A DNA stretch of 64,000 nt, taken from positions 64,446 through 128,445 of the forward strand of contig JABHAL010000004.1 in the NCBI GenBank assembly GCA_018674305.1, in the 5' to 3' direction. Shown one piece after another: positions 1 to 64,000 of this stretch (positions are counted from its first letter, which is position 1; each line of letters starts with the position of its first letter). The stretch is from Candidatus Falkowbacteria bacterium (GTDB lineage Bacteria; Patescibacteriota; Patescibacteriia; UBA11705; JABHMO01). The translations under genes and the position numbers were made by a program. The notes below the pieces were generated by a model. It ran no database searches. It worked only from the letters and a program-made list of their open reading frames with translations, and had not been told where the DNA came from.

Positions 1-1
1 T

Positions 2-355
2 TTGCTTTACGCTGACAACATCACTGGTTCAATTAAACGTGCAGTAAAAGAAACCAAACGTCGCCGAAACAAACAATTATCCTACAACAAAAAACATGGT
101 ATCACCCCCAAGACAATTCAAAAAGCTATTCAAAATATACTTGAAGAATTCGGACTTACAGTGAAGAAAAAAACCAAGAAAGAAAAAAAACAATTACAGG
201 AAACTCTGGCTATTGACTTGCAAGGAGACGATCGACCAATTAAACAAATCATTAAAGATAAAGAAACGCAAATGAAAGAAGCTGCTCAAAAACTGGAATT
301 TGAATTGGCCGCTGTACTTCGCGACGAAATTCGACTATTGAAAATGAAAATATAA
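2..355 (+). CDS. uvrB: Excinuclease ABC subunit B, C-terminal fragment (5' end lies outside the window); it ends with a UVR domain
   Basis: The translation ADNITGS...RRRNKQLSYNKKHGITPKTI...LEFELAAVLRDEIRLLK matches the conserved UvrB C-terminus and UVR motif. It lies directly upstream of uvrA and uvrC. Confidence 0.8.
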   Translation: MLYADNITGSIKRAVKETKRRRNKQLSYNKKHGITPKTIQKAIQNILEEFGLTVKKKTKKEKKQLQETLAIDLQGDDRPIKQIIKDKETQMKEAAQKLEFELAAVLRDEIRLLKMKI

Positions 356-686
356 AAAAAGCGCCCAAGTCCTTAACTTGAGCGCATGTGAGAAATTTCC
401 CTTAAGTGTACCCCGAGGGATACGGCGATGTGGCGACTTCTCTGATCCACCGATCAACCATCTTCCCGCCTTTGTATACGGGATGCTCGATCCTACCTGC
501 CTTTGGCAAGCGTAATCGAAAGAATTGGCCAACCAATAAACCGAGAAGAAGAAAAAGAAATCTAATCAATCTCTCCTCCACTGTTATATATTATATACAA
601 CTGAAAATTATAGCATAAAGAAAAATAGTTGTCAACCGTCACAAGTGCTAATAATGTAATTTTAGCAACAAAACGACTAAAATGTT

Positions 687-715
687 TTGACAAAAAGGAA
701 CAGCTCTTCTATACT
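687..715 (+). promoter_or_regulatory. Sigma-70-type promoter, TTGACA-N17-TATACT
   Basis: TTGACA at 687-692 and TATACT at 710-715, with an exact 17-nt spacer. It sits in a long intergenic region and is followed by an AT-rich discriminator. Confidence 0.5.
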
Positions 716-721
716 AATAAC

Positions 722-881
722 GGGTCTGTTACCGAATGCAAGTTCGTAACGAAATTTTCAAATATTATGATAGAATCTTCAAAAATTTTTGAGGTAATAT
801 GGTAATATTAGCGAGAAGATTTTTGGAGATTATAGCCAAAATTTGAAAATTGCAGTAGAAGCTGCATTCGGTAACAGACCC
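722..881 (+). ncRNA. Candidate structured RNA or small inverted-repeat element. 19-bp perfect terminal inverted repeats (722-740 and 863-881) enclose an AT-rich 122-bp core with internal palindromes
   Basis: gggtctgttaccgaatgca and tgcattcggtaacagaccc are exact reverse complements. The element begins 7 nt after a consensus -10 and is followed by the hairpin CCCCCT..AGGGGG before the rlmN ATG. Confidence 0.3.
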
Positions 882-937
882 ATAACAATAAATTTAACCT
901 ACCCCCCTGCCAAAGCAGAATAGGGGGCTTTTAGCTT

Positions 938-1930
938 ATGCTCTATCAATTACCTGAAAACCTAAATCATTTACCTAATTTCAGAAAAAAACAAATTCAT
1001 CATGCAATTTGGGGTGATTATATTTCTGAATGGTCAGACGCTACTACCCTACCCAAGGACCTTTTGAAGGAACTGGAACAAAGTTTACCTATAAACATTG
1101 CCGGTGAAAATTTTCATTCCACTGATCAACAAACTTGCAAAACAGTTATTGAACTTGAAGACGAAAAAAAGATTGAAACCGTACTGATGCAACACAAGGA
1201 CGATCGTAATACAATCTGCCTATCCACTCAAGTCGGTTGCGTAATGAACTGTTCATACTGCGCCACGGGCCAAATGGGATTTTCAAGAAATCTAACAGCG
1301 GACGAAATCATCATGCAAATTTTGTTTTGGGCAAGATACTTAAAAAAATCAAAAAGAAAAATCACCAATGTTGTTTTTATGGGGATGGGTGAACCATTCT
1401 TAAACTATGACAATGTAATGAAATCTATTTCAATAATCAACAGCCCCGACTTTTTCAATATCGGAGCACGTAGAATTTCTATTTCAACCTGCGGTATTAC
1501 TGAAGGAATTAAAAAATTAGCTAATCAGCCACTGCAGATAAACCTGGCCATCTCGTTGCATGCGCCTAACGACAAAGTTCGCAATCAAATAATGACTATT
1601 AACAAAAAGTATTCTGTTAACAAAATCATGGTAGCCGTCGATCAATATGTTACTAAGACTAACCGAAAAGTAATGTTTGAATATTTATTATTAAAAGATG
1701 TTAATGATAAACCAGAACATGCTCGAGAACTTGCCACACTTCTTGATAACCACTTATACATGGTTAACCTGGTAAAATACAATCCAAGTAATAGCGCATT
1801 CTCGCCAACTCCAATTAATAAATTCCAAAAATTTAAATCTATTTTGCAAGTGGCAGGCATTAATGTAACTGAACGTCACAGCTTTGGACAAGATATTAAT
1901 GCAGCGTGCGGTCAACTAGCTAATAAGTAA
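938..1930 (+). CDS. rlmN: 23S rRNA (adenine2503-C2)-methyltransferase, radical SAM (RlmN/Cfr family)
   Basis: Contains the CSYCATGQ radical-SAM cysteine triad plus GMGEP, RISISTCG, LAISLHA and a C-terminal ACGQL, all typical of RlmN. Confidence 0.85.
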   Translation: MLYQLPENLNHLPNFRKKQIHHAIWGDYISEWSDATTLPKDLLKELEQSLPINIAGENFHSTDQQTCKTVIELEDEKKIETVLMQHKDDRNTICLSTQVGCVMNCSYCATGQMGFSRNLTADEIIMQILFWARYLKKSKRKITNVVFMGMGEPFLNYDNVMKSISIINSPDFFNIGARRISISTCGITEGIKKLANQPLQINLAISLHAPNDKVRNQIMTINKKYSVNKIMVAVDQYVTKTNRKVMFEYLLLKDVNDKPEHARELATLLDNHLYMVNLVKYNPSNSAFSPTPINKFQKFKSILQVAGINVTERHSFGQDINAACGQLANK

Positions 1931-1952
1931 GTACAATCAGAAATCAATTCAC

Positions 1953-4544
1953 ATGGAAACCAAAATCACAATCAAGGGTGCACGTGAACATAATCTGAGA
2001 AATGTTAACTTGGAAATTCCTCGTAACAAAATGATTGTATTCACCGGTATTTCTGGTTCGGGAAAATCCAGCCTGGCTTTTGATACGATTTTCGCTGAAG
2101 GCCAACGCCGATATCTGGAAAGTTTATCTTCTTACGCGCGCCAATTTCTAGGTGGTATGAATAAACCGGACGTAAACGAAATATCAGGGCTATCTCCAGC
2201 TATTTCTATAGATCAAAAAGCTCATAGTTCCAATCCTCGCTCAACCGTGGCAACAATCACGGAAGTTTATGATTATTTAAGAATTCTATATGCAAAAATC
2301 GGACAACCCTATTGTCCTTTGTGTCAGACGCCACTAGAAAAAGTCACTACTGATGAAATTAACGACCACTTGATTGAACGACTTAAAAATACTAAAGAAG
2401 AAAAGAACAAAACAACAACTTTATCGATACTTTCACCAATTGTTCGCGGTCGCAAAGGAGAATATCACCAATTACTTTATGATATTTATAACAACGGTTT
2501 TGTTGAGGCTCGTATTGACGGAAAATTTAAATCGCTTAAGAATAGAGTTGTATTAACCAAAAATAAAAAGCATACTATTGAAATTGTAATCGATAAAATC
2601 ACCCTTATTAATCCAGACACGATTGAACAAAGTCCTTCTGTTTTGCAAAGGATTGCTGAAGCAGTGGAAAATGCAGCTGAACTATCCGATGGTCTTTGTA
2701 CCGTTATTTATCCAAACAGTGAAGAAAAAATATTCAGCACAGACTATTCTTGTCCGCATGATGGTTATAGTTTTCCAGAAATCGAGCCCCGTCTTTTTAG
2801 TTTTAATAGTCCTTATGGATATTGTAACTATTGTACAGGCCTTGGCACAAAAGAATTATTCAGCGAAGAAGTGTGTCCTAAGTGCGAGGGCAAGCGTCTA
2901 AACGAAAATGCCCTAAGCGTAAAAATCAACAAAAAAAACATTTGCCAAACAACCGACCTCAATATACGAGAAGCATTGGAATTTATTATCTTACTAGAAA
3001 AAAAACTCACCGCTAAACAACTCGAAATTGCAGGAGTTATTATCGGAGAGGTGAGAACCCGTTTACAGTTTATGCTTGATGTCGGCTTGCACTATTTAAC
3101 TTTAAACCGGCGTGGCGGAACACTTTCTGGTGGTGAAGCGCAACGCATTCGCCTAGCATCTCAGGTCAGCACCAAACTGGTTGGAGCACTTTATATCTTA
3201 GATGAACCAACTATTGGTTTACATCAAAAAGATAACGATCAACTAATTTCAACACTGAGAAATCTGTGCGATACTGGCAATACTATTATAATTGTTGAAC
3301 ATGATGAAAACACAATCTTGACCAGTGACTGGCTGGTTGATATTGGTCCAGCTGCTGGAGTGCACGGCGGTAAAATTGTCTACAACGGCCCCTTAAATAA
3401 TATTCTTGATTCAAAACAGGCTTTACCGAAAATAGCACTCGATTGTCAAACTCAAGGTTCCGCAAAAGATTCTTTAACAGGTCAATATTTAAGAAACGAA
3501 AAATCAATTTCACTACCAGAGCGCCGGCGAAAAGTTGATAAAAAAACTCCCGTCATAAAAATTACTGGGGCCAAAGAACATAATCTAAAAAACATCAAGG
3601 TAGAAATTCCCCTTCGCCGTTTAATTTGTTTGACCGGTGTATCCGGATCAGGTAAGTCAACCTTAATGCACGACACTTTGTATCGTGCTATTCAAAACAA
3701 GAAATTCCGCATGAATAAATGGGTTGGTAAACACAAATCTGTAACAGGAATCGAGAGTATTGATAAAGTTATCAAAATCAACCAAGCACCAATCGGCCGT
3801 ACCCCTAGATCAAACCCTGCAACTTACACCAAAGCGTTTGATTATATTCGTGATATTTTTGCTTCAACTCAAGAAGCTCGTATTCGCGGTTATAACGTTG
3901 GTCGCTTCAGTTTTAATAAGCCCGGCGGACGTTGCGAAAACTGTGAAGGTCGTGGTCACTTGCAAATAGAAATGCATTTTCTACCCAGCGTAGAAGTTAT
4001 TTGTGATATATGTAAAGGCAAACGTTACAACAAAGAAACTTTGCAAGTTCATTACAAAGGAAAAAACATTTCCGATGTTCTGAGTATGACGATTGAAGAA
4101 TCAAAAGTTTTTTTCCGTGACGTACCTTTTATTTACGACAAACTAAAGGTTCTTAGTGAAGTTGGTCTTGACTACCTAACACTTGGCCAGTCAGCCACCA
4201 CCCTCTCGGGTGGTGAAGCCCAACGGATTAAACTAAGTCGAGAATTAGCAAAAAGAAATACAACCAATACTTTATATTTAATGGACGAGCCTACCGTTGG
4301 ACTGCATTATGATGATGTCAAAAAACTTCTTGATGTCATTCAACGATTAGTTTCACAAGGAAACACAGCCATGATAATTGAACATAATCTCGACATCATC
4401 AAATGCGCTGACTGGCTGATTGACCTTGGACCTGAAGGTGGTGATGGTGGTGGCGAAGTTGTAAAAGTTGGCACCCCAGAGGAAGTTGCTAGATATGGAC
4501 CAAGCTGGACCGGACAATACTTAAAACGAATATTAAAATCTTGA
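1953..4544 (+). CDS. uvrA: Excinuclease ABC subunit A
   Basis: 863 aa starting [49 protein letters not shown]. It has two ABC ATPase modules (LSGGEAQRI occurs twice) and zinc-finger cysteine clusters. Confidence 0.95.
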
Positions 4545-4547
4545 AAC

Positions 4548-5798
4548 ATGCCCAACTTAAAACAAAAACTCACCAAAGCACCAACCAAACCTGGTATATA
4601 CCTTTTTTATAATAAACAAAGGGCTCTTATTTATGTTGGCAAAGCCACAAACCTAAAATCACGGATTCGCAGTTACTTTACTGGACAAAAATCACCTAGA
4701 CCAATTGAAACTTTTATTCACGAAGTTTCCAACATTAAGTGGGTCGTAACAGACTCAGTTTTGGAAGCCATTATTTTCGAAGCCAATTACATAAAAAAAC
4801 ATCAACCGAAATACAACGTCCTTGGCAAAGATGACAAGAGCTGGAATTATTTATATTTAACTAAAGATTATTTTCCCATTTTAAAATCTATTCGTGCTCA
4901 TGAAATTACTAATTACCAAAAATTATGGGGTCCTTTTCCAGGTTTAAATACCAAGGAAGCACTCAAACTTTTGCGTAAGCTTTTTAACTATTCTGATTGT
5001 AAACCAAATCAAGACAAACCTTGCTTTTATAATCAAATCGAACAATGTCTTGGGGTTTGCACTGGTGAAATTACTGCTCAGAAATACAAACAAAAAGTTA
5101 TCCGCCCACTAATGGCCTTTCTTTCTGGCAAAAAAGATCAAGTAATAAAAGATCTCAAAAAAAACATGAAAGTTGCGAGTAAAGAAGAAGAATATGAAGA
5201 AGCAGCTCGCCTACGCGACCAAATCAATAACTTGAAAAAAATTCAAGATGTTGCCCTGCTTAGTGATTCTTTATTCAAAACTACCCGAATTTCTAATTTC
5301 AAGTTTCGAATTTCTAGAATCGAAGGTTATGATATCTCTAACCTTGGCTCAACTGGCAAAGTTGGAAGTTTAGTTACCTTTCTCCACGGAGCACCAAGTA
5401 AAAAAGATTACAAAAAATTCAAAATAAAAACTGTTAAGGGCCAAAGTGATGTTGATTGTCTGGCTGAAGTTTTGAATCGAAGATTGAAGCACTCCGACTG
5501 GCCTCTGCCAGACTTAATTCTTGTCGACGGCGGTAAGCCACAAATATCTACAGCAATTAAGATACTTCAAAAAAGCAAAAAAGAAGAAAAGCAAGAAAGA
5601 AAAAAAATTAACACACAAAAACAAATCCCAATCGTAGGAATTGCCAAAGGAAAAGATCGTAAAAAAAATCAGTTTTTCATTTCTGACAAATCAATTGAAT
5701 CCTGGATCAAAGAAAACAAAAAACTTTTAATTCAAGTTCGCGATGAAGCACATCGCTTTGCGATTAAATATCAAAGGCAACTTAGGAAAATAAAGTAA
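4548..5798 (+). CDS. uvrC: Excinuclease ABC subunit C, compact 416-aa form. It has GIY-YIG, UVR and RNase H-like endonuclease regions but no C-terminal (HhH)2 region
   Basis: GIYLFYNKQRALIYVGKATNLKSRIRSYF is the GIY-YIG motif and EEYEEAARLRDQINNLKK is the UVR domain. RIEGYDISNLG...LILVDGGKPQ...IRDEAHRFAIKYQR matches the UvrC endonuclease domain. The start lies 4 nt after the uvrA stop. Confidence 0.85.
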   Translation: MPNLKQKLTKAPTKPGIYLFYNKQRALIYVGKATNLKSRIRSYFTGQKSPRPIETFIHEVSNIKWVVTDSVLEAIIFEANYIKKHQPKYNVLGKDDKSWNYLYLTKDYFPILKSIRAHEITNYQKLWGPFPGLNTKEALKLLRKLFNYSDCKPNQDKPCFYNQIEQCLGVCTGEITAQKYKQKVIRPLMAFLSGKKDQVIKDLKKNMKVASKEEEYEEAARLRDQINNLKKIQDVALLSDSLFKTTRISNFKFRISRIEGYDISNLGSTGKVGSLVTFLHGAPSKKDYKKFKIKTVKGQSDVDCLAEVLNRRLKHSDWPLPDLILVDGGKPQISTAIKILQKSKKEEKQERKKINTQKQIPIVGIAKGKDRKKNQFFISDKSIESWIKENKKLLIQVRDEAHRFAIKYQRQLRKIK

Positions 5799-5833
5799 AA
5801 AAAGAAACGCGACATGGTCGCGTTTTTCGTTTG
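5798..5833. terminator. Bidirectional rho-independent terminator between uvrC (+) and the 5836..6096 gene (-)
   Basis: The palindrome aaacgcgac-atg-gtcgcgttt is flanked by an A-run and a T-run. Confidence 0.6.
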
Positions 5834-5835
5834 TC

Positions 5836-6096
5836 TTAATGTTCTTCTTCGTTCAGCAACTGGTATTTAATAACCACCGTGATTGCAAAAACCACATTCA
5901 CATTTGTAGTGTGGCTACTACCAGCACCAGCTCCGGCGCCTACTGTTCGCCACTCAATATCATCGTTGTCATAGAAAATTTTACCTTCATTTTCACTGAG
6001 CCACGCCTCCAATTCTTGATTAAGTTGGCTTACTGCTGAACTATGAGAAACCGCTTCATCAGTACAACTAAAAATCTTTACTCGATACCTTTCCAT
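5836..6096 (-). CDS. Hypothetical 86-aa protein
   Basis: GGAGGTGAT ribosome-binding site immediately upstream of the ATG. A TTGACA-N17-TAATAT promoter lies on the minus strand at ~6140-6170. No family recognised. Confidence 0.5.
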   Translation of the reverse strand: MERYRVKIFSCTDEAVSHSSAVSQLNQELEAWLSENEGKIFYDNDDIEWRTVGAGAGAGSSHTTNVNVVFAITVVIKYQLLNEEEH

Positions 6097-6218
6097 ATAT
6101 CACCTCCGAGTTATTAAACCTAAAACCTACGCGATATGTTATATTACTAAAATTATCTTAATTTGTCAACCCCAATCAAAAAACCGAGCTATCCAGCTCG
6201 GTCTTTTCAATATCTCGT

Positions 6219-7010
6219 TTATATAACTCTACTATAGATTTTCAACTTTTTAGTGGTTGCTTTGTAAAGTTGAGCTGGCCGACCAACTTCACTGGTCACC
6301 TTATCTAATGGCTCAACCATAGCCAGAGACAAAATCTTTTTACGGAAATTCCGCTTGTCAATTTTATCTTTGTAAACCGCTTCATAAGCTTTTTGCAATT
6401 CGGTTAGAGTAAATTCTGATTGCATCATGGTAGCGGCTACATTAGTATATTCAAATTTCCATTTCAAGCGTTGCCATGCATACAAAAGAATTTCTTCATG
6501 CGATTTTCCAAAAGAAAGTTCCGGCAAATCAGTTATTGGAAACCAACGCGCCTCACGTGCATCATCAGAAGCACTAAGTTTAATTTTCTCCGGCTCACTT
6601 ACTAGCACCATGTACGCTACCGCAATTACTCTTGTTCGTGGATCACGTTTAACTTCACCAAAAGTATAAAGCTGTTCCAAGTAATTTGATTTTGATAAAC
6701 CAGTTTCTTCATTTAACTCACGCAAAGCAGCTTCTTCCAAACTTTCATCTTCCCGCACAAAACCACCCGGGATTGCCCATTTACCAACGCCTGGACCAAA
6801 ACGACGTTTAACCAAAAGTACATTTAACTTATTTTTTATTAATGAAAAAACCACAATATCAGCGGCAACTAAAAGTTTCCAGCCTTCTGTGGCTTTTTTG
6901 AAATCAAAAGCTTTTTTATTAGTCATAGATTTACGGATTACGGATTTATACGGATATACGGAGACACAAGACTCTCTAGTTTTAAACCTCATGTAAATCT
7001 GTACATCCAT
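6219..7010 (-). CDS. Nudix hydrolase fused to a C-terminal winged-helix-like domain (NrtR-like Nudix-related regulator architecture). The true start is probably the internal Met at ~6926
   Basis: Nudix box GGFVREDESLEEAALRELNEETG, followed by a ~90-aa C-terminal domain resembling the NrtR DNA-binding domain. A terminator hairpin lies at 6176-6208. Confidence 0.7.
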   Translation of the reverse strand: MDVQIYMRFKTRESCVSVYPYKSVIRKSMTNKKAFDFKKATEGWKLLVAADIVVFSLIKNKLNVLLVKRRFGPGVGKWAIPGGFVREDESLEEAALRELNEETGLSKSNYLEQLYTFGEVKRDPRTRVIAVAYMVLVSEPEKIKLSASDDAREARWFPITDLPELSFGKSHEEILLYAWQRLKWKFEYTNVAATMMQSEFTLTELQKAYEAVYKDKIDKRNFRKKILSLAMVEPLDKVTSEVGRPAQLYKATTKKLKIYSRVI

Positions 7011-7103
7011 ATCAATCTGTAATCCTTACACAGTATAGCACATTAGTGTCAATTAAACAAAAAAGAGTAGTGATACGAGGATCACTACTCTCTTTTTTGA
7101 ATC

Positions 7104-7823
7104 TCACTTGCGAGCAACTTGCTCAGGCTTTTCCCAGTCCCAGATGAAGTGGCGACCCATCTCCGAATAAATTAGGAAATGAGCTTGGTAATGCGCGGCT
7201 CCGTACAGATCCTTGTTGCCTGCCAGATACTTTTCATGCAGACATTTCATGTAACCTTTAGCAGCACAACTTCTGTACTTACCATTGTACTTGACCAGAG
7301 CCCAACGCCAGTTCTTCTTCGCTCCATACTTCTTGAGAACCTCTACCGCACACCAAGCGTTGATCACCGGGTCACGTAGAGCTTCTACTCGAGTGATGCC
7401 ACAGATTGCCTCAGCCGTTCCCGGCATGATTTGGAACAATCCTTGAGCACCTTTGAAGCTTTCTTCATCTGGATCAGCTCCGCTCTCCACAAACATCAGG
7501 AAAACGAATCGACCCAGACCGGCCTCATTAAAAATGGTAATGATTTCATCCCTAGCATTCTTGGGAATCTTCAGCCAGTTTCTCAAAAGACCATTTACAT
7601 TGGAATAGCCCAACTTGCCAATCACGTCCTTCACCAATACATGAGGATAAATTACATCATCCCAATCATACTGGCGATACACCTTTGCTCGCAGAACTTT
7701 TACCTGTTTGTTAGAAACGATCTCCATTTTAGTTTCGGCTGCAGCTTGACCCAGGTCAGTCAGACTACAAACAATCAAGATTGCCATTGCGAAAAGGGCT
7801 GTTTTCTTCATGATTTCCTCCAA
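7104..7823 (-). CDS. Secreted lytic transglycosylase (SLT domain)
   Basis: N-terminal signal peptide, then the SLT motif ESGADPDEESFKGAQGLFQIMPGTA. A terminator lies at 7058-7098. Confidence 0.75.
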   Translation of the reverse strand: MEEIMKKTALFAMAILIVCSLTDLGQAAAETKMEIVSNKQVKVLRAKVYRQYDWDDVIYPHVLVKDVIGKLGYSNVNGLLRNWLKIPKNARDEIITIFNEAGLGRFVFLMFVESGADPDEESFKGAQGLFQIMPGTAEAICGITRVEALRDPVINAWCAVEVLKKYGAKKNWRWALVKYNGKYRSCAAKGYMKCLHEKYLAGNKDLYGAAHYQAHFLIYSEMGRHFIWDWEKPEQVARK

Positions 7824-7854
7824 AGAAGTTTAGCCTCCTCGCCTTGCGGTAAAC

Positions 7855-7883
7855 GTAGTATAGCACGAATATTAGATAATGTC
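7855..7883 (-). promoter_or_regulatory. Promoter for the lytic transglycosylase gene, TTGACA-N17-TATACT on the minus strand
   Basis: The reverse complement reads TTGACAttatctaatattcgtgcTATACT. It is divergent from the GNAT gene promoter. Confidence 0.4.
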
Positions 7884-7928
7884 AATGGCGAATTGCACTA
7901 AATTAACCAATTTTAGCTAAAATTACTA

Positions 7929-7957
7929 TTGACAATTTTCACTATATTTGCTACAAT
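7929..7957 (+). promoter_or_regulatory. Promoter, TTGACA-N17-TACAAT
   Basis: TTGACA at 7929-7934 and TACAAT at 7952-7957, about 45 nt upstream of the GNAT start. Confidence 0.45.
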
Positions 7958-8003
7958 GCTCAGTTATCGGATATTTACAATATTAAACATACTGGAGGCG
8001 TAT

Positions 8004-8519
8004 ATGTCTATTAAACTTTGGCCAACCGGACTTGAAGATGTTGAGAAAATAATGACCTGGGTAAATGACCCAGAAGTCACCGCCTACTTTGCCACTATGG
8101 GAAACATTACCAAAGAGCAGGAAATTGCTTATTTGAGTACAATGTTGGCTAGTAAAAACGATCGCTTGTTCAGCATTTTTGTAGACGACGATTATGCTGG
8201 GCAATGCTCAATCAATCAGATTCACTGGCCTTCTCAAACTGGTAGAATCTTCTTGGTCTTAACCAAAAAATTCCAAGGTCGCGGACTAGCTGCCAAAGTG
8301 ATTGCGGAGCTCCTCCGGGTTGCCTTTGAGGATTTAAAGCTAAACAAAATTTGGCTGATCGTCAGGGAACACAACGAGCGTGGCCGGTACCTTTACAAAC
8401 GGTGCGGTTTTGAGACAGAGGGTCTTTTGCGAGAAGAGTACAAAGTCAACGACAACTTTGTAAACATGGTCCGTATGTCAATCTTGGCCAAAGAGTACCA
8501 CCTATGGTACAAAGACTAA
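8004..8519 (+). CDS. GNAT-family N-acetyltransferase (RimJ/RimL-like)
   Basis: GNAT core FQGRGLAAKVIAELLRVAFEDLKLNKIWLIV...YKRCGFETEG. The start was chosen at the ATG at 8004, which has a GGAGG ribosome-binding site. The ORF track instead starts at 7929. Confidence 0.75.
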   Translation: MSIKLWPTGLEDVEKIMTWVNDPEVTAYFATMGNITKEQEIAYLSTMLASKNDRLFSIFVDDDYAGQCSINQIHWPSQTGRIFLVLTKKFQGRGLAAKVIAELLRVAFEDLKLNKIWLIVREHNERGRYLYKRCGFETEGLLREEYKVNDNFVNMVRMSILAKEYHLWYKD

Positions 8520-8620
8520 TAATCACAGCCGCTTTGAATATAATTCAAGGCGGTTTTTGTTTTCCTGAAAGTATGCTAAAATAGTTAAAACAAAACTAAT
8601 CTTGAAATTAAAATTTTCTT

Positions 8621-9652
8621 ATGCAATACCTACAATTAATAATCATAATCGTCGGTTTCGCCGTCATAACTTATTTCATTGTAAGGCCTAAAGAGCCTGA
8701 GGAAAAAAAAGATGATCAATCCATGATCATGATGCAGAATCAACTCAAAGAAATCCGCCAGTCTCTATCCAGTCAACAAACTGAAATCCAAAAAACAATG
8801 CAAGGTCAATTTTCCGAAAGCGCAAAAGTTATTAGAAATGTGACCGAGAGATTAACAAAGTTGGATGACACGAATAAACAGGTTATTGGATTTACAGAAC
8901 AGCTACAAAGTCTCGAAAAGATTTTAACTAATTCAAAGACACGTGGTGCACTTGGCGAAGCTAATTTGGAATTGATTTTAAATAATATTCTTCCACCTCA
9001 AGCGTTTCAGATGCAATATCGATTCCGAAACAATGAATCGGTAGACGCAATTGTGAGGATAAAAGACAAAATATTACCGATCGATGCAAAATTCTCATTA
9101 ACCAACTACCAGCGCATAGTCGACGAAGATAACCCAGAAAGAAAATTAGTGCTAGAAAAAGAATTTAAAAATGACCTAAAGAAAAGAATTGACGAAACCT
9201 CAAAATATATTCGCCCAGAAGAAAACACCCTTGAATTTGCGTTCATGTTTATCCCCGCTGAAGGGATTTATTACGATTTACTGGTTAATGAAGTTGGCGC
9301 CGTAAAAGTGAATACACGCAGCTTGATTGACTATGCCTTTAATGAAAAAAGGGTCATAATAGTTTCCCCAACAACCTTTGCTGCATACTTACAAACTGTA
9401 CTTCAGGGATTACGAGCTCTACAAATTGAAGAATCTGCCAAGGAAATACGGCAGAATGTAGAAAAGCTTCAAAAACATCTTGCAGCCTACGAAGATTATC
9501 ATCGAAAAGTCGGATCTCACTTAGGAACAGTAATCAATGCCTGGAACTATGGAGACAAGGAATTAAAAAAGATTGATAAAGATGTTTTGAAAATAACCGG
9601 CACGCCAAGTAACTTCGAGCCCACCCCATTAGATCGCCCAAAAACTGATTAA
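8621..9652 (+). CDS. rmuC: DNA recombination protein RmuC
   Basis: N-terminal transmembrane helix, a long coiled coil, then the conserved block ILPIDAKFSLTNY...FMFIPAEGIY characteristic of RmuC. Confidence 0.7.
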   Translation: MQYLQLIIIIVGFAVITYFIVRPKEPEEKKDDQSMIMMQNQLKEIRQSLSSQQTEIQKTMQGQFSESAKVIRNVTERLTKLDDTNKQVIGFTEQLQSLEKILTNSKTRGALGEANLELILNNILPPQAFQMQYRFRNNESVDAIVRIKDKILPIDAKFSLTNYQRIVDEDNPERKLVLEKEFKNDLKKRIDETSKYIRPEENTLEFAFMFIPAEGIYYDLLVNEVGAVKVNTRSLIDYAFNEKRVIIVSPTTFAAYLQTVLQGLRALQIEESAKEIRQNVEKLQKHLAAYEDYHRKVGSHLGTVINAWNYGDKELKKIDKDVLKITGTPSNFEPTPLDRPKTD

Positions 9653-9665
9653 TACTTCCGCAAAA

Positions 9666-9706
9666 TAAAAAAGCCGTCCCTGATGTTACTTGGGACGGTT
9701 TTGTGT
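9666..9706. terminator. Bidirectional terminator
   Basis: aaaaaagccgtccc-tgatgttactt-gggacggttttgtg. Confidence 0.6.
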
Positions 9707-10216
9707 TTATGACAAACCAGATTCATGCAATAAGTTCTGATGCTCATCCTTGGCCTTTTGTTCACGAAGTTCAATTTGTTGTTTCTCGGTTCTTATCTTT
9801 CTCAGTTCCTCTTGAGAATGACGTAGTTTACCCATTCCACCACTAGATATAAATGATCCAACCAGCCCAAACCATTCTATCATTTCATCAAAAGCAATTA
9901 TTAATTTTTCCTTAGTTGGATCTTTTCCAAGATAGATATTCTTTCTCTTCAAATCAAGTAATGGAATTTGAACAGTAATTTCTTGGTCCAATTTTTTAAT
10001 TAGATCAGAAATACCAATCAAATCAACACCTGCTTCAGTAAAAGATGCAAATACCCCATGAACGCAATCAACGCAAATATATGCGCCAAGCTGTCCAAGT
10101 GGAACCTTCGTTACCTGATTATTACCGCTACAAAAGCCACATCGACCTTTTTCTCCTAGCGCATCGTTCATTTTAGGCCTCGAACAGTTAAGCAGATCAA
10201 TTTCTGCTTTTAACAC
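9707..10216 (-). CDS. Standalone protein with a ClpX-type C4 zinc finger, followed by an uncharacterised region and a C-terminal coiled coil
   Basis: CGFCSGNNQVTKVPLGQLGAYICVDCV matches the ClpX N-terminal zinc-binding domain pattern C-x2-C...C-x2-C. No AAA+ motifs are present. Confidence 0.55.
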   Translation of the reverse strand: MLKAEIDLLNCSRPKMNDALGEKGRCGFCSGNNQVTKVPLGQLGAYICVDCVHGVFASFTEAGVDLIGISDLIKKLDQEITVQIPLLDLKRKNIYLGKDPTKEKLIIAFDEMIEWFGLVGSFISSGGMGKLRHSQEELRKIRTEKQQIELREQKAKDEHQNLLHESGLS

Positions 10217-10296
10217 TTAAATCTTAATTAAATTTGCTATAAATGTCAACTAAAAAGCCAGCTTGAATAATATCCAAGCTGGCTGATTGATCATTT

Positions 10297-10557
10297 TTAG
10301 AAACGACCACTTTTGGCTTCAACATCTGCTTCAATCGCAGAAATCTGTTCCTGGGTAGGTTCGGGATCTACCTGTGCTCGAGGACAACGGAATGCGACCG
10401 TCACCCCCAGCATGTCACAAAGCTCCCGCTCAACACCACTGTCTAAAATTGAAGCTCTCTTGATTGCTATTACTTTATCTCGAAAAGCCAAATTTACTCG
10501 ATTTCCAACCACTTCAAACTTGATGCAACTACCACAACCATTCCCATTACCACACAT
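10297..10557 (-). CDS. Hypothetical Cys-rich 86-aa protein, GC-elevated
   Basis: GGAGG ribosome-binding site 7 nt upstream. N-terminal CGNGNGCGSC cluster. The overlapping plus-strand ORF translates to low-complexity sequence. Confidence 0.4.
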   Translation of the reverse strand: MCGNGNGCGSCIKFEVVGNRVNLAFRDKVIAIKRASILDSGVERELCDMLGVTVAFRCPRAQVDPEPTQEQISAIEADVEAKSGRF

Positions 10558-10795
10558 AGTGAACCTCCATAGTTATAATATACACCGACTAATTATACTA
10601 TACTATTATTATCAACTTGTCAAGACTTGACATTTTCTAAATTTAGAGTTATCATACTCTTAGTTTTATAAATTTTCAAAAGGGTCAGAAGAGCAAGAAG
10701 AGCTAGAAGGGACAGAAGGTAAGGTGGGATTACAGGAATTGTTTCCCCTTATCTTTCCTCTACCTCCTTTACCTCCTTTACCCCCTCTAATACTT

Positions 10796-11068
10796 ATGCC
10801 ACAAACTAGACAAGCAAAAAAAGCTCTTCGAAAAAGTCAGAAAAAAGCGGTAATAAATAAAGCTATCAACAGCACTGTTAAAACTTTAGTTAAAAAAAGT
10901 CGAAAAGCAGTATTAAGTAATGATGGGACAGCTGGAGAATTGATTAAAACAACTATCCAAAAAATTGATAAAGCCGCTCAAAAAGGTGTTATCAAAAAAA
11001 ATACCGCTGCCCGAAAAAAATCTCGCTTAATGAAGAGCCTAAATAAAAGCCAAGGCCCAAAAGCCTAA
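10796..11068 (+). CDS. rpsT: 30S ribosomal protein S20
   Basis: MPQTRQAKKALRKSQKKAVINKAINSTVKTLVKK...AQKGVIKKNTAARKKSRLMKSLNK matches S20. The start was taken at the internal ATG at 10796. The upstream PLPPLPPLPP stretch in the ORF track is unlikely to be translated. Confidence 0.8.
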   Translation: MPQTRQAKKALRKSQKKAVINKAINSTVKTLVKKSRKAVLSNDGTAGELIKTTIQKIDKAAQKGVIKKNTAARKKSRLMKSLNKSQGPKA

Positions 11069-11096
11069 ATCTAAAATCCTCTTATGTTTTTTAATC

Positions 11097-11798
11097 TTGA
11101 GAGGATTTTATGATAATTTTTTAAATGATCTTCTTTCGCCCTCTTTATCTTCTTGTCCTATGTCACAAAATAAAAAAACCGACCTTCTTTTAGCTATCTT
11201 CATCACAGTTTTGATCTGCGCTAATATTTTAGGTGTGAAAATTACAACCATTCTCGGTATTTCAGTTTCGGTTGGCATCTTCATGTTTCCAATAACCTTT
11301 TTAATTACAGACATTATAGAAGAAGTTCATGGTAAAGAAAAAACTAAAACTTTTATAAAAGCTGGTTCCATTGCGTTGATCATTGTCTTTGCCTACACAG
11401 CTCTTTCAATATGGCTAGGCGCAAGTGAAAGATATCCGCACGGAGAAGCTTACGCTACAATTTTTGGTAGTACTCTACGAATGCTTTTTGCAAGTTTGAT
11501 TGCCTTTTTAATTAGCCAGTATCATGATATTTGGGCATTTAATTTTTGGAAAACAAAAACCAAAGGTAAATATTTGTGGTTGAGGAATAATGCCTCAACA
11601 GTAGTCAGTCAATTACTTGATTCTACTATCTTCATGTTCATCGCCTTTTACGCAATTGCTCCGAAGTTCGATGCTTTATTTATAATTCAACTAATAATTC
11701 CTTATTGGTTATTTAAAATAGTAATCGCCGCCATTGATACTCCGTTTTGTTATCTTGGAGTTAAGTGGTTAAAAGGCACGAAATCAGGGAAGAAATAA
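11097..11798 (+). CDS. Integral membrane protein of the Vut_1/YhhQ (DUF165) family, a putative queuosine-precursor or vitamin transporter. The start is uncertain: TTG at 11097 or ATG at 11160
   Basis: Multiple transmembrane helices and the block SQYHDIWAFNFWK..YLWLRNNASTVVSQLLDSTIFMFIAFYA, reminiscent of YhhQ-family proteins. Confidence 0.55.
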   Translation: MRGFYDNFLNDLLSPSLSSCPMSQNKKTDLLLAIFITVLICANILGVKITTILGISVSVGIFMFPITFLITDIIEEVHGKEKTKTFIKAGSIALIIVFAYTALSIWLGASERYPHGEAYATIFGSTLRMLFASLIAFLISQYHDIWAFNFWKTKTKGKYLWLRNNASTVVSQLLDSTIFMFIAFYAIAPKFDALFIIQLIIPYWLFKIVIAAIDTPFCYLGVKWLKGTKSGKK

Positions 11799-11828
11799 AT
11801 CAAGGAATCACTTATTTCGGAGGAAAGC

Positions 11829-12032
11829 ATGGGAAGACTGCCAAACAAAACAACCGCTGAACTTCTTCAGCCATTAAATGTAAATCTAGGGCCAGAAGCA
11901 AAGAAATTTCTTGCAAGAACAGGGCCACCGGAATTCAAACATTGGCCGACCGAAGAACAGTTTGCAAAATTGAATATACTCTGCGACCAGGATGATCAAC
12001 GATTTTTGAAAGTAATCTCCCAGGCACAGTAA
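11829..12032 (+). CDS. Hypothetical 67-aa protein
   Basis: GGAGGAAAGC ribosome-binding site before the ATG. A terminator hairpin lies at 12040-12068. Confidence 0.45.
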   Translation: MGRLPNKTTAELLQPLNVNLGPEAKKFLARTGPPEFKHWPTEEQFAKLNILCDQDDQRFLKVISQAQ

Positions 12033-12155
12033 AACACAAAAGCGCTCAACTGAGCGCTTATTTTTTTAAAATTATTTTATACTAGTCTTGCTTGCCTGCC
12101 CCGAACCCGAGTGTAATGATTGGTGCGGGGTTTCACTTGTTTTACTAGTCTCGCT

Positions 12156-13169
12156 TCAAAGCTCAGCAATCAACAAATCAAACAGTAACTCAAAGGTAAT
12201 ATTTGTAGATTTTATCTTAATTTCAAAATCCAGTAACTGCTGATATATTTTTTTAATTTGTTCAATTGGAAAATTGCGCAGTTGACTCAAACTTTTCTTC
12301 ACTACGTAAGGATGAATTTTAAGTTGTTTGGCAATCATAGCTTCTGGTAAATTATCTTTTTCCGTAGCCTCCTTGATCTGCCAAAAAATTCTGAACTGAC
12401 GAACCAACATTGTCAACAAATATATTTCATTCGATCCGCTATCCAATTGATCTTGAAAAAGTTTTAATGCTTTTTTCTTATTCTTGGAACTAATAGCATC
12501 CATCAGTTGAAAAATGTCATCATTATACTTTCCCTTGACCATTAAATTAATATCTTCAGTGGTAACCTTTTCACCAGATTTGTAATTAGCCAACTTGTGA
12601 ATTTCTCGATCCAATTGCCAAAGGTCATTACCAATAATTGCTGCCAGTAAGTTCACTGCCTCTAGCGACAAATTGATTTCATATTGTTTAGCTTTATTCA
12701 AAATCCACTTCACTAAATTATTTTGTTTTGGTAATTGAAATTCTTCAATCTCAGCAATTGCCTTTTTGTGAAGACCTTGGATCTGTTTATAGATTTTATT
12801 TCTAGCATCAGGCTTTTCAGTTTGATAAAAAACCACAAAAAATCCTTCAGCTGGTTTTTTTAATGCACCAAGTACTAATTCCTGCACTTCCTTGTCTAAC
12901 TTGCTACCAGTTTGTAAAAAGTTTTTAAGAATAACTAACTTATTCATTCCAAACAAAGAATTGACTTGAAGTGCATTTTTTAAATCATTATTAATTTTGT
13001 CCTTTGAACCACTAGCCAATAAATCAAAAGAAAAAATATTCAAACCTGTATATTTCTTTTCAAATACCTCTCGCCAATAGACCATTCGTTGAAAAATCTC
13101 GTAATCATTCTCACCGTGCCACAAAAATAATTGTTTAGTTTTGTCTGACATATAGTTATATACTAGCAT
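12156..13169 (-). CDS. holA: DNA polymerase III delta subunit
   Basis: 337 aa. The N-terminus LFLWHGENDYEI and overall helical clamp-loader-like composition fit HolA. The likely start is the Met at 13151. Confidence 0.6.
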   Translation of the reverse strand: MLVYNYMSDKTKQLFLWHGENDYEIFQRMVYWREVFEKKYTGLNIFSFDLLASGSKDKINNDLKNALQVNSLFGMNKLVILKNFLQTGSKLDKEVQELVLGALKKPAEGFFVVFYQTEKPDARNKIYKQIQGLHKKAIAEIEEFQLPKQNNLVKWILNKAKQYEINLSLEAVNLLAAIIGNDLWQLDREIHKLANYKSGEKVTTEDINLMVKGKYNDDIFQLMDAISSKNKKKALKLFQDQLDSGSNEIYLLTMLVRQFRIFWQIKEATEKDNLPEAMIAKQLKIHPYVVKKSLSQLRNFPIEQIKKIYQQLLDFEIKIKSTNITFELLFDLLIAEL

Positions 13170-13300
13170 AAAATATCAAATTCACAATATCCAATACTAA
13201 ATAACAAATTCACCTCTTGACAAACTATTACATTTATTTTAAGCTGTTTTATTGATGTTCTTTGGCAGTAAAGTAGTAACTCAACTCACGAGGTGTTCTC

Positions 13301-14014
13301 ATGAAAGACAACGGAAACAAAAACTCAGTAAGTGCTTTGATCCCAGGTGATGCGCTAAATGGTCTGGTTCAGGTAGATACCAAACCTAAGACGCTAAGTA
13401 TCATGATTCTGGATCAATCTTCCTCAATGATGCATTATGATGACACTCCACAAACATGCATTAATGGAGTCATTGAAGAATGCAAAAACCCGAAAGATGG
13501 ACGAACTCAATTTTGTACAGTGATTGCATTTGATGACGAAGCAGAGATTCTTTTGCCACTAACCCTGGCAACGGAAGTTGTTCCGATTTCTAATTATCGA
13601 GCGAAAAATATGACTCTGCTGTGGGAAACAGTTTACCAGACGCTGAAAGTCTTCCGCCACTTTTATCGACAAGCTAACGGTCTTGCTGACATCAAAGTTT
13701 ACGTGGCGGTTTTCAGTGATGGAGACGACAACAAGTCAGACCGTGAACGCCAGCCCAGAAAAGTAAAGAAGCTCGCTAGAAGTGTGCGAGCTCTGGGATG
13801 GGAACTGTTCTGTTACGGGATTGGTATCGATGGTGAAAGGCTAGCTGAAGACATGGGCTTTCCTACCGATTCAGATCACGCCATTACCGTTGAAGGCTCG
13901 CCAGAGGCCATTGCCAACGTAACCAGACACTACTCTGATGCAACAACCACTGGTTGTTTTGACCCCAACTTTTTCAAAAAAAAGCAAAAGACAACTACTC
14001 CGCAGAAACCGTAA
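13301..14014 (+). CDS. von Willebrand factor A (vWA) domain protein
   Basis: MIDAS motif DQSSSM at the start of the beta1 strand. The rest follows the typical vWA pattern (TQFCTVIAFDDEAE, VYVAVFSDGDDN). GC is above the local mean. Confidence 0.7.
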   Translation: MKDNGNKNSVSALIPGDALNGLVQVDTKPKTLSIMILDQSSSMMHYDDTPQTCINGVIEECKNPKDGRTQFCTVIAFDDEAEILLPLTLATEVVPISNYRAKNMTLLWETVYQTLKVFRHFYRQANGLADIKVYVAVFSDGDDNKSDRERQPRKVKKLARSVRALGWELFCYGIGIDGERLAEDMGFPTDSDHAITVEGSPEAIANVTRHYSDATTTGCFDPNFFKKKQKTTTPQKP

Positions 14015-14020
14015 CAACTC

Positions 14021-14055
14021 ACCCCCACAAATTCATGAATTTGTGGGGGTTTTTA
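14021..14055 (+). terminator. Rho-independent terminator after the vWA gene
   Basis: cacccccacaaattcatgaatttgtgggggttttt. Confidence 0.7.
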
Positions 14056-14058
14056 ATC

Positions 14059-14087
14059 TTGACAAAATTAAAATAATCTATTATAAT
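14059..14087 (+). promoter_or_regulatory. Perfect consensus sigma-70 promoter, TTGACA-N17-TATAAT
   Basis: TTGACA at 14059-14064 and TATAAT at 14082-14087. It drives a ~150-nt leader upstream of the 14247 ORF. Confidence 0.55.
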
Positions 14088-14246
14088 CAAAAGTTCTATT
14101 TTTAACCATTTACATGGGGTTATAATGAAACTGAATCTGAGCTTTCAGCGGCATGGTCTAACTCAGGTCAATCTGGCCAAGAAAAAGATCAATGCTACTC
14201 CTATGTCTGACTCCTTCCCAGGTCGCTAAACCTGGAGGAGGACAAA

Positions 14247-14552
14247 ATGATCTATCGCGTACTGACAGCCAGCTTTAATGAACAGAACTATCCGTCTTAT
14301 AGCCAGCCGACATTCGGTGGCGCCTGGATGGTAGGCGGCGTATTTTGCGACGTACCTTTTCCTAACAAGAAGATTAATCCCAAGGCAAAATTCTTCTTCA
14401 CGGAAAAAGGTTGGCGAAATGGTAGAAACTATGTTTTGCAGCAGATTCGGGAGATGGGACTGACACACAAAATCATTTGTCGGAAAAACCCCAAAAGATC
14501 GGAAATCGTTTACCAGGATAAATTCCAGGTAGCGGTTCTGCCGAGAAGATAA
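14247..14552 (+). CDS. Hypothetical 101-aa protein
   Basis: Strong GGAGGAGG ribosome-binding site. A terminator lies at 14560-14589. No recognisable family. Confidence 0.5.
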   Translation: MIYRVLTASFNEQNYPSYSQPTFGGAWMVGGVFCDVPFPNKKINPKAKFFFTEKGWRNGRNYVLQQIREMGLTHKIICRKNPKRSEIVYQDKFQVAVLPRR

Positions 14553-14559
14553 CAAACAC

Positions 14560-14589
14560 AAAACCCACTACAGTGTAGTGGGTTTTTTC
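14560..14589. terminator. Bidirectional terminator shared with polA
   Basis: aaaacccactacagtgtagtgggttttttct. Confidence 0.7.
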
Positions 14590-14610
14590 TATACAAAATT
14601 TTTATATTTA

Positions 14611-17400
14611 TTAAAACTTAACTTTCATATCCTGCCAATTATCACCCACCTCGGTGTCAACCTTAATAGGCACACAAAGTTTGTGGATTTTTTCCATTTT
14701 TTCATCAATAATTTTTGCAACATAATCAACCATCTCTGATGGACACTCAATTACCAGTTCATCGTGAACTTGCAGTAATACTTTTACCTTTGAACTTTTA
14801 CCTTTCACCTCTTTATAAACTTCAATCATTGCTATTTTCATAAGATCAGCTGCGGTTCCCTGAATCGGGTGATTAATAGCCATTCTTTCAGCAGATGCAC
14901 GCACCTGTTGTACACCTGAATTAATTTCTGGTAAATATCTCCTACGCCCAAACATAGTTTCAACATAACCTTGATCCGAAGCGGTATCTTTCATGTTATC
15001 TAAATATTTTTTCACGCTGGCAAAAGATTTAAAATACTTTTCAATAAAATCTTGAGCTTCTGCACGGGTAATCTTTTTTCGACTGGCCAAACCCCAAGCG
15101 CCCATTCCGTAAAGAACTCCAAAATTAACTTCTTTGGCAGAGTAGCGCATCTCTTTAGTTACTTTTTCTAATTCAACACCATAAATCTTAGCTGCTGTTA
15201 CAGAGTGAATGTCTTGATCATCTTCAAAAACTTGAATCATCTTCTTATCTTTGGCTAAACAAGCGATCACTCGAAGTTCAACTTGAGAATAGTCAGCTGC
15301 TATTATTTTATTTCCTTTTTCTGCAATAAAACACTCTCGAATTTCCTTGCCAAGTTCTTTTCTAATCGGAATATTTTGTAAATTTGGACTTGAAGAAGAC
15401 AATCGCCCAGTCGCGGTAACGGTCTGATTAAAATCGGTATGAATTCTACCAGTTTTTGGTTCAATCAGCTTTGGCAGAGCTTCAATATAAGTTGATTGTA
15501 ATTTTGTCAACTCTCTATAGTCTTGAATTAATTCGATAATCGGATGACGATCTAACATTTTGTCCAATTCAGCTGCAGCTGTGGAAATTCCAGTCTTAGT
15601 TTTACTTAAACCTTCAATACTGATATCTAACTTCTCAAATAAAATTTCTTTTAATTGTTTTGGTGAGCTGATATTAAATTCCTGTCCTGCCAACTTGTGA
15701 ATTTTTTTAATTAAAGTATCAATACGAAGTTGGACTTTCTTTTGTAGCTCTGCTAAATGCTTAATATCAATTTTAATGCCGTTTAATTCCATTTCGACTA
15801 GAACTTCGATTAACGGCATTTCAATTTCTGTGAATAATTTCCAAAGTTTATTTTCTTTTAACTCTTTTTCCAAAATCCCAACCAAGCGAAAAGTATAATC
15901 AGCGTCTTCACAAGAGTAATCAGCCACTTTTTTCGGATCAACCAGGTCAAGAGTACTCTGACCCTTTCCTTTTTTACCAATCAGATCTGTAATCTTGGTC
16001 ATCTGGTATCCGAGTTCACGAAAAACCAAATCATCAAGCTTATGAGCTCTGGTACCAGGGTTCAAAAGGTAAGAACCAACCATTGTATCAAAATATACAC
16101 CTTCAGTTTCAATACCATTTTGTTTTAGAACCTTAATATCAAATTTTAAATTATGTCCTATCTTTTTCACATTTTCATCTGCAAAAATTTCTTTTAATTT
16201 TTCTAAATTCTTTTTTAATGGCTCGATATAATAAGCCTCGCCCGTTTTCCAAGAAAAGCTGATTCCTAATAATTTACATTGAAAAATATTTAACCCATCA
16301 GTCTCTGTGTCAAACACAAACAGTTTTTGTTTTTTTAATTTTCCATAGAATTCATCAAATTCTTTTTCTCCAACAACATGACAATAGTTGTGATTGCTTT
16401 TCTTGTCGTCACTCCGGACTTGCCCGCCTTGCCCGATGGCAGTCGAGGCAGGATCCGGAGTCTCTTGATCCACAGCCTGCCCTGAGCCTGTCGAAGGGCC
16501 GAAATCAGGTAGTCTATTTAACAAACTTTTGAACCCAAGCTCTTGAAAAACTTTAAAAACTTCATCTTTGTCATAAGGTGCAACTGCAGTATCATTTAAA
16601 TCAAAATCTACTTTAACATCTCGAACAATGGTTGCTAATTTTTTACTAAGGAATGCCTGTTTCTTGTTATCAATAAGTAAATTATAAATTCTCTCAGTCA
16701 CTTTTATATTATCGTAAGCTTTGGCCTCAACTTTTTCATACATTTTTTCCATTGAACCAAATTCTTTTATCAAACCAATCGCAGTTTTTTCACCAACTCC
16801 TGGAACACCTGGGATATTATCTGATGGATCACCGCGCAATCCTTTGTAATCAATAAGTTTCTCTGGCCCCAGGCCGTCATATTTTTCTTTTACACCCTTT
16901 TCATCATAAATAACTGTATCAGACATTCCCTTTCGCATTGTAAAAACTTGAGTATTGTCATCAACCAATTGCAATGCATCCATGTCACCAGTCACAATAA
17001 TCGACAAAACATCATCGCGATCAACTTGGCGCTTTTCACAAAGCGTGCCAATTACATCATCAGCCTCAAAACCAACCTTCTCATAAATTCTTATATTTAA
17101 AACATCCAGAACATCCTTAATGATCGGTATTTGTGCGTATAATTCATCAGGCTGTTTTTCCCTGTGCGCCTTGTAATCAGCAAACTCTTCGTGACGAAAT
17201 GTTTTTTCTTTGCGATCAAAAGTCACAGCAATGTACTCCGGTTTGAATTCTTTAACTGCCTTGAAAATTGTGGTAATGAAACCATAGACAGCATTTACTA
17301 ATGTGCCATCTTTTGTCATCATCGGAGGCAGAGCATGAAACGCTCGGTGGAGTACCGCATTACCGTCAACTATTATAAATTTTTTCTTTTTTTTACTCAT
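14611..17400 (-). CDS. polA: DNA polymerase I, with 5'-3' exonuclease, 3'-5' exonuclease and polymerase domains
   Basis: 929 aa. N-terminal FEN-like 5'-nuclease (GVPGVGEKTA), exonuclease motifs (FDTETDGL) and polymerase motifs (DYSQVELR, LLQVHDELV). Confidence 0.95.
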   Translation of the reverse strand: MSKKKKKFIIVDGNAVLHRAFHALPPMMTKDGTLVNAVYGFITTIFKAVKEFKPEYIAVTFDRKEKTFRHEEFADYKAHREKQPDELYAQIPIIKDVLDVLNIRIYEKVGFEADDVIGTLCEKRQVDRDDVLSIIVTGDMDALQLVDDNTQVFTMRKGMSDTVIYDEKGVKEKYDGLGPEKLIDYKGLRGDPSDNIPGVPGVGEKTAIGLIKEFGSMEKMYEKVEAKAYDNIKVTERIYNLLIDNKKQAFLSKKLATIVRDVKVDFDLNDTAVAPYDKDEVFKVFQELGFKSLLNRLPDFGPSTGSGQAVDQETPDPASTAIGQGGQVRSDDKKSNHNYCHVVGEKEFDEFYGKLKKQKLFVFDTETDGLNIFQCKLLGISFSWKTGEAYYIEPLKKNLEKLKEIFADENVKKIGHNLKFDIKVLKQNGIETEGVYFDTMVGSYLLNPGTRAHKLDDLVFRELGYQMTKITDLIGKKGKGQSTLDLVDPKKVADYSCEDADYTFRLVGILEKELKENKLWKLFTEIEMPLIEVLVEMELNGIKIDIKHLAELQKKVQLRIDTLIKKIHKLAGQEFNISSPKQLKEILFEKLDISIEGLSKTKTGISTAAAELDKMLDRHPIIELIQDYRELTKLQSTYIEALPKLIEPKTGRIHTDFNQTVTATGRLSSSSPNLQNIPIRKELGKEIRECFIAEKGNKIIAADYSQVELRVIACLAKDKKMIQVFEDDQDIHSVTAAKIYGVELEKVTKEMRYSAKEVNFGVLYGMGAWGLASRKKITRAEAQDFIEKYFKSFASVKKYLDNMKDTASDQGYVETMFGRRRYLPEINSGVQQVRASAERMAINHPIQGTAADLMKIAMIEVYKEVKGKSSKVKVLLQVHDELVIECPSEMVDYVAKIIDEKMEKIHKLCVPIKVDTEVGDNWQDMKVKF

Positions 17401-17406
17401 AATTAT

Positions 17407-18408
17407 TTAGTGACAAACATCCTGTAAATTTTTTATTTTCCAAATATTATCAAACGCTTCTTTTGCTGATAACTTTTCATACAAGACTCGATAAACTTGC
17501 TCAGTAATTGGTAAATCTAATTTCATTTTTTCATTCAACTTATAAACAGACGGTACAATATTCATAGCCTCAACCACTTTTCCATTTAAACCGTTAATTA
17601 TTTCATCAACGCTCAGCCCCTTTCCCAATTCTTGACCAAAAAATCTATTTCGACCGTGCTCAGACATGGCAGTAACTATTAAATCACCAACACCGGACAG
17701 TCCCATAAAAGTAATTGGTTTTGCCCCAAAATATTTACCAACTGAAGCCATTTCATTTAGCCCTCTAGAAATAATCGCTGACTTGGTGTTGACACCATAA
17801 CCTAATCCATCACAAAATCCAGCGGCTACAGCAATAATATTTTTTAATGCACCGCCAAGCTCTACTCCAATAATATCATCATTGCAATAAACACGAAAAT
17901 ATTCTGTTTCCAAGATTTCTTTCACCTTTACTAAACAATGTTTACTTGAATGACCAATCACCGTCTTTGACGGAATTTCTTTAGCGACCTCCCAGGCAAT
18001 GTTTGGACCAGACAAAGCAACAACTTCATGTTCCGTTCCCAATTCTTCTGTAATCACCTCGGATATTCTTTTATATGTTTCAGGTTCAAGCCCCTTTGAT
18101 AATGTAACAACAGTTAACGGCTTATCAATAAACGGTTTTATCTTTTGAATAATTGATCTAGTAAATTTAGACGGCACAGCATTAACAATAATTTCTACGT
18201 CCTTAGTCAACTCTGAAAAATCATCAACTGCAATCAAATTTTCAGGTAGATCAAACTCAGGTAAATACAAATCATTGCGATGGACAGTATTAATACTTTT
18301 AATAACTTCTGGTTCATTTGCCCAAATTTTTACTGAATAATTTTTTTTAGCCAATAGGCTTGCAATCGAAGTCCCCCAGGCCCCAGCCCCCAAAACAGCA
18401 ATATTCAT
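17407..18408 (-). CDS. gpsA: NAD(P)H-dependent glycerol-3-phosphate dehydrogenase
   Basis: MNIAVLGAGAWGTSIASLL Rossmann N-terminus, with full-length similarity to GpsA (GLSGVGDLIVTA). Confidence 0.9.
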   Translation of the reverse strand: MNIAVLGAGAWGTSIASLLAKKNYSVKIWANEPEVIKSINTVHRNDLYLPEFDLPENLIAVDDFSELTKDVEIIVNAVPSKFTRSIIQKIKPFIDKPLTVVTLSKGLEPETYKRISEVITEELGTEHEVVALSGPNIAWEVAKEIPSKTVIGHSSKHCLVKVKEILETEYFRVYCNDDIIGVELGGALKNIIAVAAGFCDGLGYGVNTKSAIISRGLNEMASVGKYFGAKPITFMGLSGVGDLIVTAMSEHGRNRFFGQELGKGLSVDEIINGLNGKVVEAMNIVPSVYKLNEKMKLDLPITEQVYRVLYEKLSAKEAFDNIWKIKNLQDVCH

Positions 18409-18492
18409 AGATTTATCTTAATTATATTTAGTAAGCCCATTATATCATCTTCTCGCAAAAATAAAACCGCTCATTTTTATGAGCAGTTATTG

Positions 18493-18759
18493 TTATCCTT
18501 TTAGCCAAATGTAGCCGAAAGAGAGAATCCCCATTCCCACACTAATAATCAATAGTTCTAATTCCAGTTTTTGTTCTTCGCGGTCAAAACCACCTCTGAT
18601 CCAGATAAAAGGGTAAATTATCGCAAAACCAGCGGCAATCAGAGACACTGCCGAAAAGAAGTTAATCATATTCGCAGCACTATTTATATAACCAGAAAAA
18701 ATGAACAAGATTGTTGCCAACGCGATCGATACCTTTATAGCTTTTTTCTGTTCTAGCAT
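18493..18759 (-). CDS. Hypothetical small membrane protein
   Basis: Three hydrophobic helices. No recognisable family. Confidence 0.4.
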   Translation of the reverse strand: MLEQKKAIKVSIALATILFIFSGYINSAANMINFFSAVSLIAAGFAIIYPFIWIRGGFDREEQKLELELLIISVGMGILSFGYIWLKG

Positions 18760-18860
18760 TAAATCCTCCCGTTTGACTAACTAATTTAGCAAACATGACC
18801 GAAACTGTCAAGATTCAATTTAAAACTCCCACCTTTTAATAAAGATAGGAGTTTGTATTG

Positions 18861-19982
18861 TTAAATGAAACCTCTTTTAAGATCTGACATGTGCTGTAAA
18901 TGTTCTTTCGAAACAAAAGTTCCTACTTGTAAATCCATCGCTAACAAAAGCTCTTTAATTTCTTTAAAACTTTTGCGACCAAGGCGTTTGATTTTCAAGA
19001 ATTCTGTTTCGGTCTTAGCAATCAACTCGCCTACATAAACAATATTAGCGTTGTACAAACAATGAGCAGATCTCACACTCATTTCTATTTCTTGAACAGG
19101 TTTTAGTAATAGTTCAATTGGTATATCTTCAGAGCCAACCATTAACCTGCGAATCCGATGAGCAGCAATAACATCATCAACATGTTTATTCATGGGCAAG
19201 ACCAACAAATCAAGCTTGCAGTTTCTAAATGCATACCACAATTTTCTTTTTGCGACTATCAAATCTCGCCTGATGCTTTGGCTACTTAATCTAAATTTCT
19301 TAGCAAGGACCTCAATCTTTTGCTTTTCTACTCCTAATCCAAAATAGGCACGTACCACAAAAGCCCTTCGTGATTCTAACAAATCAAGCGTAGCTTCAAT
19401 TTCTTCTACTGCTATTGCTGGCCAAACTGGAGTGATCCTTCTACGTTCACCATTTAAAACGTGAGCATAAAGATCTTGGTGTAAATCGCCTTCAGTATAG
19501 ATAATCCCATGACTAAGATTCACCCAGAACATTCGCCAGATATCCTCGGTTGAATCAGATGGTTGAGGTGATCCATACACAAATTTTAGCAGATCCAAAT
19601 ATGGCCGTTGTTCAACTGTACATTCAGGAAAATACAGCCTCTCCATTGTTTTAACTACGCCACGTAAATAAGGGAATAAAACATTAACTTCTAGTGCTTT
19701 TGTTAAAACCTGGAAAAGAGACTCTTCTAGCACTGTACGCTCTTTTACGAGAAACAACTTAGCAAATTCTTTGATCAAACCAATCTTCTTTTGCTGGCCT
19801 TTTGGTCGATTAGAACAATTTGCTTTTATTCCACCAATCAACCTCATATCACTAAGAATTACTAATTCATTAATGCCAGAATATTGCGACATTTCTTTAC
19901 AGCTGAATCCTAGACCCGCCAACACAACTAAAAAATCGATTCTCTGTTGTCGCCATGGTCTCACGTGAACCTCCTTTTTCAA
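18861..19982 (-). CDS. Uncharacterised protein combining a sigma-70 region-4-like helix-turn-helix (residues ~195-250) with an RNA polymerase alpha-subunit C-terminal-domain-like module (residues ~285-355). The probable start is the GTG at 19964
   Basis: [47 protein letters not shown] resembles sigma region 4.2. [59 protein letters not shown] aligns closely with alpha-CTD (E. coli RpoA: [55 protein letters not shown]). An AAGGAGG ribosome-binding site precedes the GTG. Confidence 0.55.
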
Positions 19983-20108
19983 GCATTATTGTAAAGTTCA
20001 ATGTTAATGATTTAGTTTATATTTTTTTTTTATAACTGTCAATAAGCTTCTCTTTACTAATCTTTACATTCAAGTTCAAATTTGCTACCATTTAATTACC
20101 TATTTTAT

Positions 20109-20183
20109 GGCCTGGTCGCCAAGTGGTAAGGCAACGGTTTGCAAAACCGTCATTCACCGGTTCGAATCCGGTCCAGGCCTCCA
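20109..20183 (+). tRNA. tRNA-Cys (anticodon GCA), with encoded CCA
   Basis: Cloverleaf with 7-bp acceptor stem GGCCTGG/CCAGGCC, anticodon loop tTTGCAaaa and T-loop GGTTCGAATCC. A terminator follows at 20186-20220. Confidence 0.85.
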
Positions 20184-20228
20184 AACAAAAAAACTCCGAT
20201 TAACGGAGTTTTTTTGTTTTATAGTTTC

Positions 20229-20882
20229 TTAATATTGAACTACTTCGATTTTAATTAATCTTTTACCAAAGGTAATTGCTGTGTTACGATCTTTTTTCCA
20301 TAAATCAACTCGATAATCATATCGTTTATTCATTCGATCCTCAACAGTAAAAATTCTAGTTCCATATAGTTCGGGAATCCTTACCTTCGCACCGAGAGGT
20401 AAAAAGTTAGCAGCGAGGATATCCTCTTTCCCGTGCTTACATACGTTAAAGCCACTCGCCGTAATACACGGAGTTGAATCGGTTTGATCAACCGTACTTG
20501 AATACGCAGTGGCAATAACTGTAGCCACCCGAAGAGGGTCTCTGTATTTAAGGTGTTTTTGACTATTTTCATATGCAATAAACTTTTTACTTAATAGATC
20601 TAATGGTTTAGCACTTTTGATTTCCACAGAAGAACCAGTCCCTGTTGAAACCACAATTGACTCCGCCTTGGCTGCTTGCGGAATGGTCATATTGATCAAA
20701 AAAGCAACTAATATAACTGCAAAACCCACTCTAACTGAGTTTGGCAATGGACCAGACTGTTCACGTAATAATTCTAGCGTCATATATATTATATAGGAAT
20801 TATCCATTATGTGGCTAAATTTAGTTAAACCACGTAGGCGTTCACTAAATTTAGATAAAATTTCCTCATAAGGATAACTCAA
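20229..20882 (-). CDS. Membrane-anchored 3D-domain protein (MltA/YuiC-like cell-wall-related)
   Basis: N-terminal transmembrane helix. The C-terminal region ATVIATAYSS...DSTPCITASGF...LAANFLPLGAKVRIP...RMNKRYDYRVDLW has the conserved-Asp pattern of the 3D domain. Confidence 0.55.
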   Translation of the reverse strand: MSYPYEEILSKFSERLRGLTKFSHIMDNSYIIYMTLELLREQSGPLPNSVRVGFAVILVAFLINMTIPQAAKAESIVVSTGTGSSVEIKSAKPLDLLSKKFIAYENSQKHLKYRDPLRVATVIATAYSSTVDQTDSTPCITASGFNVCKHGKEDILAANFLPLGAKVRIPELYGTRIFTVEDRMNKRYDYRVDLWKKDRNTAITFGKRLIKIEVVQY

Positions 20883-21155
20883 TTGATTTGTGTAAATTAT
20901 TCCATAATATCACAATTTCAATACTTTGTCAATAGGTGAATTATCCTCTGGAATAAATCCCGTGGCAATATATTAGCACACAACAAATAACTATTCAAGG
21001 AGATTGTCCACCACGATGTTGACAAAGACAGATTTTCACGCTATCATAGGATCAATCGTCATTGTGCTCGCTAATTAATATAACATGAAGCATGTAACAT
21101 ATAGCACTCCCAATGAGTTGCTACATGAGACAGGACTCATGATTCACGATAAATT

Positions 21156-21689
21156 ATGTTGTCAATTAGATTTTCACGTACAGGGAAAAAAAATTATCCG
21201 TCTTTTCGAATTATAGTTTTGGATAAACGTAAAGATCCATGGGGAGACTTTTTAGAAAACCTAGGTAACTACGACCCTAGGACAAAAAAATTAAATATAA
21301 AAGCTGACCGAGTTAAGTATTGGATTGAGAAAGGTGCCCAACCTTCAAGTACTGTACACAATCTCTTAGTCTCTCAAGATATTATTCAAGAAAAAAAAGT
21401 CCGCGTTTCTAGGTTAAGTAAAAAGAGAACGGCCAAACTTGCTGATAAACAAAAAGAAAAAGCCGCAAAAGAAACTGCAACCGACGTGTCCACCGAAACG
21501 GTAGCGAAGGAGGAAGCTCCTAAAGAAGAGGTTAAAACTGAAGAAGCTCCAACCGACGTGTCCACCGAAGCGGTAGCGAAGGAGGAGGCGCCTAAAGAAG
21601 CAGCTAAAACCGAAGCAGTAGAGAAGGATGAAGATCCCAAAGAAGAAACTAAAGTTAAAGAAGTCACTGAAAATAAAAAAGCTGAATAA
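21156..21689 (+). CDS. rpsP: 30S ribosomal protein S16 with a C-terminal low-complexity KE/A-rich extension containing a tandem repeat
   Basis: The N-terminus MLSIRFSRTGKKNYPSFRIIVLDKRKDPWGDFLENLGNYDP...YWIEKGAQPS matches S16. The tail carries TDVSTE(T/A)VAKEEAPKE repeats. Confidence 0.85.
   Translation: MLSIRFSRTGKKNYPSFRIIVLDKRKDPWGDFLENLGNYDPRTKKLNIKADRVKYWIEKGAQPSSTVHNLLVSQDIIQEKKVRVSRLSKKRTAKLADKQKEKAAKETATDVSTETVAKEEAPKEEVKTEEAPTDVSTEAVAKEEAPKEAAKTEAVEKDEDPKEETKVKEVTENKKAE
21481..21606 (+). repeat. ~63-nt tandem direct repeat (2 copies) inside the rpsP 3' extension
   Basis: accgacgtgtccaccgaa(a/g)cggtagcgaaggagga(a/g)gc(t/g)cctaaagaag occurs twice. Confidence 0.6.
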
Positions 21690-21690
21690 C

Positions 21691-21735
21691 AAAAAAAAAT
21701 CTGTCTCAATCATCTCGAAAGACAGATTTTTGTTT
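21691..21735 (+). terminator. Terminator after rpsP
   Basis: aaaaaaaaatctgtct-caatcatctcgaa-agacagatttttgttt. Confidence 0.65.
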
Positions 21736-21869
21736 ACAGTAATAACATAACATTACAAATAATCGACCCTCAATGCTTCACCACAACGGACGCCAGTCGA
21801 GATGGAACAATGGTTGACTGGAATGAATAATAATCATCCACAGAACCTGGATATAGCTTTATTAAAAAC

Positions 21870-21898
21870 TTGACAAACCAAAAATTATTTGCTATAAT
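21870..21898 (+). promoter_or_regulatory. Consensus promoter, TTGACA-N17-TATAAT, upstream of the KH-domain gene
   Basis: TTGACA at 21870-21875 and TATAAT at 21893-21898. Confidence 0.5.
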
Positions 21899-21976
21899 AC
21901 ATGCATAATCAATTCAAATATAATCAATTTAATTGTATCTGAATCGATTAGTTGTATGAATTAATAAGTAACGAAA

Positions 21977-22333
21977 ATGAATCTTATGGCAAAGGAATTT
22001 GACCTGGAATTCTTAGAATTCATAGTTAAGTCAATCGTAGGTTTCCCTGACGACGTTAAGGCTAGCCGTGATATTGACGAAAGAGGTGTCCTATTAACCC
22101 TAGACATTAACCCAGCTGATATGGGATATGTGATTGGAAAGCAAGGACAAACAGCTAAGGCAATCCGAACTTTATTGAAGATTGTCGGTGCAAAAAACAA
22201 TGCACGAGTTAACTTGAAAATCAATGAACCAGAAGGTTCAACAAGAGGTCCAAGACGCGAAGAAAGAGTTGACACAAAAGCTCCTGAAACAGAGGTTGTT
22301 GACACTGACGTTGTAGATGATCTAAAGATCTAA
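21977..22333 (+). CDS. KH-domain RNA-binding protein (UPF0109/YlqC-like), usually encoded in the rpsP-rimM-trmD operon
   Basis: KH GxxG motif VIGKQGQTAKAIRTLL. The gene is small and sits in the expected position between rpsP and trmD. Confidence 0.7.
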   Translation: MNLMAKEFDLEFLEFIVKSIVGFPDDVKASRDIDERGVLLTLDINPADMGYVIGKQGQTAKAIRTLLKIVGAKNNARVNLKINEPEGSTRGPRREERVDTKAPETEVVDTDVVDDLKI

Positions 22334-22354
22334 ACTTTACCATTTTACAATAAG

Positions 22355-22392
22355 AAAAAAGCCACAACTATTGAAGTTCGTGGCTTTTTTTT
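22355..22392. terminator. Bidirectional terminator
   Basis: aaaaaagccacaactattgaagttcgtggcttttttttg. Confidence 0.7.
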
Positions 22393-22394
22393 GA

Positions 22395-22766
22395 TCAAAT
22401 CTCCTGGCCAATCACCAGATTCTGAAAATGATTCATTGCTGACATAATCAAAACACTTAAGTTGTCATTGTGCTGGCCCTCTATCTTTGAACTACAGGAA
22501 TTGACTACCATTTCCGTACGATTAATCAAAGCGTTAGCTTCGCTAATAAAGCCCATAACCTTTTTATCTTCAAGGATAACCCTCACTAACAGGTCATGCA
22601 TTTCCTCGTCACTTGAATGACAATCGAGAAAAAACTCTTTTTCTCCCCGCTCTACAGCTCGAAGCCAATCCAACAAATTCGGCCAATTCTCCTCATCATC
22701 AAGCTGTAAATATTCAATCATGAACTCCCTCAACACTACTCTTTCTCTATCCGAGAGCTGTAACAT
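22395..22766 (-). CDS. Hypothetical 123-aa acidic protein
   Basis: ORF with a terminator. No family recognised. It occupies the position where rimM is normally found. Confidence 0.4.
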   Translation of the reverse strand: MLQLSDRERVVLREFMIEYLQLDDEENWPNLLDWLRAVERGEKEFFLDCHSSDEEMHDLLVRVILEDKKVMGFISEANALINRTEMVVNSCSSKIEGQHNDNLSVLIMSAMNHFQNLVIGQEI

Positions 22767-22910
22767 AATTTCCCTCCACTATTAATACAACAAACTACTA
22801 TAGCTTTACTTTAATGGTTTGTCAAGATACACTAGAATAAATTGCTATATTGTTATATTGCTAAATTGTTTAAACAATTTAACAGTTTGACAATGTAACC
22901 ATATAACTAT

Positions 22911-23612
22911 ATGAAATTCAACATAATGACAATTTTTCCAGACATACTTGACTCTTATTTCGACAAGGGTATGATTCGCATTGCTCAAGAAAAAAAACTA
23001 ATCAAGATTAAAAACATTAACTTGCGTGATTTTGCTGTTGACAATCGTGGCACAGTTGACGACAGGCCCTACGGCGGTGGACCAGGACAAGTAATCATGG
23101 TTGAACCCGTTTACAAGGCGCTGCGCGCCTTGAAGATCAAAGGTCAAAAGTCAAAGAGAAAAAATACAAAATCAAAGATTGTTTTATTATCCGCGAAAGG
23201 GAAAACCTGGAATCAACAAATGGCCAAACGATTTTCCAAACTGGATGAAATCACTTTTGTTTGTCCAAGATATGAAGGTCATGATGAAAGAATTAAAAAA
23301 TTTGTAGACGAAGAAATCGCAATTGGTGATTATGTTTTAACCGGTGGTGAACTTGGTGCAGCCGTTATAATTGATTCCGTAACAAGACTTCTACCAGGAG
23401 TTTTGGGTAAACAAGAATCTCTTGATGAAGAATCACATTCAAAACCGGGATACAAAGAATATCCGCAATATACCAGACCTGAAACCTTCTCCTACAAAAG
23501 AAGAGACGCGATTAATCGCGTCTCAACACATAAGCTAAAGGTCCCGAAGGTCCTACTCTCCGGTCATCATAAAAATATCCAAGAATGGCGGCAAAAAAAA
23601 AGTAAGTCTTGA
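22911..23612 (+). CDS. trmD: tRNA (guanine37-N1)-methyltransferase
   Basis: MKFNIMTIFPDILDSYFDKGMIRIAQEKKLI...PYGGGPGQVIM...YVLTGGELGAAVIIDSVTRLLPGVLG are conserved TrmD SPOUT motifs. Confidence 0.9.
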   Translation: MKFNIMTIFPDILDSYFDKGMIRIAQEKKLIKIKNINLRDFAVDNRGTVDDRPYGGGPGQVIMVEPVYKALRALKIKGQKSKRKNTKSKIVLLSAKGKTWNQQMAKRFSKLDEITFVCPRYEGHDERIKKFVDEEIAIGDYVLTGGELGAAVIIDSVTRLLPGVLGKQESLDEESHSKPGYKEYPQYTRPETFSYKRRDAINRVSTHKLKVPKVLLSGHHKNIQEWRQKKSKS

Positions 23613-23683
23613 CAATTGTTTAGAAATATATTATTCTAATATGATCCGTGAGTTTTTTGAAACATCCCATTTAGGAGAATACA

Positions 23684-24154
23684 ATGGAAAAGTCACAAAG
23701 ATTTCAGCGAGGAGAGCAGTTGATCCCAACTATCAAAACCCAAATTGCAGCTCTTCACCGTCAGAAAGAGGCTGCTCTACATGATGGAGAAAAGCAAAAC
23801 CTGAGGGACGAGATTTCCCGTCTGACAAAGGATCTGGCTGAACTAGAAGCTGGCGTCCAATTACTCCGAGAACGACAAGGATTGGTAGAAATTTTTATCA
23901 CAACCAGGGAATTAGCCAAGGGTGACACCACCATTAAAGTGACGATCCCAAATGGAGACACTCCTAAAACTGTGGTCTTTGAAGATACCGGCTCTGTATT
24001 GCTCAAAGATGCTAACGGCGACACATTAGAAGTCATCGTTCAAAGTAATGAAGACGTTCCCCTATCAGGACCAAAAATGGAAATGGTCTTGGCTGGTATT
24101 CAAAATTGGGAACACGTGGAAGTTAGTATTATTGAGAAAGAGCAAGAGGAATAA
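23684..24154 (+). CDS. Hypothetical protein with an N-terminal coiled coil and a C-terminal beta-rich domain. GC-elevated
   Basis: ORF with a GGAGAAT ribosome-binding site. Its stop overlaps the next gene. Confidence 0.45.
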   Translation: MEKSQRFQRGEQLIPTIKTQIAALHRQKEAALHDGEKQNLRDEISRLTKDLAELEAGVQLLRERQGLVEIFITTRELAKGDTTIKVTIPNGDTPKTVVFEDTGSVLLKDANGDTLEVIVQSNEDVPLSGPKMEMVLAGIQNWEHVEVSIIEKEQEE

Positions 24155-24156
24155 TC

Positions 24157-24672
24157 ATGACGACTCGCAAGATTCAAAGAGCCAGGGATGTTATTGACCT
24201 GCTAAAAGCACATATGCTTCAGGCTAACCAACCAGAAAGAGATGCTGAAACACAAGCGTTCATTGAAAAACTGGAACGACAAATCAAAGAGCTCGAAGAA
24301 GTTGCAGGCAGGACTATTCAACTCTCCAGCGACAATGAGGCTTTGACTCGTGATCTTGAAAAACTCACAGCCCAAGTAGATGAATCTACTATTCATCTAC
24401 AAATATGGGAGAACACGGCTGAAGCCACAGAGGAGATTCTCGCTATCCGTGCACTGGCCAGAGAAGAAGTGACCATTAAACTACTTTCCAAAAATCAGGT
24501 CACTATGATCTTTCATAAGGACGGTTCAATTGACTTGTGGGACCACCAAGAAGGTGACCTCTTCAAATGGTTACAGCCAAATGATCATATCAAAATCGGG
24601 GATGCCCGCCTGATCCAGGCCGCAGACACTGTTTGTGACTGGGAAACAGTTGACTTCGTTCATGACGAATAA
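24157..24672 (+). CDS. Hypothetical protein with the same architecture (coiled coil plus beta domain), a possible paralog of the preceding gene. GC-elevated
   Basis: Start is 3 nt after the upstream stop. A terminator lies at 24691-24717 (cagccc-ctcacc-gggctg plus T-run). Confidence 0.45.
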   Translation: MTTRKIQRARDVIDLLKAHMLQANQPERDAETQAFIEKLERQIKELEEVAGRTIQLSSDNEALTRDLEKLTAQVDESTIHLQIWENTAEATEEILAIRALAREEVTIKLLSKNQVTMIFHKDGSIDLWDHQEGDLFKWLQPNDHIKIGDARLIQAADTVCDWETVDFVHDE

Positions 24673-24778
24673 CTCTTAATATAGCAACAACAGCCCCTCA
24701 CCGGGCTGTTTTTTATTCTTCTAAATTTACTCAAGAATGCTCTTAATAATACTTCCCTATTCTGGCCACACAATTTGC

Positions 24779-24807
24779 TTGACATATTTTTAAAAATGCC
24801 TTATACT
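24779..24807 (+). promoter_or_regulatory. rRNA promoter, TTGACA-N17-TATACT
   Basis: TTGACA at 24779-24784 and TATACT at 24802-24807, ~230 nt upstream of the mature 16S 5' end. Confidence 0.55.
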
Positions 24808-25037
24808 AATCATCACAAGAGAACATTACAACTGAATATCCACCAAAGGGTCTGTTCCCGAATGTAATTTCATGATTGAAGTTGCCTACGGCAATGGACC
24901 CTTTATACATGCGAGATCTCTAATAACAATATTTATTTTTTTAACAGTAGCTAAGTGATAGGAAACTCTTCATAAATTTATGGCATGGTCCAGAACCTGC
25001 TGGTTTTACCACAGGTGCCTTTAACTGGATTTTTTAT

Positions 25038-26529
<1,492 letters not shown>

Positions 26530-26640
26530 GAGATTTTGATAAGGTAGGTTTACTTACTTTATCCACTCCGGTCGGACTACTTAGCGTTTTTAACGCGGTA
26601 GCATATTGTTTCCTATCACCTAAATACTGTTAAACAATTA

Positions 26641-26719
26641 ATTAGACTTCATAGTCTAATTTTTTGTTTTTAAAATAAAAAAAGGGGGCACTTAAATGTT
26701 AAGTGTCCCCTGTGGTTTT
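26641..26719. terminator. Two hairpins. A terminator for 16S at 26641-26667 (attagact-tca-tagtctaat plus T-run) and a bidirectional terminator at 26676-26719
   Basis: The second is aaaaaaagggggcactt-aaatgtt-aagtgtcccctgtggtttt. Confidence 0.6.
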
Positions 26720-26720
26720 A

Positions 26721-28214
26721 CTATTCAGCGTTTTTGATCATTGCCTTGACCAACTTGAAAACTTTCAATTTCAGCTGATACATATGTCTTACCTGATGAG
26801 GCAACCCTAGTTCTTCACGCATTTCCGTAGTCAGTTCAGAACTTTTAAGTTGCTTTCTCTTTCTATAAAGGTGACTAAGTGCTGACGTGACATCATTCTT
26901 TTTTGTCAAAGGGAGAACGATGGCAATGTAGTCAACCATCTGAAGAGAAGAAAAACGCTCTCTTCCAAACTTCAGAAATACACAGACCATGACTCTATCC
27001 AGTAGAGTCAAATTCTTGAACCATGGTGAACTGATAATTTTTTCTGGATCAGGTGATGGTTGCTTCTTGCGTCCTGGTTTTTTCGCTGGTTGCTTGCCTT
27101 TTTTGGGTTTACTTGCTGCAGCGGTTGGCTTCGATGAAGCAACGGATTTTGGTCTGCCAACTGAATCTTCAAGTTTTACAGATTCCAATTTAGGAGCCTG
27201 TAAACTCAAGTCCGCAATAACTGCTTCGTACTTTTCCAACAATGCATTGTCCTGTCCAGGTTTGATTCCCCCTGCTTCTTGTTCTGCCTTTTCAAGTTCA
27301 GCTTTGGCCTGAACAAGCTCAGCAGAATCAGGAATATCACCAGAGTTAATCACAGCAATCATGGCTTGTTGAGCTTCCACAAACTTTTCTAGACAGTCCG
27401 CTAAAGTGGTCTGTTTTTGCAAAAACTCTTTTTCCAAATCAGCTCGCCTGGAAGTCAAGAAATCAAACACTAAGACCTGTAAACGCTCCGGCGAGCCGGC
27501 AACCTTTACTCCATCAAGTGATTGAGCCCATTCTTCTTCCTGACCATCAGACACAAAAGTATGTTTCAGGAATTGAGAACAAGCTATAAGCCAATAATTG
27601 ACCTTTTTCGCGGCCAACCTTTCATCTGGGTCAAGTTCAAGTCGAATAATTACGCCTGCTCGTGTCAATCTCCAACGCAATCGATTACAATCATCATCTG
27701 TTGTGAGGATGCCAAGAATTGCTTTGGCAGTTGGAGGAAAACTATCAAATACAGATACCCCCCGCGTCAAGCCATCAAGCAATCGAGACATTGTACCACT
27801 GATAGACCTTGCTGTTCGACTTTCAATATCGACCAACATAATTTCTTCTTGTTTGATCAGCAGTTCCAAAATCCCAAACTGCGGGCAATCTTTGTGGTCT
27901 GCAACTTTCTTGATCATACCAGCTTGTTTCAGACGAGCAATAATTGTACCAAGAAACTTTTCAGCCTCAATTCCTTCTATCTCGGCAAACTCGCAAAACT
28001 CATGGAAAAATTTGGTATAATGACCATTACCCAGTCCAATGCGGAGACACTTCTTTGGTTCACCCGTAGGATTAGTTTTGACTTCAACCTCACTGGCTCG
28101 GGCCAACAAGTTCTCAACTACGCACCTTTCAGGCATGGTTACGTAAAGAAGCAATTTCTTTTGCATTTGGAGCCTCCATCCTTTTTGTATTATTAACGTA
28201 CACTTCGACAACAT
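26721..28214 (-). CDS. Hypothetical ~480-aa protein, GC-elevated. It has a central coiled coil, a Lys/Pro-rich low-complexity linker, and a C-terminal region that may be a winged helix
   Basis: Long ORF convergent on the 16S gene. The likely start is the internal Met (MQKKLLLYV). No family recognised. Confidence 0.5.
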   Translation of the reverse strand: MLSKCTLIIQKGWRLQMQKKLLLYVTMPERCVVENLLARASEVEVKTNPTGEPKKCLRIGLGNGHYTKFFHEFCEFAEIEGIEAEKFLGTIIARLKQAGMIKKVADHKDCPQFGILELLIKQEEIMLVDIESRTARSISGTMSRLLDGLTRGVSVFDSFPPTAKAILGILTTDDDCNRLRWRLTRAGVIIRLELDPDERLAAKKVNYWLIACSQFLKHTFVSDGQEEEWAQSLDGVKVAGSPERLQVLVFDFLTSRRADLEKEFLQKQTTLADCLEKFVEAQQAMIAVINSGDIPDSAELVQAKAELEKAEQEAGGIKPGQDNALLEKYEAVIADLSLQAPKLESVKLEDSVGRPKSVASSKPTAAASKPKKGKQPAKKPGRKKQPSPDPEKIISSPWFKNLTLLDRVMVCVFLKFGRERFSSLQMVDYIAIVLPLTKKNDVTSALSHLYRKRKQLKSSELTTEMREELGLPHQVRHMYQLKLKVFKLVKAMIKNAE

Positions 28215-28329
28215 ATTACATTAGCGCATTTACATGATTTTGTCAAGTATTGAATAAATTTACACAAAAACATAAACAATCCTTGTCAATCACTGAAATA
28301 AGCTATATATTGAATGCGTACTATACTAT

Positions 28330-28905
28330 ATGACGAAGACTAACCAAAATAGTTTCGCTTCCGACCAAGAATTGGTCAAATTAACGCTAAAAAACTCAGA
28401 CCATTTTGCCCAGGTCATTAATAAATACCAGCCACAACTTTTTTATTACATAAAGAGAATCTCTAATGTACCAAATGAAGATATCGAAGATCACTTACAA
28501 GAAATCTTCCTAAAAATTTATCGAAACCTAAATAATTATAATCAAAACCTTAAATTTTCTTCCTGGCTGTACCGCATTGCCAGGAATCACGTTATTAGTC
28601 ATCATCGAAAACTAAAAGCCCGTCCCCAAAGAATTTCTACGGACTGGGAAATTAATGAACAAATTTTAAATAATATTGCTTCCGACTTTGAACTAGACGT
28701 CTCCTTTGACAATCAATTGATAACTAACCAAATTAAATTAACCTTAAACAAACTGGATATCAAATATAAAGAAGTAATTGTTTATAGATTTTTTGAAGAT
28801 AAATCCTATGAAGAAATTGCCGATATTCTCAAAAAACCAATTGGAACAATCGGAACACTTTTAAATCGTGCCAAAAAACAATTCCATAAACATCATAAAG
28901 AATAA
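28330..28905 (+). CDS. ECF-type RNA polymerase sigma factor (sigma-70 regions 2 and 4)
   Basis: Region 2 is IFLKIYRNLNNYN...FSSWLYRIARNHVISHHRK. Region 4 is YKEVIVYRFFEDKSYEEIADILKKPIGTIGTLLNRAKKQF. Confidence 0.8.
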   Translation: MTKTNQNSFASDQELVKLTLKNSDHFAQVINKYQPQLFYYIKRISNVPNEDIEDHLQEIFLKIYRNLNNYNQNLKFSSWLYRIARNHVISHHRKLKARPQRISTDWEINEQILNNIASDFELDVSFDNQLITNQIKLTLNKLDIKYKEVIVYRFFEDKSYEEIADILKKPIGTIGTLLNRAKKQFHKHHKE

Positions 28906-28909
28906 TTCT

Positions 28910-29638
28910 ATGACTAAAAAACTAGCGTTAAAAATTTTAGAAAAAATTAAACAACACTACATAAAACCTAAACCTAAGTGGCATTTTTGGATTAAGGAAA
29001 TCATACTTTGGTTTTTGTTTGGAGTTTCAATTGTAATTGGCAGCCTAGCTTTCACTTTGATCATTCATCTACTCAAGAATGACATTTTACCAATGAGAAA
29101 ATTCTTGCACGCAAACGAATATTTTTTATATTTCCCCTTTTTCTGGTTATTGATACTGGTTGTTTTCATAGCTTTGGCTTATTATCATTGGCAAAAAACT
29201 GAAAAAGGTTACAAATACAAACCTTTAATAATTCTTGGAGTCAGCATACTTACAAGTTTACTAATCAGTTGCATCTTGCTCAACCTTAACCTAGGTCGGC
29301 CACTAACTAAACAAGCAAATCAACTCCCCGGGTATAGTAAACTGGGAAAAATGCGTGGCCAACATTGGTTAAAACAAAACCCCAACCGTTTAGCTGGTCA
29401 AGTTTTAAGTGAAATTGAAAATAATCAATTTCTATTGCTTGATGCCAGTGAAATTGAATGGACAATTTTAACTGATGAAAACACCTACCCTGAAGATTTG
29501 AGTTTTATTTTGCCAAATGAAAAACTTCGCCTATTCGGAGAAAAAGAAACTGATGACACCTTCCAGGCAATCAAAATATTACCTTGGGACTTTCCTATTA
29601 ATAAAAAACTTAATGCTGGCCTTAAAAAAATGAAATAA
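28910..29638 (+). CDS. Membrane protein immediately downstream of the ECF sigma gene (candidate anti-sigma factor)
   Basis: The ATG lies 5 nt after the sigma stop. Multiple transmembrane helices. The position matches the usual sigma/anti-sigma gene pair. Confidence 0.4.
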   Translation: MTKKLALKILEKIKQHYIKPKPKWHFWIKEIILWFLFGVSIVIGSLAFTLIIHLLKNDILPMRKFLHANEYFLYFPFFWLLILVVFIALAYYHWQKTEKGYKYKPLIILGVSILTSLLISCILLNLNLGRPLTKQANQLPGYSKLGKMRGQHWLKQNPNRLAGQVLSEIENNQFLLLDASEIEWTILTDENTYPEDLSFILPNEKLRLFGEKETDDTFQAIKILPWDFPINKKLNAGLKKMK

Positions 29639-29707
29639 AACGCTCACCGTTTGCGTATTAGTTAACAGAAAGGCCTTTTACTTAACAATTAAATTATTAA
29701 TCAATCT

Positions 29708-30121
29708 ATGAACAAAAAATACTACATTGCAATTGCAGTTCTTGCCTTGATGATAACTACTGTTGGTGTTTCAGCTTTTGCTTCAGCTGGTGAATTAAAG
29801 TCTAGAGGTAACAAGCAAATGTCTCCTGAGATGAAAGAAAACAGGCAAGAAATGAAAACTATTTTCGAAAATAAAGACTATGCTGGCTGGGAAGCTTTAA
29901 TGCAAGAAAAGGCTACCAGAATGCAGGAAAATCTGGAGACCTTCAAGGCTACCATCACTGAAGATCACTTTAATTCAATGGCTAGACTTCATGAACTAAA
30001 GGCTAGTGGTGACATGGAAGCTGCCAAAGCTTTAGCCGAAGAGCTAGGTTTGATGAAATTCAAACACAAAAAAGGTAAATTCTGCAAGGGTGGTCATAAC
30101 TCAGCTTTGTCAGAACAATAA
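29708..30121 (+). CDS. Secreted helical 137-aa protein (Spy/CpxP-like in composition)
   Basis: Signal peptide MNKKYYIAIAVLALMITTVGVSAFASA. Charged helical repeats. Terminators lie at 30133-30165 and 30174-30208. Confidence 0.45.
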   Translation: MNKKYYIAIAVLALMITTVGVSAFASAGELKSRGNKQMSPEMKENRQEMKTIFENKDYAGWEALMQEKATRMQENLETFKATITEDHFNSMARLHELKASGDMEAAKALAEELGLMKFKHKKGKFCKGGHNSALSEQ

Positions 30122-30218
30122 AAACACTTATTAAAAAAGATTCAACTTACGTTGAATCTTTTTTATATGAAAGCTAAAGGCCCCAGTTTAAAACTGTGGG
30201 CCTTTTTAGTAGAATTAT

Positions 30219-30863
30219 TTATTCTTCTCGTTCTGACAAAAGCTGTCGGATTGCTGCAACTAGTAGAGTAATACCGCCATCATTTTTTCCGCCACGTGGG
30301 ATGATTAAATGAGCATGCATTTTCGTTGGCTCAAAATGAGCAAGATACATATCGCGTACAACTTCCCATTGTTCAATTACCGAATCATGTGTTCGACCTC
30401 TCCCTCCTTCAGTTTCAGGAGCAGTATCCCTTCTCAGGCGACGGCTTAAACATGTATCCATTGGCGCATCTACAAAAATAGAATAGTCAGCCATCTCTCG
30501 AAACTTTTTACCCCAGAGAACCATGATCCCTTCTACAATAATAATTTTCTTTGGTGAAACAGGTGTAGCCTTTCCAGGTATTCTGGTGTGAGTGACGAAA
30601 TCATAGAATGGCAATTTTGTCTTGTTGCCTTCTTGTAAATTCCGAACAACATAATAAAGCTCTTCCCAATCAATTGCGTCCGGATGATCAAAATTGATTT
30701 CAACACGTTTGGCCACCGGGATTGATGACTGGTTTAGATAAAACATATCAAGAGGAACAAGTGTGCAAATGTCCTCACCCAACTGCGCCATCATTTCTCG
30801 TACAACTGTTGATTTTCCTGAACCGCTTGAGCCGGCAACCAGAATCAATAGGGTTTGTTTCAT
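30219..30863 (-). CDS. udk: Uridine kinase (uridine/cytidine kinase family)
   Basis: P-loop LILVAGSSGSGKSTV. Conserved LVPLDMFYL and IIVEGIMVL blocks. Confidence 0.8.
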   Translation of the reverse strand: MKQTLLILVAGSSGSGKSTVVREMMAQLGEDICTLVPLDMFYLNQSSIPVAKRVEINFDHPDAIDWEELYYVVRNLQEGNKTKLPFYDFVTHTRIPGKATPVSPKKIIIVEGIMVLWGKKFREMADYSIFVDAPMDTCLSRRLRRDTAPETEGGRGRTHDSVIEQWEVVRDMYLAHFEPTKMHAHLIIPRGGKNDGGITLLVAAIRQLLSEREE

Positions 30864-31198
30864 TGTTAATAACCTCCGTATATGGTTAGTATTATAGTGT
30901 GAATGAACTATTGATGTTATATTATACCTATTTTCTAAAATCAGTCAAGCTGGAGAATAAGTCTACATTGATTTATTTAACAAAAAACATCTTGTAAAGA
31001 TGTGCTTATGTGTAATATTTCTTCTGCTAATGTTTTATGAAGCTCCTTAGTAATGGGCATTTGAACTTGTTTTTTCGTGTAAAATGATATATTATATTTT
31101 TGTTTATAAAGGACTTGATTAAATCATTTTTATTTGCTACAATAATGACACGATTTAACGATAATTTAGTTCTATAATTGAACATATATCATTTTTAT

Positions 31199-31275
31199 GG
31201 GTGGCTAGCTCAGTTGGTTAGAGCACTTCGTTTACACCGAAGGGGTCAGAGGTTCGAATCCTCTGCCACCCACCA
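31199..31275 (+). tRNA. tRNA-Val (TAC)
   Basis: GGGTGGCTAGCTCAGTTGGTTAGAGC...anticodon loop tTTACAc...GGTTCGAATCC...GCCACCCACCA. Confidence 0.85.
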
Positions 31276-31399
31276 TGAAGTATTTGACTGTTGGTCAAAA
31301 CTTAATGGTAAACCATAACGAATAGTTGTGATTTGCCATGAGGCTTACATCTTCGTAGACAAGGGGCTCGCCCTGAAGTCATGCGAAGCATGTACTTCA

Positions 31400-31476
31400 G
31401 GGCGCGTAGCTCAGTTGGTTAGAGCGCTACACTGATAATGTAGAGGTCGGAGGTTCAATTCCTCCCGCGCCCACCA
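31400..31476 (+). tRNA. tRNA-Ile (GAT)
   Basis: GGGCGCGTAGCTCAGTTGGTTAGAGC...anticodon loop cTGATAa...GGTTCAATTCC...GCGCCCACCA. Confidence 0.85.
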
Positions 31477-31531
31477 TGTAGTACATGCTGTGCATGACTA
31501 CATGGTGAACCATTCTTTTTAATATACTTTT

Positions 31532-31606
31532 GCCGAGGTAGCTCAGGGGTAGAGCAGTGGACTGAAAATCCTCGTGTCGGCGGTTCAAATCCGCCCCTCG
31601 GCACCA
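31532..31606 (+). tRNA. tRNA-Phe (GAA)
   Basis: GCCGAGGTAGCTCAGGGGTAGAGC...anticodon loop cTGAAAa...GGTTCAAATCC...CCTCGGCACCA. Confidence 0.8.
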
Positions 31607-31665
31607 CGTAGTACATGCTTCGCATGACTACATGGTAAACCATTATTTCTATAACTCATTTTCGT

Positions 31666-31742
31666 CGGGGCGTGGCGCAGTTGGCTAGCGTGCGTGCTTT
31701 GGGAGCATGAGGTCGAGGGTTCGAGTCCCTCCGCCCCGACCA
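31666..31742 (+). tRNA. tRNA-Pro (TGG)
   Basis: CGGGGCGTGGCGCAGTTGGCTAGCGC...anticodon loop tTTGGGa...GGTTCGAGTCC...CGCCCCGACCA. Confidence 0.8.
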
Positions 31743-31796
31743 CTTCTTAATAAGTATTGTGAATTAGATATTATTTATTTGGTATTATTTTTATTA

Positions 31797-31873
31797 GGGT
31801 CCTTAGCTCAGTCGGTTAGAGCGCCAGCCTTTTAAGCTGGGCGTCCTGGGTTCGATTCCCAGAGGACCCACCA
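31797..31873 (+). tRNA. tRNA-Lys (TTT)
   Basis: GGGTCCTTAGCTCAGTCGGTTAGAGC...anticodon loop cTTTTAa...GGTTCGATTCC...GGACCCACCA. Confidence 0.85.
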
Positions 31874-32029
31874 GAGAAAAGTAATTTAATATTTAAATTA
31901 CTTTTCTCTGAAAGTACCAAACTCTAAATAACAATTATCAAACAAATATAAAATGCTAATATCAAATTTAGTAATTTGAAAATTTGAATTTGATTAGGAT
32001 TTGTCTATTGATTATTGGTAATTAATTCC

Positions 32030-32104
32030 GCGGGTATCGTATAATGGCTATTATCTCTGCCTTCCAAGCAGATGATGCGGGTTCGATTCCCGCTACCCGC
32101 TCCA
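32030..32104 (+). tRNA. tRNA-Gly (TCC)
   Basis: GCGGGTATCGTATAATGGCTATTA...anticodon loop cTTCCAa...GGTTCGATTCC...TACCCGCTCCA. A terminator follows at 32107-32140. Confidence 0.85.
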
Positions 32105-32267
32105 ATCAAAAAAGCATTGCCTTATGGTAATGCTTTTTTGATCCTTGGAATGTGTACGGGAATCGAACGAACAATAGCACTAAAAGAATATTCCCGCTTG
32201 CCTTGCCAAAACTTTAGTGAAGGCGGGCTACCCGCTTCATAAACCACCTATCTTTTTATTGTAATAT

Positions 32268-33206
32268 TTACTGCTTTAAGATCCTCACAAAATCATCGAT
32301 AAATTCCTGGCGGTCAAGAAAAGTCGCAACCTTAATATTGGGCTTTTGTTCACCCCAGCTCCTTCGATCTGCCGCGGTCATACCCAAAGTTACTTCACCC
32401 TTGGTTTCAACGCGCACATCCATGAGTTGTAGTTTAAAAGCTTCTGGTTTTATCAAATAGTAGGCAGCCAGTGCGTCATAAACCAATGCGCCCTTTGTAT
32501 TCTTTTCGAATTCAGCAATTCCTTTTATGAAATGCTTCATCATTGACATGATTGGCTCATACAATTTTATTCCTTCAAGTCTTTCAAAATCCGACAGAGT
32601 CATAAATACTTCATTACAAATATCTAAAGGAAGAAGAACTTTTGGAGTACTACAATCAAAAACTATTTTGGCAGCATCTGGATCAACAAAAACATTAAAT
32701 TCTGCAACCCTATTTTTATTACCAGGAACTTCAATTGCTCCACCCATTATCACGATCTGCTTTATCAACTCTGGCAATTGTGGTTCACGAAGAATTGCCT
32801 GCGCCAGATTTGTTTCTGGACCAATGGTTAAGATAGAGACTTGCCCCGGATTGGCTTTAACAATTTCAATTATTTTGTCTACAGCCAAATTATTCAACTT
32901 TTCCTCTTTAATAACATTCGCCCCAGCAAGACCACTCTCACCATGCACCTGTGCCTTTATTAATTCTCGTTTTAATGGTTTTTCAGCACCAGAATAAATT
33001 GGGACATCCGATTCTAGTAAATCGAGAATGTAACGCGCATTGTTTGTCGTCTTCTGAATATCAGTATTACCAGCGACAGTTGTTAATGCTTTAATATCAA
33101 ACAATTTTGATTTCTCAATTAACATAATCGCCATAGCATCATCATGACCTGGATCAGTGTCAATTATTAATAATGGTTTTGAATCATTTTCTAGTTGTTT
33201 GATCAT
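32268..33206 (-). CDS. Inosine-uridine preferring nucleoside hydrolase (IU-NH family)
   Basis: N-terminal LIIDTDPGHDDAMAIML aspartate cluster signature of nucleoside hydrolases. Confidence 0.85.
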   Translation of the reverse strand: MIKQLENDSKPLLIIDTDPGHDDAMAIMLIEKSKLFDIKALTTVAGNTDIQKTTNNARYILDLLESDVPIYSGAEKPLKRELIKAQVHGESGLAGANVIKEEKLNNLAVDKIIEIVKANPGQVSILTIGPETNLAQAILREPQLPELIKQIVIMGGAIEVPGNKNRVAEFNVFVDPDAAKIVFDCSTPKVLLPLDICNEVFMTLSDFERLEGIKLYEPIMSMMKHFIKGIAEFEKNTKGALVYDALAAYYLIKPEAFKLQLMDVRVETKGEVTLGMTAADRRSWGEQKPNIKVATFLDRQEFIDDFVRILKQ

Positions 33207-33856
33207 ATAATTTTTGATAATTCTTCTATATTTTTTAATGTAATATACTTATTATTATGATTGTTTTCCATGTCAGTAATATGTACAGCTCTCAGCCCGG
33301 TAGCAATTGCTGGTAAAACATCAGAGCCGAGAGAATCTCCAACCATCATTACTTCATGTGGCTCCAATTTGAAGTCCGAACAAACTTTTTTGTAAATATC
33401 ACTCAAGCCCCCTTTGGGCATAGCCTCATTTTTCTCCCAAGCATAAAATAAATCAAACAAATCGCTATTTATCTTGGTTGCAAATAGAATCTTCTCCGCT
33501 AATTTTCTTGGGCCGTCCGTAATTACTCCGACAAGTAACCCTTTTTCCTTAAGTGCCTGTAAAACCTCCATTGTTTTTGGTAATGGTTCTAAGTATTTTT
33601 CAGGCGCCAGATCAATTAATGCATCATACCACTTATCTATTCCAATTCCTTGGGTTAGGAATGCTTTTTCTCCCTGCCCATTATACATTTCTCGATGCTG
33701 ATCCGCAATTTGTTTTCCTTCTGATTGAGACACCTGCAAACATTTTGCTAATGTGTTTTCCAAGATTTTAGAATATTCTTTGTATAATAAATTCGCCTTC
33801 TCTCCATATATTAGAGTCAGATCAACGTCAAATAAGATTAATTTTATGTCTTTCAT
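33203..33856 (-). CDS. HAD-superfamily hydrolase (phosphatase), co-transcribed with the nucleoside hydrolase through a 4-nt overlap
   Basis: Motif I FDVDLTL and motif IV MVGDSLGSDV. Confidence 0.7.
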   Translation of the reverse strand: MKDIKLILFDVDLTLIYGEKANLLYKEYSKILENTLAKCLQVSQSEGKQIADQHREMYNGQGEKAFLTQGIGIDKWYDALIDLAPEKYLEPLPKTMEVLQALKEKGLLVGVITDGPRKLAEKILFATKINSDLFDLFYAWEKNEAMPKGGLSDIYKKVCSDFKLEPHEVMMVGDSLGSDVLPAIATGLRAVHITDMENNHNNKYITLKNIEELSKII

Positions 33857-34037
33857 AAGTTTTATAGTTTAAAAAATCACCTTCAGCTCGAAGGTGATTG
33901 TGTTAATTTAATAATTTATCATTATATAATCAAAAACCTACGAGCCAACTACTAATAATCTCGTGGTGCCAATATGTTTTTGAATTTGTACAATGGTTAT
34001 TCATATCAATTGTATTATAATATATTTCGAGATTTTG

Positions 34038-35801
34038 TCAACCCTGAACCTTATCACTCTCTACCATCCAATCCTCCTCGGCTTTTTTTATTTGAGTCTC
34101 AATTTCTTTTGATCTTTTGGTTAAACCCGGATCAAAACTTTTGGGATCTTCAAGAATTTTTTGAGTTATTAATTCCTGTTCTTTTTTTAGGCTAGCTAAC
34201 TGTTTTTCTAACTTACTTAATTCTCGCTTTATCCTTTTCTTTTCTTCAAGTAAATATTTTCGCTGTTCCTTGTCCTTCGTTGTTTCTGTTGTCGAAGATT
34301 TTTTTTCTTCGCTATTAAGTGATTTATTTTCTAAATGTTCTACATAATCTTCAAAGTCTCCATAAAAATGTTTAATTGTACCATCTTTCACTTCCAAAAT
34401 TCTAGTGGCTAAAATATTAATAAAAGTACGATCATGACTAACAAATAAAATTGTAACATTCGCCTCAGCCAATGATCGCGCCAAGACTTCCGCCGTCTCA
34501 AAGTCCAAATGACTTGTTGGCTCATCTAAAAGTAAAACGTCACAATTGTTCAACAAAATACCAGCAATGCACAACCTCGCCTTTTCACCACCTGACAAAA
34601 CTGAGATTGGCTTTTTCAAGTCATCATCTCTGAAAAGAAAATTACTAGCCATTTTAAAAATGTCTTCTTCCGGACAATTATAGTCAGCTGATTGTCTTAA
34701 ATATTGTTGGACCGTTTCCTCATTTTTAAGTCCTATGGTTAAATGCTGCGCATAATAAGCCACCTTGATATTTTCTGCTTTTTTATATGTCCCACTAATT
34801 GGATTAATTTCTTCAGCCAAAGTTTTTAGAAAAGTACTCTTACCTTGTCCATTATCTCCCAAGATCGCGACATGTGATCCTTTTTCAATATCTATCTCAA
34901 TATCTTCAACAACTTTTTTATCACCATAGCCAATTACCAAGTCCAACAATCGCCAAGCAAAGCCTTTTTGTTGTTTTGTGTTTTGAATTTTAATTCTTAC
35001 ATTGGAAAGTGATTTTTCAATATCAATCGTTTCCATTTTAGCAATTTGTTTAGCTTTTGATTTTGCCTGAGAAGCCTTGGAAGCCTTAGCTCCAAATCGA
35101 TCAACAAATTTTTGCAAATGTTGCTTCTTTTTCTCTTGTTTTTTATTAAAATTCTCTTCAGTTTCAAGTTTTTTCTTTTTATGTTCAAAATAATTCTCTA
35201 ACGTATTAGGAAAGTGAATAGTTTTACCTCTTTCAATTTCCAATATTTCCTGACAAGTATTTCTGATAAATTTACGATCGTGAGAAATTATCAAATAAGA
35301 ACCTCTATAATCGATCAAGAACTTTTCCAGCAAAAGCATTGTACTAAGATCCAAATAATTCGTTGGCTCGTCAAGTAAAATTAGATTTGGTTCCTTTAAT
35401 AACATTGCAGAAAGTTTGACTCTCATTTGATATCCACCGGACAAACTGGTGATCAAAGCATCTAGCTTCTCATTCTTCAATTCAAACTGAGCTGCAATCT
35501 TGGCGCATTCCCATTCTTCTCTGTCACTTTCACGCATCAAATAAGACAAAACAGTGTCGTCTTCCTGAAAATCATCTTCTTGTTTTAAATAACCAAGCTG
35601 TGTTTGACTTCCAATAATAACTTCCCCAGAATCCGCTTGCTCATGACCCGTTATAATATTAAATAAAGTTGATTTCCCAGCACCATTTCTACCAATTACT
35701 GCTATTTTCTTTCTTTCTCCAACACTAAAACTGGCCTCATTCAAGAGAACTTGCCGACTATATGCCTTTGAGACACTACTTACTTGTAATAGATTGGCCA
35801 T
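34038..35801 (-). CDS. ABC-F family ATPase (two ABC domains joined by a charged linker, no transmembrane domain)
   Basis: Walker A GRNGAGKST and GDNGQGKST. LSGG signature appears twice. A KK/EE-rich helical linker separates the domains. Confidence 0.85.
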   Translation of the reverse strand: MANLLQVSSVSKAYSRQVLLNEASFSVGERKKIAVIGRNGAGKSTLFNIITGHEQADSGEVIIGSQTQLGYLKQEDDFQEDDTVLSYLMRESDREEWECAKIAAQFELKNEKLDALITSLSGGYQMRVKLSAMLLKEPNLILLDEPTNYLDLSTMLLLEKFLIDYRGSYLIISHDRKFIRNTCQEILEIERGKTIHFPNTLENYFEHKKKKLETEENFNKKQEKKKQHLQKFVDRFGAKASKASQAKSKAKQIAKMETIDIEKSLSNVRIKIQNTKQQKGFAWRLLDLVIGYGDKKVVEDIEIDIEKGSHVAILGDNGQGKSTFLKTLAEEINPISGTYKKAENIKVAYYAQHLTIGLKNEETVQQYLRQSADYNCPEEDIFKMASNFLFRDDDLKKPISVLSGGEKARLCIAGILLNNCDVLLLDEPTSHLDFETAEVLARSLAEANVTILFVSHDRTFINILATRILEVKDGTIKHFYGDFEDYVEHLENKSLNSEEKKSSTTETTKDKEQRKYLLEEKKRIKRELSKLEKQLASLKKEQELITQKILEDPKSFDPGLTKRSKEIETQIKKAEEDWMVESDKVQG

Positions 35802-35871
35802 ATGGTCATATTATAATGATATTGTAATTTTAGTCAATGTTACATGAACCTAGACATAGTAAAAACTCCCC

Positions 35872-35900
35872 TTGACAGTCTTTCATATTCATAGTATACT
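35872..35900 (+). promoter_or_regulatory. Promoter, TTGACA-N17-TATACT, giving a ~270-nt leader before the DEAD-box helicase gene
   Basis: TTGACA at 35872-35877 and TATACT at 35895-35900. Confidence 0.45.
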
Positions 35901-36173
35901 TAATGTCTTATAAACAATTACTCATTCTTAAATAGTGGGTAATAACTCGAACCACTTTTGTGTCATATGAGAGTGTTGGCGGATAGACGTTTAGGAATAA
36001 TTTTAAAATTTTGAGTATATTGGGCAAAAAATTTTTGAAGCATATCTGTAGATATAGTGAAAAAAGATTTTGTTCAAGATACTAGAATTTAAGAATTATA
36101 ACAAGCGCTATATTCGGTAACACTCACATATCTGTGACCTACTTGGACATCGGGTTACAGTAAGTAAAATAAT

Positions 36174-37463
36174 ATGACACAAAGTGAACCAATCACCTTT
36201 GGTGATGTTGGTGTTTCTATTGATTTATTACAAATCTTAGACGCCAAAAAATTAACTAATCCAACTCCTATTCAAGAAAAATGTATTTCTCTCGGTCTTG
36301 AAGGCAAAGATATTGTCGGAGTTGCACAAACAGGGACAGGAAAAACCTTAGCTTTTGGCTTACCTGCGATACAAAAAATTAGAAAAGGCAATTGCAAATG
36401 TGTAATTATGCTACCAACCAGAGAACTTGCTATACAAGTTGACGAAGTTTTGTCAGATTTAGGAAAGTCTTTTGGTATCAAAACAGCGCTTTTAATAGGT
36501 GGTGTTTCTTCCTATCCTCAAAAAATTGCTTTAAGAAAAAAACCTCAAATTATTATTGCTACTCCGGGCAGATTAATTGACCATATCCAGAGAAAAAACT
36601 GTAATCTATCTGATATTAATTTAGTTGTCCTGGATGAAGCTGACAGAATGCTAGATATTGGATTTATGCCACAAATTAGGGAAATTCTAAAATCAATTCC
36701 TACCAAAAGACAAACAATGTTATTTTCTGCGACAATTCCAATGGAAATTTCCGATCTTTCAGTCCAGTACATGAATAACCCTGTACGGATCGAAGTGTCA
36801 CCTTCTGGGACAAGTGCTAAGAATGTTAAGCAAGAAGCCTACATTGTAAAATCGGAAAATAAACAACCATTGTTAAAAGAGGTTATTAAAGAAACCTCTG
36901 GCAGTGTTCTTGTTTTCACTAGAACTAAACATAAAGCAAAAAAGATTGCCTTAGTTTTAAGAAACGCTGGATTTAATGCAGTTGAGATGCATTCTAATAG
37001 ATCATTAGATCAACGAAGAAAAGCATTAGAAGGATTTAAATCCGGAAAATTCAAGATTCTTGTTGCAACTGATGTTGCTGCTCGAGGTCTTGATGTAGAC
37101 GACATCTCACTTGTTGTTAATTTCGATTTACCAAACAACGCTGAAGATTATGTTCATCGTATTGGAAGAACCGGAAGAGCAGGTAAAAGCGGTAAAGCAC
37201 TTGCATTCATAGAACCAAATGAAAAATTCAAGCTTAATAAAATTGAAAGATTAATAAAAAAGAATATCATAATTATTAAGGGCTCTGAAGAACTAACCGG
37301 GGTTAGTGACCGACCACAAAAACGATACCAAGGTCGAAAAAGGCGCCCTTCAAATCCTCAATGGGGACGAAAAAATAAACCATCACGAAATAGTACAAAA
37401 GATTATGGTCGTAACAGCAAAACAACTGCCAAAAGAAATAAAAAAAGGAATAAACGAAGATAA
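36174..37463 (+). CDS. DEAD-box ATP-dependent RNA helicase with a basic C-terminal tail
   Basis: Q motif TPIQ, AQTGTGKT, PTRELA, DEAD (VLDEADRML), SAT, HRIGRTGRAG. C-terminal RK-rich tail. Confidence 0.9.
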   Translation: MTQSEPITFGDVGVSIDLLQILDAKKLTNPTPIQEKCISLGLEGKDIVGVAQTGTGKTLAFGLPAIQKIRKGNCKCVIMLPTRELAIQVDEVLSDLGKSFGIKTALLIGGVSSYPQKIALRKKPQIIIATPGRLIDHIQRKNCNLSDINLVVLDEADRMLDIGFMPQIREILKSIPTKRQTMLFSATIPMEISDLSVQYMNNPVRIEVSPSGTSAKNVKQEAYIVKSENKQPLLKEVIKETSGSVLVFTRTKHKAKKIALVLRNAGFNAVEMHSNRSLDQRRKALEGFKSGKFKILVATDVAARGLDVDDISLVVNFDLPNNAEDYVHRIGRTGRAGKSGKALAFIEPNEKFKLNKIERLIKKNIIIIKGSEELTGVSDRPQKRYQGRKRRPSNPQWGRKNKPSRNSTKDYGRNSKTTAKRNKKRNKRR

Positions 37464-37537
37464 TCTTTGACTTTGCTATAAAAAAACTGTACTATTAAGC
37501 AAATTATTTAAATTCATTTTAAGAAACTCAATCAAAT

Positions 37538-39325
37538 ATGGAAATCAGAAATATTGCAATTATTGCTCACGTGGATCATGGTAAAACAACTTTAACTGAT
37601 GCCTTAATGAAGCAAACAGGAACTTGTGAAGAAGGACAAAGCATGGACAGTGATAAGTTGGAACAGGAAAGAGGAATTACTATTTATTCTAAAAACACTT
37701 CCGTTCTCTATAAAGACACAAAAATCAACATCGTGGACACTCCTGGTCATGCTGATTTTGGTTCAGAAGTTGAACGAGTTTTGCGTTCAATCGATTCTGT
37801 ATTGCTAGTAGTTGACGCACAAGAAGGACCAATGCCTCAAACAAGGTTTGTTTTGAAAAAATCACTAGAACTTGGTTTAAAACCAATTGTTGTTATTAAT
37901 AAGATAGATAAACCGGCAGCTCGAGTGGAAGAAGTTGAAGAAATGGTTTATGAACTTTTTCTTAATTTAGATGCTAATGATGAACAATTAAATTTTCCTA
38001 CTATCTATGCCAATGCCAAACAGGGTGTGGCTATGAATAAAATGACTGAAAAAGGTAAAGACTTAATGCCAATCTTAGATGTTATTTTAGAATATGTTAA
38101 CCCAGCATCTTCTCCTGAAAAAGAAACACAACAATTACTTCTTCAACCTTTTAATTTGGCTTATGATAATTTCCTTGGCAGATTAGCCGTTGGTAGAATT
38201 TATGAAGGTAAAATTTCAAAAAGCCAAACAGTCACAATCTTAAATCCTAGCGGTAAAAACAGAACCGGTAAAATATCAAAACTATTTACTTTTCACGGGA
38301 TTGAAAGAAAAGAAGTTTCAGAAGCTACAGCTGGAGAAATCGTTATGATCGCTGGATTACCAGATATATTTATTGGAGAAACAATCTGTGAAGATGAAAA
38401 GCAAGAAGCACTACCAGACATAAAAATTGATGAGCCAACTATTTCACTTAACTTTTTTGTAAATGATTCACCAGTTGCTGGACAGGAAGGCAAACATGTC
38501 ACCAACAGTAAATTAAAAGAAAGACTGGAAAAAGAATTAGAGGTAAACGTTGGTTTGAAAATTGATTTTTCTGAAACGACTTTTTATAAAGTTCTTGGAC
38601 GTGGCGAATTGCACATTGCTATACTTTTAGAAAACATGCGCAGAGAAAACTACGAATTGCAAGTTTCCCAACCGATGGTAATTATCAAAGAGGTTTATGG
38701 CGAGAAACAAGAACCATTCGAAGAAGTAACTATCGATGTTCCTGACGAAATGTCTGGCTCTATTATTGAAAAAATGTCAAAGAGAAAAGGTTTGCTAGCC
38801 AATATGACTTCTAAAAATGGACGAACTAGATTGATTTTTGAAATCCCGGTCAGAGGATTACTCGGTTATCGAACTGACTTCATTGTTGATACTAGAGGCG
38901 AAGGTATTTTCTGTAGTAGAATGATTGGTTTCAAAAAACATACTGGTGCAATTGAAAAAGCTGATACTGGCTCTATGATCTCCATGGCCACAGGAAAAGC
39001 TTTGGGATTCTCTTTGTTTAATCTTCAAAATCGTGGGACTTTATATATTGGAGCAAATACTGATGTTTACGAAGGCATGGTTATTGGTAATGTCGCCAAG
39101 GGTAATGACATGGAAGTAAACCCTATCAAAGGTAAACAATTAACAAACATGCGATCCTCAGGTGCTGATGAAGCTATTAATTTAACTCCACCAGTAGAAA
39201 TCACAATCGAAAGAGGCTTTGGTATAATGAAAGATGATGAATATTTAGAAGTAACTCCCAAAAATATCAGACTTAGAAAAAAACACTTAACCAAGACTGA
39301 TCGAAATAAACATCTCGTAAAATAA
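37538..39325 (+). CDS. typA: Translational GTPase TypA/BipA
   Basis: G1 AHVDHGKTTL, DTPGHADF and NKIDK. 595 aa, with EF-G-like domain order but no domain IV. Confidence 0.9.
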   Translation: MEIRNIAIIAHVDHGKTTLTDALMKQTGTCEEGQSMDSDKLEQERGITIYSKNTSVLYKDTKINIVDTPGHADFGSEVERVLRSIDSVLLVVDAQEGPMPQTRFVLKKSLELGLKPIVVINKIDKPAARVEEVEEMVYELFLNLDANDEQLNFPTIYANAKQGVAMNKMTEKGKDLMPILDVILEYVNPASSPEKETQQLLLQPFNLAYDNFLGRLAVGRIYEGKISKSQTVTILNPSGKNRTGKISKLFTFHGIERKEVSEATAGEIVMIAGLPDIFIGETICEDEKQEALPDIKIDEPTISLNFFVNDSPVAGQEGKHVTNSKLKERLEKELEVNVGLKIDFSETTFYKVLGRGELHIAILLENMRRENYELQVSQPMVIIKEVYGEKQEPFEEVTIDVPDEMSGSIIEKMSKRKGLLANMTSKNGRTRLIFEIPVRGLLGYRTDFIVDTRGEGIFCSRMIGFKKHTGAIEKADTGSMISMATGKALGFSLFNLQNRGTLYIGANTDVYEGMVIGNVAKGNDMEVNPIKGKQLTNMRSSGADEAINLTPPVEITIERGFGIMKDDEYLEVTPKNIRLRKKHLTKTDRNKHLVK

Positions 39326-39340
39326 TACTTTTCTTTAAAT

Positions 39341-39372
39341 AAAAAAACATCGCCTATTGCGATGTTTTTTTA
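39341..39372 (+). terminator. Terminator after typA
   Basis: aaaaaaacatcgc-ctatt-gcgatgttttttt. Confidence 0.7.
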
Positions 39373-39459
39373 TTAACACAAGACATCCACTCAAAAACTG
39401 GAAAAACTCAATAAAATAACGTATAATATATATGAAAAATACATAATGATTTCCCAAAT

Positions 39460-42400
39460 ATGAAAAAATATTTTATATTACTTTTTGTAATAGTCGGCTT
39501 TTGTTTTACAGCTGTATCTGCAAGCGCTGCCACTATATACTCCAACAGTTCAACTGGAAACGACACCACAGGTGACGGTACTTCGGGTACTCCATATAAA
39601 ACATTTCATAAAGCATATACTTCAGCTTCAACTGATGATACTCTTGATTTGACCGGTACTTTTAATTGGGCAGATGGTGACGAATCTGGTGACGCATCTT
39701 ATTCAGGTTATACAATTGGGAAAAATATAATTATTCAAGGACAAGGTTCAGATCAAACAATTATTCAAGCTGCTTCAACCGCGCTATCTTCCGGCAAAAG
39801 AGTTTTCACAATTTCAGCCGGTTATTCATTAACTATCCTTGATGCCAATATTAGATACGGTTATCCAACCTCCTATAACTCTGGAGGTTGTATTTTAGTT
39901 AATTCAACTGCCACTCTAACCATAAATCGATCAGAGGTTAATAACTGTAAAGCCCAAACCGGATATGGTGGTGGTATTTATGCTTCCGGTAATACTACTA
40001 TTATTGATTCTGCAATTCATTCGAATGGCGTTTATTATGATGGAGCAGGAATTGTAATTACAGGTGGTGCAAATCTGATTTTAACTAATTCAACCGTCTA
40101 CAACAATGTTGGTTCTGGTAACGCAAACTATAATGGTGGAGGAATCTTGGTCGGAGCAAATGACAATACCACGGCCACAGCAACAATTACCAACTCAACA
40201 ATCACAGATAACTATGCTCGTTATGGAGGTGGCGGTATCTATCTTTCTGGAAATGCCGATCTACGTCTCTATATAAAAAACAGTATCGTAGCCCAAAACG
40301 ACTCCAACAATGGAGGAAACTACAACAACATCTTCAAAGAAACAGCCGCCGTCATTACCAGCAACGGTTACAACATTATCGGAGGATCAAACAGTTATAC
40401 CGCAGCCGCGGGCGACTGGACCGACCAAGGCAACGACGGAACATTTGAACTATATTCAGTAGGTACAACAGGCTCACTAAATTTAGACGCCACACCTTCA
40501 TACAATGACAGTTCACGAAAAACATATACTTACGGAATTTTATCCGGTAGCGTTGCCATTAACAATTCAAATGCTACAGCCAACAACGGAGTTAGCATCC
40601 CTTCAACCGACCAAAGAAATGCCACCCGAGCAGGCGCTGCAGACATCGGTGCATTTGAATACAACGGTACAGGTCTAACAGTTATCGAACCATCAACTCA
40701 AACAACCGATATATCATTCACCCTAGTCGACAACGAACAATTAGCTCTCAGCTGGACAAATGGAAATGGTGACAAAAGAGTCATCTTTGCAAAACAAGCT
40801 AGTTCAGGAACAGCCAGCCCAGTTGACGGTACTTCATATTCAGCCAATTCTGTTCTTGGTAGCGGAGATCAAATCGGCGAAACAGGTTGGTACACCATAT
40901 ACAACGGGGTCGGAACCTCTGTCACTTTGACAGGACTAACAGATTCAACTTCCTATATTTTTCAAGCATTTGAACACAACGGCATAACCGATGGTACAGT
41001 TAACTATTTCACAGATTCGGCTTCAAACAATCCAAAAGTCCAGGCCACCCATACTCCGACAACAATTTATGTCAATTATTCCACTGGAAACGACAGCACC
41101 GGTGACGGATCATCAGGAACCCCTTACAAAACTTTTTACAAAGCATATACCATGTCTTCCGGTGGAGATACCTTGGATTTGACCGGAACCTTTGATTGGT
41201 CAAACGCCGACGAAACTGGTGACGCATCTTCTTCAGGCTATACAATTGGAAAAGATATAATTATTCAAGGACAAGGTGCAGATCAAACAATTATTCAAGC
41301 TGCTTCGACTGCGCTATCTTCCGGTAAAAGAGTTTTTACAATTTCAGCCGGTTATTCATTAACTATTCTTGATGCTAATATAAGATATGGTTATCCAACC
41401 TCATATAGTTCTGGTGGTTGTATTTTGGTTAGTTCAACATCAACCTTAACCATGAACCGATCAGAAGTTAACAACTGTAAAGCCCAAACTGGATATGGTG
41501 GAGGTATTTATGCTGCAGGAGATACGACTATCACTGACTCCTCTATTTATTCAAATAGTGTTTATTACGATGGAGCTGGAATTGTTATTACTGGTGGTGC
41601 AAATCTAATCCTGACGAATTCAACTGTTTACGATAATATCGGAGCTAGTTATCCAAGTTATAATGGTGGTGGAATTTTAATTGGCCAAAATGATAACGCA
41701 ACAGCAACAGCTACAATCACCAATTGTACAATTACCGGCAACTATACACCCTATGGAGGTGGTGGGATTTATCTTTCTGGTAATGCTGGACTTGTTTTGA
41801 ATTTAAAAAATAGTATTGTAGCTGGCAATAGCTCCAATAACGGAGGTCAATATAATAATATTTTTAAGGAAACTGCAGCAACAATTACAAGTAATGGATA
41901 TAATGTTGTTGGAGCTTCTAAATATTTCACCCCCACTACAGGAGATTGGGGAGATCAAGACAATAATGGAACTTATGACTTATATTCAGTAGGCACAACA
42001 GGCTCACTAAATTTAGACTCCACACCTTCATACAATGATAGTTCACGAAAAACATATACTTACGGGATTTTATCCGGTAGCGTTGCCATCAACAATTCAA
42101 ATGCTACCGCCAACAACGGAGTTGGAATCCCCTCAACTGACCAGAGAAATGCCACCCGAGCAGGCGCTGCAGACATCGGTGCATTTGAATACAACGGTAC
42201 AGGTCTAACAGTCATCGAACCATCAACTCAAACAACAGAGATATCATTCACCCTAGTCGACAACGAACAACTAGCTCTCAGCTGGACAAATGGAAATGGT
42301 GACAAGAGAGTCGTCTTTGCCAAGCAAGCTAGCTCAGGAACAGCCAGTCCTGTTGACGGTACTTCATATTCAGCCAATTCTATTCTTGGTAGCGGAGATC

Positions 42401-45400
42401 AAATCGGTGAAACTGGCTGGTACGCTATATACAATGGGGTCGGAACCTCTGTCACTATGACAGGACTAACAGATTCCACTTCCTATATTTTCCAAGCATT
42501 TGAACACAACGGAGTAACCGATGGTACTGTTAACTATTTCACAGATTCGGCTTCAAACAATCCAAAAGTTCAGGCCACCCACACCCCGATAACAATTTAT
42601 GTCAATTATTCCACTGGAAACGACAGCACCGGTGACGGTACTTCTGGTACTCCATATAAAACTTTTCACAAAGCATATACTATGTCTTCCGGTGGAGATA
42701 CCTTGGATTTAACCGGAACCTTTGACTGGTCAAACGCCGACGAAACTGGCGATGTTACCACTTCAGGCTACGTAATTGACAAAGACCTAATCCTCCAAGG
42801 CCAATCAGCCTCAACAACATTCATACAAGCCGCTTCCTCTGCAGAAACAGCCGGCAAAAAGGTTTTTTCAGTTTCCGGTAGTTACGACCTCACAATACAA
42901 GATCTCAACATTAGATATGGCTACCCAACAACATACACTTCAGGCGGTTGTATTAATGTCGGTGGAACAGCGACTTTGACAATGAACCGCTCAGAAGTAA
43001 ATAACTGCAAAGCCTATCGTGGCTACGGAGGGGGAATTTACGCTTCAGGAGACACCACCATCACCAATTCTTCGATTTATTCCAATGGCGTCTATTACGA
43101 CGGAGCTGGAATTGTAATTACCTCCGGAGCAGATCTCATCATGACCAACTCCACCGTCTATAACAACATCGGTCCAGGTTACCCTAGCTACAACGGCGGA
43201 GGAATATTGGTCGGAGCAAATGATAATACCACAGCCACAGCAACAATCACCAATTGTACAATTACCGGCAATTATACTCCCTATGGAGGTGGTGGGATTT
43301 ATGTTTCTGGTAATGCAGGCCTTGTCCTTAATCTTAAAAATACTATTGTAGCTGGCAATACATCAAACAATGGCGGACAATACAATAATGTTTTCAAAGA
43401 AACTGCCGCGACTATCACCAGTAACGGATACAACATAGTCGGAGCTTCAAAATACTACACCGCAGCCACCGGTGACTGGACTGACCAAGACAACAACGGC
43501 ACCTACGATTTGTACTCAATAGGAACAACCGGATCATTAAATCTGGACAGCTCATCAGCAAACAATGACAATACCTATGGCACACTAACCTACGGAATAC
43601 AAAGCAGTAGTATCGCCATCAATAATGCCAATGCTACGGCTAACAATGGAGTTAGTATTCCATCAACCGATCAAAGAGGAGCTGGCCGAAACAGTACCGC
43701 CGACATTGGAGCTTTTGAATACGACGGCGACTATACCATCACCCAGCCGACAACCCAAGCCTCTTCCATCAGCTTCTCATCAGTTAACTTCACCCAAATA
43801 GACCTCAGCTGGACAGCAGGCAACGGATCAAAAAACATTGTCTTCGTAAAACAAGCAAATACCGGCACGGCCTCCCCTGTCGACGAATCAAACTACACTG
43901 CCAATGCGGCCTTTGGTAGCGGTTCCCAAATAAGCTCCACCGGTTGGTATGCTGTATACGACGGTACTGGAACAAGCGTAACCCTAACCGGACTATCTGC
44001 CGGAACCGATTATATTGCCCAAGTATTCACCTACAACGGCATCACCTCAGGTGGAGAAAACTATTTTACAGACACCGCCACCAATAATCCCAATACTCAA
44101 GCAACAGCAGAAGTAACAGAACCAACAACCCAAGCTACAAATATCACTTTTTCTTCAATAGCCTACACCCAGATGACCATCGGTTGGAGCAACGGTGATG
44201 GCACAAAAAGAGTCGTTTTCGTAAAACAAGCCAACACCGGAACAGCTACTCCAGTAGATGACACTGTCTACACCGCCAACACCACTTTTGGCAGCGGAAC
44301 CCAAATTAGCTCCACAGGCTGGTACGCAGTCTACAACAACACCGGCACAAGCGTAACTATTACCGGACTGACTGCAGGCACAGACTACATAGCTCAAGTT
44401 TTCGAATACGACAGCTTCGAATCAACCTATGATTATTTTACCGAGACAGCATCAAACAACCCCAAATCTTCCGCCAGCACTTCAGTAACAACACCCAGCA
44501 CTCAAACCACAAACATTAGCTTCTCTTCAGTCGGATATACTCAAACAGACATTTCATGGTCAAATGGTAACGGAGACGCAAGAATTGTTTTTCTAAAAGA
44601 AGCCAGTACAGGAACAGCTTCCCCAGTAGACGACACCACCTATTCAGCCAATGCAGCATTTGAAAGCGGAACTCAAATAGGATCAACTGGATGGTACACA
44701 GTCTACTCCGGCACAGGAACAAGTGTCACAGTTACAGGTTTATCAACCGGAACAACATACATTGCCCAAGTTTTTGAATACAATACCAGTGGAGCACTCT
44801 CCAAATACTTCACCGATAGCGCTTCAAACAACCCAAAAACTCAAGCAACCAATTCAGTAACAGAACCGACCACCCAATCTAGCAATGTCAGCTTTTCTTC
44901 TGTTACCGGGACTGGATTCACCACTTCCTGGACCAACGGTAACGGTGACGCCAGAGCCGTATTTATAAAACAAGCATCATCAGGCACAGCCGAACCGGTC
45001 GACGACACCACTTATACCGCCAACACAGCCTTTAGTTCAGGTACCCAAATAGGTTCTACCGGTTGGTACTGCGTTTACAATGGAACAAGTACCAACGTAT
45101 CTATTACCGGACTTTCCAGTTCCGCCACTTATCAAGTGCAAGTTTTCGAATACAACGGCGATGCCGGCATTGAAAACTATTTAACCGATTCAGCCTCAAA
45201 CAATCCCAAAAGTCAAGCCACAGCTTCTGAAGTTCAAATTGGCGAAGGAACAGGTTCTCAAAACTATTTACCTTGGGCTAATTATTATCGCTATTCATAC
45301 TCTCAAATGATCTACACCAGCTCTGATATTGGTTCCAACGGATCTATCGATACGATAAAGTTTAAATACAACGGCAACAACACTTATACCTGGAATAACA

Positions 45401-48400
45401 TGGTTGTCTATATGGGCCATACCGACAAAGCTACTTTTTCTTCTGGCAGCGATTGGGTCGCAGTAGGAGATTTGACCCAAGTATATTCTGGTTCAGTATC
45501 CGTAACAGCTGGAGCTTCAGCATGGGATACTATTACACTCGATAGCGAATTTGAATACAACGGATCAGACAATCTAATAATTGCCATCGACAACAATCAC
45601 GGAAGCTACACATCCTCAAGTAGCAAATGGTACTATACTAGCGCTAGTAATACTTTTATTTATAGACAAAGTGATTCAGTCAATTATAGCCCATCCAGCC
45701 CGGGTACTGGTACTCTGAATTCATACCGTCCAAATATAATTCTAAATCTAAATCCTTTAACTCACTCTCTTTCATATTCAGCCGGAGACAACGGCTCAAT
45801 TTCCGGTACAACTTCTCAAACCATTGAAGAAGGCTCAAACGGTACAGCTGTCACCGCAGTCCCAAGCACTGGATACCAATTCGTCAGCTGGAGTGATGGG
45901 TCTACAGCAAACCCAAGAACAGACCTTGACGTCTCTGAAGACGTCACAGTAAGTGCCTCATTTGCCACTCGAGTCTACACTCTAACCTACTCCGCAGGAG
46001 TAAACGGATCCTTGACAGGAGTCACTCCTCAAAACGTCGCCCACAATGGAACAGCCCTCACTGTGACCGCCGTAGCCAACTCTGGATATGTCTTTTCTAC
46101 ATGGTCAGATGGTATCCTTACCGCCGCTAGAACAGATTCCAGTGTAATCGCCGACGCCACTCTAACAGCAACCTTCATCGAATCAACGCCCTACATCTAC
46201 GTCAACAGCTCCACCGGAAACGACAATGTCGGCAATGGAACCTCCGGCAATCCATACAAAACTTTTCACAAAGCCTACACCCAAGCTGAAAATGATTATG
46301 TTATCGATCTAACCGGTACTTTCGACTGGACCAATGCAGCTGAAACTGGCGATGCCAAATACACAGGATATTCCATAGCCAAAGACTTAACCATCCGCGG
46401 ACAAGGCTCAGATGCAACTATCATTCAAGCCGCTTCTGCAGATAATATCGCCGACAGAAGAATTTTTACAATTGCTGCTAACACTACAGTTACTATTCAA
46501 GATCTTGCTATAAGATACGGAAAAATTGATGACAGAACAGGAACAGCATTAAATAATGAAGGCGGTGGTATTTTAAATTTAGGAACAGTCACGGTCAATG
46601 ATTGTGAAATATATAACAACCGAGTGCCAACCGGTTATGGTGGTGGTGGACTATCAAATCGTCATTTAATGACCATCAATGATAGTGCAATCTATAATAA
46701 TATTGCTTACTACATGGGTGGTGGTGTTTTAAATAGTTATACCGTTTCTGCTAGTGGTTATTTAACTATTACTAATTCAACTATTTATTCGAATCAAGTT
46801 ACGCAAGTCATAGCTTATACAGAAGGAGGTGGTGTTCATTTTCGAAAAGGAAACGGAACTATTACAAATACTACAGTAACTAAAAATACTGCTTGTGGAG
46901 TTGCAGGTGTGGGAATGGATGATGCCAATGGCACTGTAAAACTAAAAAATAATATTTTCGCAGGAAATCTGCAAAAAGTTCATTCATATTGCAGTAATGG
47001 CGCCTACCCTAAAGGCTTTGATTTTAGACAAAGTGGCTACGGCAACGTTGTTGATGGTGGAAATAATATTATTGGTGGTTATGCTCAGAATTACAATTTT
47101 ACAGTCAGCACTGATTGGACTGACACTGATCGAGATGGAACTTTTACTAAATATGGGACAGAGACAACTGGCACAATTAATTTCGCTGATGCAGCGGCCT
47201 TGAATTCTAGCCCTAATAAAACAAAAACCTTCGCCGTAACAGAATCAAGTATTGCTATTAATAACGGATCAACTGGAACAAATGGAAATGTTACTGTCTC
47301 AACAATCGACCAAAGAGGTGCAGCTAGAAGCGGAACGGTAGATATTGGTGCGTATGAATATGGTGGTCAATTCCTTAATACTTATACTTTGACTTATTTA
47401 TCAGGACTCGGTGGATATATTTCTGGTACTGCTCTGCAAGAAAATGTTCCTGAAGATGCCAACGGAACAGCCGTCACTCCAACTCCAAATACGGGGTATG
47501 AATTCGTGGATTGGAGCGATGAAGCAACTGACAATCCAAGAACTGATTCCAGTGTTTCTGCTAATGTTTCTGTAACTGCTAATTTTCAAGTCATCACTTA
47601 TGACCTCAGCTACTCAGCTGGAGCAAATGGTTCTTTGACAGGAACAACGTCACAAACTGTTAATTATGGCTCAAATGGTACAGCTGTTACCGCAGTTCCA
47701 GCTGATGGATATAATTTTATTGGTTGGAGTGATGGAGTAGTCACCAATCCTCGCACAGATAGTGGTGTCACTGCTGACGCTACAGTAACGGCCAGCTTTG
47801 CTTCAAATTCTTATAATCTTATTTATACTGCCGGTGCAAACGGTTCTTTAACGGGCACTGCAACTCAGTTAGTTACCTCTGGCGCAGATGGATCTGCTGT
47901 AACTGCCGTTCCTGCTACCGGATATGCCTTTGTAAATTGGAGTGACAGCTCAACAGCTAATCCACGAACTGATACCAGTGTAGGCTCCAATTTGTCAGTC
48001 ACTGCAAATTTTTCTACCGTAAACTACACTCTTACATATTCCGCCGGATCAAATGGTTCTTTGACAGGAACAGCATCGCAAACTGTTAGTTATGCGGCTG
48101 ACGGTACAGCTGTGACAGCCGTACCTAGCGCTGGCTACTCCTTTGTTAATTGGAGTGACGCTTCAACTGATAATCCACGAACTGATACCAGTATTTCAGG
48201 AGATGTTACTGTCACTGCAAATTTTTCAATGAATACTTTTACTTTAACGTATACGGTCGATTATAGAGGAACGCTTACCGGCAGCGCTTCGCAAACAATT
48301 AATTATGGGGAAAACGGCACAGCTATAACTGCGGTTGCTAATTCAGGGTTTACTTTTTTTAGATGGAGTGATGGGTCAACAAATAATCCAAGAACTGACA

Positions 48401-51400
48401 CTAATATAACGAGCAACAAAAGTGTTCGAGCTTATTTTATCTTAGCTGCCTTCACTTCAGCATATACTGCTGGAACTAATGGAACTCTCGTTGGGCAAAC
48501 AAGTCAATCTTCCTATTACGCAGGAAGCAATAGACCGGTTGTGGCTATTCCAAATGAAGGTTACACCTTTCTCAGCTGGAGTGATGGTGTAACAACCGAT
48601 AAGAGAACTGATCTTGGTCTTTCTGAGAATATTAATGTAACTGCAAATTTTGCGCTAAAAACATACAGCCTGGAATATACAGCTGGTGCCAATGGCTCTG
48701 TCACAGGGACAACGTCACAAACCATAAATTATGGAGATACTGGATCAGCAATAACTGCTGTACCAAATTCTAGATTTAGTTTTGTTAAATGGAGTGATGG
48801 ATCAATTACTAATCCGAGAACTGATACTGGTGAAAATATTAATGTTAATGCTGTTTTTGGTGTAGATAGATATGCTTTAACATATGTGGCAGGCTCGAAT
48901 GGCACCGTAACTGGAACAACTTCTCAAACACTTTCCGCCGGAGAAAATGGAACTGCTATTACCGCCACACCAAATTCTGGATATGCCTTTTCTAGCTGGA
49001 GTGACAGTTCAACTGACAACCCAAGGACAGATACAAATATTTCTTCCAGCATGTACCTGACTGCCAACTTTACAATTAATACTTTTACTCTTTCATATTC
49101 AGCTGGTGACAATGGCTCTCTGACCGGAACAACCTCACAATCTGTGAATTATTCCGCTGACAGTACCGCGGTAACTGCGGTTCCTGATAGCGGATATCAC
49201 TTTGTAAATTGGAGTGATGGAAGTGCACAAAATCCTAGAACTGATGTAAATGTTTCCGCAAACGTTTCTATATCTGCAACCTTTGCGGAAAACAGAGCAG
49301 CAACAACCATTTACGTTAATAATTCAACTGGAAATGACACAACTGGTGATGGCAGTTCTGATACTCCTTACAAAACATTTCACAAAGGATATATTATGTC
49401 TGCTACTGGCGATATTTTGGACTTGACCGGCACCTTCACTTGGACTGACGCTGCGGAAATTGGAGACTACTACAAACAAGGTTATGTGCTTACAAAAAAC
49501 TTGACCGTACAAGGGCAAGGTGCAGACACGACAATTATTCAGGCTGCCAGCCGAGACAACAGTGCCAATCGAAGAGTTTTTACTGTTGTTTCTGGAGCAA
49601 CTGTAACTTTTCAAAATTTAACTGTCAGATATGGTCGGGTTTTTGGCTATCAAAGTGATGGAGGTGGAATTAGAAATGATGGAATAACGACGATTGATGA
49701 TTGCGAGATCTACAATAATCGTTCAGCTTCAGATTCTGGTGGTGGTATTTCGAATAGACATACTTTAACTGTTACTAATAGTTCTATTTATAATAATGTT
49801 GCTTATTACATGGGAGGAGGAATTGTTAACAGTTTCTATGTTGATCCTTCTGGTTATTTAACAGTTACCAATTCAACAATTGCCTATAATCAACAAACTA
49901 CTGGAATTGCTTACACAGAAGGTGGTGGAATACATATCAGAAAAGGTAGTGCAACGATTACTAATTCAACAATTGCCTATAATACAGCTACAGGTGTTGC
50001 GGGCCTTGGCATAGATGACTCCGATGGAACGATAACAATTAAAAATACAATTATTGCCAATAATATTAAACGAAACAGTGATTATTATGTTGACTTTGGC
50101 TTCCGAGCCAGTGGTCAAGGCAATGTTGTTGATAATGGAAATAATATTGTTGGTGTTTCTCAGAACTATACATGGTCTGGAACTGGCGACTGGTCGGATG
50201 TCGATCGTGACGGTACATTTCTTTTGAATAACTCAATAACTACCGGCTCATTGAATTTAAATTCGTATTTGGCATTTAACGGCAACACCAATAAAACCAA
50301 AACTCTCTCCGTTTCAACCGGAAGTGTGGCTATTGATTACGGAACTACTGGCACTAACGGAGCAGTTAGTGTGCCGACAGCTGATCAAAGAGATTTCATA
50401 AGAGAGTCTACACCAGATATTGGATCGTTTGAATTCTTAAGTGCACCTGATGATACAACGGACCCTGTTATTTCCGACATTTCGTCCACGCCAACTTCAA
50501 CAACCGCTGTTATTACCTGGACAACTGATGAGGCAACCTCATCCCAAATTATTTATGATCCTAATCAAATCCGTTCAACGGCTTCTGATGTTTCAAATGT
50601 AGATACTGGGGTTACCAGCCATGAAATAACCTTATCTGATCTTGTTTCCTGTACAAAATATTATTATGTTGTCACCTCGACTGATTCATCTGGCAATACA
50701 GCCCTCAGCGCTGAAAATACTTTTATTACTACTGGTTGTGCGGGTAACGCTTCTGTAGGAACCATTAATGAAACAACCGCGATTCCCGAATATGGTGGTA
50801 CAATAAATCAATCAGGTGATGATTTTACTTTTGCAATGACCATTCCGGAAAGTTTTTCAGAGGATCCCGCAGATTTTCAAATTAAAAGTTTAGATTCGGC
50901 TACTGTTATATCTGCTCTTTCTTCTCCAACTAATTATAATAAAATCGGCGATAACATTTTCGATATAAAGGCCCTTGATACTCCTTCTTCAACTGTCAGT
51001 GAGTTTGATTCTGATGTTGAAATAACAATTACCTATGATGAAGAAGATATTGCTGGTCTCCAGGAAAGTACATTGAAACTTCATCGAAATGATGACGACG
51101 AATGGTTTGAATTAGCCGACTGTGTTGTTGATCCTGACGCCAACTCGGTTACTTGTTCTACAAATAACTTTTCCGTTGTTGGTCTTTTCGGTGAGGCAAT
51201 TGCCTATAACTTAACCTACATCGCAGGATCTAATGGTTCCATAACTGGAACAACTGAACAAACAATTGATACTGGAGAAAATGGAACTGAGGTTACAGCT
51301 GTACCTGAAAACGGTTACCAATTCTCAAGCTGGAGTGACGAATCTTTAGATAATCCAAGAACTGATTTAAGTGCAAGTGCTGATATAACAGTAACCGCAA

Positions 51401-52215
51401 ACTTCACTATTTCTGGCAGAAGAACCGTTCCAACTGATAATCAAGTTCCTGTTCAAGTCGAAACTCCTACCACTTCCCCAACAGATGATCAAAGTACCAT
51501 TCGCAAAGAAGACGAAACGATAAGACAAGAAGCTTCAACCGATAGAACTGAAGCACAAACATCCTTAAATGAAGGTAAATTAATTAAATATCCAGACTCT
51601 CCCAAAATATATCTAATTGAAAACGGTAAGAAAAGATGGATCGTTGATGAGTTTACTTTTAACCAAAGAGAATTTGACTGGAGCAAAATCAATGAGATTG
51701 ATTCAGCAACACAGCTTCAAGATGGTGAATCCCTCTTAGTAGACATCTCCATTTATGAGGAAAAATTAATCAAGTATCCTGACGCTCCAAACGTTTATTT
51801 AATCGAAAATAATTTAAAAAGATGGATTGTTGATGAATACTCCTTTAATCACAATGACTATGACTGGACAGCAATTCAAGAATTACCAAATACCCTCATT
51901 TTTAGTGATGGAGAAAATATTTTGTACGAAGAACCTGCCACAATTGAACTAACGATTGAAGTTCAAGAACAAGAAGATCTTTCTAGCCGAAACTTGGAAG
52001 AAGGCATGGCAGGAGAGGATGTCAGAGCATTGCAAAAATATTTAAATGACAACGGTTTCATCGTCAGTAATACAGATTTCGGCTCACCTGGGAATGAATC
52101 CACTTTCTTTGGTCAAAAAACTCAATCAGCCTTGATAAAATTCCAAGAAGCCAATAATATATTTCCCGCCAAAGGCTTTTATGGCCCAGTAACTAGAGGA
52201 TATATTAATTTATAA
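39460..52215 (+). CDS. Giant (4251-aa) secreted repetitive cell-surface protein. It has a signal peptide, five parallel beta-helix-like modules, Fn3-like domains, ~15 copies of a ~70-aa beta-sandwich repeat and a C-terminal peptidoglycan-binding domain
   Basis: N-terminus MKKYFILLFVIVGFCFTAVSASA. Each beta-helix module opens with STGND..GDG.SG.PYKTF(H/Y)KAYT and carries repeated GGGI(Y/L) and NxxGGG rungs. Tandem modules of the form YSAGxNGSLTGTxSQTVxYGxxGTAVTAVPxxGYxFVxWSDGxxxNPRTD. C-terminus GEDVRALQKYLNDNGF...FGQKTQSALIKFQ resembles PG_binding_1. Confidence 0.8.
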   Translation: MKKYFILLFVIVGFCFTAVSASAATIYSNSSTGNDTTGDGTSGTPYKTFHKAYTSASTDDTLDLTGTFNWADGDESGDASYSGYTIGKNIIIQGQGSDQTIIQAASTALSSGKRVFTISAGYSLTILDANIRYGYPTSYNSGGCILVNSTATLTINRSEVNNCKAQTGYGGGIYASGNTTIIDSAIHSNGVYYDGAGIVITGGANLILTNSTVYNNVGSGNANYNGGGILVGANDNTTATATITNSTITDNYARYGGGGIYLSGNADLRLYIKNSIVAQNDSNNGGNYNNIFKETAAVITSNGYNIIGGSNSYTAAAGDWTDQGNDGTFELYSVGTTGSLNLDATPSYNDSSRKTYTYGILSGSVAINNSNATANNGVSIPSTDQRNATRAGAADIGAFEYNGTGLTVIEPSTQTTDISFTLVDNEQLALSWTNGNGDKRVIFAKQASSGTASPVDGTSYSANSVLGSGDQIGETGWYTIYNGVGTSVTLTGLTDSTSYIFQAFEHNGITDGTVNYFTDSASNNPKVQATHTPTTIYVNYSTGNDSTGDGSSGTPYKTFYKAYTMSSGGDTLDLTGTFDWSNADETGDASSSGYTIGKDIIIQGQGADQTIIQAASTALSSGKRVFTISAGYSLTILDANIRYGYPTSYSSGGCILVSSTSTLTMNRSEVNNCKAQTGYGGGIYAAGDTTITDSSIYSNSVYYDGAGIVITGGANLILTNSTVYDNIGASYPSYNGGGILIGQNDNATATATITNCTITGNYTPYGGGGIYLSGNAGLVLNLKNSIVAGNSSNNGGQYNNIFKETAATITSNGYNVVGASKYFTPTTGDWGDQDNNGTYDLYSVGTTGSLNLDSTPSYNDSSRKTYTYGILSGSVAINNSNATANNGVGIPSTDQRNATRAGAADIGAFEYNGTGLTVIEPSTQTTEISFTLVDNEQLALSWTNGNGDKRVVFAKQASSGTASPVDGTSYSANSILGSGDQIGETGWYAIYNGVGTSVTMTGLTDSTSYIFQAFEHNGVTDGTVNYFTDSASNNPKVQATHTPITIYVNYSTGNDSTGDGTSGTPYKTFHKAYTMSSGGDTLDLTGTFDWSNADETGDVTTSGYVIDKDLILQGQSASTTFIQAASSAETAGKKVFSVSGSYDLTIQDLNIRYGYPTTYTSGGCINVGGTATLTMNRSEVNNCKAYRGYGGGIYASGDTTITNSSIYSNGVYYDGAGIVITSGADLIMTNSTVYNNIGPGYPSYNGGGILVGANDNTTATATITNCTITGNYTPYGGGGIYVSGNAGLVLNLKNTIVAGNTSNNGGQYNNVFKETAATITSNGYNIVGASKYYTAATGDWTDQDNNGTYDLYSIGTTGSLNLDSSSANNDNTYGTLTYGIQSSSIAINNANATANNGVSIPSTDQRGAGRNSTADIGAFEYDGDYTITQPTTQASSISFSSVNFTQIDLSWTAGNGSKNIVFVKQANTGTASPVDESNYTANAAFGSGSQISSTGWYAVYDGTGTSVTLTGLSAGTDYIAQVFTYNGITSGGENYFTDTATNNPNTQATAEVTEPTTQATNITFSSIAYTQMTIGWSNGDGTKRVVFVKQANTGTATPVDDTVYTANTTFGSGTQISSTGWYAVYNNTGTSVTITGLTAGTDYIAQVFEYDSFESTYDYFTETASNNPKSSASTSVTTPSTQTTNISFSSVGYTQTDISWSNGNGDARIVFLKEASTGTASPVDDTTYSANAAFESGTQIGSTGWYTVYSGTGTSVTVTGLSTGTTYIAQVFEYNTSGALSKYFTDSASNNPKTQATNSVTEPTTQSSNVSFSSVTGTGFTTSWTNGNGDARAVFIKQASSGTAEPVDDTTYTANTAFSSGTQIGSTGWYCVYNGTSTNVSITGLSSSATYQVQVFEYNGDAGIENYLTDSASNNPKSQATASEVQIGEGTGSQNYLPWANYYRYSYSQMIYTSSDIGSNGSIDTIKFKYNGNNTYTWNNMVVYMGHTDKATFSSGSDWVAVGDLTQVYSGSVSVTAGASAWDTITLDSEFEYNGSDNLIIAIDNNHGSYTSSSSKWYYTSASNTFIYRQSDSVNYSPSSPGTGTLNSYRPNIILNLNPLTHSLSYSAGDNGSISGTTSQTIEEGSNGTAVTAVPSTGYQFVSWSDGSTANPRTDLDVSEDVTVSASFATRVYTLTYSAGVNGSLTGVTPQNVAHNGTALTVTAVANSGYVFSTWSDGILTAARTDSSVIADATLTATFIESTPYIYVNSSTGNDNVGNGTSGNPYKTFHKAYTQAENDYVIDLTGTFDWTNAAETGDAKYTGYSIAKDLTIRGQGSDATIIQAASADNIADRRIFTIAANTTVTIQDLAIRYGKIDDRTGTALNNEGGGILNLGTVTVNDCEIYNNRVPTGYGGGGLSNRHLMTINDSAIYNNIAYYMGGGVLNSYTVSASGYLTITNSTIYSNQVTQVIAYTEGGGVHFRKGNGTITNTTVTKNTACGVAGVGMDDANGTVKLKNNIFAGNLQKVHSYCSNGAYPKGFDFRQSGYGNVVDGGNNIIGGYAQNYNFTVSTDWTDTDRDGTFTKYGTETTGTINFADAAALNSSPNKTKTFAVTESSIAINNGSTGTNGNVTVSTIDQRGAARSGTVDIGAYEYGGQFLNTYTLTYLSGLGGYISGTALQENVPEDANGTAVTPTPNTGYEFVDWSDEATDNPRTDSSVSANVSVTANFQVITYDLSYSAGANGSLTGTTSQTVNYGSNGTAVTAVPADGYNFIGWSDGVVTNPRTDSGVTADATVTASFASNSYNLIYTAGANGSLTGTATQLVTSGADGSAVTAVPATGYAFVNWSDSSTANPRTDTSVGSNLSVTANFSTVNYTLTYSAGSNGSLTGTASQTVSYAADGTAVTAVPSAGYSFVNWSDASTDNPRTDTSISGDVTVTANFSMNTFTLTYTVDYRGTLTGSASQTINYGENGTAITAVANSGFTFFRWSDGSTNNPRTDTNITSNKSVRAYFILAAFTSAYTAGTNGTLVGQTSQSSYYAGSNRPVVAIPNEGYTFLSWSDGVTTDKRTDLGLSENINVTANFALKTYSLEYTAGANGSVTGTTSQTINYGDTGSAITAVPNSRFSFVKWSDGSITNPRTDTGENINVNAVFGVDRYALTYVAGSNGTVTGTTSQTLSAGENGTAITATPNSGYAFSSWSDSSTDNPRTDTNISSSMYLTANFTINTFTLSYSAGDNGSLTGTTSQSVNYSADSTAVTAVPDSGYHFVNWSDGSAQNPRTDVNVSANVSISATFAENRAATTIYVNNSTGNDTTGDGSSDTPYKTFHKGYIMSATGDILDLTGTFTWTDAAEIGDYYKQGYVLTKNLTVQGQGADTTIIQAASRDNSANRRVFTVVSGATVTFQNLTVRYGRVFGYQSDGGGIRNDGITTIDDCEIYNNRSASDSGGGISNRHTLTVTNSSIYNNVAYYMGGGIVNSFYVDPSGYLTVTNSTIAYNQQTTGIAYTEGGGIHIRKGSATITNSTIAYNTATGVAGLGIDDSDGTITIKNTIIANNIKRNSDYYVDFGFRASGQGNVVDNGNNIVGVSQNYTWSGTGDWSDVDRDGTFLLNNSITTGSLNLNSYLAFNGNTNKTKTLSVSTGSVAIDYGTTGTNGAVSVPTADQRDFIRESTPDIGSFEFLSAPDDTTDPVISDISSTPTSTTAVITWTTDEATSSQIIYDPNQIRSTASDVSNVDTGVTSHEITLSDLVSCTKYYYVVTSTDSSGNTALSAENTFITTGCAGNASVGTINETTAIPEYGGTINQSGDDFTFAMTIPESFSEDPADFQIKSLDSATVISALSSPTNYNKIGDNIFDIKALDTPSSTVSEFDSDVEITITYDEEDIAGLQESTLKLHRNDDDEWFELADCVVDPDANSVTCSTNNFSVVGLFGEAIAYNLTYIAGSNGSITGTTEQTIDTGENGTEVTAVPENGYQFSSWSDESLDNPRTDLSASADITVTANFTISGRRTVPTDNQVPVQVETPTTSPTDDQSTIRKEDETIRQEASTDRTEAQTSLNEGKLIKYPDSPKIYLIENGKKRWIVDEFTFNQREFDWSKINEIDSATQLQDGESLLVDISIYEEKLIKYPDAPNVYLIENNLKRWIVDEYSFNHNDYDWTAIQELPNTLIFSDGENILYEEPATIELTIEVQEQEDLSSRNLEEGMAGEDVRALQKYLNDNGFIVSNTDFGSPGNESTFFGQKTQSALIKFQEANNIFPAKGFYGPVTRGYINL
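39532..43700 (+). repeat. Three tandem ~1530-nt near-identical direct repeats (unit starts 39532, 41062 and 42592; the third diverges after ~1.1 kb) inside the giant gene
   Basis: Long stretches of near-identity among the units, for example ...actggaaacgacagcaccggtgacgg... and ...ggctcactaaatttagac(g/t)ccacaccttcatacaatga(c/t)agttcacgaaaaacatatacttacgg... Confidence 0.75.
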
Positions 52216-52228
52216 TTTTCCTTATAAT

Positions 52229-52263
52229 AAAAAACCGCCTTTATAAAAAGGCTGGTTTTTTTA
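52229..52263. terminator. Bidirectional terminator between the giant gene (+) and the ZIP transporter gene (-)
   Basis: aaaaaccgcctttataaaaaggctggttttttt is an imperfect hairpin flanked by A and T runs. Confidence 0.5.
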
Positions 52264-52279
52264 TTCTTTCTCTATTAAC

Positions 52280-53104
52280 CTATTCAAACAAAACCAATCC
52301 TGCCATAACTGCCATTCCCAATAAAATAAATAATAACTGAAAAGCAGCATGACACCTAGTGCACTCACCCTTGTGTAGTTCGGGTATTAAATCTGAACCA
52401 GCAATGTAGATAAAGCCACCACCAGCAACTGCTAACAAAATCACCTCTAAACCGTGGATATGCTGAGCTAACAATAAAGTTAAAACTGCACCAACAACTG
52501 CTAATAATGCTGATGCAAAATTGAACAACAAAGCGGTTTTCTTTTTAAAGCCTGCGTATAAAAGAACACCAAAATCACCAATTTCCTGTGGTATTTCATG
52601 AAAAATAACTGCTAAAGTTGTAGCGATGCCAACTGGAACACTAACCATAAAACTAGATGCAATAATTACACCATCAAGTAAATTATGTAAACCGTCTCCA
52701 ATTAAATTAGTGTAAGCTAAAGGCTTAATCGTGTGTTCATGCTCTGCTTTGTGACAATGATGCCAGTGAATAAATTTTTCAACCACAAAAAACACCACTA
52801 TTCCCAATAAAAAATACAATCCAGTTTGCAAATTAAAACCATGTTCCTCTGTTATATGCGGAATAATGTGAATAAACACATCACCGAGAAGTGCTCCTAC
52901 TGAAAAACTAACAAAATACAAAAGAAAATGTTCCAATTTTTCCTTTTTCATTGCCAAAGCTAAAACTCCGACAAAGGAAATTAAACTGACGATAAAAACA
53001 CCTCCTAAAGTATACAACCAAATTACATTCATATTTTTATAGTTTATTGTTACAAAAAAATGATAACACAGATTACTAAAAAACAAAACCACCGAACTCC
53101 CCAT
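52280..53104 (-). CDS. ZIP-family (ZupT-like) divalent metal transporter
   Basis: Eight predicted transmembrane helices. Conserved HEIPQEIGDFGVL, HNLLDG and a His-rich loop HWHHCHKAEHEH. Confidence 0.8.
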   Translation of the reverse strand: MGSSVVLFFSNLCYHFFVTINYKNMNVIWLYTLGGVFIVSLISFVGVLALAMKKEKLEHFLLYFVSFSVGALLGDVFIHIIPHITEEHGFNLQTGLYFLLGIVVFFVVEKFIHWHHCHKAEHEHTIKPLAYTNLIGDGLHNLLDGVIIASSFMVSVPVGIATTLAVIFHEIPQEIGDFGVLLYAGFKKKTALLFNFASALLAVVGAVLTLLLAQHIHGLEVILLAVAGGGFIYIAGSDLIPELHKGECTRCHAAFQLLFILLGMAVMAGLVLFE

Positions 53105-53195
53105 AGGGATGTGGTTTCACTAGTTCTAACATGCATCTAATTTTAAAATAAAAAAAAAGCGCCTTAGTGTTACTAAAACGCAATGACATTAATGA

Positions 53196-53459
53196 CTATA
53201 AGCCTTGCCGATTTACCGGCTCGCGGTAACTTCCCAGTAAAAATATTACAATCAAAAATAACCAAGAAAACAAAGATAAAATAGCTGAAATAACCAACTC
53301 TGCAAAGGAAAAACGTCCGGCACCTGTCAATCCGGGTTTTCCTTCTTGAACGGAAACATACTGGAGAAAAATAAACGAAACTACAATTCCAACTAAATAA
53401 ACACATGCCAAAATTTCCCAGAGCGATATTTCAAAAACAAATGAAATCAAAGCATCCAT
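53196..53459 (-). CDS. Hypothetical small membrane protein
   Basis: AAGGAGG ribosome-binding site 6 nt upstream. Two hydrophobic helices. Preferred over the overlapping ORF at 53173..53406. Confidence 0.4.
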   Translation of the reverse strand: MDALISFVFEISLWEILACVYLVGIVVSFIFLQYVSVQEGKPGLTGAGRFSFAELVISAILSLFSWLFLIVIFLLGSYREPVNRQGL

Positions 53460-53599
53460 AGTACCTCCTTTTTAGCTATCTAAAGTTAAGGGATAATTCT
53501 TAGTAATAAAAGGATAATATATTATCATTAAAAAGTCAATGGTGCCTAATAATCAATGCTGTATCTCTACATTTAACTTAACAATCAATAATCGCCAAC

Positions 53600-54152
53600 A
53601 GAGCCGCCTGGGGGTGCAACCCCCAGGCTAGATTTTTACAAGCCCCCTAAAGCGGGCTAAGGAATATATTCATAAATCTCTAACGACTTATTTGTTGCGT
53701 GTCTTTCTTTTTGATTTTCAATATACTTACCTACAAAAGGCACATCTTTTTCCGACAAACTTAAAACCCCATAGCCAGACTGCCAATAAAACAGCCGTTC
53801 ATTTAAATTGACATTCACATGATTTGACGCGCTTCCTTTTATCGAATGAACAAATTCTGCGCAACTTATTCTTGGTGGAATGCTTGCCATTAAATGAAGA
53901 TGGTCGTCTGTCATATTTAATTCTAACTGTTTACCGCCCAATTCTCCAATTTTGCCAGGCATGAATTCCTTCAATATACATTCTATTTGCGGTGTAATAA
54001 TTGGTTTTCGATTTTTCGTTGCCCAAACAAAATGATAAAACAATCGATAATAAGCATTTGACATAATATATATTTATTTATTAATTTCAACCCGCATCCC
54101 TGTTCACAGGGATTTGCTTTCACTAGCCTGGGGGTTGCACCCCCAGGCGGCT
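53600..54152 (-). mobile_element. IS200/IS605-family insertion sequence of IS200 type (tnpA only), with subterminal palindromic hairpins
   Basis: Imperfect palindromes gccgcCTGGGGGTGCAACCCCCAGGct at 53603-53629 and agCCTGGGGGTTGCACCCCCAGGcggc at 54125-54151 flank the Y1 transposase gene. An extra hairpin tccctgttcacaggga lies at ~54096-54111. Confidence 0.7.
53657..54064 (-). CDS. tnpA: IS200-type HUH (Y1) transposase TnpA
   Basis: 135 aa: YHFVWATKNRKP...DDHLHLMASIPP(HuH)...SIKGSAS...YWQSGYGVLS, the typical IS200 TnpA order of motifs and size. Confidence 0.85.
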   Translation of the reverse strand: MSNAYYRLFYHFVWATKNRKPIITPQIECILKEFMPGKIGELGGKQLELNMTDDHLHLMASIPPRISCAEFVHSIKGSASNHVNVNLNERLFYWQSGYGVLSLSEKDVPFVGKYIENQKERHATNKSLEIYEYIP

Positions 54153-54294
54153 TTCTACTTTTATTATGTCAATCAAAAATTATAAATCCAAGAAAAATGT
54201 TATCCCCACTCGGCAGAAAAACAAAAAAACAATTTTCCCCATGGAATACAATATTTAAACCTGTCGTCTATGCTCGACAATAATTATTGTATCA

Positions 54295-54334
54295 AAAAAC
54301 CCTCGACAATGTTGTCGAGGGTTTTTTATTTTTT
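54295..54334. terminator. Bidirectional terminator
   Basis: aaaaaaccctcgacaatgttgtcgagggttttttatttttt. Confidence 0.75.
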
Positions 54335-54354
54335 ACCTCCTCCTTGCTTCTACA

Positions 54355-54780
54355 CTAAATCATATTTAAAAGTTGCTGTGCTTGTCTTGTTATCTGAATT
54401 CTTTTTTCAATCAATCCATTGATTATTAGCAGCGCAGAAATAATATTAAATTGCACAGAACCAACGCTTCCTCCAAAATCAATATCATGTTCTGCAAATT
54501 CAATATCTCTTGCTGGTATAACGTCCTGACCGCTCCAGTCTTCAATCATTACCACTCCCAAAACAGAAATCCTTCCTTCCCACTCAATAACAAATAGACA
54601 CCCTGGACTTCTGGGTGTTCCCCCCGGAACTTTGCAATAATCCAACTTATTTCGAATTTGATAAACAACCGCCAGTCCTTTTCTATGTTTCACCCCATCA
54701 GTATCAGTAAAATTTTTCAACTCGGCAAAACTTCCATCCGGAACCTCTAGCAGTTCCGGCCAAGTTTTAATTTGTTCCAT
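54355..54780 (-). CDS. Hypothetical 141-aa protein, GC-elevated
   Basis: ORF ending at the shared terminator. Its size and the W..LE...G pattern are faintly reminiscent of SUKH/SMI1-type immunity domains. Weak. Confidence 0.4.
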   Translation of the reverse strand: MEQIKTWPELLEVPDGSFAELKNFTDTDGVKHRKGLAVVYQIRNKLDYCKVPGGTPRSPGCLFVIEWEGRISVLGVVMIEDWSGQDVIPARDIEFAEHDIDFGGSVGSVQFNIISALLIINGLIEKRIQITRQAQQLLNMI

Positions 54781-54783
54781 TTG

Positions 54784-55374
54784 TCACCTCGTATATTTAC
54801 ATTTCAAAAAATCAGCTCCAAATGCGAAAACCTTACCTTCAGCCGTTGAATCCATTCCCATGACCGTTCTCTCTTTATCTGCCGGGCAATAAATTACTTG
54901 CTCGTAAACAAATACTCCGGGTTTATCCGCCATAAAGGCTAGATAATTAAAAGCAATACTAAATTTATCTCGTTGCTGTAATGTACTGTAAATGATGCTG
55001 TCACTCGGAATCATTTCCAAAAATTGTTCCTTGCTCTCCAGCTCTACTTCCGCCAACCCAACGCCAACCCCCACACCAACACCACGGGAAACGTATTCTG
55101 TTTTTTCTTTGGTATTAAAGGCATCTTTAACATCGATTGATTGAGGAATTTCTTTAACAAAATCGACTTGCTCGTACAAAGGATTACTCTTCAAAGCGTG
55201 AACATGAATTTCATGATAGTTCAAAACAGAAAAAACAAGAAAAAATACACCCAAAATAGCTGCCATGGGATCCTTGTACACAAACGTAGCAACCACACAT
55301 ACTATCAGCATTACGGAAGACCCAACAAACATAGCAATAGGCATTTTCACCTCCAAGAAAAAACCCGACTTCAC
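54784..55374 (-). CDS. Hypothetical membrane-anchored protein with a (GV)n stretch, GC-elevated
   Basis: N-terminal transmembrane helix. Stop lies 4 nt from the downstream gene. Confidence 0.4.
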   Translation of the reverse strand: MKSGFFLEVKMPIAMFVGSSVMLIVCVVATFVYKDPMAAILGVFFLVFSVLNYHEIHVHALKSNPLYEQVDFVKEIPQSIDVKDAFNTKEKTEYVSRGVGVGVGVGLAEVELESKEQFLEMIPSDSIIYSTLQQRDKFSIAFNYLAFMADKPGVFVYEQVIYCPADKERTVMGMDSTAEGKVFAFGADFLKCKYTR

Positions 55375-55400
55375 TGAAGCCGAGTTTTTGGGTTTTTATT

Positions 55401-56000
55401 TCACAAACAAATCTTCAGACCCAGCAAAGTTCTCGGCCAGTCAAATTCAGGTGCTTCAGAATCCATTGGAACCCAGGCCGCCCAGGCAGTTAACTTCCAA
55501 AAATGAAATTCAACCAGCGGGCCCACCCCGGCCGGCCGGCGATCTTTTAACCCAATCGTCAGCCACTTCATGGCTTTCCATCGGACAGTCAAATCATACC
55601 AAACTTGATCATGATCTCCAGCATAAGCCAGCCGGCCAGCCTCTACCATCCCAACAAAGGAAAACTTTTTTTTACTGAGAACCAACAAATATGAAGTTTG
55701 AAAATCCCAACCATCAATTCCTTTTCTCACTCCCACGGAAACTCCAACCTGTAACCAATCCAACGGTTGCCAGATCGGGCCCAAGTGCGCTTGTCCCCAA
55801 GAATTTTTCATCAGAAAAAAAGTTCGGATCTTCCAGTTATCGGAAAATCGATGAAACACTCCGCCATCAACAACCCAATTGTCATATACTTCCGTTGCCA
55901 TTGTCTGAGTTTCAAAAAAAGTGTTGGTCTGAGCAGTAGCCACAGACGAACAAGTCAACAAAAGAACAAACGAACAAATCAACAAGATAACCTTTTTCAT
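55401..56000 (-). CDS. Secreted Trp-rich beta-strand protein (possibly a small beta-barrel or OMP-like protein), GC ~48%
   Basis: Signal peptide MKKVILLICSFVLLLTCSSVATA. Alternating hydrophobic/polar segments such as WDFQTSYLLVLSK, VWYDLTVRWKA and LVEFHFWKLTAWAAWV. Confidence 0.45.
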   Translation of the reverse strand: MKKVILLICSFVLLLTCSSVATAQTNTFFETQTMATEVYDNWVVDGGVFHRFSDNWKIRTFFLMKNSWGQAHLGPIWQPLDWLQVGVSVGVRKGIDGWDFQTSYLLVLSKKKFSFVGMVEAGRLAYAGDHDQVWYDLTVRWKAMKWLTIGLKDRRPAGVGPLVEFHFWKLTAWAAWVPMDSEAPEFDWPRTLLGLKICL

Positions 56001-56002
56001 TG

Positions 56003-56248
56003 TTAGATCTCCGTTTTAGTTTTTTGAACAAGTCTCATTTTCCGAAATCGCAATTCCCAAGTGGCAATTGTCATAACAGCGGCCAAGAAGCAACCAAACA
56101 TCATTCTATCCTGTCCGACATCAGCCGGATTATCAGCCCAAGTGATTGACAACATAATCAGAATACCCACAATCGATAACAAAAAACAACAAAGTTGTAC
56201 AATCTTAAACATCATCAATTTGCGTTTCATAGTTTTTCTCCTTGTCAA
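56003..56248 (-). CDS. Hypothetical small membrane protein
   Basis: Two transmembrane helices. Stop lies 3 nt from the downstream gene start. Confidence 0.35.
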   Translation of the reverse strand: MTRRKTMKRKLMMFKIVQLCCFLLSIVGILIMLSITWADNPADVGQDRMMFGCFLAAVMTIATWELRFRKMRLVQKTKTEI

Positions 56249-56418
56249 AGGTCACTTAATACCGCATTATATCATACAAAAAATGACCTGTCAAGCTTTT
56301 TCTTGTAAATTTAGCTCAAAGGCAGTCATGATTAACGAGACAAAAAAATATATCATTGACAGTCTTACCTAAATTTGCTACGATAGAGTTGTCATATAAA
56401 TCATGACAATATACAAAT

Positions 56419-58782
56419 ATGCTCAAAAATCAACTTAAAAACTTAGGCTTTACAGAAAATGAATCAAGTATTTATTTGGCTCTATTTGATTTGGGCAAAT
56501 CCCGCGCCGGTCAAATAATCGAACACACAAGCCTGCATCGCAATCTTGTTTACACAGCTCTCGATAGTCTTGAAAATCGCCAGCTGGTAACTAAAGTTAT
56601 GGTTAAAGGCGTGGCTGAGTTTTCAGCGAACTCACCTACTTCACTTATTGATGAAATAGATAATAAAAAACAGCTCGCCATACAAGCTGTTGAACAGTTG
56701 AAAAAAATGTCTAAGCAAGAAGAACGCGACATTAAAATTTACGAAGGCCTTGATGGCATTAAACAAGCTAGGTCAAGAATTTTGAACTTACCCAAAGGCA
56801 GTGAGTTTTTTGTCCTAGGTGCCAGCAAACTAAGTCAGACACCAGAACTGGAAAGTTTTTGGCGCGGGTTCCACAAGAAAAGAGAGGCTAAAGGTATAAA
56901 ACAAAAATTGCTATATGAAAGCACAACTGATAAGAATGTCCTAGACAGCATTAAATGGCGAAACCAATTACCGAATATGGAATCCAGATTCTTGCCATTT
57001 GAAATTGATTCACCTTTTTGGTTTGACTTTGCCGAAGATCAAGTTAATCTTGGCTTTGCTGGCCAGGATCCGCTGACAATTAATATTAAAAGCCGTGACC
57101 TGGTCAATGGTTTTAAGAAATACTTTGAGTACTTTTGGGATCAACGAGTCCTAGTCAAAACTGGGGTTTCTGCTGTCAAAGAAGCACTTTACGAACAACT
57201 TAACTCTCTAGAGCCTGGCGAAGAATATCGTATACTTGGCGCTAAAGGCAAGGATTACCCACAAGGCGTGGATGAATTGTTTAATCAATTTCATCTGGAT
57301 CGAATTAAAAAAGGCGTGGTAACAAAAATGATTTGTTACGAAGAATCCTATAACGGCTTACGAAAACGATTTGAAACCTGCGGTGACATTAGTGGAAAAA
57401 TTAGTTTTCTAAAAAAATATACTTCTGAGACTCCTATTCCAATGCAAATTAATATGTACAAAGATAAAACATTTTTTATTTTGTACGAAAAAACACCAGT
57501 TGTCGTTTATTTTGACAACCCTGTCATTTCCCAAACTTTTAATACTTACTTTAATGACATCTGGGACCAAAAAGTAACTACCAAGACCGGAACAGCAGCT
57601 TTTCATGATGCAATGTACAATCTTTTAGATGAATTAGAAGCTGGTGATGAATATTATATCCTTGGTACCACCGGCAGACAGCTTGATGAAGACGAAAATA
57701 TTGCAGCTTTCTATAATAAATTTCACAAAGCCAGAATAAAAAAAGGTATTAAAGTAAAAATGCTTTGTTATGAAGAAGCTTACAAAAATATAAAAAATCG
57801 TTTTAATATTGAAGATCCAAAGGGCTTACTGAGTAAATTAAAAATATATACTACAGCCTCTGCTAACCCAATGCAAATTTGCCTTTACAAGAAAAAAGCT
57901 CATATTATTATTTATGAAAAAGAACCAACTGTAATTTCTTTTGACAAACCAGAAGTATTTGAAGGTTTTAAAAATCAATTTGATAAAGCTTGGGATCAAA
58001 AAATACAAGTTTATCATGGCCGAGAAGGATTAAGAAATGTTATACGGAAAGTTTTAGATATGGGTGACTATGTTGCAATCGGCGGAGCTGAGAAAATTGT
58101 TGATGCCCTTGGCGCAGATTTTTTTCGATGGTGGCAAAAAGAAAAAAGAAAACGTGGAATTAAAACTAGGGTAATCATGGGCAGTCATCACAAAAAGACC
58201 CCGTCAGTAACTGACGCTTTTGCAGAATTTAAATTTGTACACGAACATGAAGCGCCAGGAGTAACCTTAATTTTTAAAGACAAAGTAATTATTCTTTCTC
58301 TCGAAGGAGAACCTGCTGCCTTTATTATTGAAGATAAAACTCTAGCCAAAACCAACCGACAATACTTTGATGAGCTTTGGAATAAAGATACTTATATTTT
58401 AAAAGGCGTAAACGCGGTTGGTGATCTTTTTAATGAAATGCTTCAATACGAACAAGCTGATCTAATCGGCGCTCGCGGATATTTTATTGATAAAAGACCC
58501 GAGTTCACTAACGACTGGGAAAAACGCGCCATTAAAAAAGGATTTAAAATGCGCAACATTGTTGCCGCCGACTCAAAAGGACATCGTATTACGAAATTTC
58601 CATTTGCAAAAACAAAATATACTCTTAAAAAGGAATTTTCAAACTTAAGCGTGTTCTGGATTTTTGGAAACAAAGTAGCAATCAGCAACTGGACGAAAAA
58701 GGACCCCATCGTAGTTGTTATTGAGAACAAACATGTACACGATATGTATAAACAGCAATTTGAGTCGCTGTGGAATCAGTAA
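56419..58782 (+). CDS. TrmB-like helix-turn-helix regulator followed by four tandem ~130-170-aa repeat modules, each opening with a Y/F-x2-x-W(D/N)QK motif
   Basis: The N-terminus ESSIYLALFDLGKSRAGQIIEHTSLHRNLVYTALDSLENRQLV resembles the TrmB-family winged helix. The modules start at FEYFWDQR, FNDIWDQK, FDKAWDQK and FDELWNKD, and a trailing FESLWNQ ends the protein. Confidence 0.55.
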   Translation: MLKNQLKNLGFTENESSIYLALFDLGKSRAGQIIEHTSLHRNLVYTALDSLENRQLVTKVMVKGVAEFSANSPTSLIDEIDNKKQLAIQAVEQLKKMSKQEERDIKIYEGLDGIKQARSRILNLPKGSEFFVLGASKLSQTPELESFWRGFHKKREAKGIKQKLLYESTTDKNVLDSIKWRNQLPNMESRFLPFEIDSPFWFDFAEDQVNLGFAGQDPLTINIKSRDLVNGFKKYFEYFWDQRVLVKTGVSAVKEALYEQLNSLEPGEEYRILGAKGKDYPQGVDELFNQFHLDRIKKGVVTKMICYEESYNGLRKRFETCGDISGKISFLKKYTSETPIPMQINMYKDKTFFILYEKTPVVVYFDNPVISQTFNTYFNDIWDQKVTTKTGTAAFHDAMYNLLDELEAGDEYYILGTTGRQLDEDENIAAFYNKFHKARIKKGIKVKMLCYEEAYKNIKNRFNIEDPKGLLSKLKIYTTASANPMQICLYKKKAHIIIYEKEPTVISFDKPEVFEGFKNQFDKAWDQKIQVYHGREGLRNVIRKVLDMGDYVAIGGAEKIVDALGADFFRWWQKEKRKRGIKTRVIMGSHHKKTPSVTDAFAEFKFVHEHEAPGVTLIFKDKVIILSLEGEPAAFIIEDKTLAKTNRQYFDELWNKDTYILKGVNAVGDLFNEMLQYEQADLIGARGYFIDKRPEFTNDWEKRAIKKGFKMRNIVAADSKGHRITKFPFAKTKYTLKKEFSNLSVFWIFGNKVAISNWTKKDPIVVVIENKHVHDMYKQQFESLWNQ

Positions 58783-58841
58783 TGTTAGAATTCAATTAAA
58801 TGAAAAGCTCAACGACTTGGTCGCTGAGCTTTTTCGTTTTA

Positions 58842-59486
58842 CTATCTGAAAATTAAACTAAAGTAGCCAGTTCCTCGTGTAACCAGTTCCATCAAATCAT
58901 CTAAACGCTCCCTAAGCAATTGTAAACCTTCAATGTCACCATCGTCTAAACGACAATCTAGAACTTCATCCAAAGTTTGGCGTAATAGTGAACGATTTCT
59001 CTCAATCCGACTGCGCAACTGTAAGTGTAGATTATATCCTTGTCGAGAATCGTGATAATGCTCAAACATAGCAAAAAACCGGATTGTATAACGAACTAGT
59101 TCAGCATAACCATAGTTTCCATCATCACTAATTGCATCATAAAAGCTATGCAATCTGGTCAATTCTTCCATATTGGTTATTCCAGCCAATTCCGCTAATT
59201 CCTCTTGATCTAATCTAGTCACTTCTGCAAATTCTGGATATTGTTGTCCACAAAATTCTGCAAACTCTTGTCTTACCGATCGCTGACGATTAATAATTTC
59301 ATCAATGTCATACCCGTAACTTTCTACCCAAGCTAGAAAACTCTGATAATAAGACCTCCTTTCTCGACAAGCCAGTTGTCTCACTAATCCCCTAACAAAT
59401 TCCTGTCCATTGCGATTATCATCATGATCGCGAACCTGTTGCCAATAACTTTCTAATTCTGCTTGCAATTCATTGAACGTCATCAC
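58842..59486 (-). CDS. Hypothetical acidic 214-aa protein, GC-elevated
   Basis: ORF only. No family recognised. Confidence 0.4.
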   Translation of the reverse strand: MMTFNELQAELESYWQQVRDHDDNRNGQEFVRGLVRQLACRERRSYYQSFLAWVESYGYDIDEIINRQRSVRQEFAEFCGQQYPEFAEVTRLDQEELAELAGITNMEELTRLHSFYDAISDDGNYGYAELVRYTIRFFAMFEHYHDSRQGYNLHLQLRSRIERNRSLLRQTLDEVLDCRLDDGDIEGLQLLRERLDDLMELVTRGTGYFSLIFR

Positions 59487-59514
59487 TGCCTCCTTAAATT
59501 AAAAAAGAACATAA

Positions 59515-59615
59515 CAAAAAACAGCTGTCCGTCAGAACAGCTGTTTTTTGTTTAAGAGTTAGATCACATTATCTTAAGCAAAAAGCGCCTGTTCTGACAT
59601 GAACAGTCTTTTTGC
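59515..59615. terminator. Two tandem palindromic hairpins with T-runs (59523-59551 and 59589-59615) downstream of the 59744..60295 gene
   Basis: cagctgtccgtcagaacagctgtttttt and cctgttctgacatgaacagtcttttt. Both contain a CTGTTC..GAACAG core. Confidence 0.55.
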
Positions 59616-59743
59616 CTTTCTTTACAATTGTAAGTGATAAGTAATCCATATTGTTTTATAACTATATACTATAACACACTGAATAATTTTGTCAAGGGGA
59701 GAAATAATAAAGAGCTTAACTCATGGAGTTAAGCTCTCTTTTT

Positions 59744-60295
59744 TTAAACTGAAGCTGACAATTCTGCTGGGATAATTACAATATTATTGTATTCGTTAAA
59801 TATCATTTTTCCCCAGCTAAAACTGGCCGCGCCATCATGTTTGTAATCAAGCCAATTAACAAGCTCCATCACAATTCGCCTGTGCCAATTTAACCAAAAC
59901 TCTTTTTCTCGATCATTTCCACTTGTGAAGTAATTCAGTAGAAACGGTGTCACAAAAATCTTTTTTCCACCAGCACAACTTTCAGTTAAATTTACTTGAC
60001 CAGTTTTATCAAATCTAATGTTATCAGCAATGGCAGAGAACATACTATTCATATGTTGCCGAAACCTCTCCCTTAACCGAGCTTTTGACAATGGTTCTCC
60101 CAATCTACTCCAGGCTTGTGTTTGAGTTACATCCAATCTTTCAGATTGAATATTAATAGGAAAACGAAAAAACAACAATGGAGCGCATAAAAGACCTATT
60201 AACTTCTCCCTCCAAAGATTGTCAACCTGACTTTCAATGTACTTGTCCAAAATTTTATCGGACAAAACAAAATCGAATTCTTTAGTTTCTGTCAT
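59744..60295 (-). CDS. Hypothetical 183-aa protein
   Basis: ORF with downstream terminators. No family recognised. Confidence 0.4.
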   Translation of the reverse strand: MTETKEFDFVLSDKILDKYIESQVDNLWREKLIGLLCAPLLFFRFPINIQSERLDVTQTQAWSRLGEPLSKARLRERFRQHMNSMFSAIADNIRFDKTGQVNLTESCAGGKKIFVTPFLLNYFTSGNDREKEFWLNWHRRIVMELVNWLDYKHDGAASFSWGKMIFNEYNNIVIIPAELSASV

Positions 60296-60385
60296 TCGAT
60301 CCTCCTTTATTTTAATAGACTACTTCAAAACTAATCTCTTGTCAATAAAAAGACGCCCTGATGTTGAATCAAGGCGCCGTTATTG

Positions 60386-60589
60386 TTACTTACAAAATCC
60401 CGGATTGCGCAAACGAATACACACGCTACAAGTACAACGAGATGAATGTCCCTCCAGCGCCTGGCTAAAACTCTTCCCCATGTTCATGCCGATGCACACA
60501 CTGCAAGTACAACGACCTGAATGGCCACTCAATACGCCAGCTCTACGAAGTGCTTCTTTTATCTGTGTATTTCGCGAACTCATCCTCAA
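60386..60589 (-). CDS. Small (67-aa) Cys-rich protein with an internally duplicated GHS(G/S)RCTCSVCI motif
   Basis: AGGAGG ribosome-binding site 7 nt upstream of the ATG. Two ~57-nt DNA repeats encode H-x3-C-x-C-x2-C twice. Confidence 0.45.
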   Translation of the reverse strand: MRMSSRNTQIKEALRRAGVLSGHSGRCTCSVCIGMNMGKSFSQALEGHSSRCTCSVCIRLRNPGFCK

Positions 60590-60709
60590 CCTCCTTAGGT
60601 GTAAACAATATAATTCAAATAACTAACAGACAATATATAATAGCAAATAAACAATTTTTTGTCAATATTAACAAAAAAGCTCCAACATTAGATGTCAGAG
60701 CTTTATGGT

Positions 60710-61939
60710 TTAACAATTTTCCAAAGCGAACTGTAAATCCTCTATCAATACTTCCGCCTCTTCTGCACCAACGGATAGGCGAATCAGGTTTTCAGTTATA
60801 CCATATTTCAATTGTTCTTCTTCTCCCATACAAGCATGAGTAGTCGAAGCAGGGTGACAAAGAAGACTTTTAACTCCACCAAGGGATACCGCCAACAAGA
60901 TATGATGTCTTTCCGCTAAGATATTCTGAAAACGGAAAATCCGCTCTCGGTCAAATCCCTTTAAATAAAAAGCAATCATAGCGCCTGGAGCTGTACATTG
61001 TTTTTTGAAAATTTCATAATACACATCTCCAGATTGCCACAAACCTGGAAAGTCCACGCGTTCTACCAAGTGGTGCTGTTGCAAAAATTCAGCAACTATC
61101 TGCGCTCTTTCGGACTGAGTATTCATACGGATTGCATAGGTTTTCAAGAAAGTCAGCAAGAGCCAACATTCAAACGGATGAAGAATGCCACCAAAATCAC
61201 CACGCACTCTTTCAATGTCCAGGATTAAATACTCCCTTCCTTTTCGAGCCAAAACAGCTCCACACAGAACATTACTGTGACCACCCATGTACTTGGTACC
61301 AGAGTAAACAATCAAATCAACATGTTCACTGATTTCAAAAGGCGTTTGCAACGCTCCCATGAACGTATTATCAACGACCACAATGCAATTAGGATTGGAT
61401 TGCTTAACAGCTGCTGCTACAGCATCTATGTCTACCATAACTAAAGTTGGGTTGGTTGGCGTTTCCAAAAACAAAACGTCCGGACCAAAGCCAAAATCAG
61501 GCACACCATCTCGCGCATCATATTCATTAATCGCAAAATCAGACATGTGGCCAAAAAACCTAGCCATCATGTGATGTGTTCCACCATAAATTGGATTTAA
61601 GCAGGCAATCACTCCACCATTAGGAAGTAATCCCCATATCGTGCCAAAAATCGCTGACTCGCCACTGGCAAAAATCGCAGCTGCTCCAGAACCTGGTTCA
61701 ATGGCTGTCAGTCGCTCTTCAACCATAGCCGCATTAGGGTGACTCATTCGTGAATAAACAAAATCACTTTCCTCAGCATAAGGATTCTTAAATGCAGCAG
61801 CTGCCGCTTCTGCACTGGGAAAAACATAGGTTGTGGCCGGATACATTGGTTCCGCGGCTGAACCATAACTCTCCCTAAACCGAAAACCAGCGTGAATAGC
61901 CTTTGTTGACAAACGCCTGTCTGCTTTTTTCTCATCCAT
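60710..61939 (-). CDS. PLP-dependent Cys/Met-metabolism enzyme (cystathionine gamma-synthase/beta-lyase/methionine gamma-lyase family)
   Basis: PLP-lysine region YSGTKYMGGHSNVLCGAV. N-terminal YSRMSHPN and overall fold-type I pattern. GC ~48%. Confidence 0.8.
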   Translation of the reverse strand: MDEKKADRRLSTKAIHAGFRFRESYGSAAEPMYPATTYVFPSAEAAAAAFKNPYAEESDFVYSRMSHPNAAMVEERLTAIEPGSGAAAIFASGESAIFGTIWGLLPNGGVIACLNPIYGGTHHMMARFFGHMSDFAINEYDARDGVPDFGFGPDVLFLETPTNPTLVMVDIDAVAAAVKQSNPNCIVVVDNTFMGALQTPFEISEHVDLIVYSGTKYMGGHSNVLCGAVLARKGREYLILDIERVRGDFGGILHPFECWLLLTFLKTYAIRMNTQSERAQIVAEFLQQHHLVERVDFPGLWQSGDVYYEIFKKQCTAPGAMIAFYLKGFDRERIFRFQNILAERHHILLAVSLGGVKSLLCHPASTTHACMGEEEQLKYGITENLIRLSVGAEEAEVLIEDLQFALENC

Positions 61940-62102
61940 TGAGTCCTCCTGAGAAATGATTGGTAAAGATCTAAGGTCAACCCAAGATTATCATAAATAT
62001 AATCAGTTGTAAATGTCCTTTATATACCTCTTGACAAATACAGTAAATGATACTACACTTAAATTTGGCCTTTAACATTAAACCCCTTTACAGGAGCCAA
62101 GA

Positions 62103-62975
62103 ATGGGAATTTCGACAATGTTGTTGATCAATGACGACACTGAAGACGCAGTACAGATGCAAGAAAGACTTCCTGAAAATTTAGAGATTCAAATTGCCAG
62201 TCAAGCAGCAGCTCAACTACTTCAGTCTTACAATTTTGATTTCATTGTTATTGACAATGATGCCAATGATCTCAAGGTCGCGAAAGGTCCAGAAACCTTA
62301 AAGCGCATCATAGAAGTTGGTACAAGTGCTAGGATTTTCTATACAAGCTTCCAACCAGGCTGGGTAGGCAGCGACGTCCATAAAAACAGGCTTGTTCAAG
62401 TAGTAAAAACTGACGAATTACTAGATATCCTAGCCAAAGAATTCTACTTTGAATTGCGTCCTGCTCCAACAAAGGATGAAACAGATCCTCAAATCACTCT
62501 GATTATTTCATACAACCCGATTGAAGGGTATGAGGAAGGCGTCTACTGCGACGGGAAATTAATCATTCTATCTTTCCCCAAAAACGCCGGCGACAAAGCA
62601 CAAAGAGTTCTGAGACAAAAGCTTCAAGAAATTTACAGAACCTTTGAGTGGCGTACCGATCGTGACCTGATCAAAAACATTTTTGTTTACGATGGCGTGA
62701 ATGGAAATGACTGGCCAGCGCGTCTGGCTTCAGCACTCGGACACGATGTTCGCATGAAGGTCCAGTTGGTTGCTTGTCATTGTGACTGGAAACGAAAAGT
62801 ACGAGATGCCAGCACCTACTACGTAGACCTTCACAAATGTGAATGTTCAGGTAGTACCACTCTTGGAGCAATTGCAGATATGATTTTGGGAGTCATACGT
62901 CCCAAAATCAATTATGCCACAATTCCTGTTCCAAGAAAAACAATTGAAAACGGCGCGGAAAGATATAGCGTCTAA
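62103..62975 (+). CDS. Hypothetical protein with an N-terminal receiver-like (CheY-like) region and a C-terminal Cys/His cluster
   Basis: MLLINDDTEDAVQMQERL...FDFIVIDNDANDL resembles a receiver-domain beta1/beta3 pattern. C-terminal HCDWKRK...CECSG. A terminator lies at 62983-63018. Confidence 0.4.
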   Translation: MGISTMLLINDDTEDAVQMQERLPENLEIQIASQAAAQLLQSYNFDFIVIDNDANDLKVAKGPETLKRIIEVGTSARIFYTSFQPGWVGSDVHKNRLVQVVKTDELLDILAKEFYFELRPAPTKDETDPQITLIISYNPIEGYEEGVYCDGKLIILSFPKNAGDKAQRVLRQKLQEIYRTFEWRTDRDLIKNIFVYDGVNGNDWPARLASALGHDVRMKVQLVACHCDWKRKVRDASTYYVDLHKCECSGSTTLGAIADMILGVIRPKINYATIPVPRKTIENGAERYSV

Positions 62976-62982
62976 AACAACA

Positions 62983-63079
62983 AAGCCCTGTTCCAACGGA
63001 ACAGGGCTCTTTTTTTACCAGAACCATTTTTAGCTGTAAATAAAAAAAAGGCGAAGATATACATCCTCGCCTTTTTTTA
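62983..63079. terminator. Two back-to-back terminators between convergent genes
   Basis: agccctgttccaacggaacagggctcttttttt, and aaaaaaaaggcgaagatatacatcctcgcctttttttac. Confidence 0.65.
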
Positions 63080-63080
63080 C

Positions 63081-64000
63081 TTATTTTAATTTCTTCCTCT
63101 TCAGTAACAAAGAATTCATCACCACCGACACACTTGACAGAGCCATGGCCAATCCAGCGAATTCTGCGCGTAAAAGACCGAGTGCCGCAATTGGAATCCC
63201 AATACTGTTATAAAACAGGGCCCAAAACATGTTCTGTTTTATTTTACTCAAAGTCATTTTACTGAGTTTAATTGAACGGACTGCGTCGTTCAAATCATTT
63301 TTCACTAAAACAATCCCACCAGTTTCAATAGCAATATCAGTTCCAGCGCCCATAGCAATCCCTAAATCAGCTTGTGCTAAGGCTGGAGCATCATTAATTC
63401 CATCACCAACCATAGCGACCATTTTACCTTCAGCTTGAAGCTTCTTAATCTGCTGGGCCTTTTCTTCAGGCATAACTTGCGCTAATACTTTATCAATTCC
63501 AACCTGATTGCCAATTGCCTCAGCTGTTCGCTGGTTATCACCAGTAAGCATCACCGTTTCAATTCCCATTTCTCTTAATTTTTCAATTGATTGTCTTGAA
63601 GTTTCCTTAACAACATCAGCAACCGCAATTAACCCAGCTACTTCCTTAGCAATGGCAATAATCATAACTGTTTTACCCTGATCTTCAAGCTCGAGCTTTT
63701 GTTTTCTAACTTTTTCATCAAACAAAATATTATTTTGTAACATTAATTTCTCTGTACCAATTAAAACCTCTTGGCCATTTATTCTTCCCTTAACACCCAT
63801 ACCAACAATAGCATCAAACTCACCAGGTTCAGTTAATGAAATTTTTTCCTCCTTTGCCTTGTTTACAATTGATTCAGCCAAAGGATGCTCTGAGTTTTTT
63901 TCTAATGAAGCAGCAATACCCAAAATATCTGTCCTTTTGTATTTGTCATTTGTCATTTTTATCTCTGTTACTTCCGGTTCACCTTTAGTCAACGTACCGG
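63081..64000 (-). CDS. P1B-type heavy-metal translocating ATPase, C-terminal portion (gene continues beyond the window end)
   Basis: SEHPLAESIV (the HP motif of P1B ATPases). MVGDGINDAPALAQADLGIAMGAGTDIAIETGGIVL (hinge GDGxNDxPAL). C-terminal transmembrane helices. Confidence 0.8.
   Translation of the reverse strand, partial: GTLTKGEPEVTEIKMTNDKYKRTDILGIAASLEKNSEHPLAESIVNKAKEEKISLTEPGEFDAIVGMGVKGRINGQEVLIGTEKLMLQNNILFDEKVRKQKLELEDQGKTVMIIAIAKEVAGLIAVADVVKETSRQSIEKLREMGIETVMLTGDNQRTAEAIGNQVGIDKVLAQVMPEEKAQQIKKLQAEGKMVAMVGDGINDAPALAQADLGIAMGAGTDIAIETGGIVLVKNDLNDAVRSIKLSKMTLSKIKQNMFWALFYNSIGIPIAALGLLRAEFAGLAMALSSVSVVMNSLLLKRKKLK

What the first reader, a model, noticed from the sequence alone, without database searches (positions are those of the whole stretch)
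687..900. Consensus promoter feeding an element closed by 19-bp perfect inverted repeats, with a related motif in the 16S leader
TTGACA-N17-TATACT (687-715) is followed 7 nt later by gggtctgttaccgaatgca (722-740). Its exact reverse complement sits at 863-881. Between them are 122 nt of AT-rich sequence with further internal pairing: aaattttcaaat pairs with atttgaaaatt, and tcaaaaatttttga forms a hairpin. A CCCCCT/AGGGGG hairpin follows, just before the rlmN ATG. A 19/20-nt match to the same motif, gggtctgttcccgaatgtaa, lies at 24848-24867 in the 16S leader, again downstream of a TTGACA-N17-TATACTAAT promoter. The first candidate is a rod-like small RNA, with a 6S-like architecture in which the 5' and 3' ends pair. 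The second is a miniature inverted-repeat mobile element carrying an outward or inward promoter. The third is a shared leader motif, possibly a protein-binding or processing site, common to rRNA and this locus.
Basis: partly seen in the sequence, partly recalled or inferred. Interest (0 to 1): 0.55.

Follow-up and report, generated by a model that had tools for sequence, protein, structure and literature searches.

The report
Mobile hairpin repeat inserted in rlmN leader
The 160-base perfect hairpin is one copy of a small mobile DNA repeat, widespread in tiny-genome Patescibacteria, that landed between the rlmN promoter and its gene; a decayed copy sits in the 16S leader.

Summary
Window 722-881 is a 160-nt rod hairpin with 19-bp perfect terminal arms (z = -13). 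It is not a dedicated sRNA gene and not an rRNA-leader motif. It is one copy of a MITE-like family of about 167 nt.

Evidence for a mobile element:
- G000 holds 4 full copies plus degenerate and short ones.
- 36 of 151 sampled genomes of the class and 16 of 151 of the phylum have it, some with 18 or more copies.
- Exact 5-bp target duplications flank GGG...CCC (here ATAAC/ATAAC).
- Same-genus genomes keep uvrB-rlmN with the same promoter and leader hairpin but no element.
- All four congeners lack the 16S-leader segment, which scores as a decayed short copy.

So the consensus promoter belongs to rlmN, and the CCCCC/GGGGG hairpin is a conserved rlmN leader structure.

Unusual features:
- The whole hairpin covaries (56 of 57 pairs).
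- Folding is strand-specific (G·U 159 versus A·C 40).
- The internal asymmetric core is more conserved than the arms.
- None of the three transposase families or the reverse-transcriptase family tested co-occurs with it.

Verdict: a new member of a known kind, of moderate interest.

The parts
687..715 (+). Host rlmN promoter (TTGACA-N17-TATACT); not part of the element
   Evidence: Read. The same TTGACA-N17-TATACT followed by the leader hairpin stands upstream of rlmN in G004, which has no element.
717..721 (.). Left copy of the 5-bp target-site duplication ATAAC
   Evidence: Scored 5/5 at the exact boundaries.
722..881 (+). Full-length copy of the ~167-nt hairpin mobile element (sense strand = +)
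   Evidence: CM R1 scores 157.5 bits on + and 74.4 on -. Fold z -13.3. Family alignments A1 and A3.
722..740 (+). Left terminal inverted-repeat arm
   Evidence: (I1).
743..754 (+). 5' subterminal conserved core TTCGTAACGAAA
   Evidence: Invariant or nearly invariant columns in A1 and A3.
850..860 (+). 3' subterminal conserved core TTGCAGTAGAA; it faces the 5' core as an asymmetric internal loop
   Evidence: Invariant in A1. Structure.
863..881 (+). Right terminal inverted-repeat arm
882..886 (.). Right copy of the 5-bp target-site duplication ATAAC
901..925 (+). Conserved rlmN leader hairpin (CCCCCC...GGGGG), followed by TTTT; host feature
   Evidence: Fold. CCCCC...GGGG(G) hairpins stand at the same place in G004 and G002 without the element.
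938..1930 (+). rlmN (dual-specificity RNA methyltransferase), the gene whose 5' leader received the insertion
   Evidence: TIGR00048 at 348.9 bits, cut-off 290. Radical_SAM.
24848..24901 (+). Decayed short-form copy of the same element in the 16S leader
   Evidence: R1 scores 23.3 bits, E 0.0044 over the window. The segment is absent from the 16S leaders of G001-G004.
35966..36130 (+). Degenerate full-length copy upstream of a DEAD-box helicase gene
   Evidence: R1 scores 48 bits, E 8.5e-9. Helicase identified by Pfam.

Best explanation
Window 722-881 is a copy of a non-autonomous, MITE-like mobile element of about 160-168 nt. The family is spread through this class and phylum (Patescibacteria, by the names of the nearest RlmN relatives).

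Anatomy:
- Terminal inverted arms of about 19-20 bp that begin GGG(T/A)C, or TAGAC in some lineages.
- Two different, conserved subterminal motifs: 5' TTCGTnACGAAA and 3' TTGCAGTAGAA.
- A covarying inner rod.

Shown: the element inserts at AT-rich 5-mers and duplicates them. In this genome one copy landed between the -10 box of the pre-existing rlmN promoter and a conserved rlmN leader hairpin. Another landed in the 16S leader and has since lost its middle.

Inferred:
- Movement is by a trans-acting enzyme making 5-bp staggered cuts.
- That enzyme recognises the arms plus the two asymmetric subterminal motifs.
- Recognition probably acts on, or is aided by, the folded sense strand.
- At this locus the element is transcribed as the extreme 5' end of the rlmN mRNA. 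There a 19-bp perfect helix would act as a 5' stabiliser, an RNase III target, or both.
For: Multicopy family:
- CM R1 finds 4 full copies in G000: C16:65164-65329, C8:1815-1980, C5:17109-17274 and C15:42349-42513, at 128-157 bits. It also finds degenerate and short copies.
- 36 of 151 class genomes and 16 of 151 phylum genomes have copies at E<=1e-4.
- The G091 arm pattern occurs 50 times against 0 for the reversed control.

Target duplication:
- At the exact GGG/CCC boundaries, 14 of 96 copies have 5/5 direct repeats and 27 of 96 have at least 4/5.
- Off-register controls give 0-2 perfect matches.
- G091 has 6 of 9 perfect and G143 has 6 of 19. The window copy is ATAAC/ATAAC.

Empty sites:
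- G004 and G002 keep uvrB-spacer-rlmN with promoter and leader hairpin but no element.
- The 16S leaders of G001-G004 all lack the 59-nt segment.

Patchiness within the genus: G001 has 0 copies, G003 has 0, G004 has 1, and G002 has 4 plus 1 short, none at the rlmN site.

Assembly breaks: contigs of G062 and G306 end inside the element.

No known RNA family: Rfam gave nothing at gathering or E-value thresholds on the window or on 13 relatives' loci.
Against: No cognate autonomous element was found:
- DDE_Tnp_Tn3: 0 of 10 copy-bearing genomes and 2 of 401 in the class.
- rve: none in G000, and none of the 8 rve loci examined carries the arms.
- DDE_Tnp_IS240: 1 of 5.
- RVT_1: 2 of 5.
- G000 has no multicopy IS-sized repeat.
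- Only these four families were tested, and MAGs often lose IS contigs.

Features atypical of a plain DNA MITE:
- The internal asymmetric core is more conserved than the arms.
- Length is almost fixed at 164-170 nt.
- The whole rod covaries.
- G·U outnumbers A·C by 159 to 40, and the sense strand folds better in 42 of 42 sequences.

Hint of RNA-level retention in G000. By eye, 6 of 9 copies lie within 110 nt downstream of a canonical TTGACA-N17-TAnnnT in sense orientation.

No insertion polymorphism. The four metagenome runs laid on the locus show only the allele with the element, and no joint across it.
Confidence: 0.85

Rival explanations
1. The element is mobile in origin but is retained here as a cis-acting 5'-UTR RNA module. 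Transcribed from host promoters, the rod would stabilise the downstream RNA, serve as an RNase III or protein-binding site, or both. On this reading the G000 lineage has domesticated copies upstream of RNA-metabolism genes.
For: - By eye, 6 of 9 G000 copies lie downstream of canonical promoters in sense orientation.
- Downstream genes include rlmN, 16S rRNA, a DEAD-box helicase and a DHH/NrnA-like protein.
- Across 94 copies, a promoter-like motif points into the sense strand in 18 cases, against 7-9 for the other three orientations.
- Folding is sense-strand specific, with wobble pairs recurring at fixed positions.
- The AGUA opposite GAA in the invariant loop recalls a loop E / sarcin-ricin motif. 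This is recalled and untested.
Against: - Across the family there is no orientation bias relative to genes: the downstream gene is on the same strand in 40 cases and on the opposite strand in 42.
- 76 of 94 copies have no such feeding promoter.
- G001 and G003 of the same genus have no copy, so no essential function exists at genus level.
- The 16S and helicase copies are decaying.
- The DHH match is below Pfam's cut-off.
- No RNA data were available.
Confidence: 0.2
2. A dedicated rod-like small RNA gene (6S-like), expressed from its own consensus promoter and ended by the downstream hairpin.
For: - It is a rod with paired 5' and 3' ends, about 160 nt long.
- No 6S gene is detectable elsewhere in G000.
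- The C8 copy lies between TTGACA-N17-TATATT and a terminator-like hairpin, with no same-strand gene evident.
Against: - The promoter and the 'terminator' pre-exist at the element-free rlmN locus of G004 and G002.
- There is no RF00013 match on the region or the genome. That search recovers 6S in only 5 of 14 control genomes, so it is insensitive.
- There is no large central bubble in the consensus.
- Up to 18-50 copies per genome with target duplications do not fit a housekeeping sRNA.
Confidence: 0.03
3. A shared leader motif that serves as a processing, antitermination or protein-binding site common to the rRNA and rlmN leaders.
For: There is an 18 of 20 match between 722-741 and 24848-24867, both downstream of TATACTAAT-type promoters.
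Against: - The 16S processing stem is 24930-24966 with 26608-26644.
- The motif segment is absent from 4 of 4 congeneric 16S leaders.
- It aligns to the element model end to end as a short copy.
- The same arm also occurs at non-leader sites.
Confidence: 0.02

Closest known systems
bcr1 and related Bacillus cereus-group interspersed repeats
   Same: Both are small (100-400 bp) non-coding repeats, multicopy (bcr1 reaches 130 copies), with mobility linked to an AT-rich 5-nt motif (TTTAT). This comes from passages of PMC6542083. From recall of the papers cited there (Okstad 2004, Kristoffersen 2011, not read): a conserved hairpin fold with compensatory changes and no identified transposase.
   Different: - Unrelated sequence and phylum.
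- Here the duplicated 5-mer is any AT-rich word (ATAAC, TTTAT, TTAAA and others), not one fixed motif.
- Arms and two distinct subterminal motifs are defined here.
[quoted passage not shown]
   Same: Both are non-autonomous, insert into AT-rich DNA, make 5- or 6-bp duplications, have a highly conserved element size, and have short conserved core stretches. This comes from passages of PMC4133298. From recall: Tn3-family tips begin with a G run, as here.
   Different: - TIMEs are 262 bp with 38-bp Tn3-type IRs, mostly one copy per genome, and live beside Tn3-family transposases.
- Here arms are about 20 bp and copies reach 18-50 per genome.
- DDE_Tnp_Tn3 is in 0 of 10 copy-bearing genomes and 2 of 401 class genomes.
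Correia (NEMIS) and ERIC whole-length hairpin MITEs
   Same: Recalled, no call. These are 100-160-bp elements that fold end to end when co-transcribed. They sit in intergenic leaders and trailers, and they alter mRNA processing (RNase III or RNase E) and stability. This is the best functional analogue for the rlmN-leader copy.
   Different: Recalled: Correia elements duplicate TA and carry promoter boxes and IHF sites. Here the duplication is 5 bp and no element-borne promoter was seen. There is no sequence relation.
6S RNA (RF00013)
   Same: Both are rod-like RNAs of about 160-190 nt with paired ends.
   Different: There is no model match, no large central bubble, and the element is multicopy with target duplications.

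Membership tests
MITE (miniature inverted-repeat transposable element) | Small, non-coding | tested here: met
   The element is 160 nt. The only ORF of at least 30 aa touching it (629-805, 58 aa) starts upstream in the promoter. Copies in other genomes differ by compensatory changes rather than codon-like changes.
MITE (miniature inverted-repeat transposable element) | Terminal inverted repeats | tested here: met
   19 of 19 perfect, and 24 nt at 92%. Helix 1 has 18 pairs, all with changes on both sides across 42 sequences.
MITE (miniature inverted-repeat transposable element) | Target-site duplication of fixed length | tested here: met
   At exact boundaries, 14 of 96 copies have 5/5 and 27 of 96 have at least 4/5. 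Off-register controls give 0-2. The window copy is ATAAC/ATAAC.
MITE (miniature inverted-repeat transposable element) | Many dispersed copies and empty sites in relatives | tested here: met
   for copies. for empty sites.
MITE (miniature inverted-repeat transposable element) | Cognate autonomous element with the same ends that encodes the transposase | tested here: inconclusive
   Three transposase Pfam families and one reverse-transcriptase family were tested, and none co-occurs. G000 has no IS-sized repeat. Other families and unbinned contigs were not searched.
TIME / Tn3-derived MITE | 5-6-bp duplication in AT-rich targets | tested here: met
   By eye, two G306 copies (L072, L073) show 6/6 repeats.
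TIME / Tn3-derived MITE | About 38-bp IRs homologous to Tn3-family IRs | not tested
   No Tn3-family IR sequence was obtained from a tool. The two class Tn3 loci fetched did not reach their IRs.
TIME / Tn3-derived MITE | Tn3-family transposase in the host | tested here: not met
   0 of 10 copy-bearing genomes and 2 of 401 in the class.
6S RNA | Match to RF00013 and a large central bubble | tested here: not met
   No match. Consensus loops are small.
rRNA leader processing stem or shared leader motif | Pairs with the 16S trailer and is conserved in congeners | tested here: not met
   The real stem is 24930-24966 with 26608-26644. The segment is absent from 4 of 4 congeners.

The most novel reading that the evidence does not exclude
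The family spreads, or is maintained, through a folded single strand. On this reading the sense-strand rod (as RNA or ssDNA), with its invariant asymmetric loop, is the substrate of an undescribed mobilising enzyme of Patescibacteria. That enzyme would be absent from the four families tested. The rod would then be a structure-dependent mobile element, not a decaying DNA MITE. Some copies, as in this genus, would be co-opted as 5' leader modules of RNA-metabolism genes.
Probability: 0.2. Interest if true: 0.75.

Novelty: new member of a known kind. Interest (0 to 1): 0.4.

Why it matters
It explains a striking sequence feature as an ordinary event: a repeat landed in a promoter-proximal leader. 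That removes a false sRNA and rRNA-motif lead.

It also defines, with a covariance model and 96 delimited copies, a phylum-wide mobile repeat in bacteria with very small genomes. There the repeat breaks assemblies, and it can be mis-annotated as a regulatory RNA.

Its fixed length, full-length covariation, strand-specific fold and lack of a known transposase make it a usable handle for finding an unknown mobilisation system in Patescibacteria. It is also a natural test of how a 160-nt 5'-terminal rod affects expression of rlmN and rRNA.

No paper describing such an element in this phylum turned up in four full-text searches.

Tried and rejected
Known RNA families. Rfam at gathering threshold on the window gave only 16S and 7 tRNAs. 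The E-value scan of 300-1000 gave 9 sub-threshold chance hits, the best being a plant miRNA model on the minus strand at 28.9 versus 90 bits. On 13 relatives' loci, 6 matches came back at E<=0.1: two tRNAs and four below their families' gathering scores, three of them plant-miRNA models that overlap copies of the element, as. RF00013 on the genome gave nothing.

CRISPR-repeat idea. The 36-nt short-form core (GTTTC...GAAAC) was considered and dropped. Copies are solitary, flanked by inverted arms and target duplications.

Hammerhead idea. A CUGAUGA in one arm was considered and dropped. It is simply part of the arm helix and varies among copies.

Sense-orientation rule. This was rejected for the family: same strand 40, opposite 42 (an earlier cruder count is).

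Partner hunt.
- PF01526, PF00665, PF13610 and PF00078 showed no consistent association.
- Unpaired arms in G091 are truncated copies.

Viral contigs. 0 of 80 match the model, so this is uninformative on phage carriage.

Sequencing runs.
- No RNA holder was listed; all 20 runs are DNA from marine or seawater metagenomes.
- Four runs with lower word shares were laid to look for an empty allele. Only the allele with the element was seen, and no joints.

Noisy count. The 16-mer pattern count over 301 genomes (101 of 301) is noisy because the reversed control also hits. It was used only to pick G306 and G062.

Supplements of papers were not opened.

Full report
**Observation.**
- The arms 722-740 and 863-881 are perfectly complementary and extend to 24 nt at 92%.
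- The 160-nt stretch folds into a nearly continuous rod: -71.4 kcal/mol, z -13.3, with 0 of 200 shuffles as stable.
- The arm word occurs 3 times in the window, against 0.02 expected.
- One correction: the 16S-leader match is 18 of 20, not 19 of 20.

**It is a family, not a single locus.**
- BLAST in the window's own genome found a second copy on contig C8, 83% identical over 109 nt.
- A DNA search in 61 relatives hit 17 genomes, several of them many times.
- Reading the hits showed a common anatomy: variable, mutually complementary arms; a conserved 5' motif TTCGTnACGAAA; a conserved 3' motif TTGCAGTAGAA; and an inner part of nearly fixed length.
- I aligned 15 copies (A1) and built a covariance model from them (R1).
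- In G000, R1 finds four full copies at 128-157 bits. It also finds a degenerate one at window 35966-36130 (48 bits), two short ones on C6, and the 16S-leader stretch 24845-24904 as a short copy (23.3 bits, E 0.0044 over the window).
- Every copy scores far higher on one strand, which defines a sense strand.
- In samples of the class and of the phylum, 36 of 151 and 16 of 151 genomes have copies at E<=1e-4.
- In G091 the arm word occurs 50 times, against 0 for the reversed control.
- Contigs of G062 and G306 end inside the element.
- By the titles of the nearest RlmN-encoding records, at no more than 56% identity, the lineage is Patescibacteria / Parcubacteria group.

**It is mobile.**
- In genomes whose copies are near-identical, the five bases before GGG equal the five bases after CCC.
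- Over 96 delimited copies, 14 have 5/5 and 27 have at least 4/5 at the exact boundaries. Off-register comparisons give 0-2 perfect matches.
- G091 has 6 of 9 perfect and G143 has 6 of 19.
- The duplicated words are AT-rich. The window copy is flanked by ATAAC on both sides (717-721 and 882-886).
- Within the genus, G001 and G003 have no copy and G004 has one. G002 has four plus a short one, none at rlmN.

**Empty sites explain the promoter and the 16S motif.**
- G004 and G002 keep uvrB-spacer-rlmN.
- In G004 the spacer ends with TTGACA-N17-TATACT, then 23 nt, then a CCCCC...GGGG hairpin, then the rlmN ATG, with no element. G002 is equivalent.
- Removing 722-881 and one ATAAC from G000 leaves 21 nt between the -10 box and the hairpin.
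- So the promoter is the rlmN promoter (RlmN by TIGR00048). The CCCCCC/GGGGG hairpin is a conserved leader structure of rlmN, not the terminator of an sRNA.
- In the 16S leader, all four congeners align on both sides but lack the 59-nt segment that holds 24848-24901.
- The real 16S processing stem is 24930-24966 with 26608-26644.
- The shared motif is therefore two independent insertions of one family, the rRNA one now decayed.
- Short forms elsewhere differ in length, which fits independent internal deletions.

**Structure.**
- On 42 sense copies from 35 genomes (A3), RNAalifold predicts an end-to-end rod of 57 pairs. 56 of these show compensatory double changes.
- 93.5% of cells pair, against 68.3% in column shuffles (0 of 500 reach it) and 36-49% when partners are slid. 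Relatedness of the sequences inflates the shuffle test; the slide control does not depend on it.
- The fold is strand-specific. G·U plus U·G number 159, against 40 for A·C plus C·A, and 39 of 42 sequences have the excess.
- The antisense alignment folds to -44 versus -64 kcal/mol. The sense MFE is lower in 42 of 42.
- The two subterminal motifs face each other as a conserved asymmetric internal loop. Rare subfamilies change both sides together.

**What does not fit a regulatory RNA.**
- Across the family, orientation relative to flanking ORFs is random: the downstream gene is on the same strand in 40 cases and on the opposite strand in 42. This used a crude stop-to-stop ORF method.
- A promoter-like motif points into the sense strand in 18 of 94 copies, against 7-9 for the other orientations. 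This is a modest excess, not a rule.
- In G000, by eye, 6 of 9 copies follow a canonical promoter in sense. Several precede RNA-metabolism genes. That is a small, post hoc sample.

**What does not fit a plain MITE.**
- No partner was found. Tn3-type transposase is in 0 of 10 copy-bearing genomes and 2 of 401 class genomes.
- rve is absent from G000 and never flanked by the arms.
- IS240-type transposase is in 1 of 5 and reverse transcriptase in 2 of 5.
- G000 has no IS-sized repeat.
- MAGs commonly lack IS contigs and only four families were tried, so this is inconclusive.

**Comparison with known elements.**
- TIMEs share AT-rich targets, 5-6-bp duplications and constant size. They differ in IR length, copy number and the presence of Tn3 transposases (passages of PMC4133298).
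- bcr1-type repeats of the Bacillus cereus group share size, copy number and an AT-rich 5-nt insertion motif (passages of PMC6542083).
- Correia and ERIC elements (recalled) are the functional analogue for a whole-length hairpin co-transcribed in a leader.
- Four literature searches found no description of such an element in this phylum.

**Mechanism at this locus (inferred).**
- Transcription from 687-715 should start within a few bases of 722.
- The rod would then be the 5' end of the rlmN mRNA, followed by the native leader hairpin.
- By established knowledge, a 5'-terminal helix protects against 5'-end-dependent decay. A perfect 19-bp helix is also long enough for RNase III.
- Which effect dominates is untested. 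No RNA run holds the locus (reported under Tried and rejected).

**Verdict.** The finding is a real, well-delimited insertion of a new MITE-like family. The promoter and the 16S motif are explained. The residual interest lies in the family's strand-specific, phylum-wide structural conservation and its unknown means of mobilisation.

Noticed in passing
window 402-635 (minus strand): A consensus TTGACA-N17-TATAAT promoter on the minus strand (635-630 and 612-607) diverges from the rlmN promoter. It precedes GGAGG and a 55-59-aa ORF (402-569/581) with a hydrophobic N-terminal stretch. The ORF ends at a bidirectional terminator-like hairpin (361-385) shared with uvrB. Pfam gave no match.
   Followed up: partly
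window 901-937; G004 and G002 rlmN leaders (L083, L082): A CCCCC...GGGG(G) hairpin just upstream of the rlmN start is conserved in three genomes of the genus. Its 3' arm may contain the only Shine-Dalgarno-like G run, so it could be a translational or attenuator structure specific to rlmN.
   Followed up: partly
G000 C8:2383-2667, C4:81053-81337, C1:119871-120150, C1:196298-196587, C3:7426-7701: A second dispersed repeat of about 270-290 nt occurs in five copies at 92-95% identity. Each is preceded by TTGTCAA. The repeat is rich in GC hairpins and has no ORF. Its conserved part ends abruptly before variable sequence. Rfam gave no match on the C8 copy. It may be a structured RNA gene family or a guide-type RNA.
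   Followed up: partly
L012 (G026) and L038 (G196); L065, L072, L073 (G306): Some copies carry nested small palindromic inserts. The same 20-nt palindrome CCTGCCTGCCGGCAGGCAGG sits at the same position in elements of two different genomes. Other GC-rich mini-hairpins appear inside G306 copies.
   Followed up: no
window 25033-26524; G000 C16:44410-47585: The 16S gene is unlinked from 23S-5S, which lie about 20 kb upstream of the window on the opposite strand.
   Followed up: no
G121:C20 and G358:C16 (L395, L396): These are the only two Tn3-family transposases found in 401 class genomes (985 and 1010 aa open frames). Each is followed by a gene that reads like a tyrosine recombinase. That label is by eye and was not run through a family search.
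   Followed up: no

What the first reader, a model, noticed from the sequence alone, without database searches (positions are those of the whole stretch)
39460..52215. 12.8-kb gene for a modular surface giant anchored by a peptidoglycan-binding domain
The 4251-aa product has a signal peptide and five beta-helix modules (39.5-43.7 kb three times, 46.2-47.4 kb, 49.3-50.4 kb). Each module starts with STGNDxxGDGxSGxPYKTF(H/Y)KAYT. There are at least 10 Fn3-like ~110-aa domains (TQxxxISFSSVxxTxxxLSWTxGNGxxRxVFxKQAxxGTAxPVD...YxAQVFEYN) and ~15 copies of a ~70-aa repeat ending WSDGxxxNPRTD. A duplicated ~55-aa module (LIKYPD(S/A)P(K/N)(I/V)YLIEN..KRWIVDE(F/Y)(T/S)FN) precedes a C-terminal PG_binding_1-like domain. 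This is a wall-anchored fibre with several potential carbohydrate-binding or lyase-like beta-helices. It is a plausible adhesin or host-attachment organelle for a small-genome, possibly episymbiotic cell.
Basis: partly seen in the sequence, partly recalled or inferred. Interest (0 to 1): 0.6.

Follow-up and report, generated by a model that had tools for sequence, protein, structure and literature searches.

The report
Giant wall-anchored beta-helix surface fibre
A tiny-genome Candidatus Falkowbacteria (CPR) bacterium encodes a real 4,251-residue secreted protein with five beta-helix heads on a stalk of small repeat domains and a peptidoglycan-binding tail; it is the largest member found here of a modular surface-protein family, probably an adhesin, and not a new kind of system.

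Summary
The ORF at 39460-52215 (+) is real and uninterrupted. Four independent assemblies give the same 12,756 nt with 0-2 differences, and its longest exact internal repeat is only 68 nt. The domain calls mostly hold:
- a Sec-type signal peptide;
- five right-handed beta-helix modules, each ending in a choice-of-anchor Q motif (AF2 pLDDT 95.8);
- a duplicated ~62-aa module;
- a C-terminal PG_binding_1 domain (Pfam match and a SleB-like fold).

The repeat counts were too high. There are 6 (+1) Fn3-like domains, not at least 10, and 12 InlB-B-repeat-like units, not about 15.

NCBI names the organism Candidatus Falkowbacteria and lists the protein as hypothetical. The same module set recurs in many Patescibacteria classes and in Bacteroidota, with 1-3 beta-helices found in the other members. 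A Peribacteria homologue is collinear at 56-70% identity. Across 50 complete relatives the C-terminus holds PG_binding_1 (20), type IX sorting domains (16 Por_Secre_tail, 7 CHU_C) or SLH (2). This supports reading the tail as the cell's own envelope anchor.

The best reading is a wall-tethered, multi-headed adhesin or glycan-binding fibre of roughly 100 nm. No evidence for enzymatic activity was found, but it is not excluded. Three segments (X, Y and the duplicated module) match no Pfam family or solved structure by sequence. Verdict: new member of a known kind, moderate interest.

The parts
39338..39376 (+). Hairpin with A-run and T-run after the upstream BipA gene. It separates the giant gene from the upstream transcription unit.
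   Evidence: RNA fold gives -17.6 kcal/mol, z -9.4. Sequence read.
39399..39427 (+). Promoter-like site, TGGAAA-17-TATAAT, 32 nt upstream of the start codon.
   Evidence: Consensus scan, 10 of 12 matches. This is a pattern match only.
39460..52215 (+). Complete ORF of 4251 aa. The mature protein is about 444 kDa with pI 4.2 and is rich in T, S, G and N.
   Evidence: Identical in independent assemblies. NCBI MBT5502598.1, 'hypothetical protein', Candidatus Falkowbacteria.
39460..39531 (+). Sec-type signal peptide (aa 1-24), with inferred cleavage after SASA.
   Evidence: Read from the translation. Relatives start the same way, with a signal peptide followed by 'A(T/A)IY.N'. No signal-peptide predictor was run.
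39532..40662 (+). Beta-helix module 1 with its choice-of-anchor Q C-terminal cap (aa 25-401).
   Evidence: Pfam Beta_helix and NCBIfam NF041518. AF2 pLDDT 95.8, right-handed beta-helix. Best PDB match is RbtA, 9cdv.
40672..41046 (+). Fn3-like 124-aa 'WTNGNG' domain, copy 1 (aa 405-529).
   Evidence: Self-built HMM, 215 bits. Pfam matches are below threshold: Pur_ac_phosph_N 26 bits, fn3 18 bits.
41062..42192 (+). Beta-helix and choice-of-anchor Q module 2 (aa 535-911), 83% identical to module 1.
42202..42576 (+). Fn3-like domain, copy 2 (aa 915-1039).
42592..43722 (+). Beta-helix and choice-of-anchor Q module 3 (aa 1045-1421).
43729..45219 (+). Four tandem Fn3-like domains, copies 3-6 (aa 1424-1920).
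   Evidence: The best Pfam fn3 stretch is aa 1808-1901.
45220..45738 (+). Domain X (aa 1921-2093), unannotated. It belongs to a very large family that is often multi-copy in giant proteins.
   Evidence: No Pfam or PDB sequence match. The exhaustive search found 6129 cluster representatives at E<=1e-3, with up to 14 copies per protein. The collinear homologue L012 has a different domain at this position.
45739..46164 (+). Two InlB-B-repeat-like units (Flg_new_2), aa 2094-2235.
46192..47361 (+). Beta-helix and choice-of-anchor Q module 4 (aa 2245-2634), about 45% identical to modules 1-3.
47362..49272 (+). Nine tandem Flg_new_2 units (aa 2635-3271).
49306..50436 (+). Beta-helix and choice-of-anchor Q module 5 (aa 3283-3659), 56% identical to module 4.
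50449..50787 (+). Fn3 / purple-acid-phosphatase-N-type domain (aa 3664-3776).
   Evidence: Pfam Pur_ac_phosph_N, 34.2 bits against a cut-off of 30.
50788..51183 (+). Domain Y (aa 3777-3908), unannotated, with two invariant cysteines. In relatives it lies on the anchor side of the last beta-helix.
   Evidence: No Pfam or PDB sequence match. Present in 20 or more relatives. Invariant C112 and C123 in the alignment.
51184..51393 (+). Twelfth Flg_new_2 unit (aa 3909-3978).
51394..51564 (+). Low-complexity linker rich in P, T, Q and E (aa 3979-4035).
   Evidence: Read from the translation.
51565..51936 (+). Two copies of the ~62-aa 'LIKYPD...KRWI...W' module, called DUP here (aa 4036-4097 and 4098-4159). 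It is an uncharacterised companion of PG_binding_1.
   Evidence: Alignment A3. No Pfam or PDB sequence match. The AF2 model is confident, a small alpha/beta module. Weak Foldseek hits to EccB1 repeats and PlyCB. It also occurs next to PG_binding_1 in M23 peptidases and matches phrog_9616.
51982..52212 (+). PG_binding_1 domain (aa 4175-4251), the inferred non-covalent wall anchor.
   Evidence: Pfam 39 bits against a cut-off of 23. The AF2 model matches the SleB N-terminal domain 6tci at TMt 0.81, rmsd 2.0 A, 33% identity. It also matches PHROG endolysin wall-binding regions.
52228..52266 (.). Two-way terminator-like hairpin between the giant gene and the convergent ZIP transporter gene.
   Evidence: Terminator scan finds it on both strands. 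Fold gives -14.1 kcal/mol, z -5.0.

Best explanation
The gene encodes a Sec-exported cell-surface fibre of a Candidatus Falkowbacteria (Patescibacteria/CPR) cell, about 444 kDa when mature.

Inferred anchoring: the C-terminal cassette of two DUP modules plus PG_binding_1 holds the protein non-covalently on the cell's own peptidoglycan.

Shown architecture: ahead of the anchor lie a low-complexity linker and a chain of small beta-rich spacer domains (7 Fn3-type and 12 InlB-B-repeat-type). Set into that chain are five right-handed beta-helix modules, each closed by a choice-of-anchor Q cap, and two unannotated domains, X and Y.

Inferred function: the beta-helix heads, and probably X, act as binding surfaces for glycans or other structures on host cells or particles, which makes the protein a multivalent adhesin. 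If fully extended it would be on the order of 100 nm long. That figure is a rough estimate from typical domain sizes and was not computed.

Evolution: the protein belongs to a modular family found in many Patescibacteria classes and in Bacteroidota. The same passenger modules are combined in different numbers and joined to whichever anchor suits the envelope: PG_binding_1, SLH, or a type IX sorting domain. This copy is collinear with a Peribacteria-type 3-helix protein, carries two extra [beta-helix + Fn3-like] units at its N-terminus, and ends in the DUP and PG_binding_1 tail.
For: The gene is real.
- The ORF is intact, and four assemblies give the same 12,756 nt with 0-2 differences. The longest internal exact repeat is 68 nt.
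- Strong hairpins flank it and a promoter-like site precedes it, so it looks monocistronic.

The domains are supported.
- Pfam: Flg_new_2 350.9 bits (12 stretches), Beta_helix 70 bits (5), fn3 60.7 bits, PG_binding_1 31.6 bits.
- NCBIfam: choice_anch_Q 154 bits (5 stretches).
- AF2 model of module 1: pLDDT 95.8, beta-helix.
- The closest solved structure is RbtA, a beta-helix cell-surface protein of A. baumannii (E 2.5e-7, TM 0.52-0.55; PMC12643943).

The tail is an anchor.
- The tail model (pLDDT 91.7) matches the SleB N-terminal domain, the Streptomyces Zn DD-peptidase and phage endolysin PG-binding domains.
- In the last 160 aa of 50 complete relatives, Pfam finds PG_binding_1 in 20, Por_Secre_tail in 16, CHU_C in 7 and SLH in 2 (examples).
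- The DUP module always neighbours PG_binding_1, including in M23 peptidoglycan peptidases.

The protein belongs to a family.
- 71 loci in species-representative genomes encode the module.
- The architectures share the same building blocks.
- L012 (Peribacteria MAG, 3251 aa) aligns to aa 1040-1923 at 56% identity and to aa 2099-3984 at 69.7% over 1886 aa.
- L005 (Magasanikbacteria) aligns to aa 2-1430 at 49.6% and also ends in DUP plus PG_binding_1.

The heads look like binders rather than enzymes.
- The only beta-helix match is the generic Beta_helix model.
- The residues conserved across 67 family members are Asn, Gly, Thr and the C-terminal DQR...R....DIG..E cap motif. These look structural.

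Context from the literature:
- Very large surface proteins with adhesion domains are reported in other Patescibacteria (PMC13059738).
- Envelope proteins with glycan-binding domains are essential for epibiotic growth of a cultivated saccharibacterium (PMC10633639).
Against: - There is no expression, localisation or binding data for this protein or any close relative.
- The adhesin role rests on architecture and analogy alone.
- Beta-helices of this type are also the scaffold of many polysaccharide lyases, hydrolases and esterases, and such enzymes appear among the weaker fold matches (Pel9A, GH136, rhamnogalacturonan lyase, pectin methylesterase; E 1e-4 to 1e-2, TM 0.27-0.46).
- I could not inspect model coordinates, so I could not exclude a catalytic groove conserved only within the CPR subfamily. 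Eleven charged residues are invariant among 11 close modules.
- PG_binding_1 could in principle bind a host's wall rather than the cell's own.
- No signal-peptide predictor was run.
- Whether Falkowbacteria are episymbionts is not known.
Confidence: 0.68

Rival explanations
1. The protein is a wall-tethered array of polysaccharide-degrading enzymes. The five beta-helix modules would be lyases, hydrolases or esterases that cut capsule, EPS or wall polymers of a host or of particles. The repeat domains would be spacers or carbohydrate-binding modules.
For: - The fold class is shared with PL9 Pel9A, GH136 lacto-N-biosidase, rhamnogalacturonan lyase, CE8 pectin methylesterases, PL6 alginate lyases and phage tailspikes.
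- Eleven charged residues are invariant within the close subfamily: D11, K27, E51, D54, K64, R108, K249, D360, R362, D371 and E376.
- The homologue L012 carries, at the X position, a different ~170-aa domain whose sequence looks to me like a carbohydrate-binding module. That resemblance was not tested.
- Essential glycan-binding or glycan-degrading envelope proteins are proposed for a cultivated saccharibacterium (PMC10633639).
Against: - No CAZyme-type Pfam or NCBIfam family matches. Only the generic Beta_helix and choice-of-anchor Q models do.
- Matches to enzymes are weak (TM <= 0.46, 11-14% identity). The best match, RbtA, is described as a cell-surface protein and no enzymatic activity is reported in the papers read.
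- Across the wider family, only structural-looking Asn, Gly and Thr positions and the C-terminal cap motif stay conserved.
- No phage depolymerase relatives were found by sequence.
Confidence: 0.2
2. The protein is mainly a structural envelope component, such as an S-layer-like coat or wall-spanning scaffold, and not a ligand-specific adhesin.
For: - Homologues in Peribacteria and Peregrinibacteria MAGs end in SLH domains, which are typical of S-layer and wall-associated proteins.
- The composition is acidic and rich in T, S, G and N.
- In this collection the sequence is nearly invariant: two other full-length variants differ by one residue each.
Against: - Module number varies from 1 to 5 among relatives, and a whole domain is swapped at the X position. 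That fits a variable interaction protein better than a lattice-forming coat.
- A 4251-aa chain of beads-on-a-string domains is unlike known S-layer subunits. This comparison rests on general knowledge and was not tested here.
- This protein has no SLH domain.
Confidence: 0.07
3. The long ORF is an assembly artefact, a chimera or a collapse across repeats.
For: The gene is highly repetitive at the protein level and comes from metagenome assemblies.
Against: - The repeats have diverged at the DNA level. The best 300-nt copies are 82-86% identical, and the longest exact repeat is 68 nt.
- The same 12,756-nt sequence appears in four independent assemblies, and the exact protein is on 23 contigs, one of them 794,652 bp.
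- Four NCBI MAG accessions carry the same protein.
- A collinear homologue exists in another lineage.
Confidence: 0.02

Closest known systems
Choice-of-anchor Q domain-containing beta-helix proteins (NCBIfam NF041518)
   Same: All five modules end in the choice-of-anchor Q motif (154 bits, 5 stretches) after a right-handed beta-helix. As the family name implies, homologous passengers carry different C-terminal anchors: PG_binding_1, SLH, Por_Secre_tail or CHU_C.
   Different: This protein has five modules in one chain. Relatives found here have 1-3. The anchor is a DUP x2 plus PG_binding_1 cassette, and the modules are interleaved with 19 spacer domains and two unannotated domains.
Collinear Patescibacteria homologues: L012 (Peribacteria MAG CAYYQE010000018.1, 3251 aa), L005 (Magasanikbacteria MAG, 2083 aa) and P0003 (Candidatus Parcubacteria, 795 aa)
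   Same: The building blocks and their order are the same. L012 aligns at 56% identity (aa 1040-1923) and 69.7% (aa 2099-3984). L005 aligns at 49.6% over aa 2-1430 and has the same DUP plus PG_binding_1 tail. P0003 is a one-helix version with the same tail.
   Different: L012 ends in three SLH domains and has another domain at the X position. None of them has five helices. The window protein looks like a Peribacteria-type protein with two extra N-terminal units and a Parcubacteria-type tail.
Rhombotarget A (RbtA) of Acinetobacter baumannii, PDB 9cdv/9cdu
   Same: It is the closest solved fold (Foldseek E 2.5e-7, TM 0.52-0.55). It too is a beta-helix cell-surface protein whose C-terminus is a sorting signal.
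   Different: Sequence identity is only 16-18%. RbtA has a single helix in 617 aa and belongs to a diderm that uses the rhombosortase system. Its function is also unknown, so the match does not assign an activity.
Very large surface proteins of other Patescibacteria (Absconditicoccaceae) and giant adhesins in general
   Same: They are large, carry a signal peptide, are multi-domain with Fn3-type and other adhesion domains, and are proposed to mediate host recognition (PMC13059738).
   Different: The domain content differs. [quoted passage not shown] No homology to them was tested here.
PG_binding_1 wall-binding domains of SleB, Zn DD-peptidase and phage endolysins
   Same: The tail has the same fold and the Pfam family matches (6tci TMt 0.81).
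   Different: In those proteins the domain targets a wall-cleaving enzyme. Here it sits at the end of a non-enzymatic-looking fibre, preceded by two DUP modules.

Membership tests
Choice-of-anchor Q beta-helix proteins (NF041518) | Match to the NF041518 profile above its curated cut-off | tested here: met
   154 bits against a cut-off of 25, five stretches. The DQR...R....DIG..E motif lies at the end of each module.
Choice-of-anchor Q beta-helix proteins (NF041518) | The motif caps a right-handed parallel beta-helix | tested here: met
   Pfam Beta_helix, 5 stretches. The AF2 model has pLDDT 95.8 and regular short strands throughout. Fold matches are all beta-helix proteins.
Choice-of-anchor Q beta-helix proteins (NF041518) | Homologous passengers occur with alternative C-terminal sorting or anchoring domains | tested here: met
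   In 50 complete relatives: PG_binding_1 20, Por_Secre_tail 16, CHU_C 7, SLH 2.
PG_binding_1 (PF01471) | Profile match above the gathering score | tested here: met
   31.6 bits for the whole protein and 39 bits for the segment, against a cut-off of 23.
PG_binding_1 (PF01471) | Helical-bundle fold as in solved PG-binding domains | tested here: met
   The AF2 tail model matches 6tci at TMt 0.81 and rmsd 2.0 A. It also matches 5tv7, 1lbu, 3bkh and 5nm7.
PG_binding_1 (PF01471) | Binds peptidoglycan, and binds that of the producing cell | not testable with these tools
   Inferred only from positional equivalence with SLH and type IX sorting domains in relatives.
InlB B-repeat-like (Flg_new_2, PF18998) | Profile match above the gathering score, in tandem units of about 70 aa | tested here: met
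   350.9 bits, 12 stretches. The self-built HMM finds 12 units of 71 aa.
Fibronectin type III | Profile match above the gathering score for each domain | tested here: inconclusive
   The whole protein scores fn3 60.7 bits. A single 124-aa 'WTNGNG' domain scores only 18 bits for fn3 and 26 bits for Pur_ac_phosph_N, both below their cut-offs. The domain at aa 3664-3776 passes Pur_ac_phosph_N at 34.2 against 30. No structure was predicted for these domains.
Polysaccharide lyase, glycoside hydrolase or esterase beta-helix enzymes (PL1/3/6/9, GH28/136, CE8) | Match to an enzyme-family profile | tested here: not met
   Pfam and NCBIfam list only Beta_helix and choice_anch_Q for the helix regions.
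Polysaccharide lyase, glycoside hydrolase or esterase beta-helix enzymes (PL1/3/6/9, GH28/136, CE8) | Catalytic residues conserved in a substrate groove | not tested
Family-wide conserved residues are Asn, Gly and Thr positions and the C-terminal cap motif. Fold matches to enzymes have TM <= 0.46.
Chlamydial Pmp-type or autotransporter adhesins | Chlam_PMP repeats (PF02415) and a C-terminal beta-barrel translocator | tested here: not met
   This protein has no PF02415 match at E <= 0.1. Only distant homologues of the module carry it. The C-terminus is PG_binding_1, not a barrel.
SLH-anchored S-layer or wall proteins | SLH domains | tested here: not met
   This protein has no SLH match. SLH is present in homologues L012 and L015.
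Sortase (LPXTG) or rhombosortase (GlyGly-CTERM) substrates | C-terminal sorting motif followed by a hydrophobic segment and a basic tail | tested here: not met
   The last 77 aa are the PG_binding_1 domain, ending ...GFYGPVTRGYINL. There is no LPXTG motif, GlyGly motif or hydrophobic tail (read).

The most novel reading that the evidence does not exclude
The family may be a host-capture toolkit shared among Patescibacteria lineages. Beta-helix heads and swappable lectin-like inserts (the X position) would set host or substrate range. Blocks would move between classes: there is 70% identity over 1,886 aa between Falkowbacteria-labelled and Peribacteria-labelled MAGs. The anchor would then be exchanged to fit each lineage's wall chemistry. 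In that reading the ~62-aa DUP module is a previously unrecognised peptidoglycan- or wall-binding module that partners PG_binding_1. It also occurs in M23 peptidases and in a phage family.
Probability: 0.2. Interest if true: 0.55.

Novelty: new member of a known kind. Interest (0 to 1): 0.36.

Why it matters
How ultrasmall CPR/Patescibacteria recognise and hold on to hosts or particles is largely unknown outside a few cultivated Saccharibacteria. This gene takes up about 1.6% of a 795-kb contig, so the cell invests heavily in it.

Three things make it a useful, testable candidate for attachment studies:
- Comparative evidence identifies which end is the anchor.
- The binding modules (five beta-helix modules and domain X) are clearly delimited.
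- Relatives exist in many CPR classes.

The work also flags three common but unannotated domain types. Domain X alone has more than 6,000 cluster representatives. Y and the PG_binding_1-associated DUP module are the other two. All three deserve family definitions.

None of this changes current concepts. Giant modular surface proteins, choice-of-anchor passengers and PG_binding_1 anchors are all known.

Tried and rejected
Searches that found nothing or failed:
- A sequence search of the whole protein against PDB chains gave no hit.
- Profile searches of DUP, X and Y against PDB sequences gave nothing meaningful.
- Pfam at E up to 1-10 for X, Y and DUP gave nothing credible.
- PHROGs gave no beta-helix match, apart from a 29-residue N-cap hit at E 0.0012. 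A scan of viral contigs found no relatives. I therefore dropped a phage tailspike origin. BFVD fold matches are generic beta-helices.
- The locus search with the 67-sequence alignment failed for lack of a conserved stretch. I repeated it with 11 close sequences.
- The word-indexed homologue search for domain X found one protein. The exhaustive search found 6129.

Ideas considered and rejected:
- Misassembly.
- Sortase or type IX anchoring of this protein.
- An operon with partner genes. The neighbours are a DEAD helicase, BipA, a ZIP transporter and an IS200 transposase, and hairpins flank the gene.
- Further paralogues in the window. There are none.

Left open: horizontal transfer is suggested by the 70% identity to a Peribacteria-labelled MAG and by raised GC3 in the Fn3-like block (0.44 against 0.22-0.28). 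No phylogeny was made, and MAG binning errors cannot be excluded.
Full report

The window contains one uninterrupted ORF at 39460..52215 on the plus strand, 4251 codons plus the stop.

Motif and profile counts give this domain map, in residues:
- signal peptide, 1-24
- beta-helix modules, 25-401, 535-911, 1045-1421, 2245-2634 and 3283-3659
- a 124-aa Fn3-like 'WTNGNG' domain, six copies: 405-529, 915-1039 and four in tandem at 1424-1920
- an unannotated domain X, 1921-2093
- twelve ~71-aa WSD....NPRTD units: two at 2094-2235, nine at 2635-3271 and one at 3909-3978
- a separate Fn3 / purple-acid-phosphatase-N domain, 3664-3776
- an unannotated domain Y, 3777-3908
- a low-complexity linker, 3979-4035
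- two ~62-aa 'LIKYPD' modules, called DUP here, 4036-4159
- PG_binding_1, 4175-4251

The module-start motif is exact in three modules and slightly altered in modules 4 and 5. The numbers are 6 (+1) and 12.

Modules 1-3 are 73-83% identical to each other, modules 4 and 5 are 56% identical, and the two groups are about 45% identical.

**2. Is it an assembly artefact?**

The repeats have diverged at the DNA level. The best 300-nt copies are 82-86% identical. The longest exact internal repeat is 68 nt, and there is none of 77 nt or longer.

The exact protein is recorded on 23 contigs. Four independent assemblies that I could read give the same 12,756 nt with 0-2 differences, and all translate to the query. 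One of those contigs is 794,652 bp.

Two other full-length variants in the collection differ by a single residue each. I consider misassembly excluded for practical purposes.

**3. Organism and context**

NCBI holds the identical protein under four MAG accessions (for example MBT5502598.1) as 'hypothetical protein' of Candidatus Falkowbacteria bacterium.

The window is ordinary housekeeping DNA of a small genome. It carries a 16S rRNA gene, a six-tRNA cluster, UvrA, UvrC, PolA and RmuC. A DEAD helicase and BipA lie just upstream. A ZIP transporter lies convergent downstream, followed by an IS200-type transposase.

Strong hairpins with A-runs and T-runs flank the giant gene (-17.6 and -14.1 kcal/mol; z -9.4 and -5.0). 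A promoter-like site precedes it. It therefore appears to be its own transcription unit with no dedicated partner genes. No other ORF in the window carries any of its domains.

**4. What the parts are**

*Profile matches.* Pfam gives Flg_new_2 ('divergent InlB B-repeat', 350.9 bits, 12 stretches), Beta_helix (70 bits, 5 stretches), fn3 (60.7 bits), Pur_ac_phosph_N and PG_binding_1 (31.6 bits against a cut-off of 23). NCBIfam gives only choice-of-anchor Q (154 bits against 25, five stretches). This is the DQR...R....DIG..E motif that closes each helix module.

*Beta-helix module.* An AF2 model of module 1, built on 67 sequences, has mean pLDDT 95.8 and shows the strand pattern of a right-handed beta-helix.
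- Its best solved match is RbtA, rhombotarget A of Acinetobacter baumannii (E 2.5e-7, TM 0.52-0.55).
- RbtA is described as a cell-surface protein. No structure or function was known for it before it was used as a design target (PMC12643943; PMC5861075).
- Pectate lyase Pel9A, GH136 lacto-N-biosidases, rhamnogalacturonan lyase and pectin methylesterases follow at E 1e-4 to 1e-2 and TM 0.27-0.46. That is similarity of fold class only.

*The tail.* An AF2 model of the last 160 residues (pLDDT 91.7) has two parts.
- The PG_binding_1 part matches the SleB N-terminal domain (TMt 0.81, rmsd 2.0 A, 33% identity) and other peptidoglycan-binding domains.
- The DUP part is a confident small alpha/beta module. 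Its only fold leads are weak hits to EccB1 repeat domains and PlyCB. For EccB1 a wall-binding role has only been suggested, while PlyCB is described as a phage cell-wall-binding subunit (PMC4769845).

*Unannotated domains.*
- X, Y and DUP have no Pfam family and no PDB relative by sequence.
- X nevertheless belongs to a very large family. The exhaustive search found 6129 cluster representatives at E <= 1e-3, often with several copies (up to 14) in proteins of up to 7628 aa. Ten of those proteins also showed no Pfam family over the X region.

**5. Relatives and what they say about function**

The helix module with its N-terminal cap motif was found at 71 loci in species-representative genomes. 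Most are Patescibacteria: Magasanik-, Falkow-, Woese-, Nomura-, Kaiser-, Staskawicz-, Taylor- and Saccharibacteria, Paceibacterota, Peri- and Peregrinibacteria. Bacteroidota are the second large group. A few loci come from other phyla.

Scanning the encoded proteins with profiles built from the window protein shows a shared set of building blocks in varying numbers. Many proteins of about 1400 aa read BH-Fn3L-BH-...-Y-PG_binding_1.

| Homologue | Length | Architecture |
|---|---|---|
| L005 (Magasanikbacteria) | 2083 aa | BH-Fn3L-BH-Fn3L-BH-...-DUP-PG_binding_1 |
| L012 (Peribacteria MAG) | 3251 aa | BH-Fn3L x4-(other domain)-FLG x2-BH-FLG x9-BH-Fn3-Y-FLG x2-SLH x3 |

L012 aligns to residues 1040-1923 at 56% identity and to residues 2099-3984 at 69.7% over 1886 residues. 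It carries a different ~170-aa domain where the window protein has X. L005 aligns to residues 2-1430 at 49.6%.

The window protein is therefore collinear with a Peribacteria-type three-helix protein. It has two further [helix + Fn3-like] units at its N-terminus and a Parcubacteria-type DUP plus PG_binding_1 tail. With five helices it is the largest version found here.

In the last 160 residues of 50 complete relatives, Pfam finds PG_binding_1 in 20, Por_Secre_tail in 16, CHU_C in 7 and SLH in 2. In this set PG_binding_1 tails occur in MAGs labelled Patescibacteria or left unlabelled. The one type IX tail I checked individually (L037) is from a Bacteroidales MAG.

This is the behaviour that the name 'choice-of-anchor' describes. 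It is the main argument that the C-terminus of the window protein is the anchor to the producing cell's envelope and that the N-terminal parts project outward.

The DUP module is always adjacent to PG_binding_1. It also follows PG_binding_1 in two Parcubacteria M23 peptidases (P0123, P0125), and it matches a phage family of unknown function, phrog_9616, at E 6.7e-6. This fits an accessory wall-associated role but does not prove one.

**6. Most likely mechanism**

*Shown:*
- a Sec-type leader, read from the sequence
- five beta-helices with conserved caps
- 19 small spacer domains
- a PG_binding_1 fold at the extreme C-terminus
- family-wide exchange of C-terminal anchors

*Inferred:*
- The protein is exported and held non-covalently on the cell's own peptidoglycan.
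- It extends as a fibre on the order of 100 nm. This is my rough estimate from typical domain sizes.
- Its helix heads, and probably X, bind glycans or other surface structures of host cells or particles.

Three observations argue against an enzymatic role, although none is decisive:
- No enzyme-family profile matches.
- The best structural neighbour is a surface protein with no reported activity.
- Conservation across 67 family members is limited to Asn, Gly and Thr positions and the cap motif.

I could not inspect model coordinates, so a subfamily-specific active site is not excluded. I put the tethered adhesin or binding-fibre reading at about 0.68, a tethered depolymerase array at about 0.2, a mainly structural coat at about 0.07 and an artefact at about 0.02.

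**7. Comparison with what is known, and novelty**

The domain families are all described: choice-of-anchor Q, Beta_helix, Flg_new_2, fn3 and PG_binding_1. The protein itself is already deposited as a hypothetical protein.

Very large, surface-targeted proteins with adhesion domains have been reported for other Patescibacteria (PMC13059738). Envelope proteins with glycan-binding domains are essential for epibiotic growth of a cultivated saccharibacterium (PMC10633639).

My paper searches found no description of this particular module family, of its anchor exchange across CPR classes, or of the DUP, X and Y domains. Those searches were limited.

I therefore class the finding as a new member of a known kind. 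It is a useful candidate for attachment studies and a pointer to three unannotated domain families, but it is not a conceptual surprise. Interest 0.36.

**8. Caveats**
- No expression or localisation data exist.
- The taxon labels of MAGs, including 'Peribacteria' for L012, depend on binning.
- The hint of lateral transfer was not tested with a phylogeny. It rests on 70% identity across classes and on GC3 of 0.44 in the Fn3-like block against 0.22-0.28 in neighbouring genes.
- The Fn3 assignment of the 124-aa domain rests on sub-threshold profile matches.
- The DUP fold assignment is only a lead.

Noticed in passing
window 25033-28214: The 16S rRNA gene (25033-26524, +) stands alone, with no 23S rRNA in the following 5 kb. 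It is followed on the minus strand by a 497-aa ORF (26721-28214) with no Pfam match. GC there is 0.44-0.46, against about 0.37 for the window.
   Followed up: partly
window 31199-32104: A cluster of six tRNA genes (Val, Ile, Phe, Pro, Lys, Gly) lies on the plus strand. A lone tRNA-Cys sits at 20109-20183.
   Followed up: no
window 53657-54064 (-): An IS200-type Y1 transposase gene lies 1.4 kb downstream of the giant gene. It is followed by several small ORFs without Pfam matches at 54355-56000. I did not test whether it relates to the mosaic history of the giant gene.
   Followed up: no
window 51565-51936; proteins P0123, P0125: The ~62-aa DUP module matches phage family phrog_9616 (unknown function, E 6.7e-6). 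A divergent copy follows PG_binding_1 in two Parcubacteria M23 peptidases. It looks like an unrecognised wall-associated module.
   Followed up: partly
L012 protein residues ~923-1095, against window 45220-45738: The otherwise collinear Peribacteria homologue carries a different ~170-aa domain ('LLTNPGAEEGTTTGWTV...') where the window protein has domain X. This is a cassette swap at one position of the fibre.
   Followed up: partly
window 45220-45738 (domain X): Domain X belongs to a family with 6129 cluster representatives at E <= 1e-3. It often occurs in up to 14 copies in proteins of up to 7628 aa. It has no Pfam family and no relative of solved structure by sequence.
   Followed up: partly
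window 43729-45219: Third-position GC of the four tandem Fn3-like domains is 0.44, against 0.22-0.28 in neighbouring housekeeping genes and 0.31 for the whole giant gene. This is a weak hint of foreign origin.
   Followed up: no
window 56419-58782 (+): A 787-aa protein has only an N-terminal TrmB-type helix-turn-helix match. That is unusually long for this regulator family.
   Followed up: no
L012, L015 (C-termini): Homologues in MAGs labelled Peribacteria and Peregrinibacteria end in SLH domains. Those in Parcubacteria-type MAGs end in PG_binding_1. This suggests different wall chemistry, or different anchoring polymers, in these CPR lineages.
   Followed up: partly
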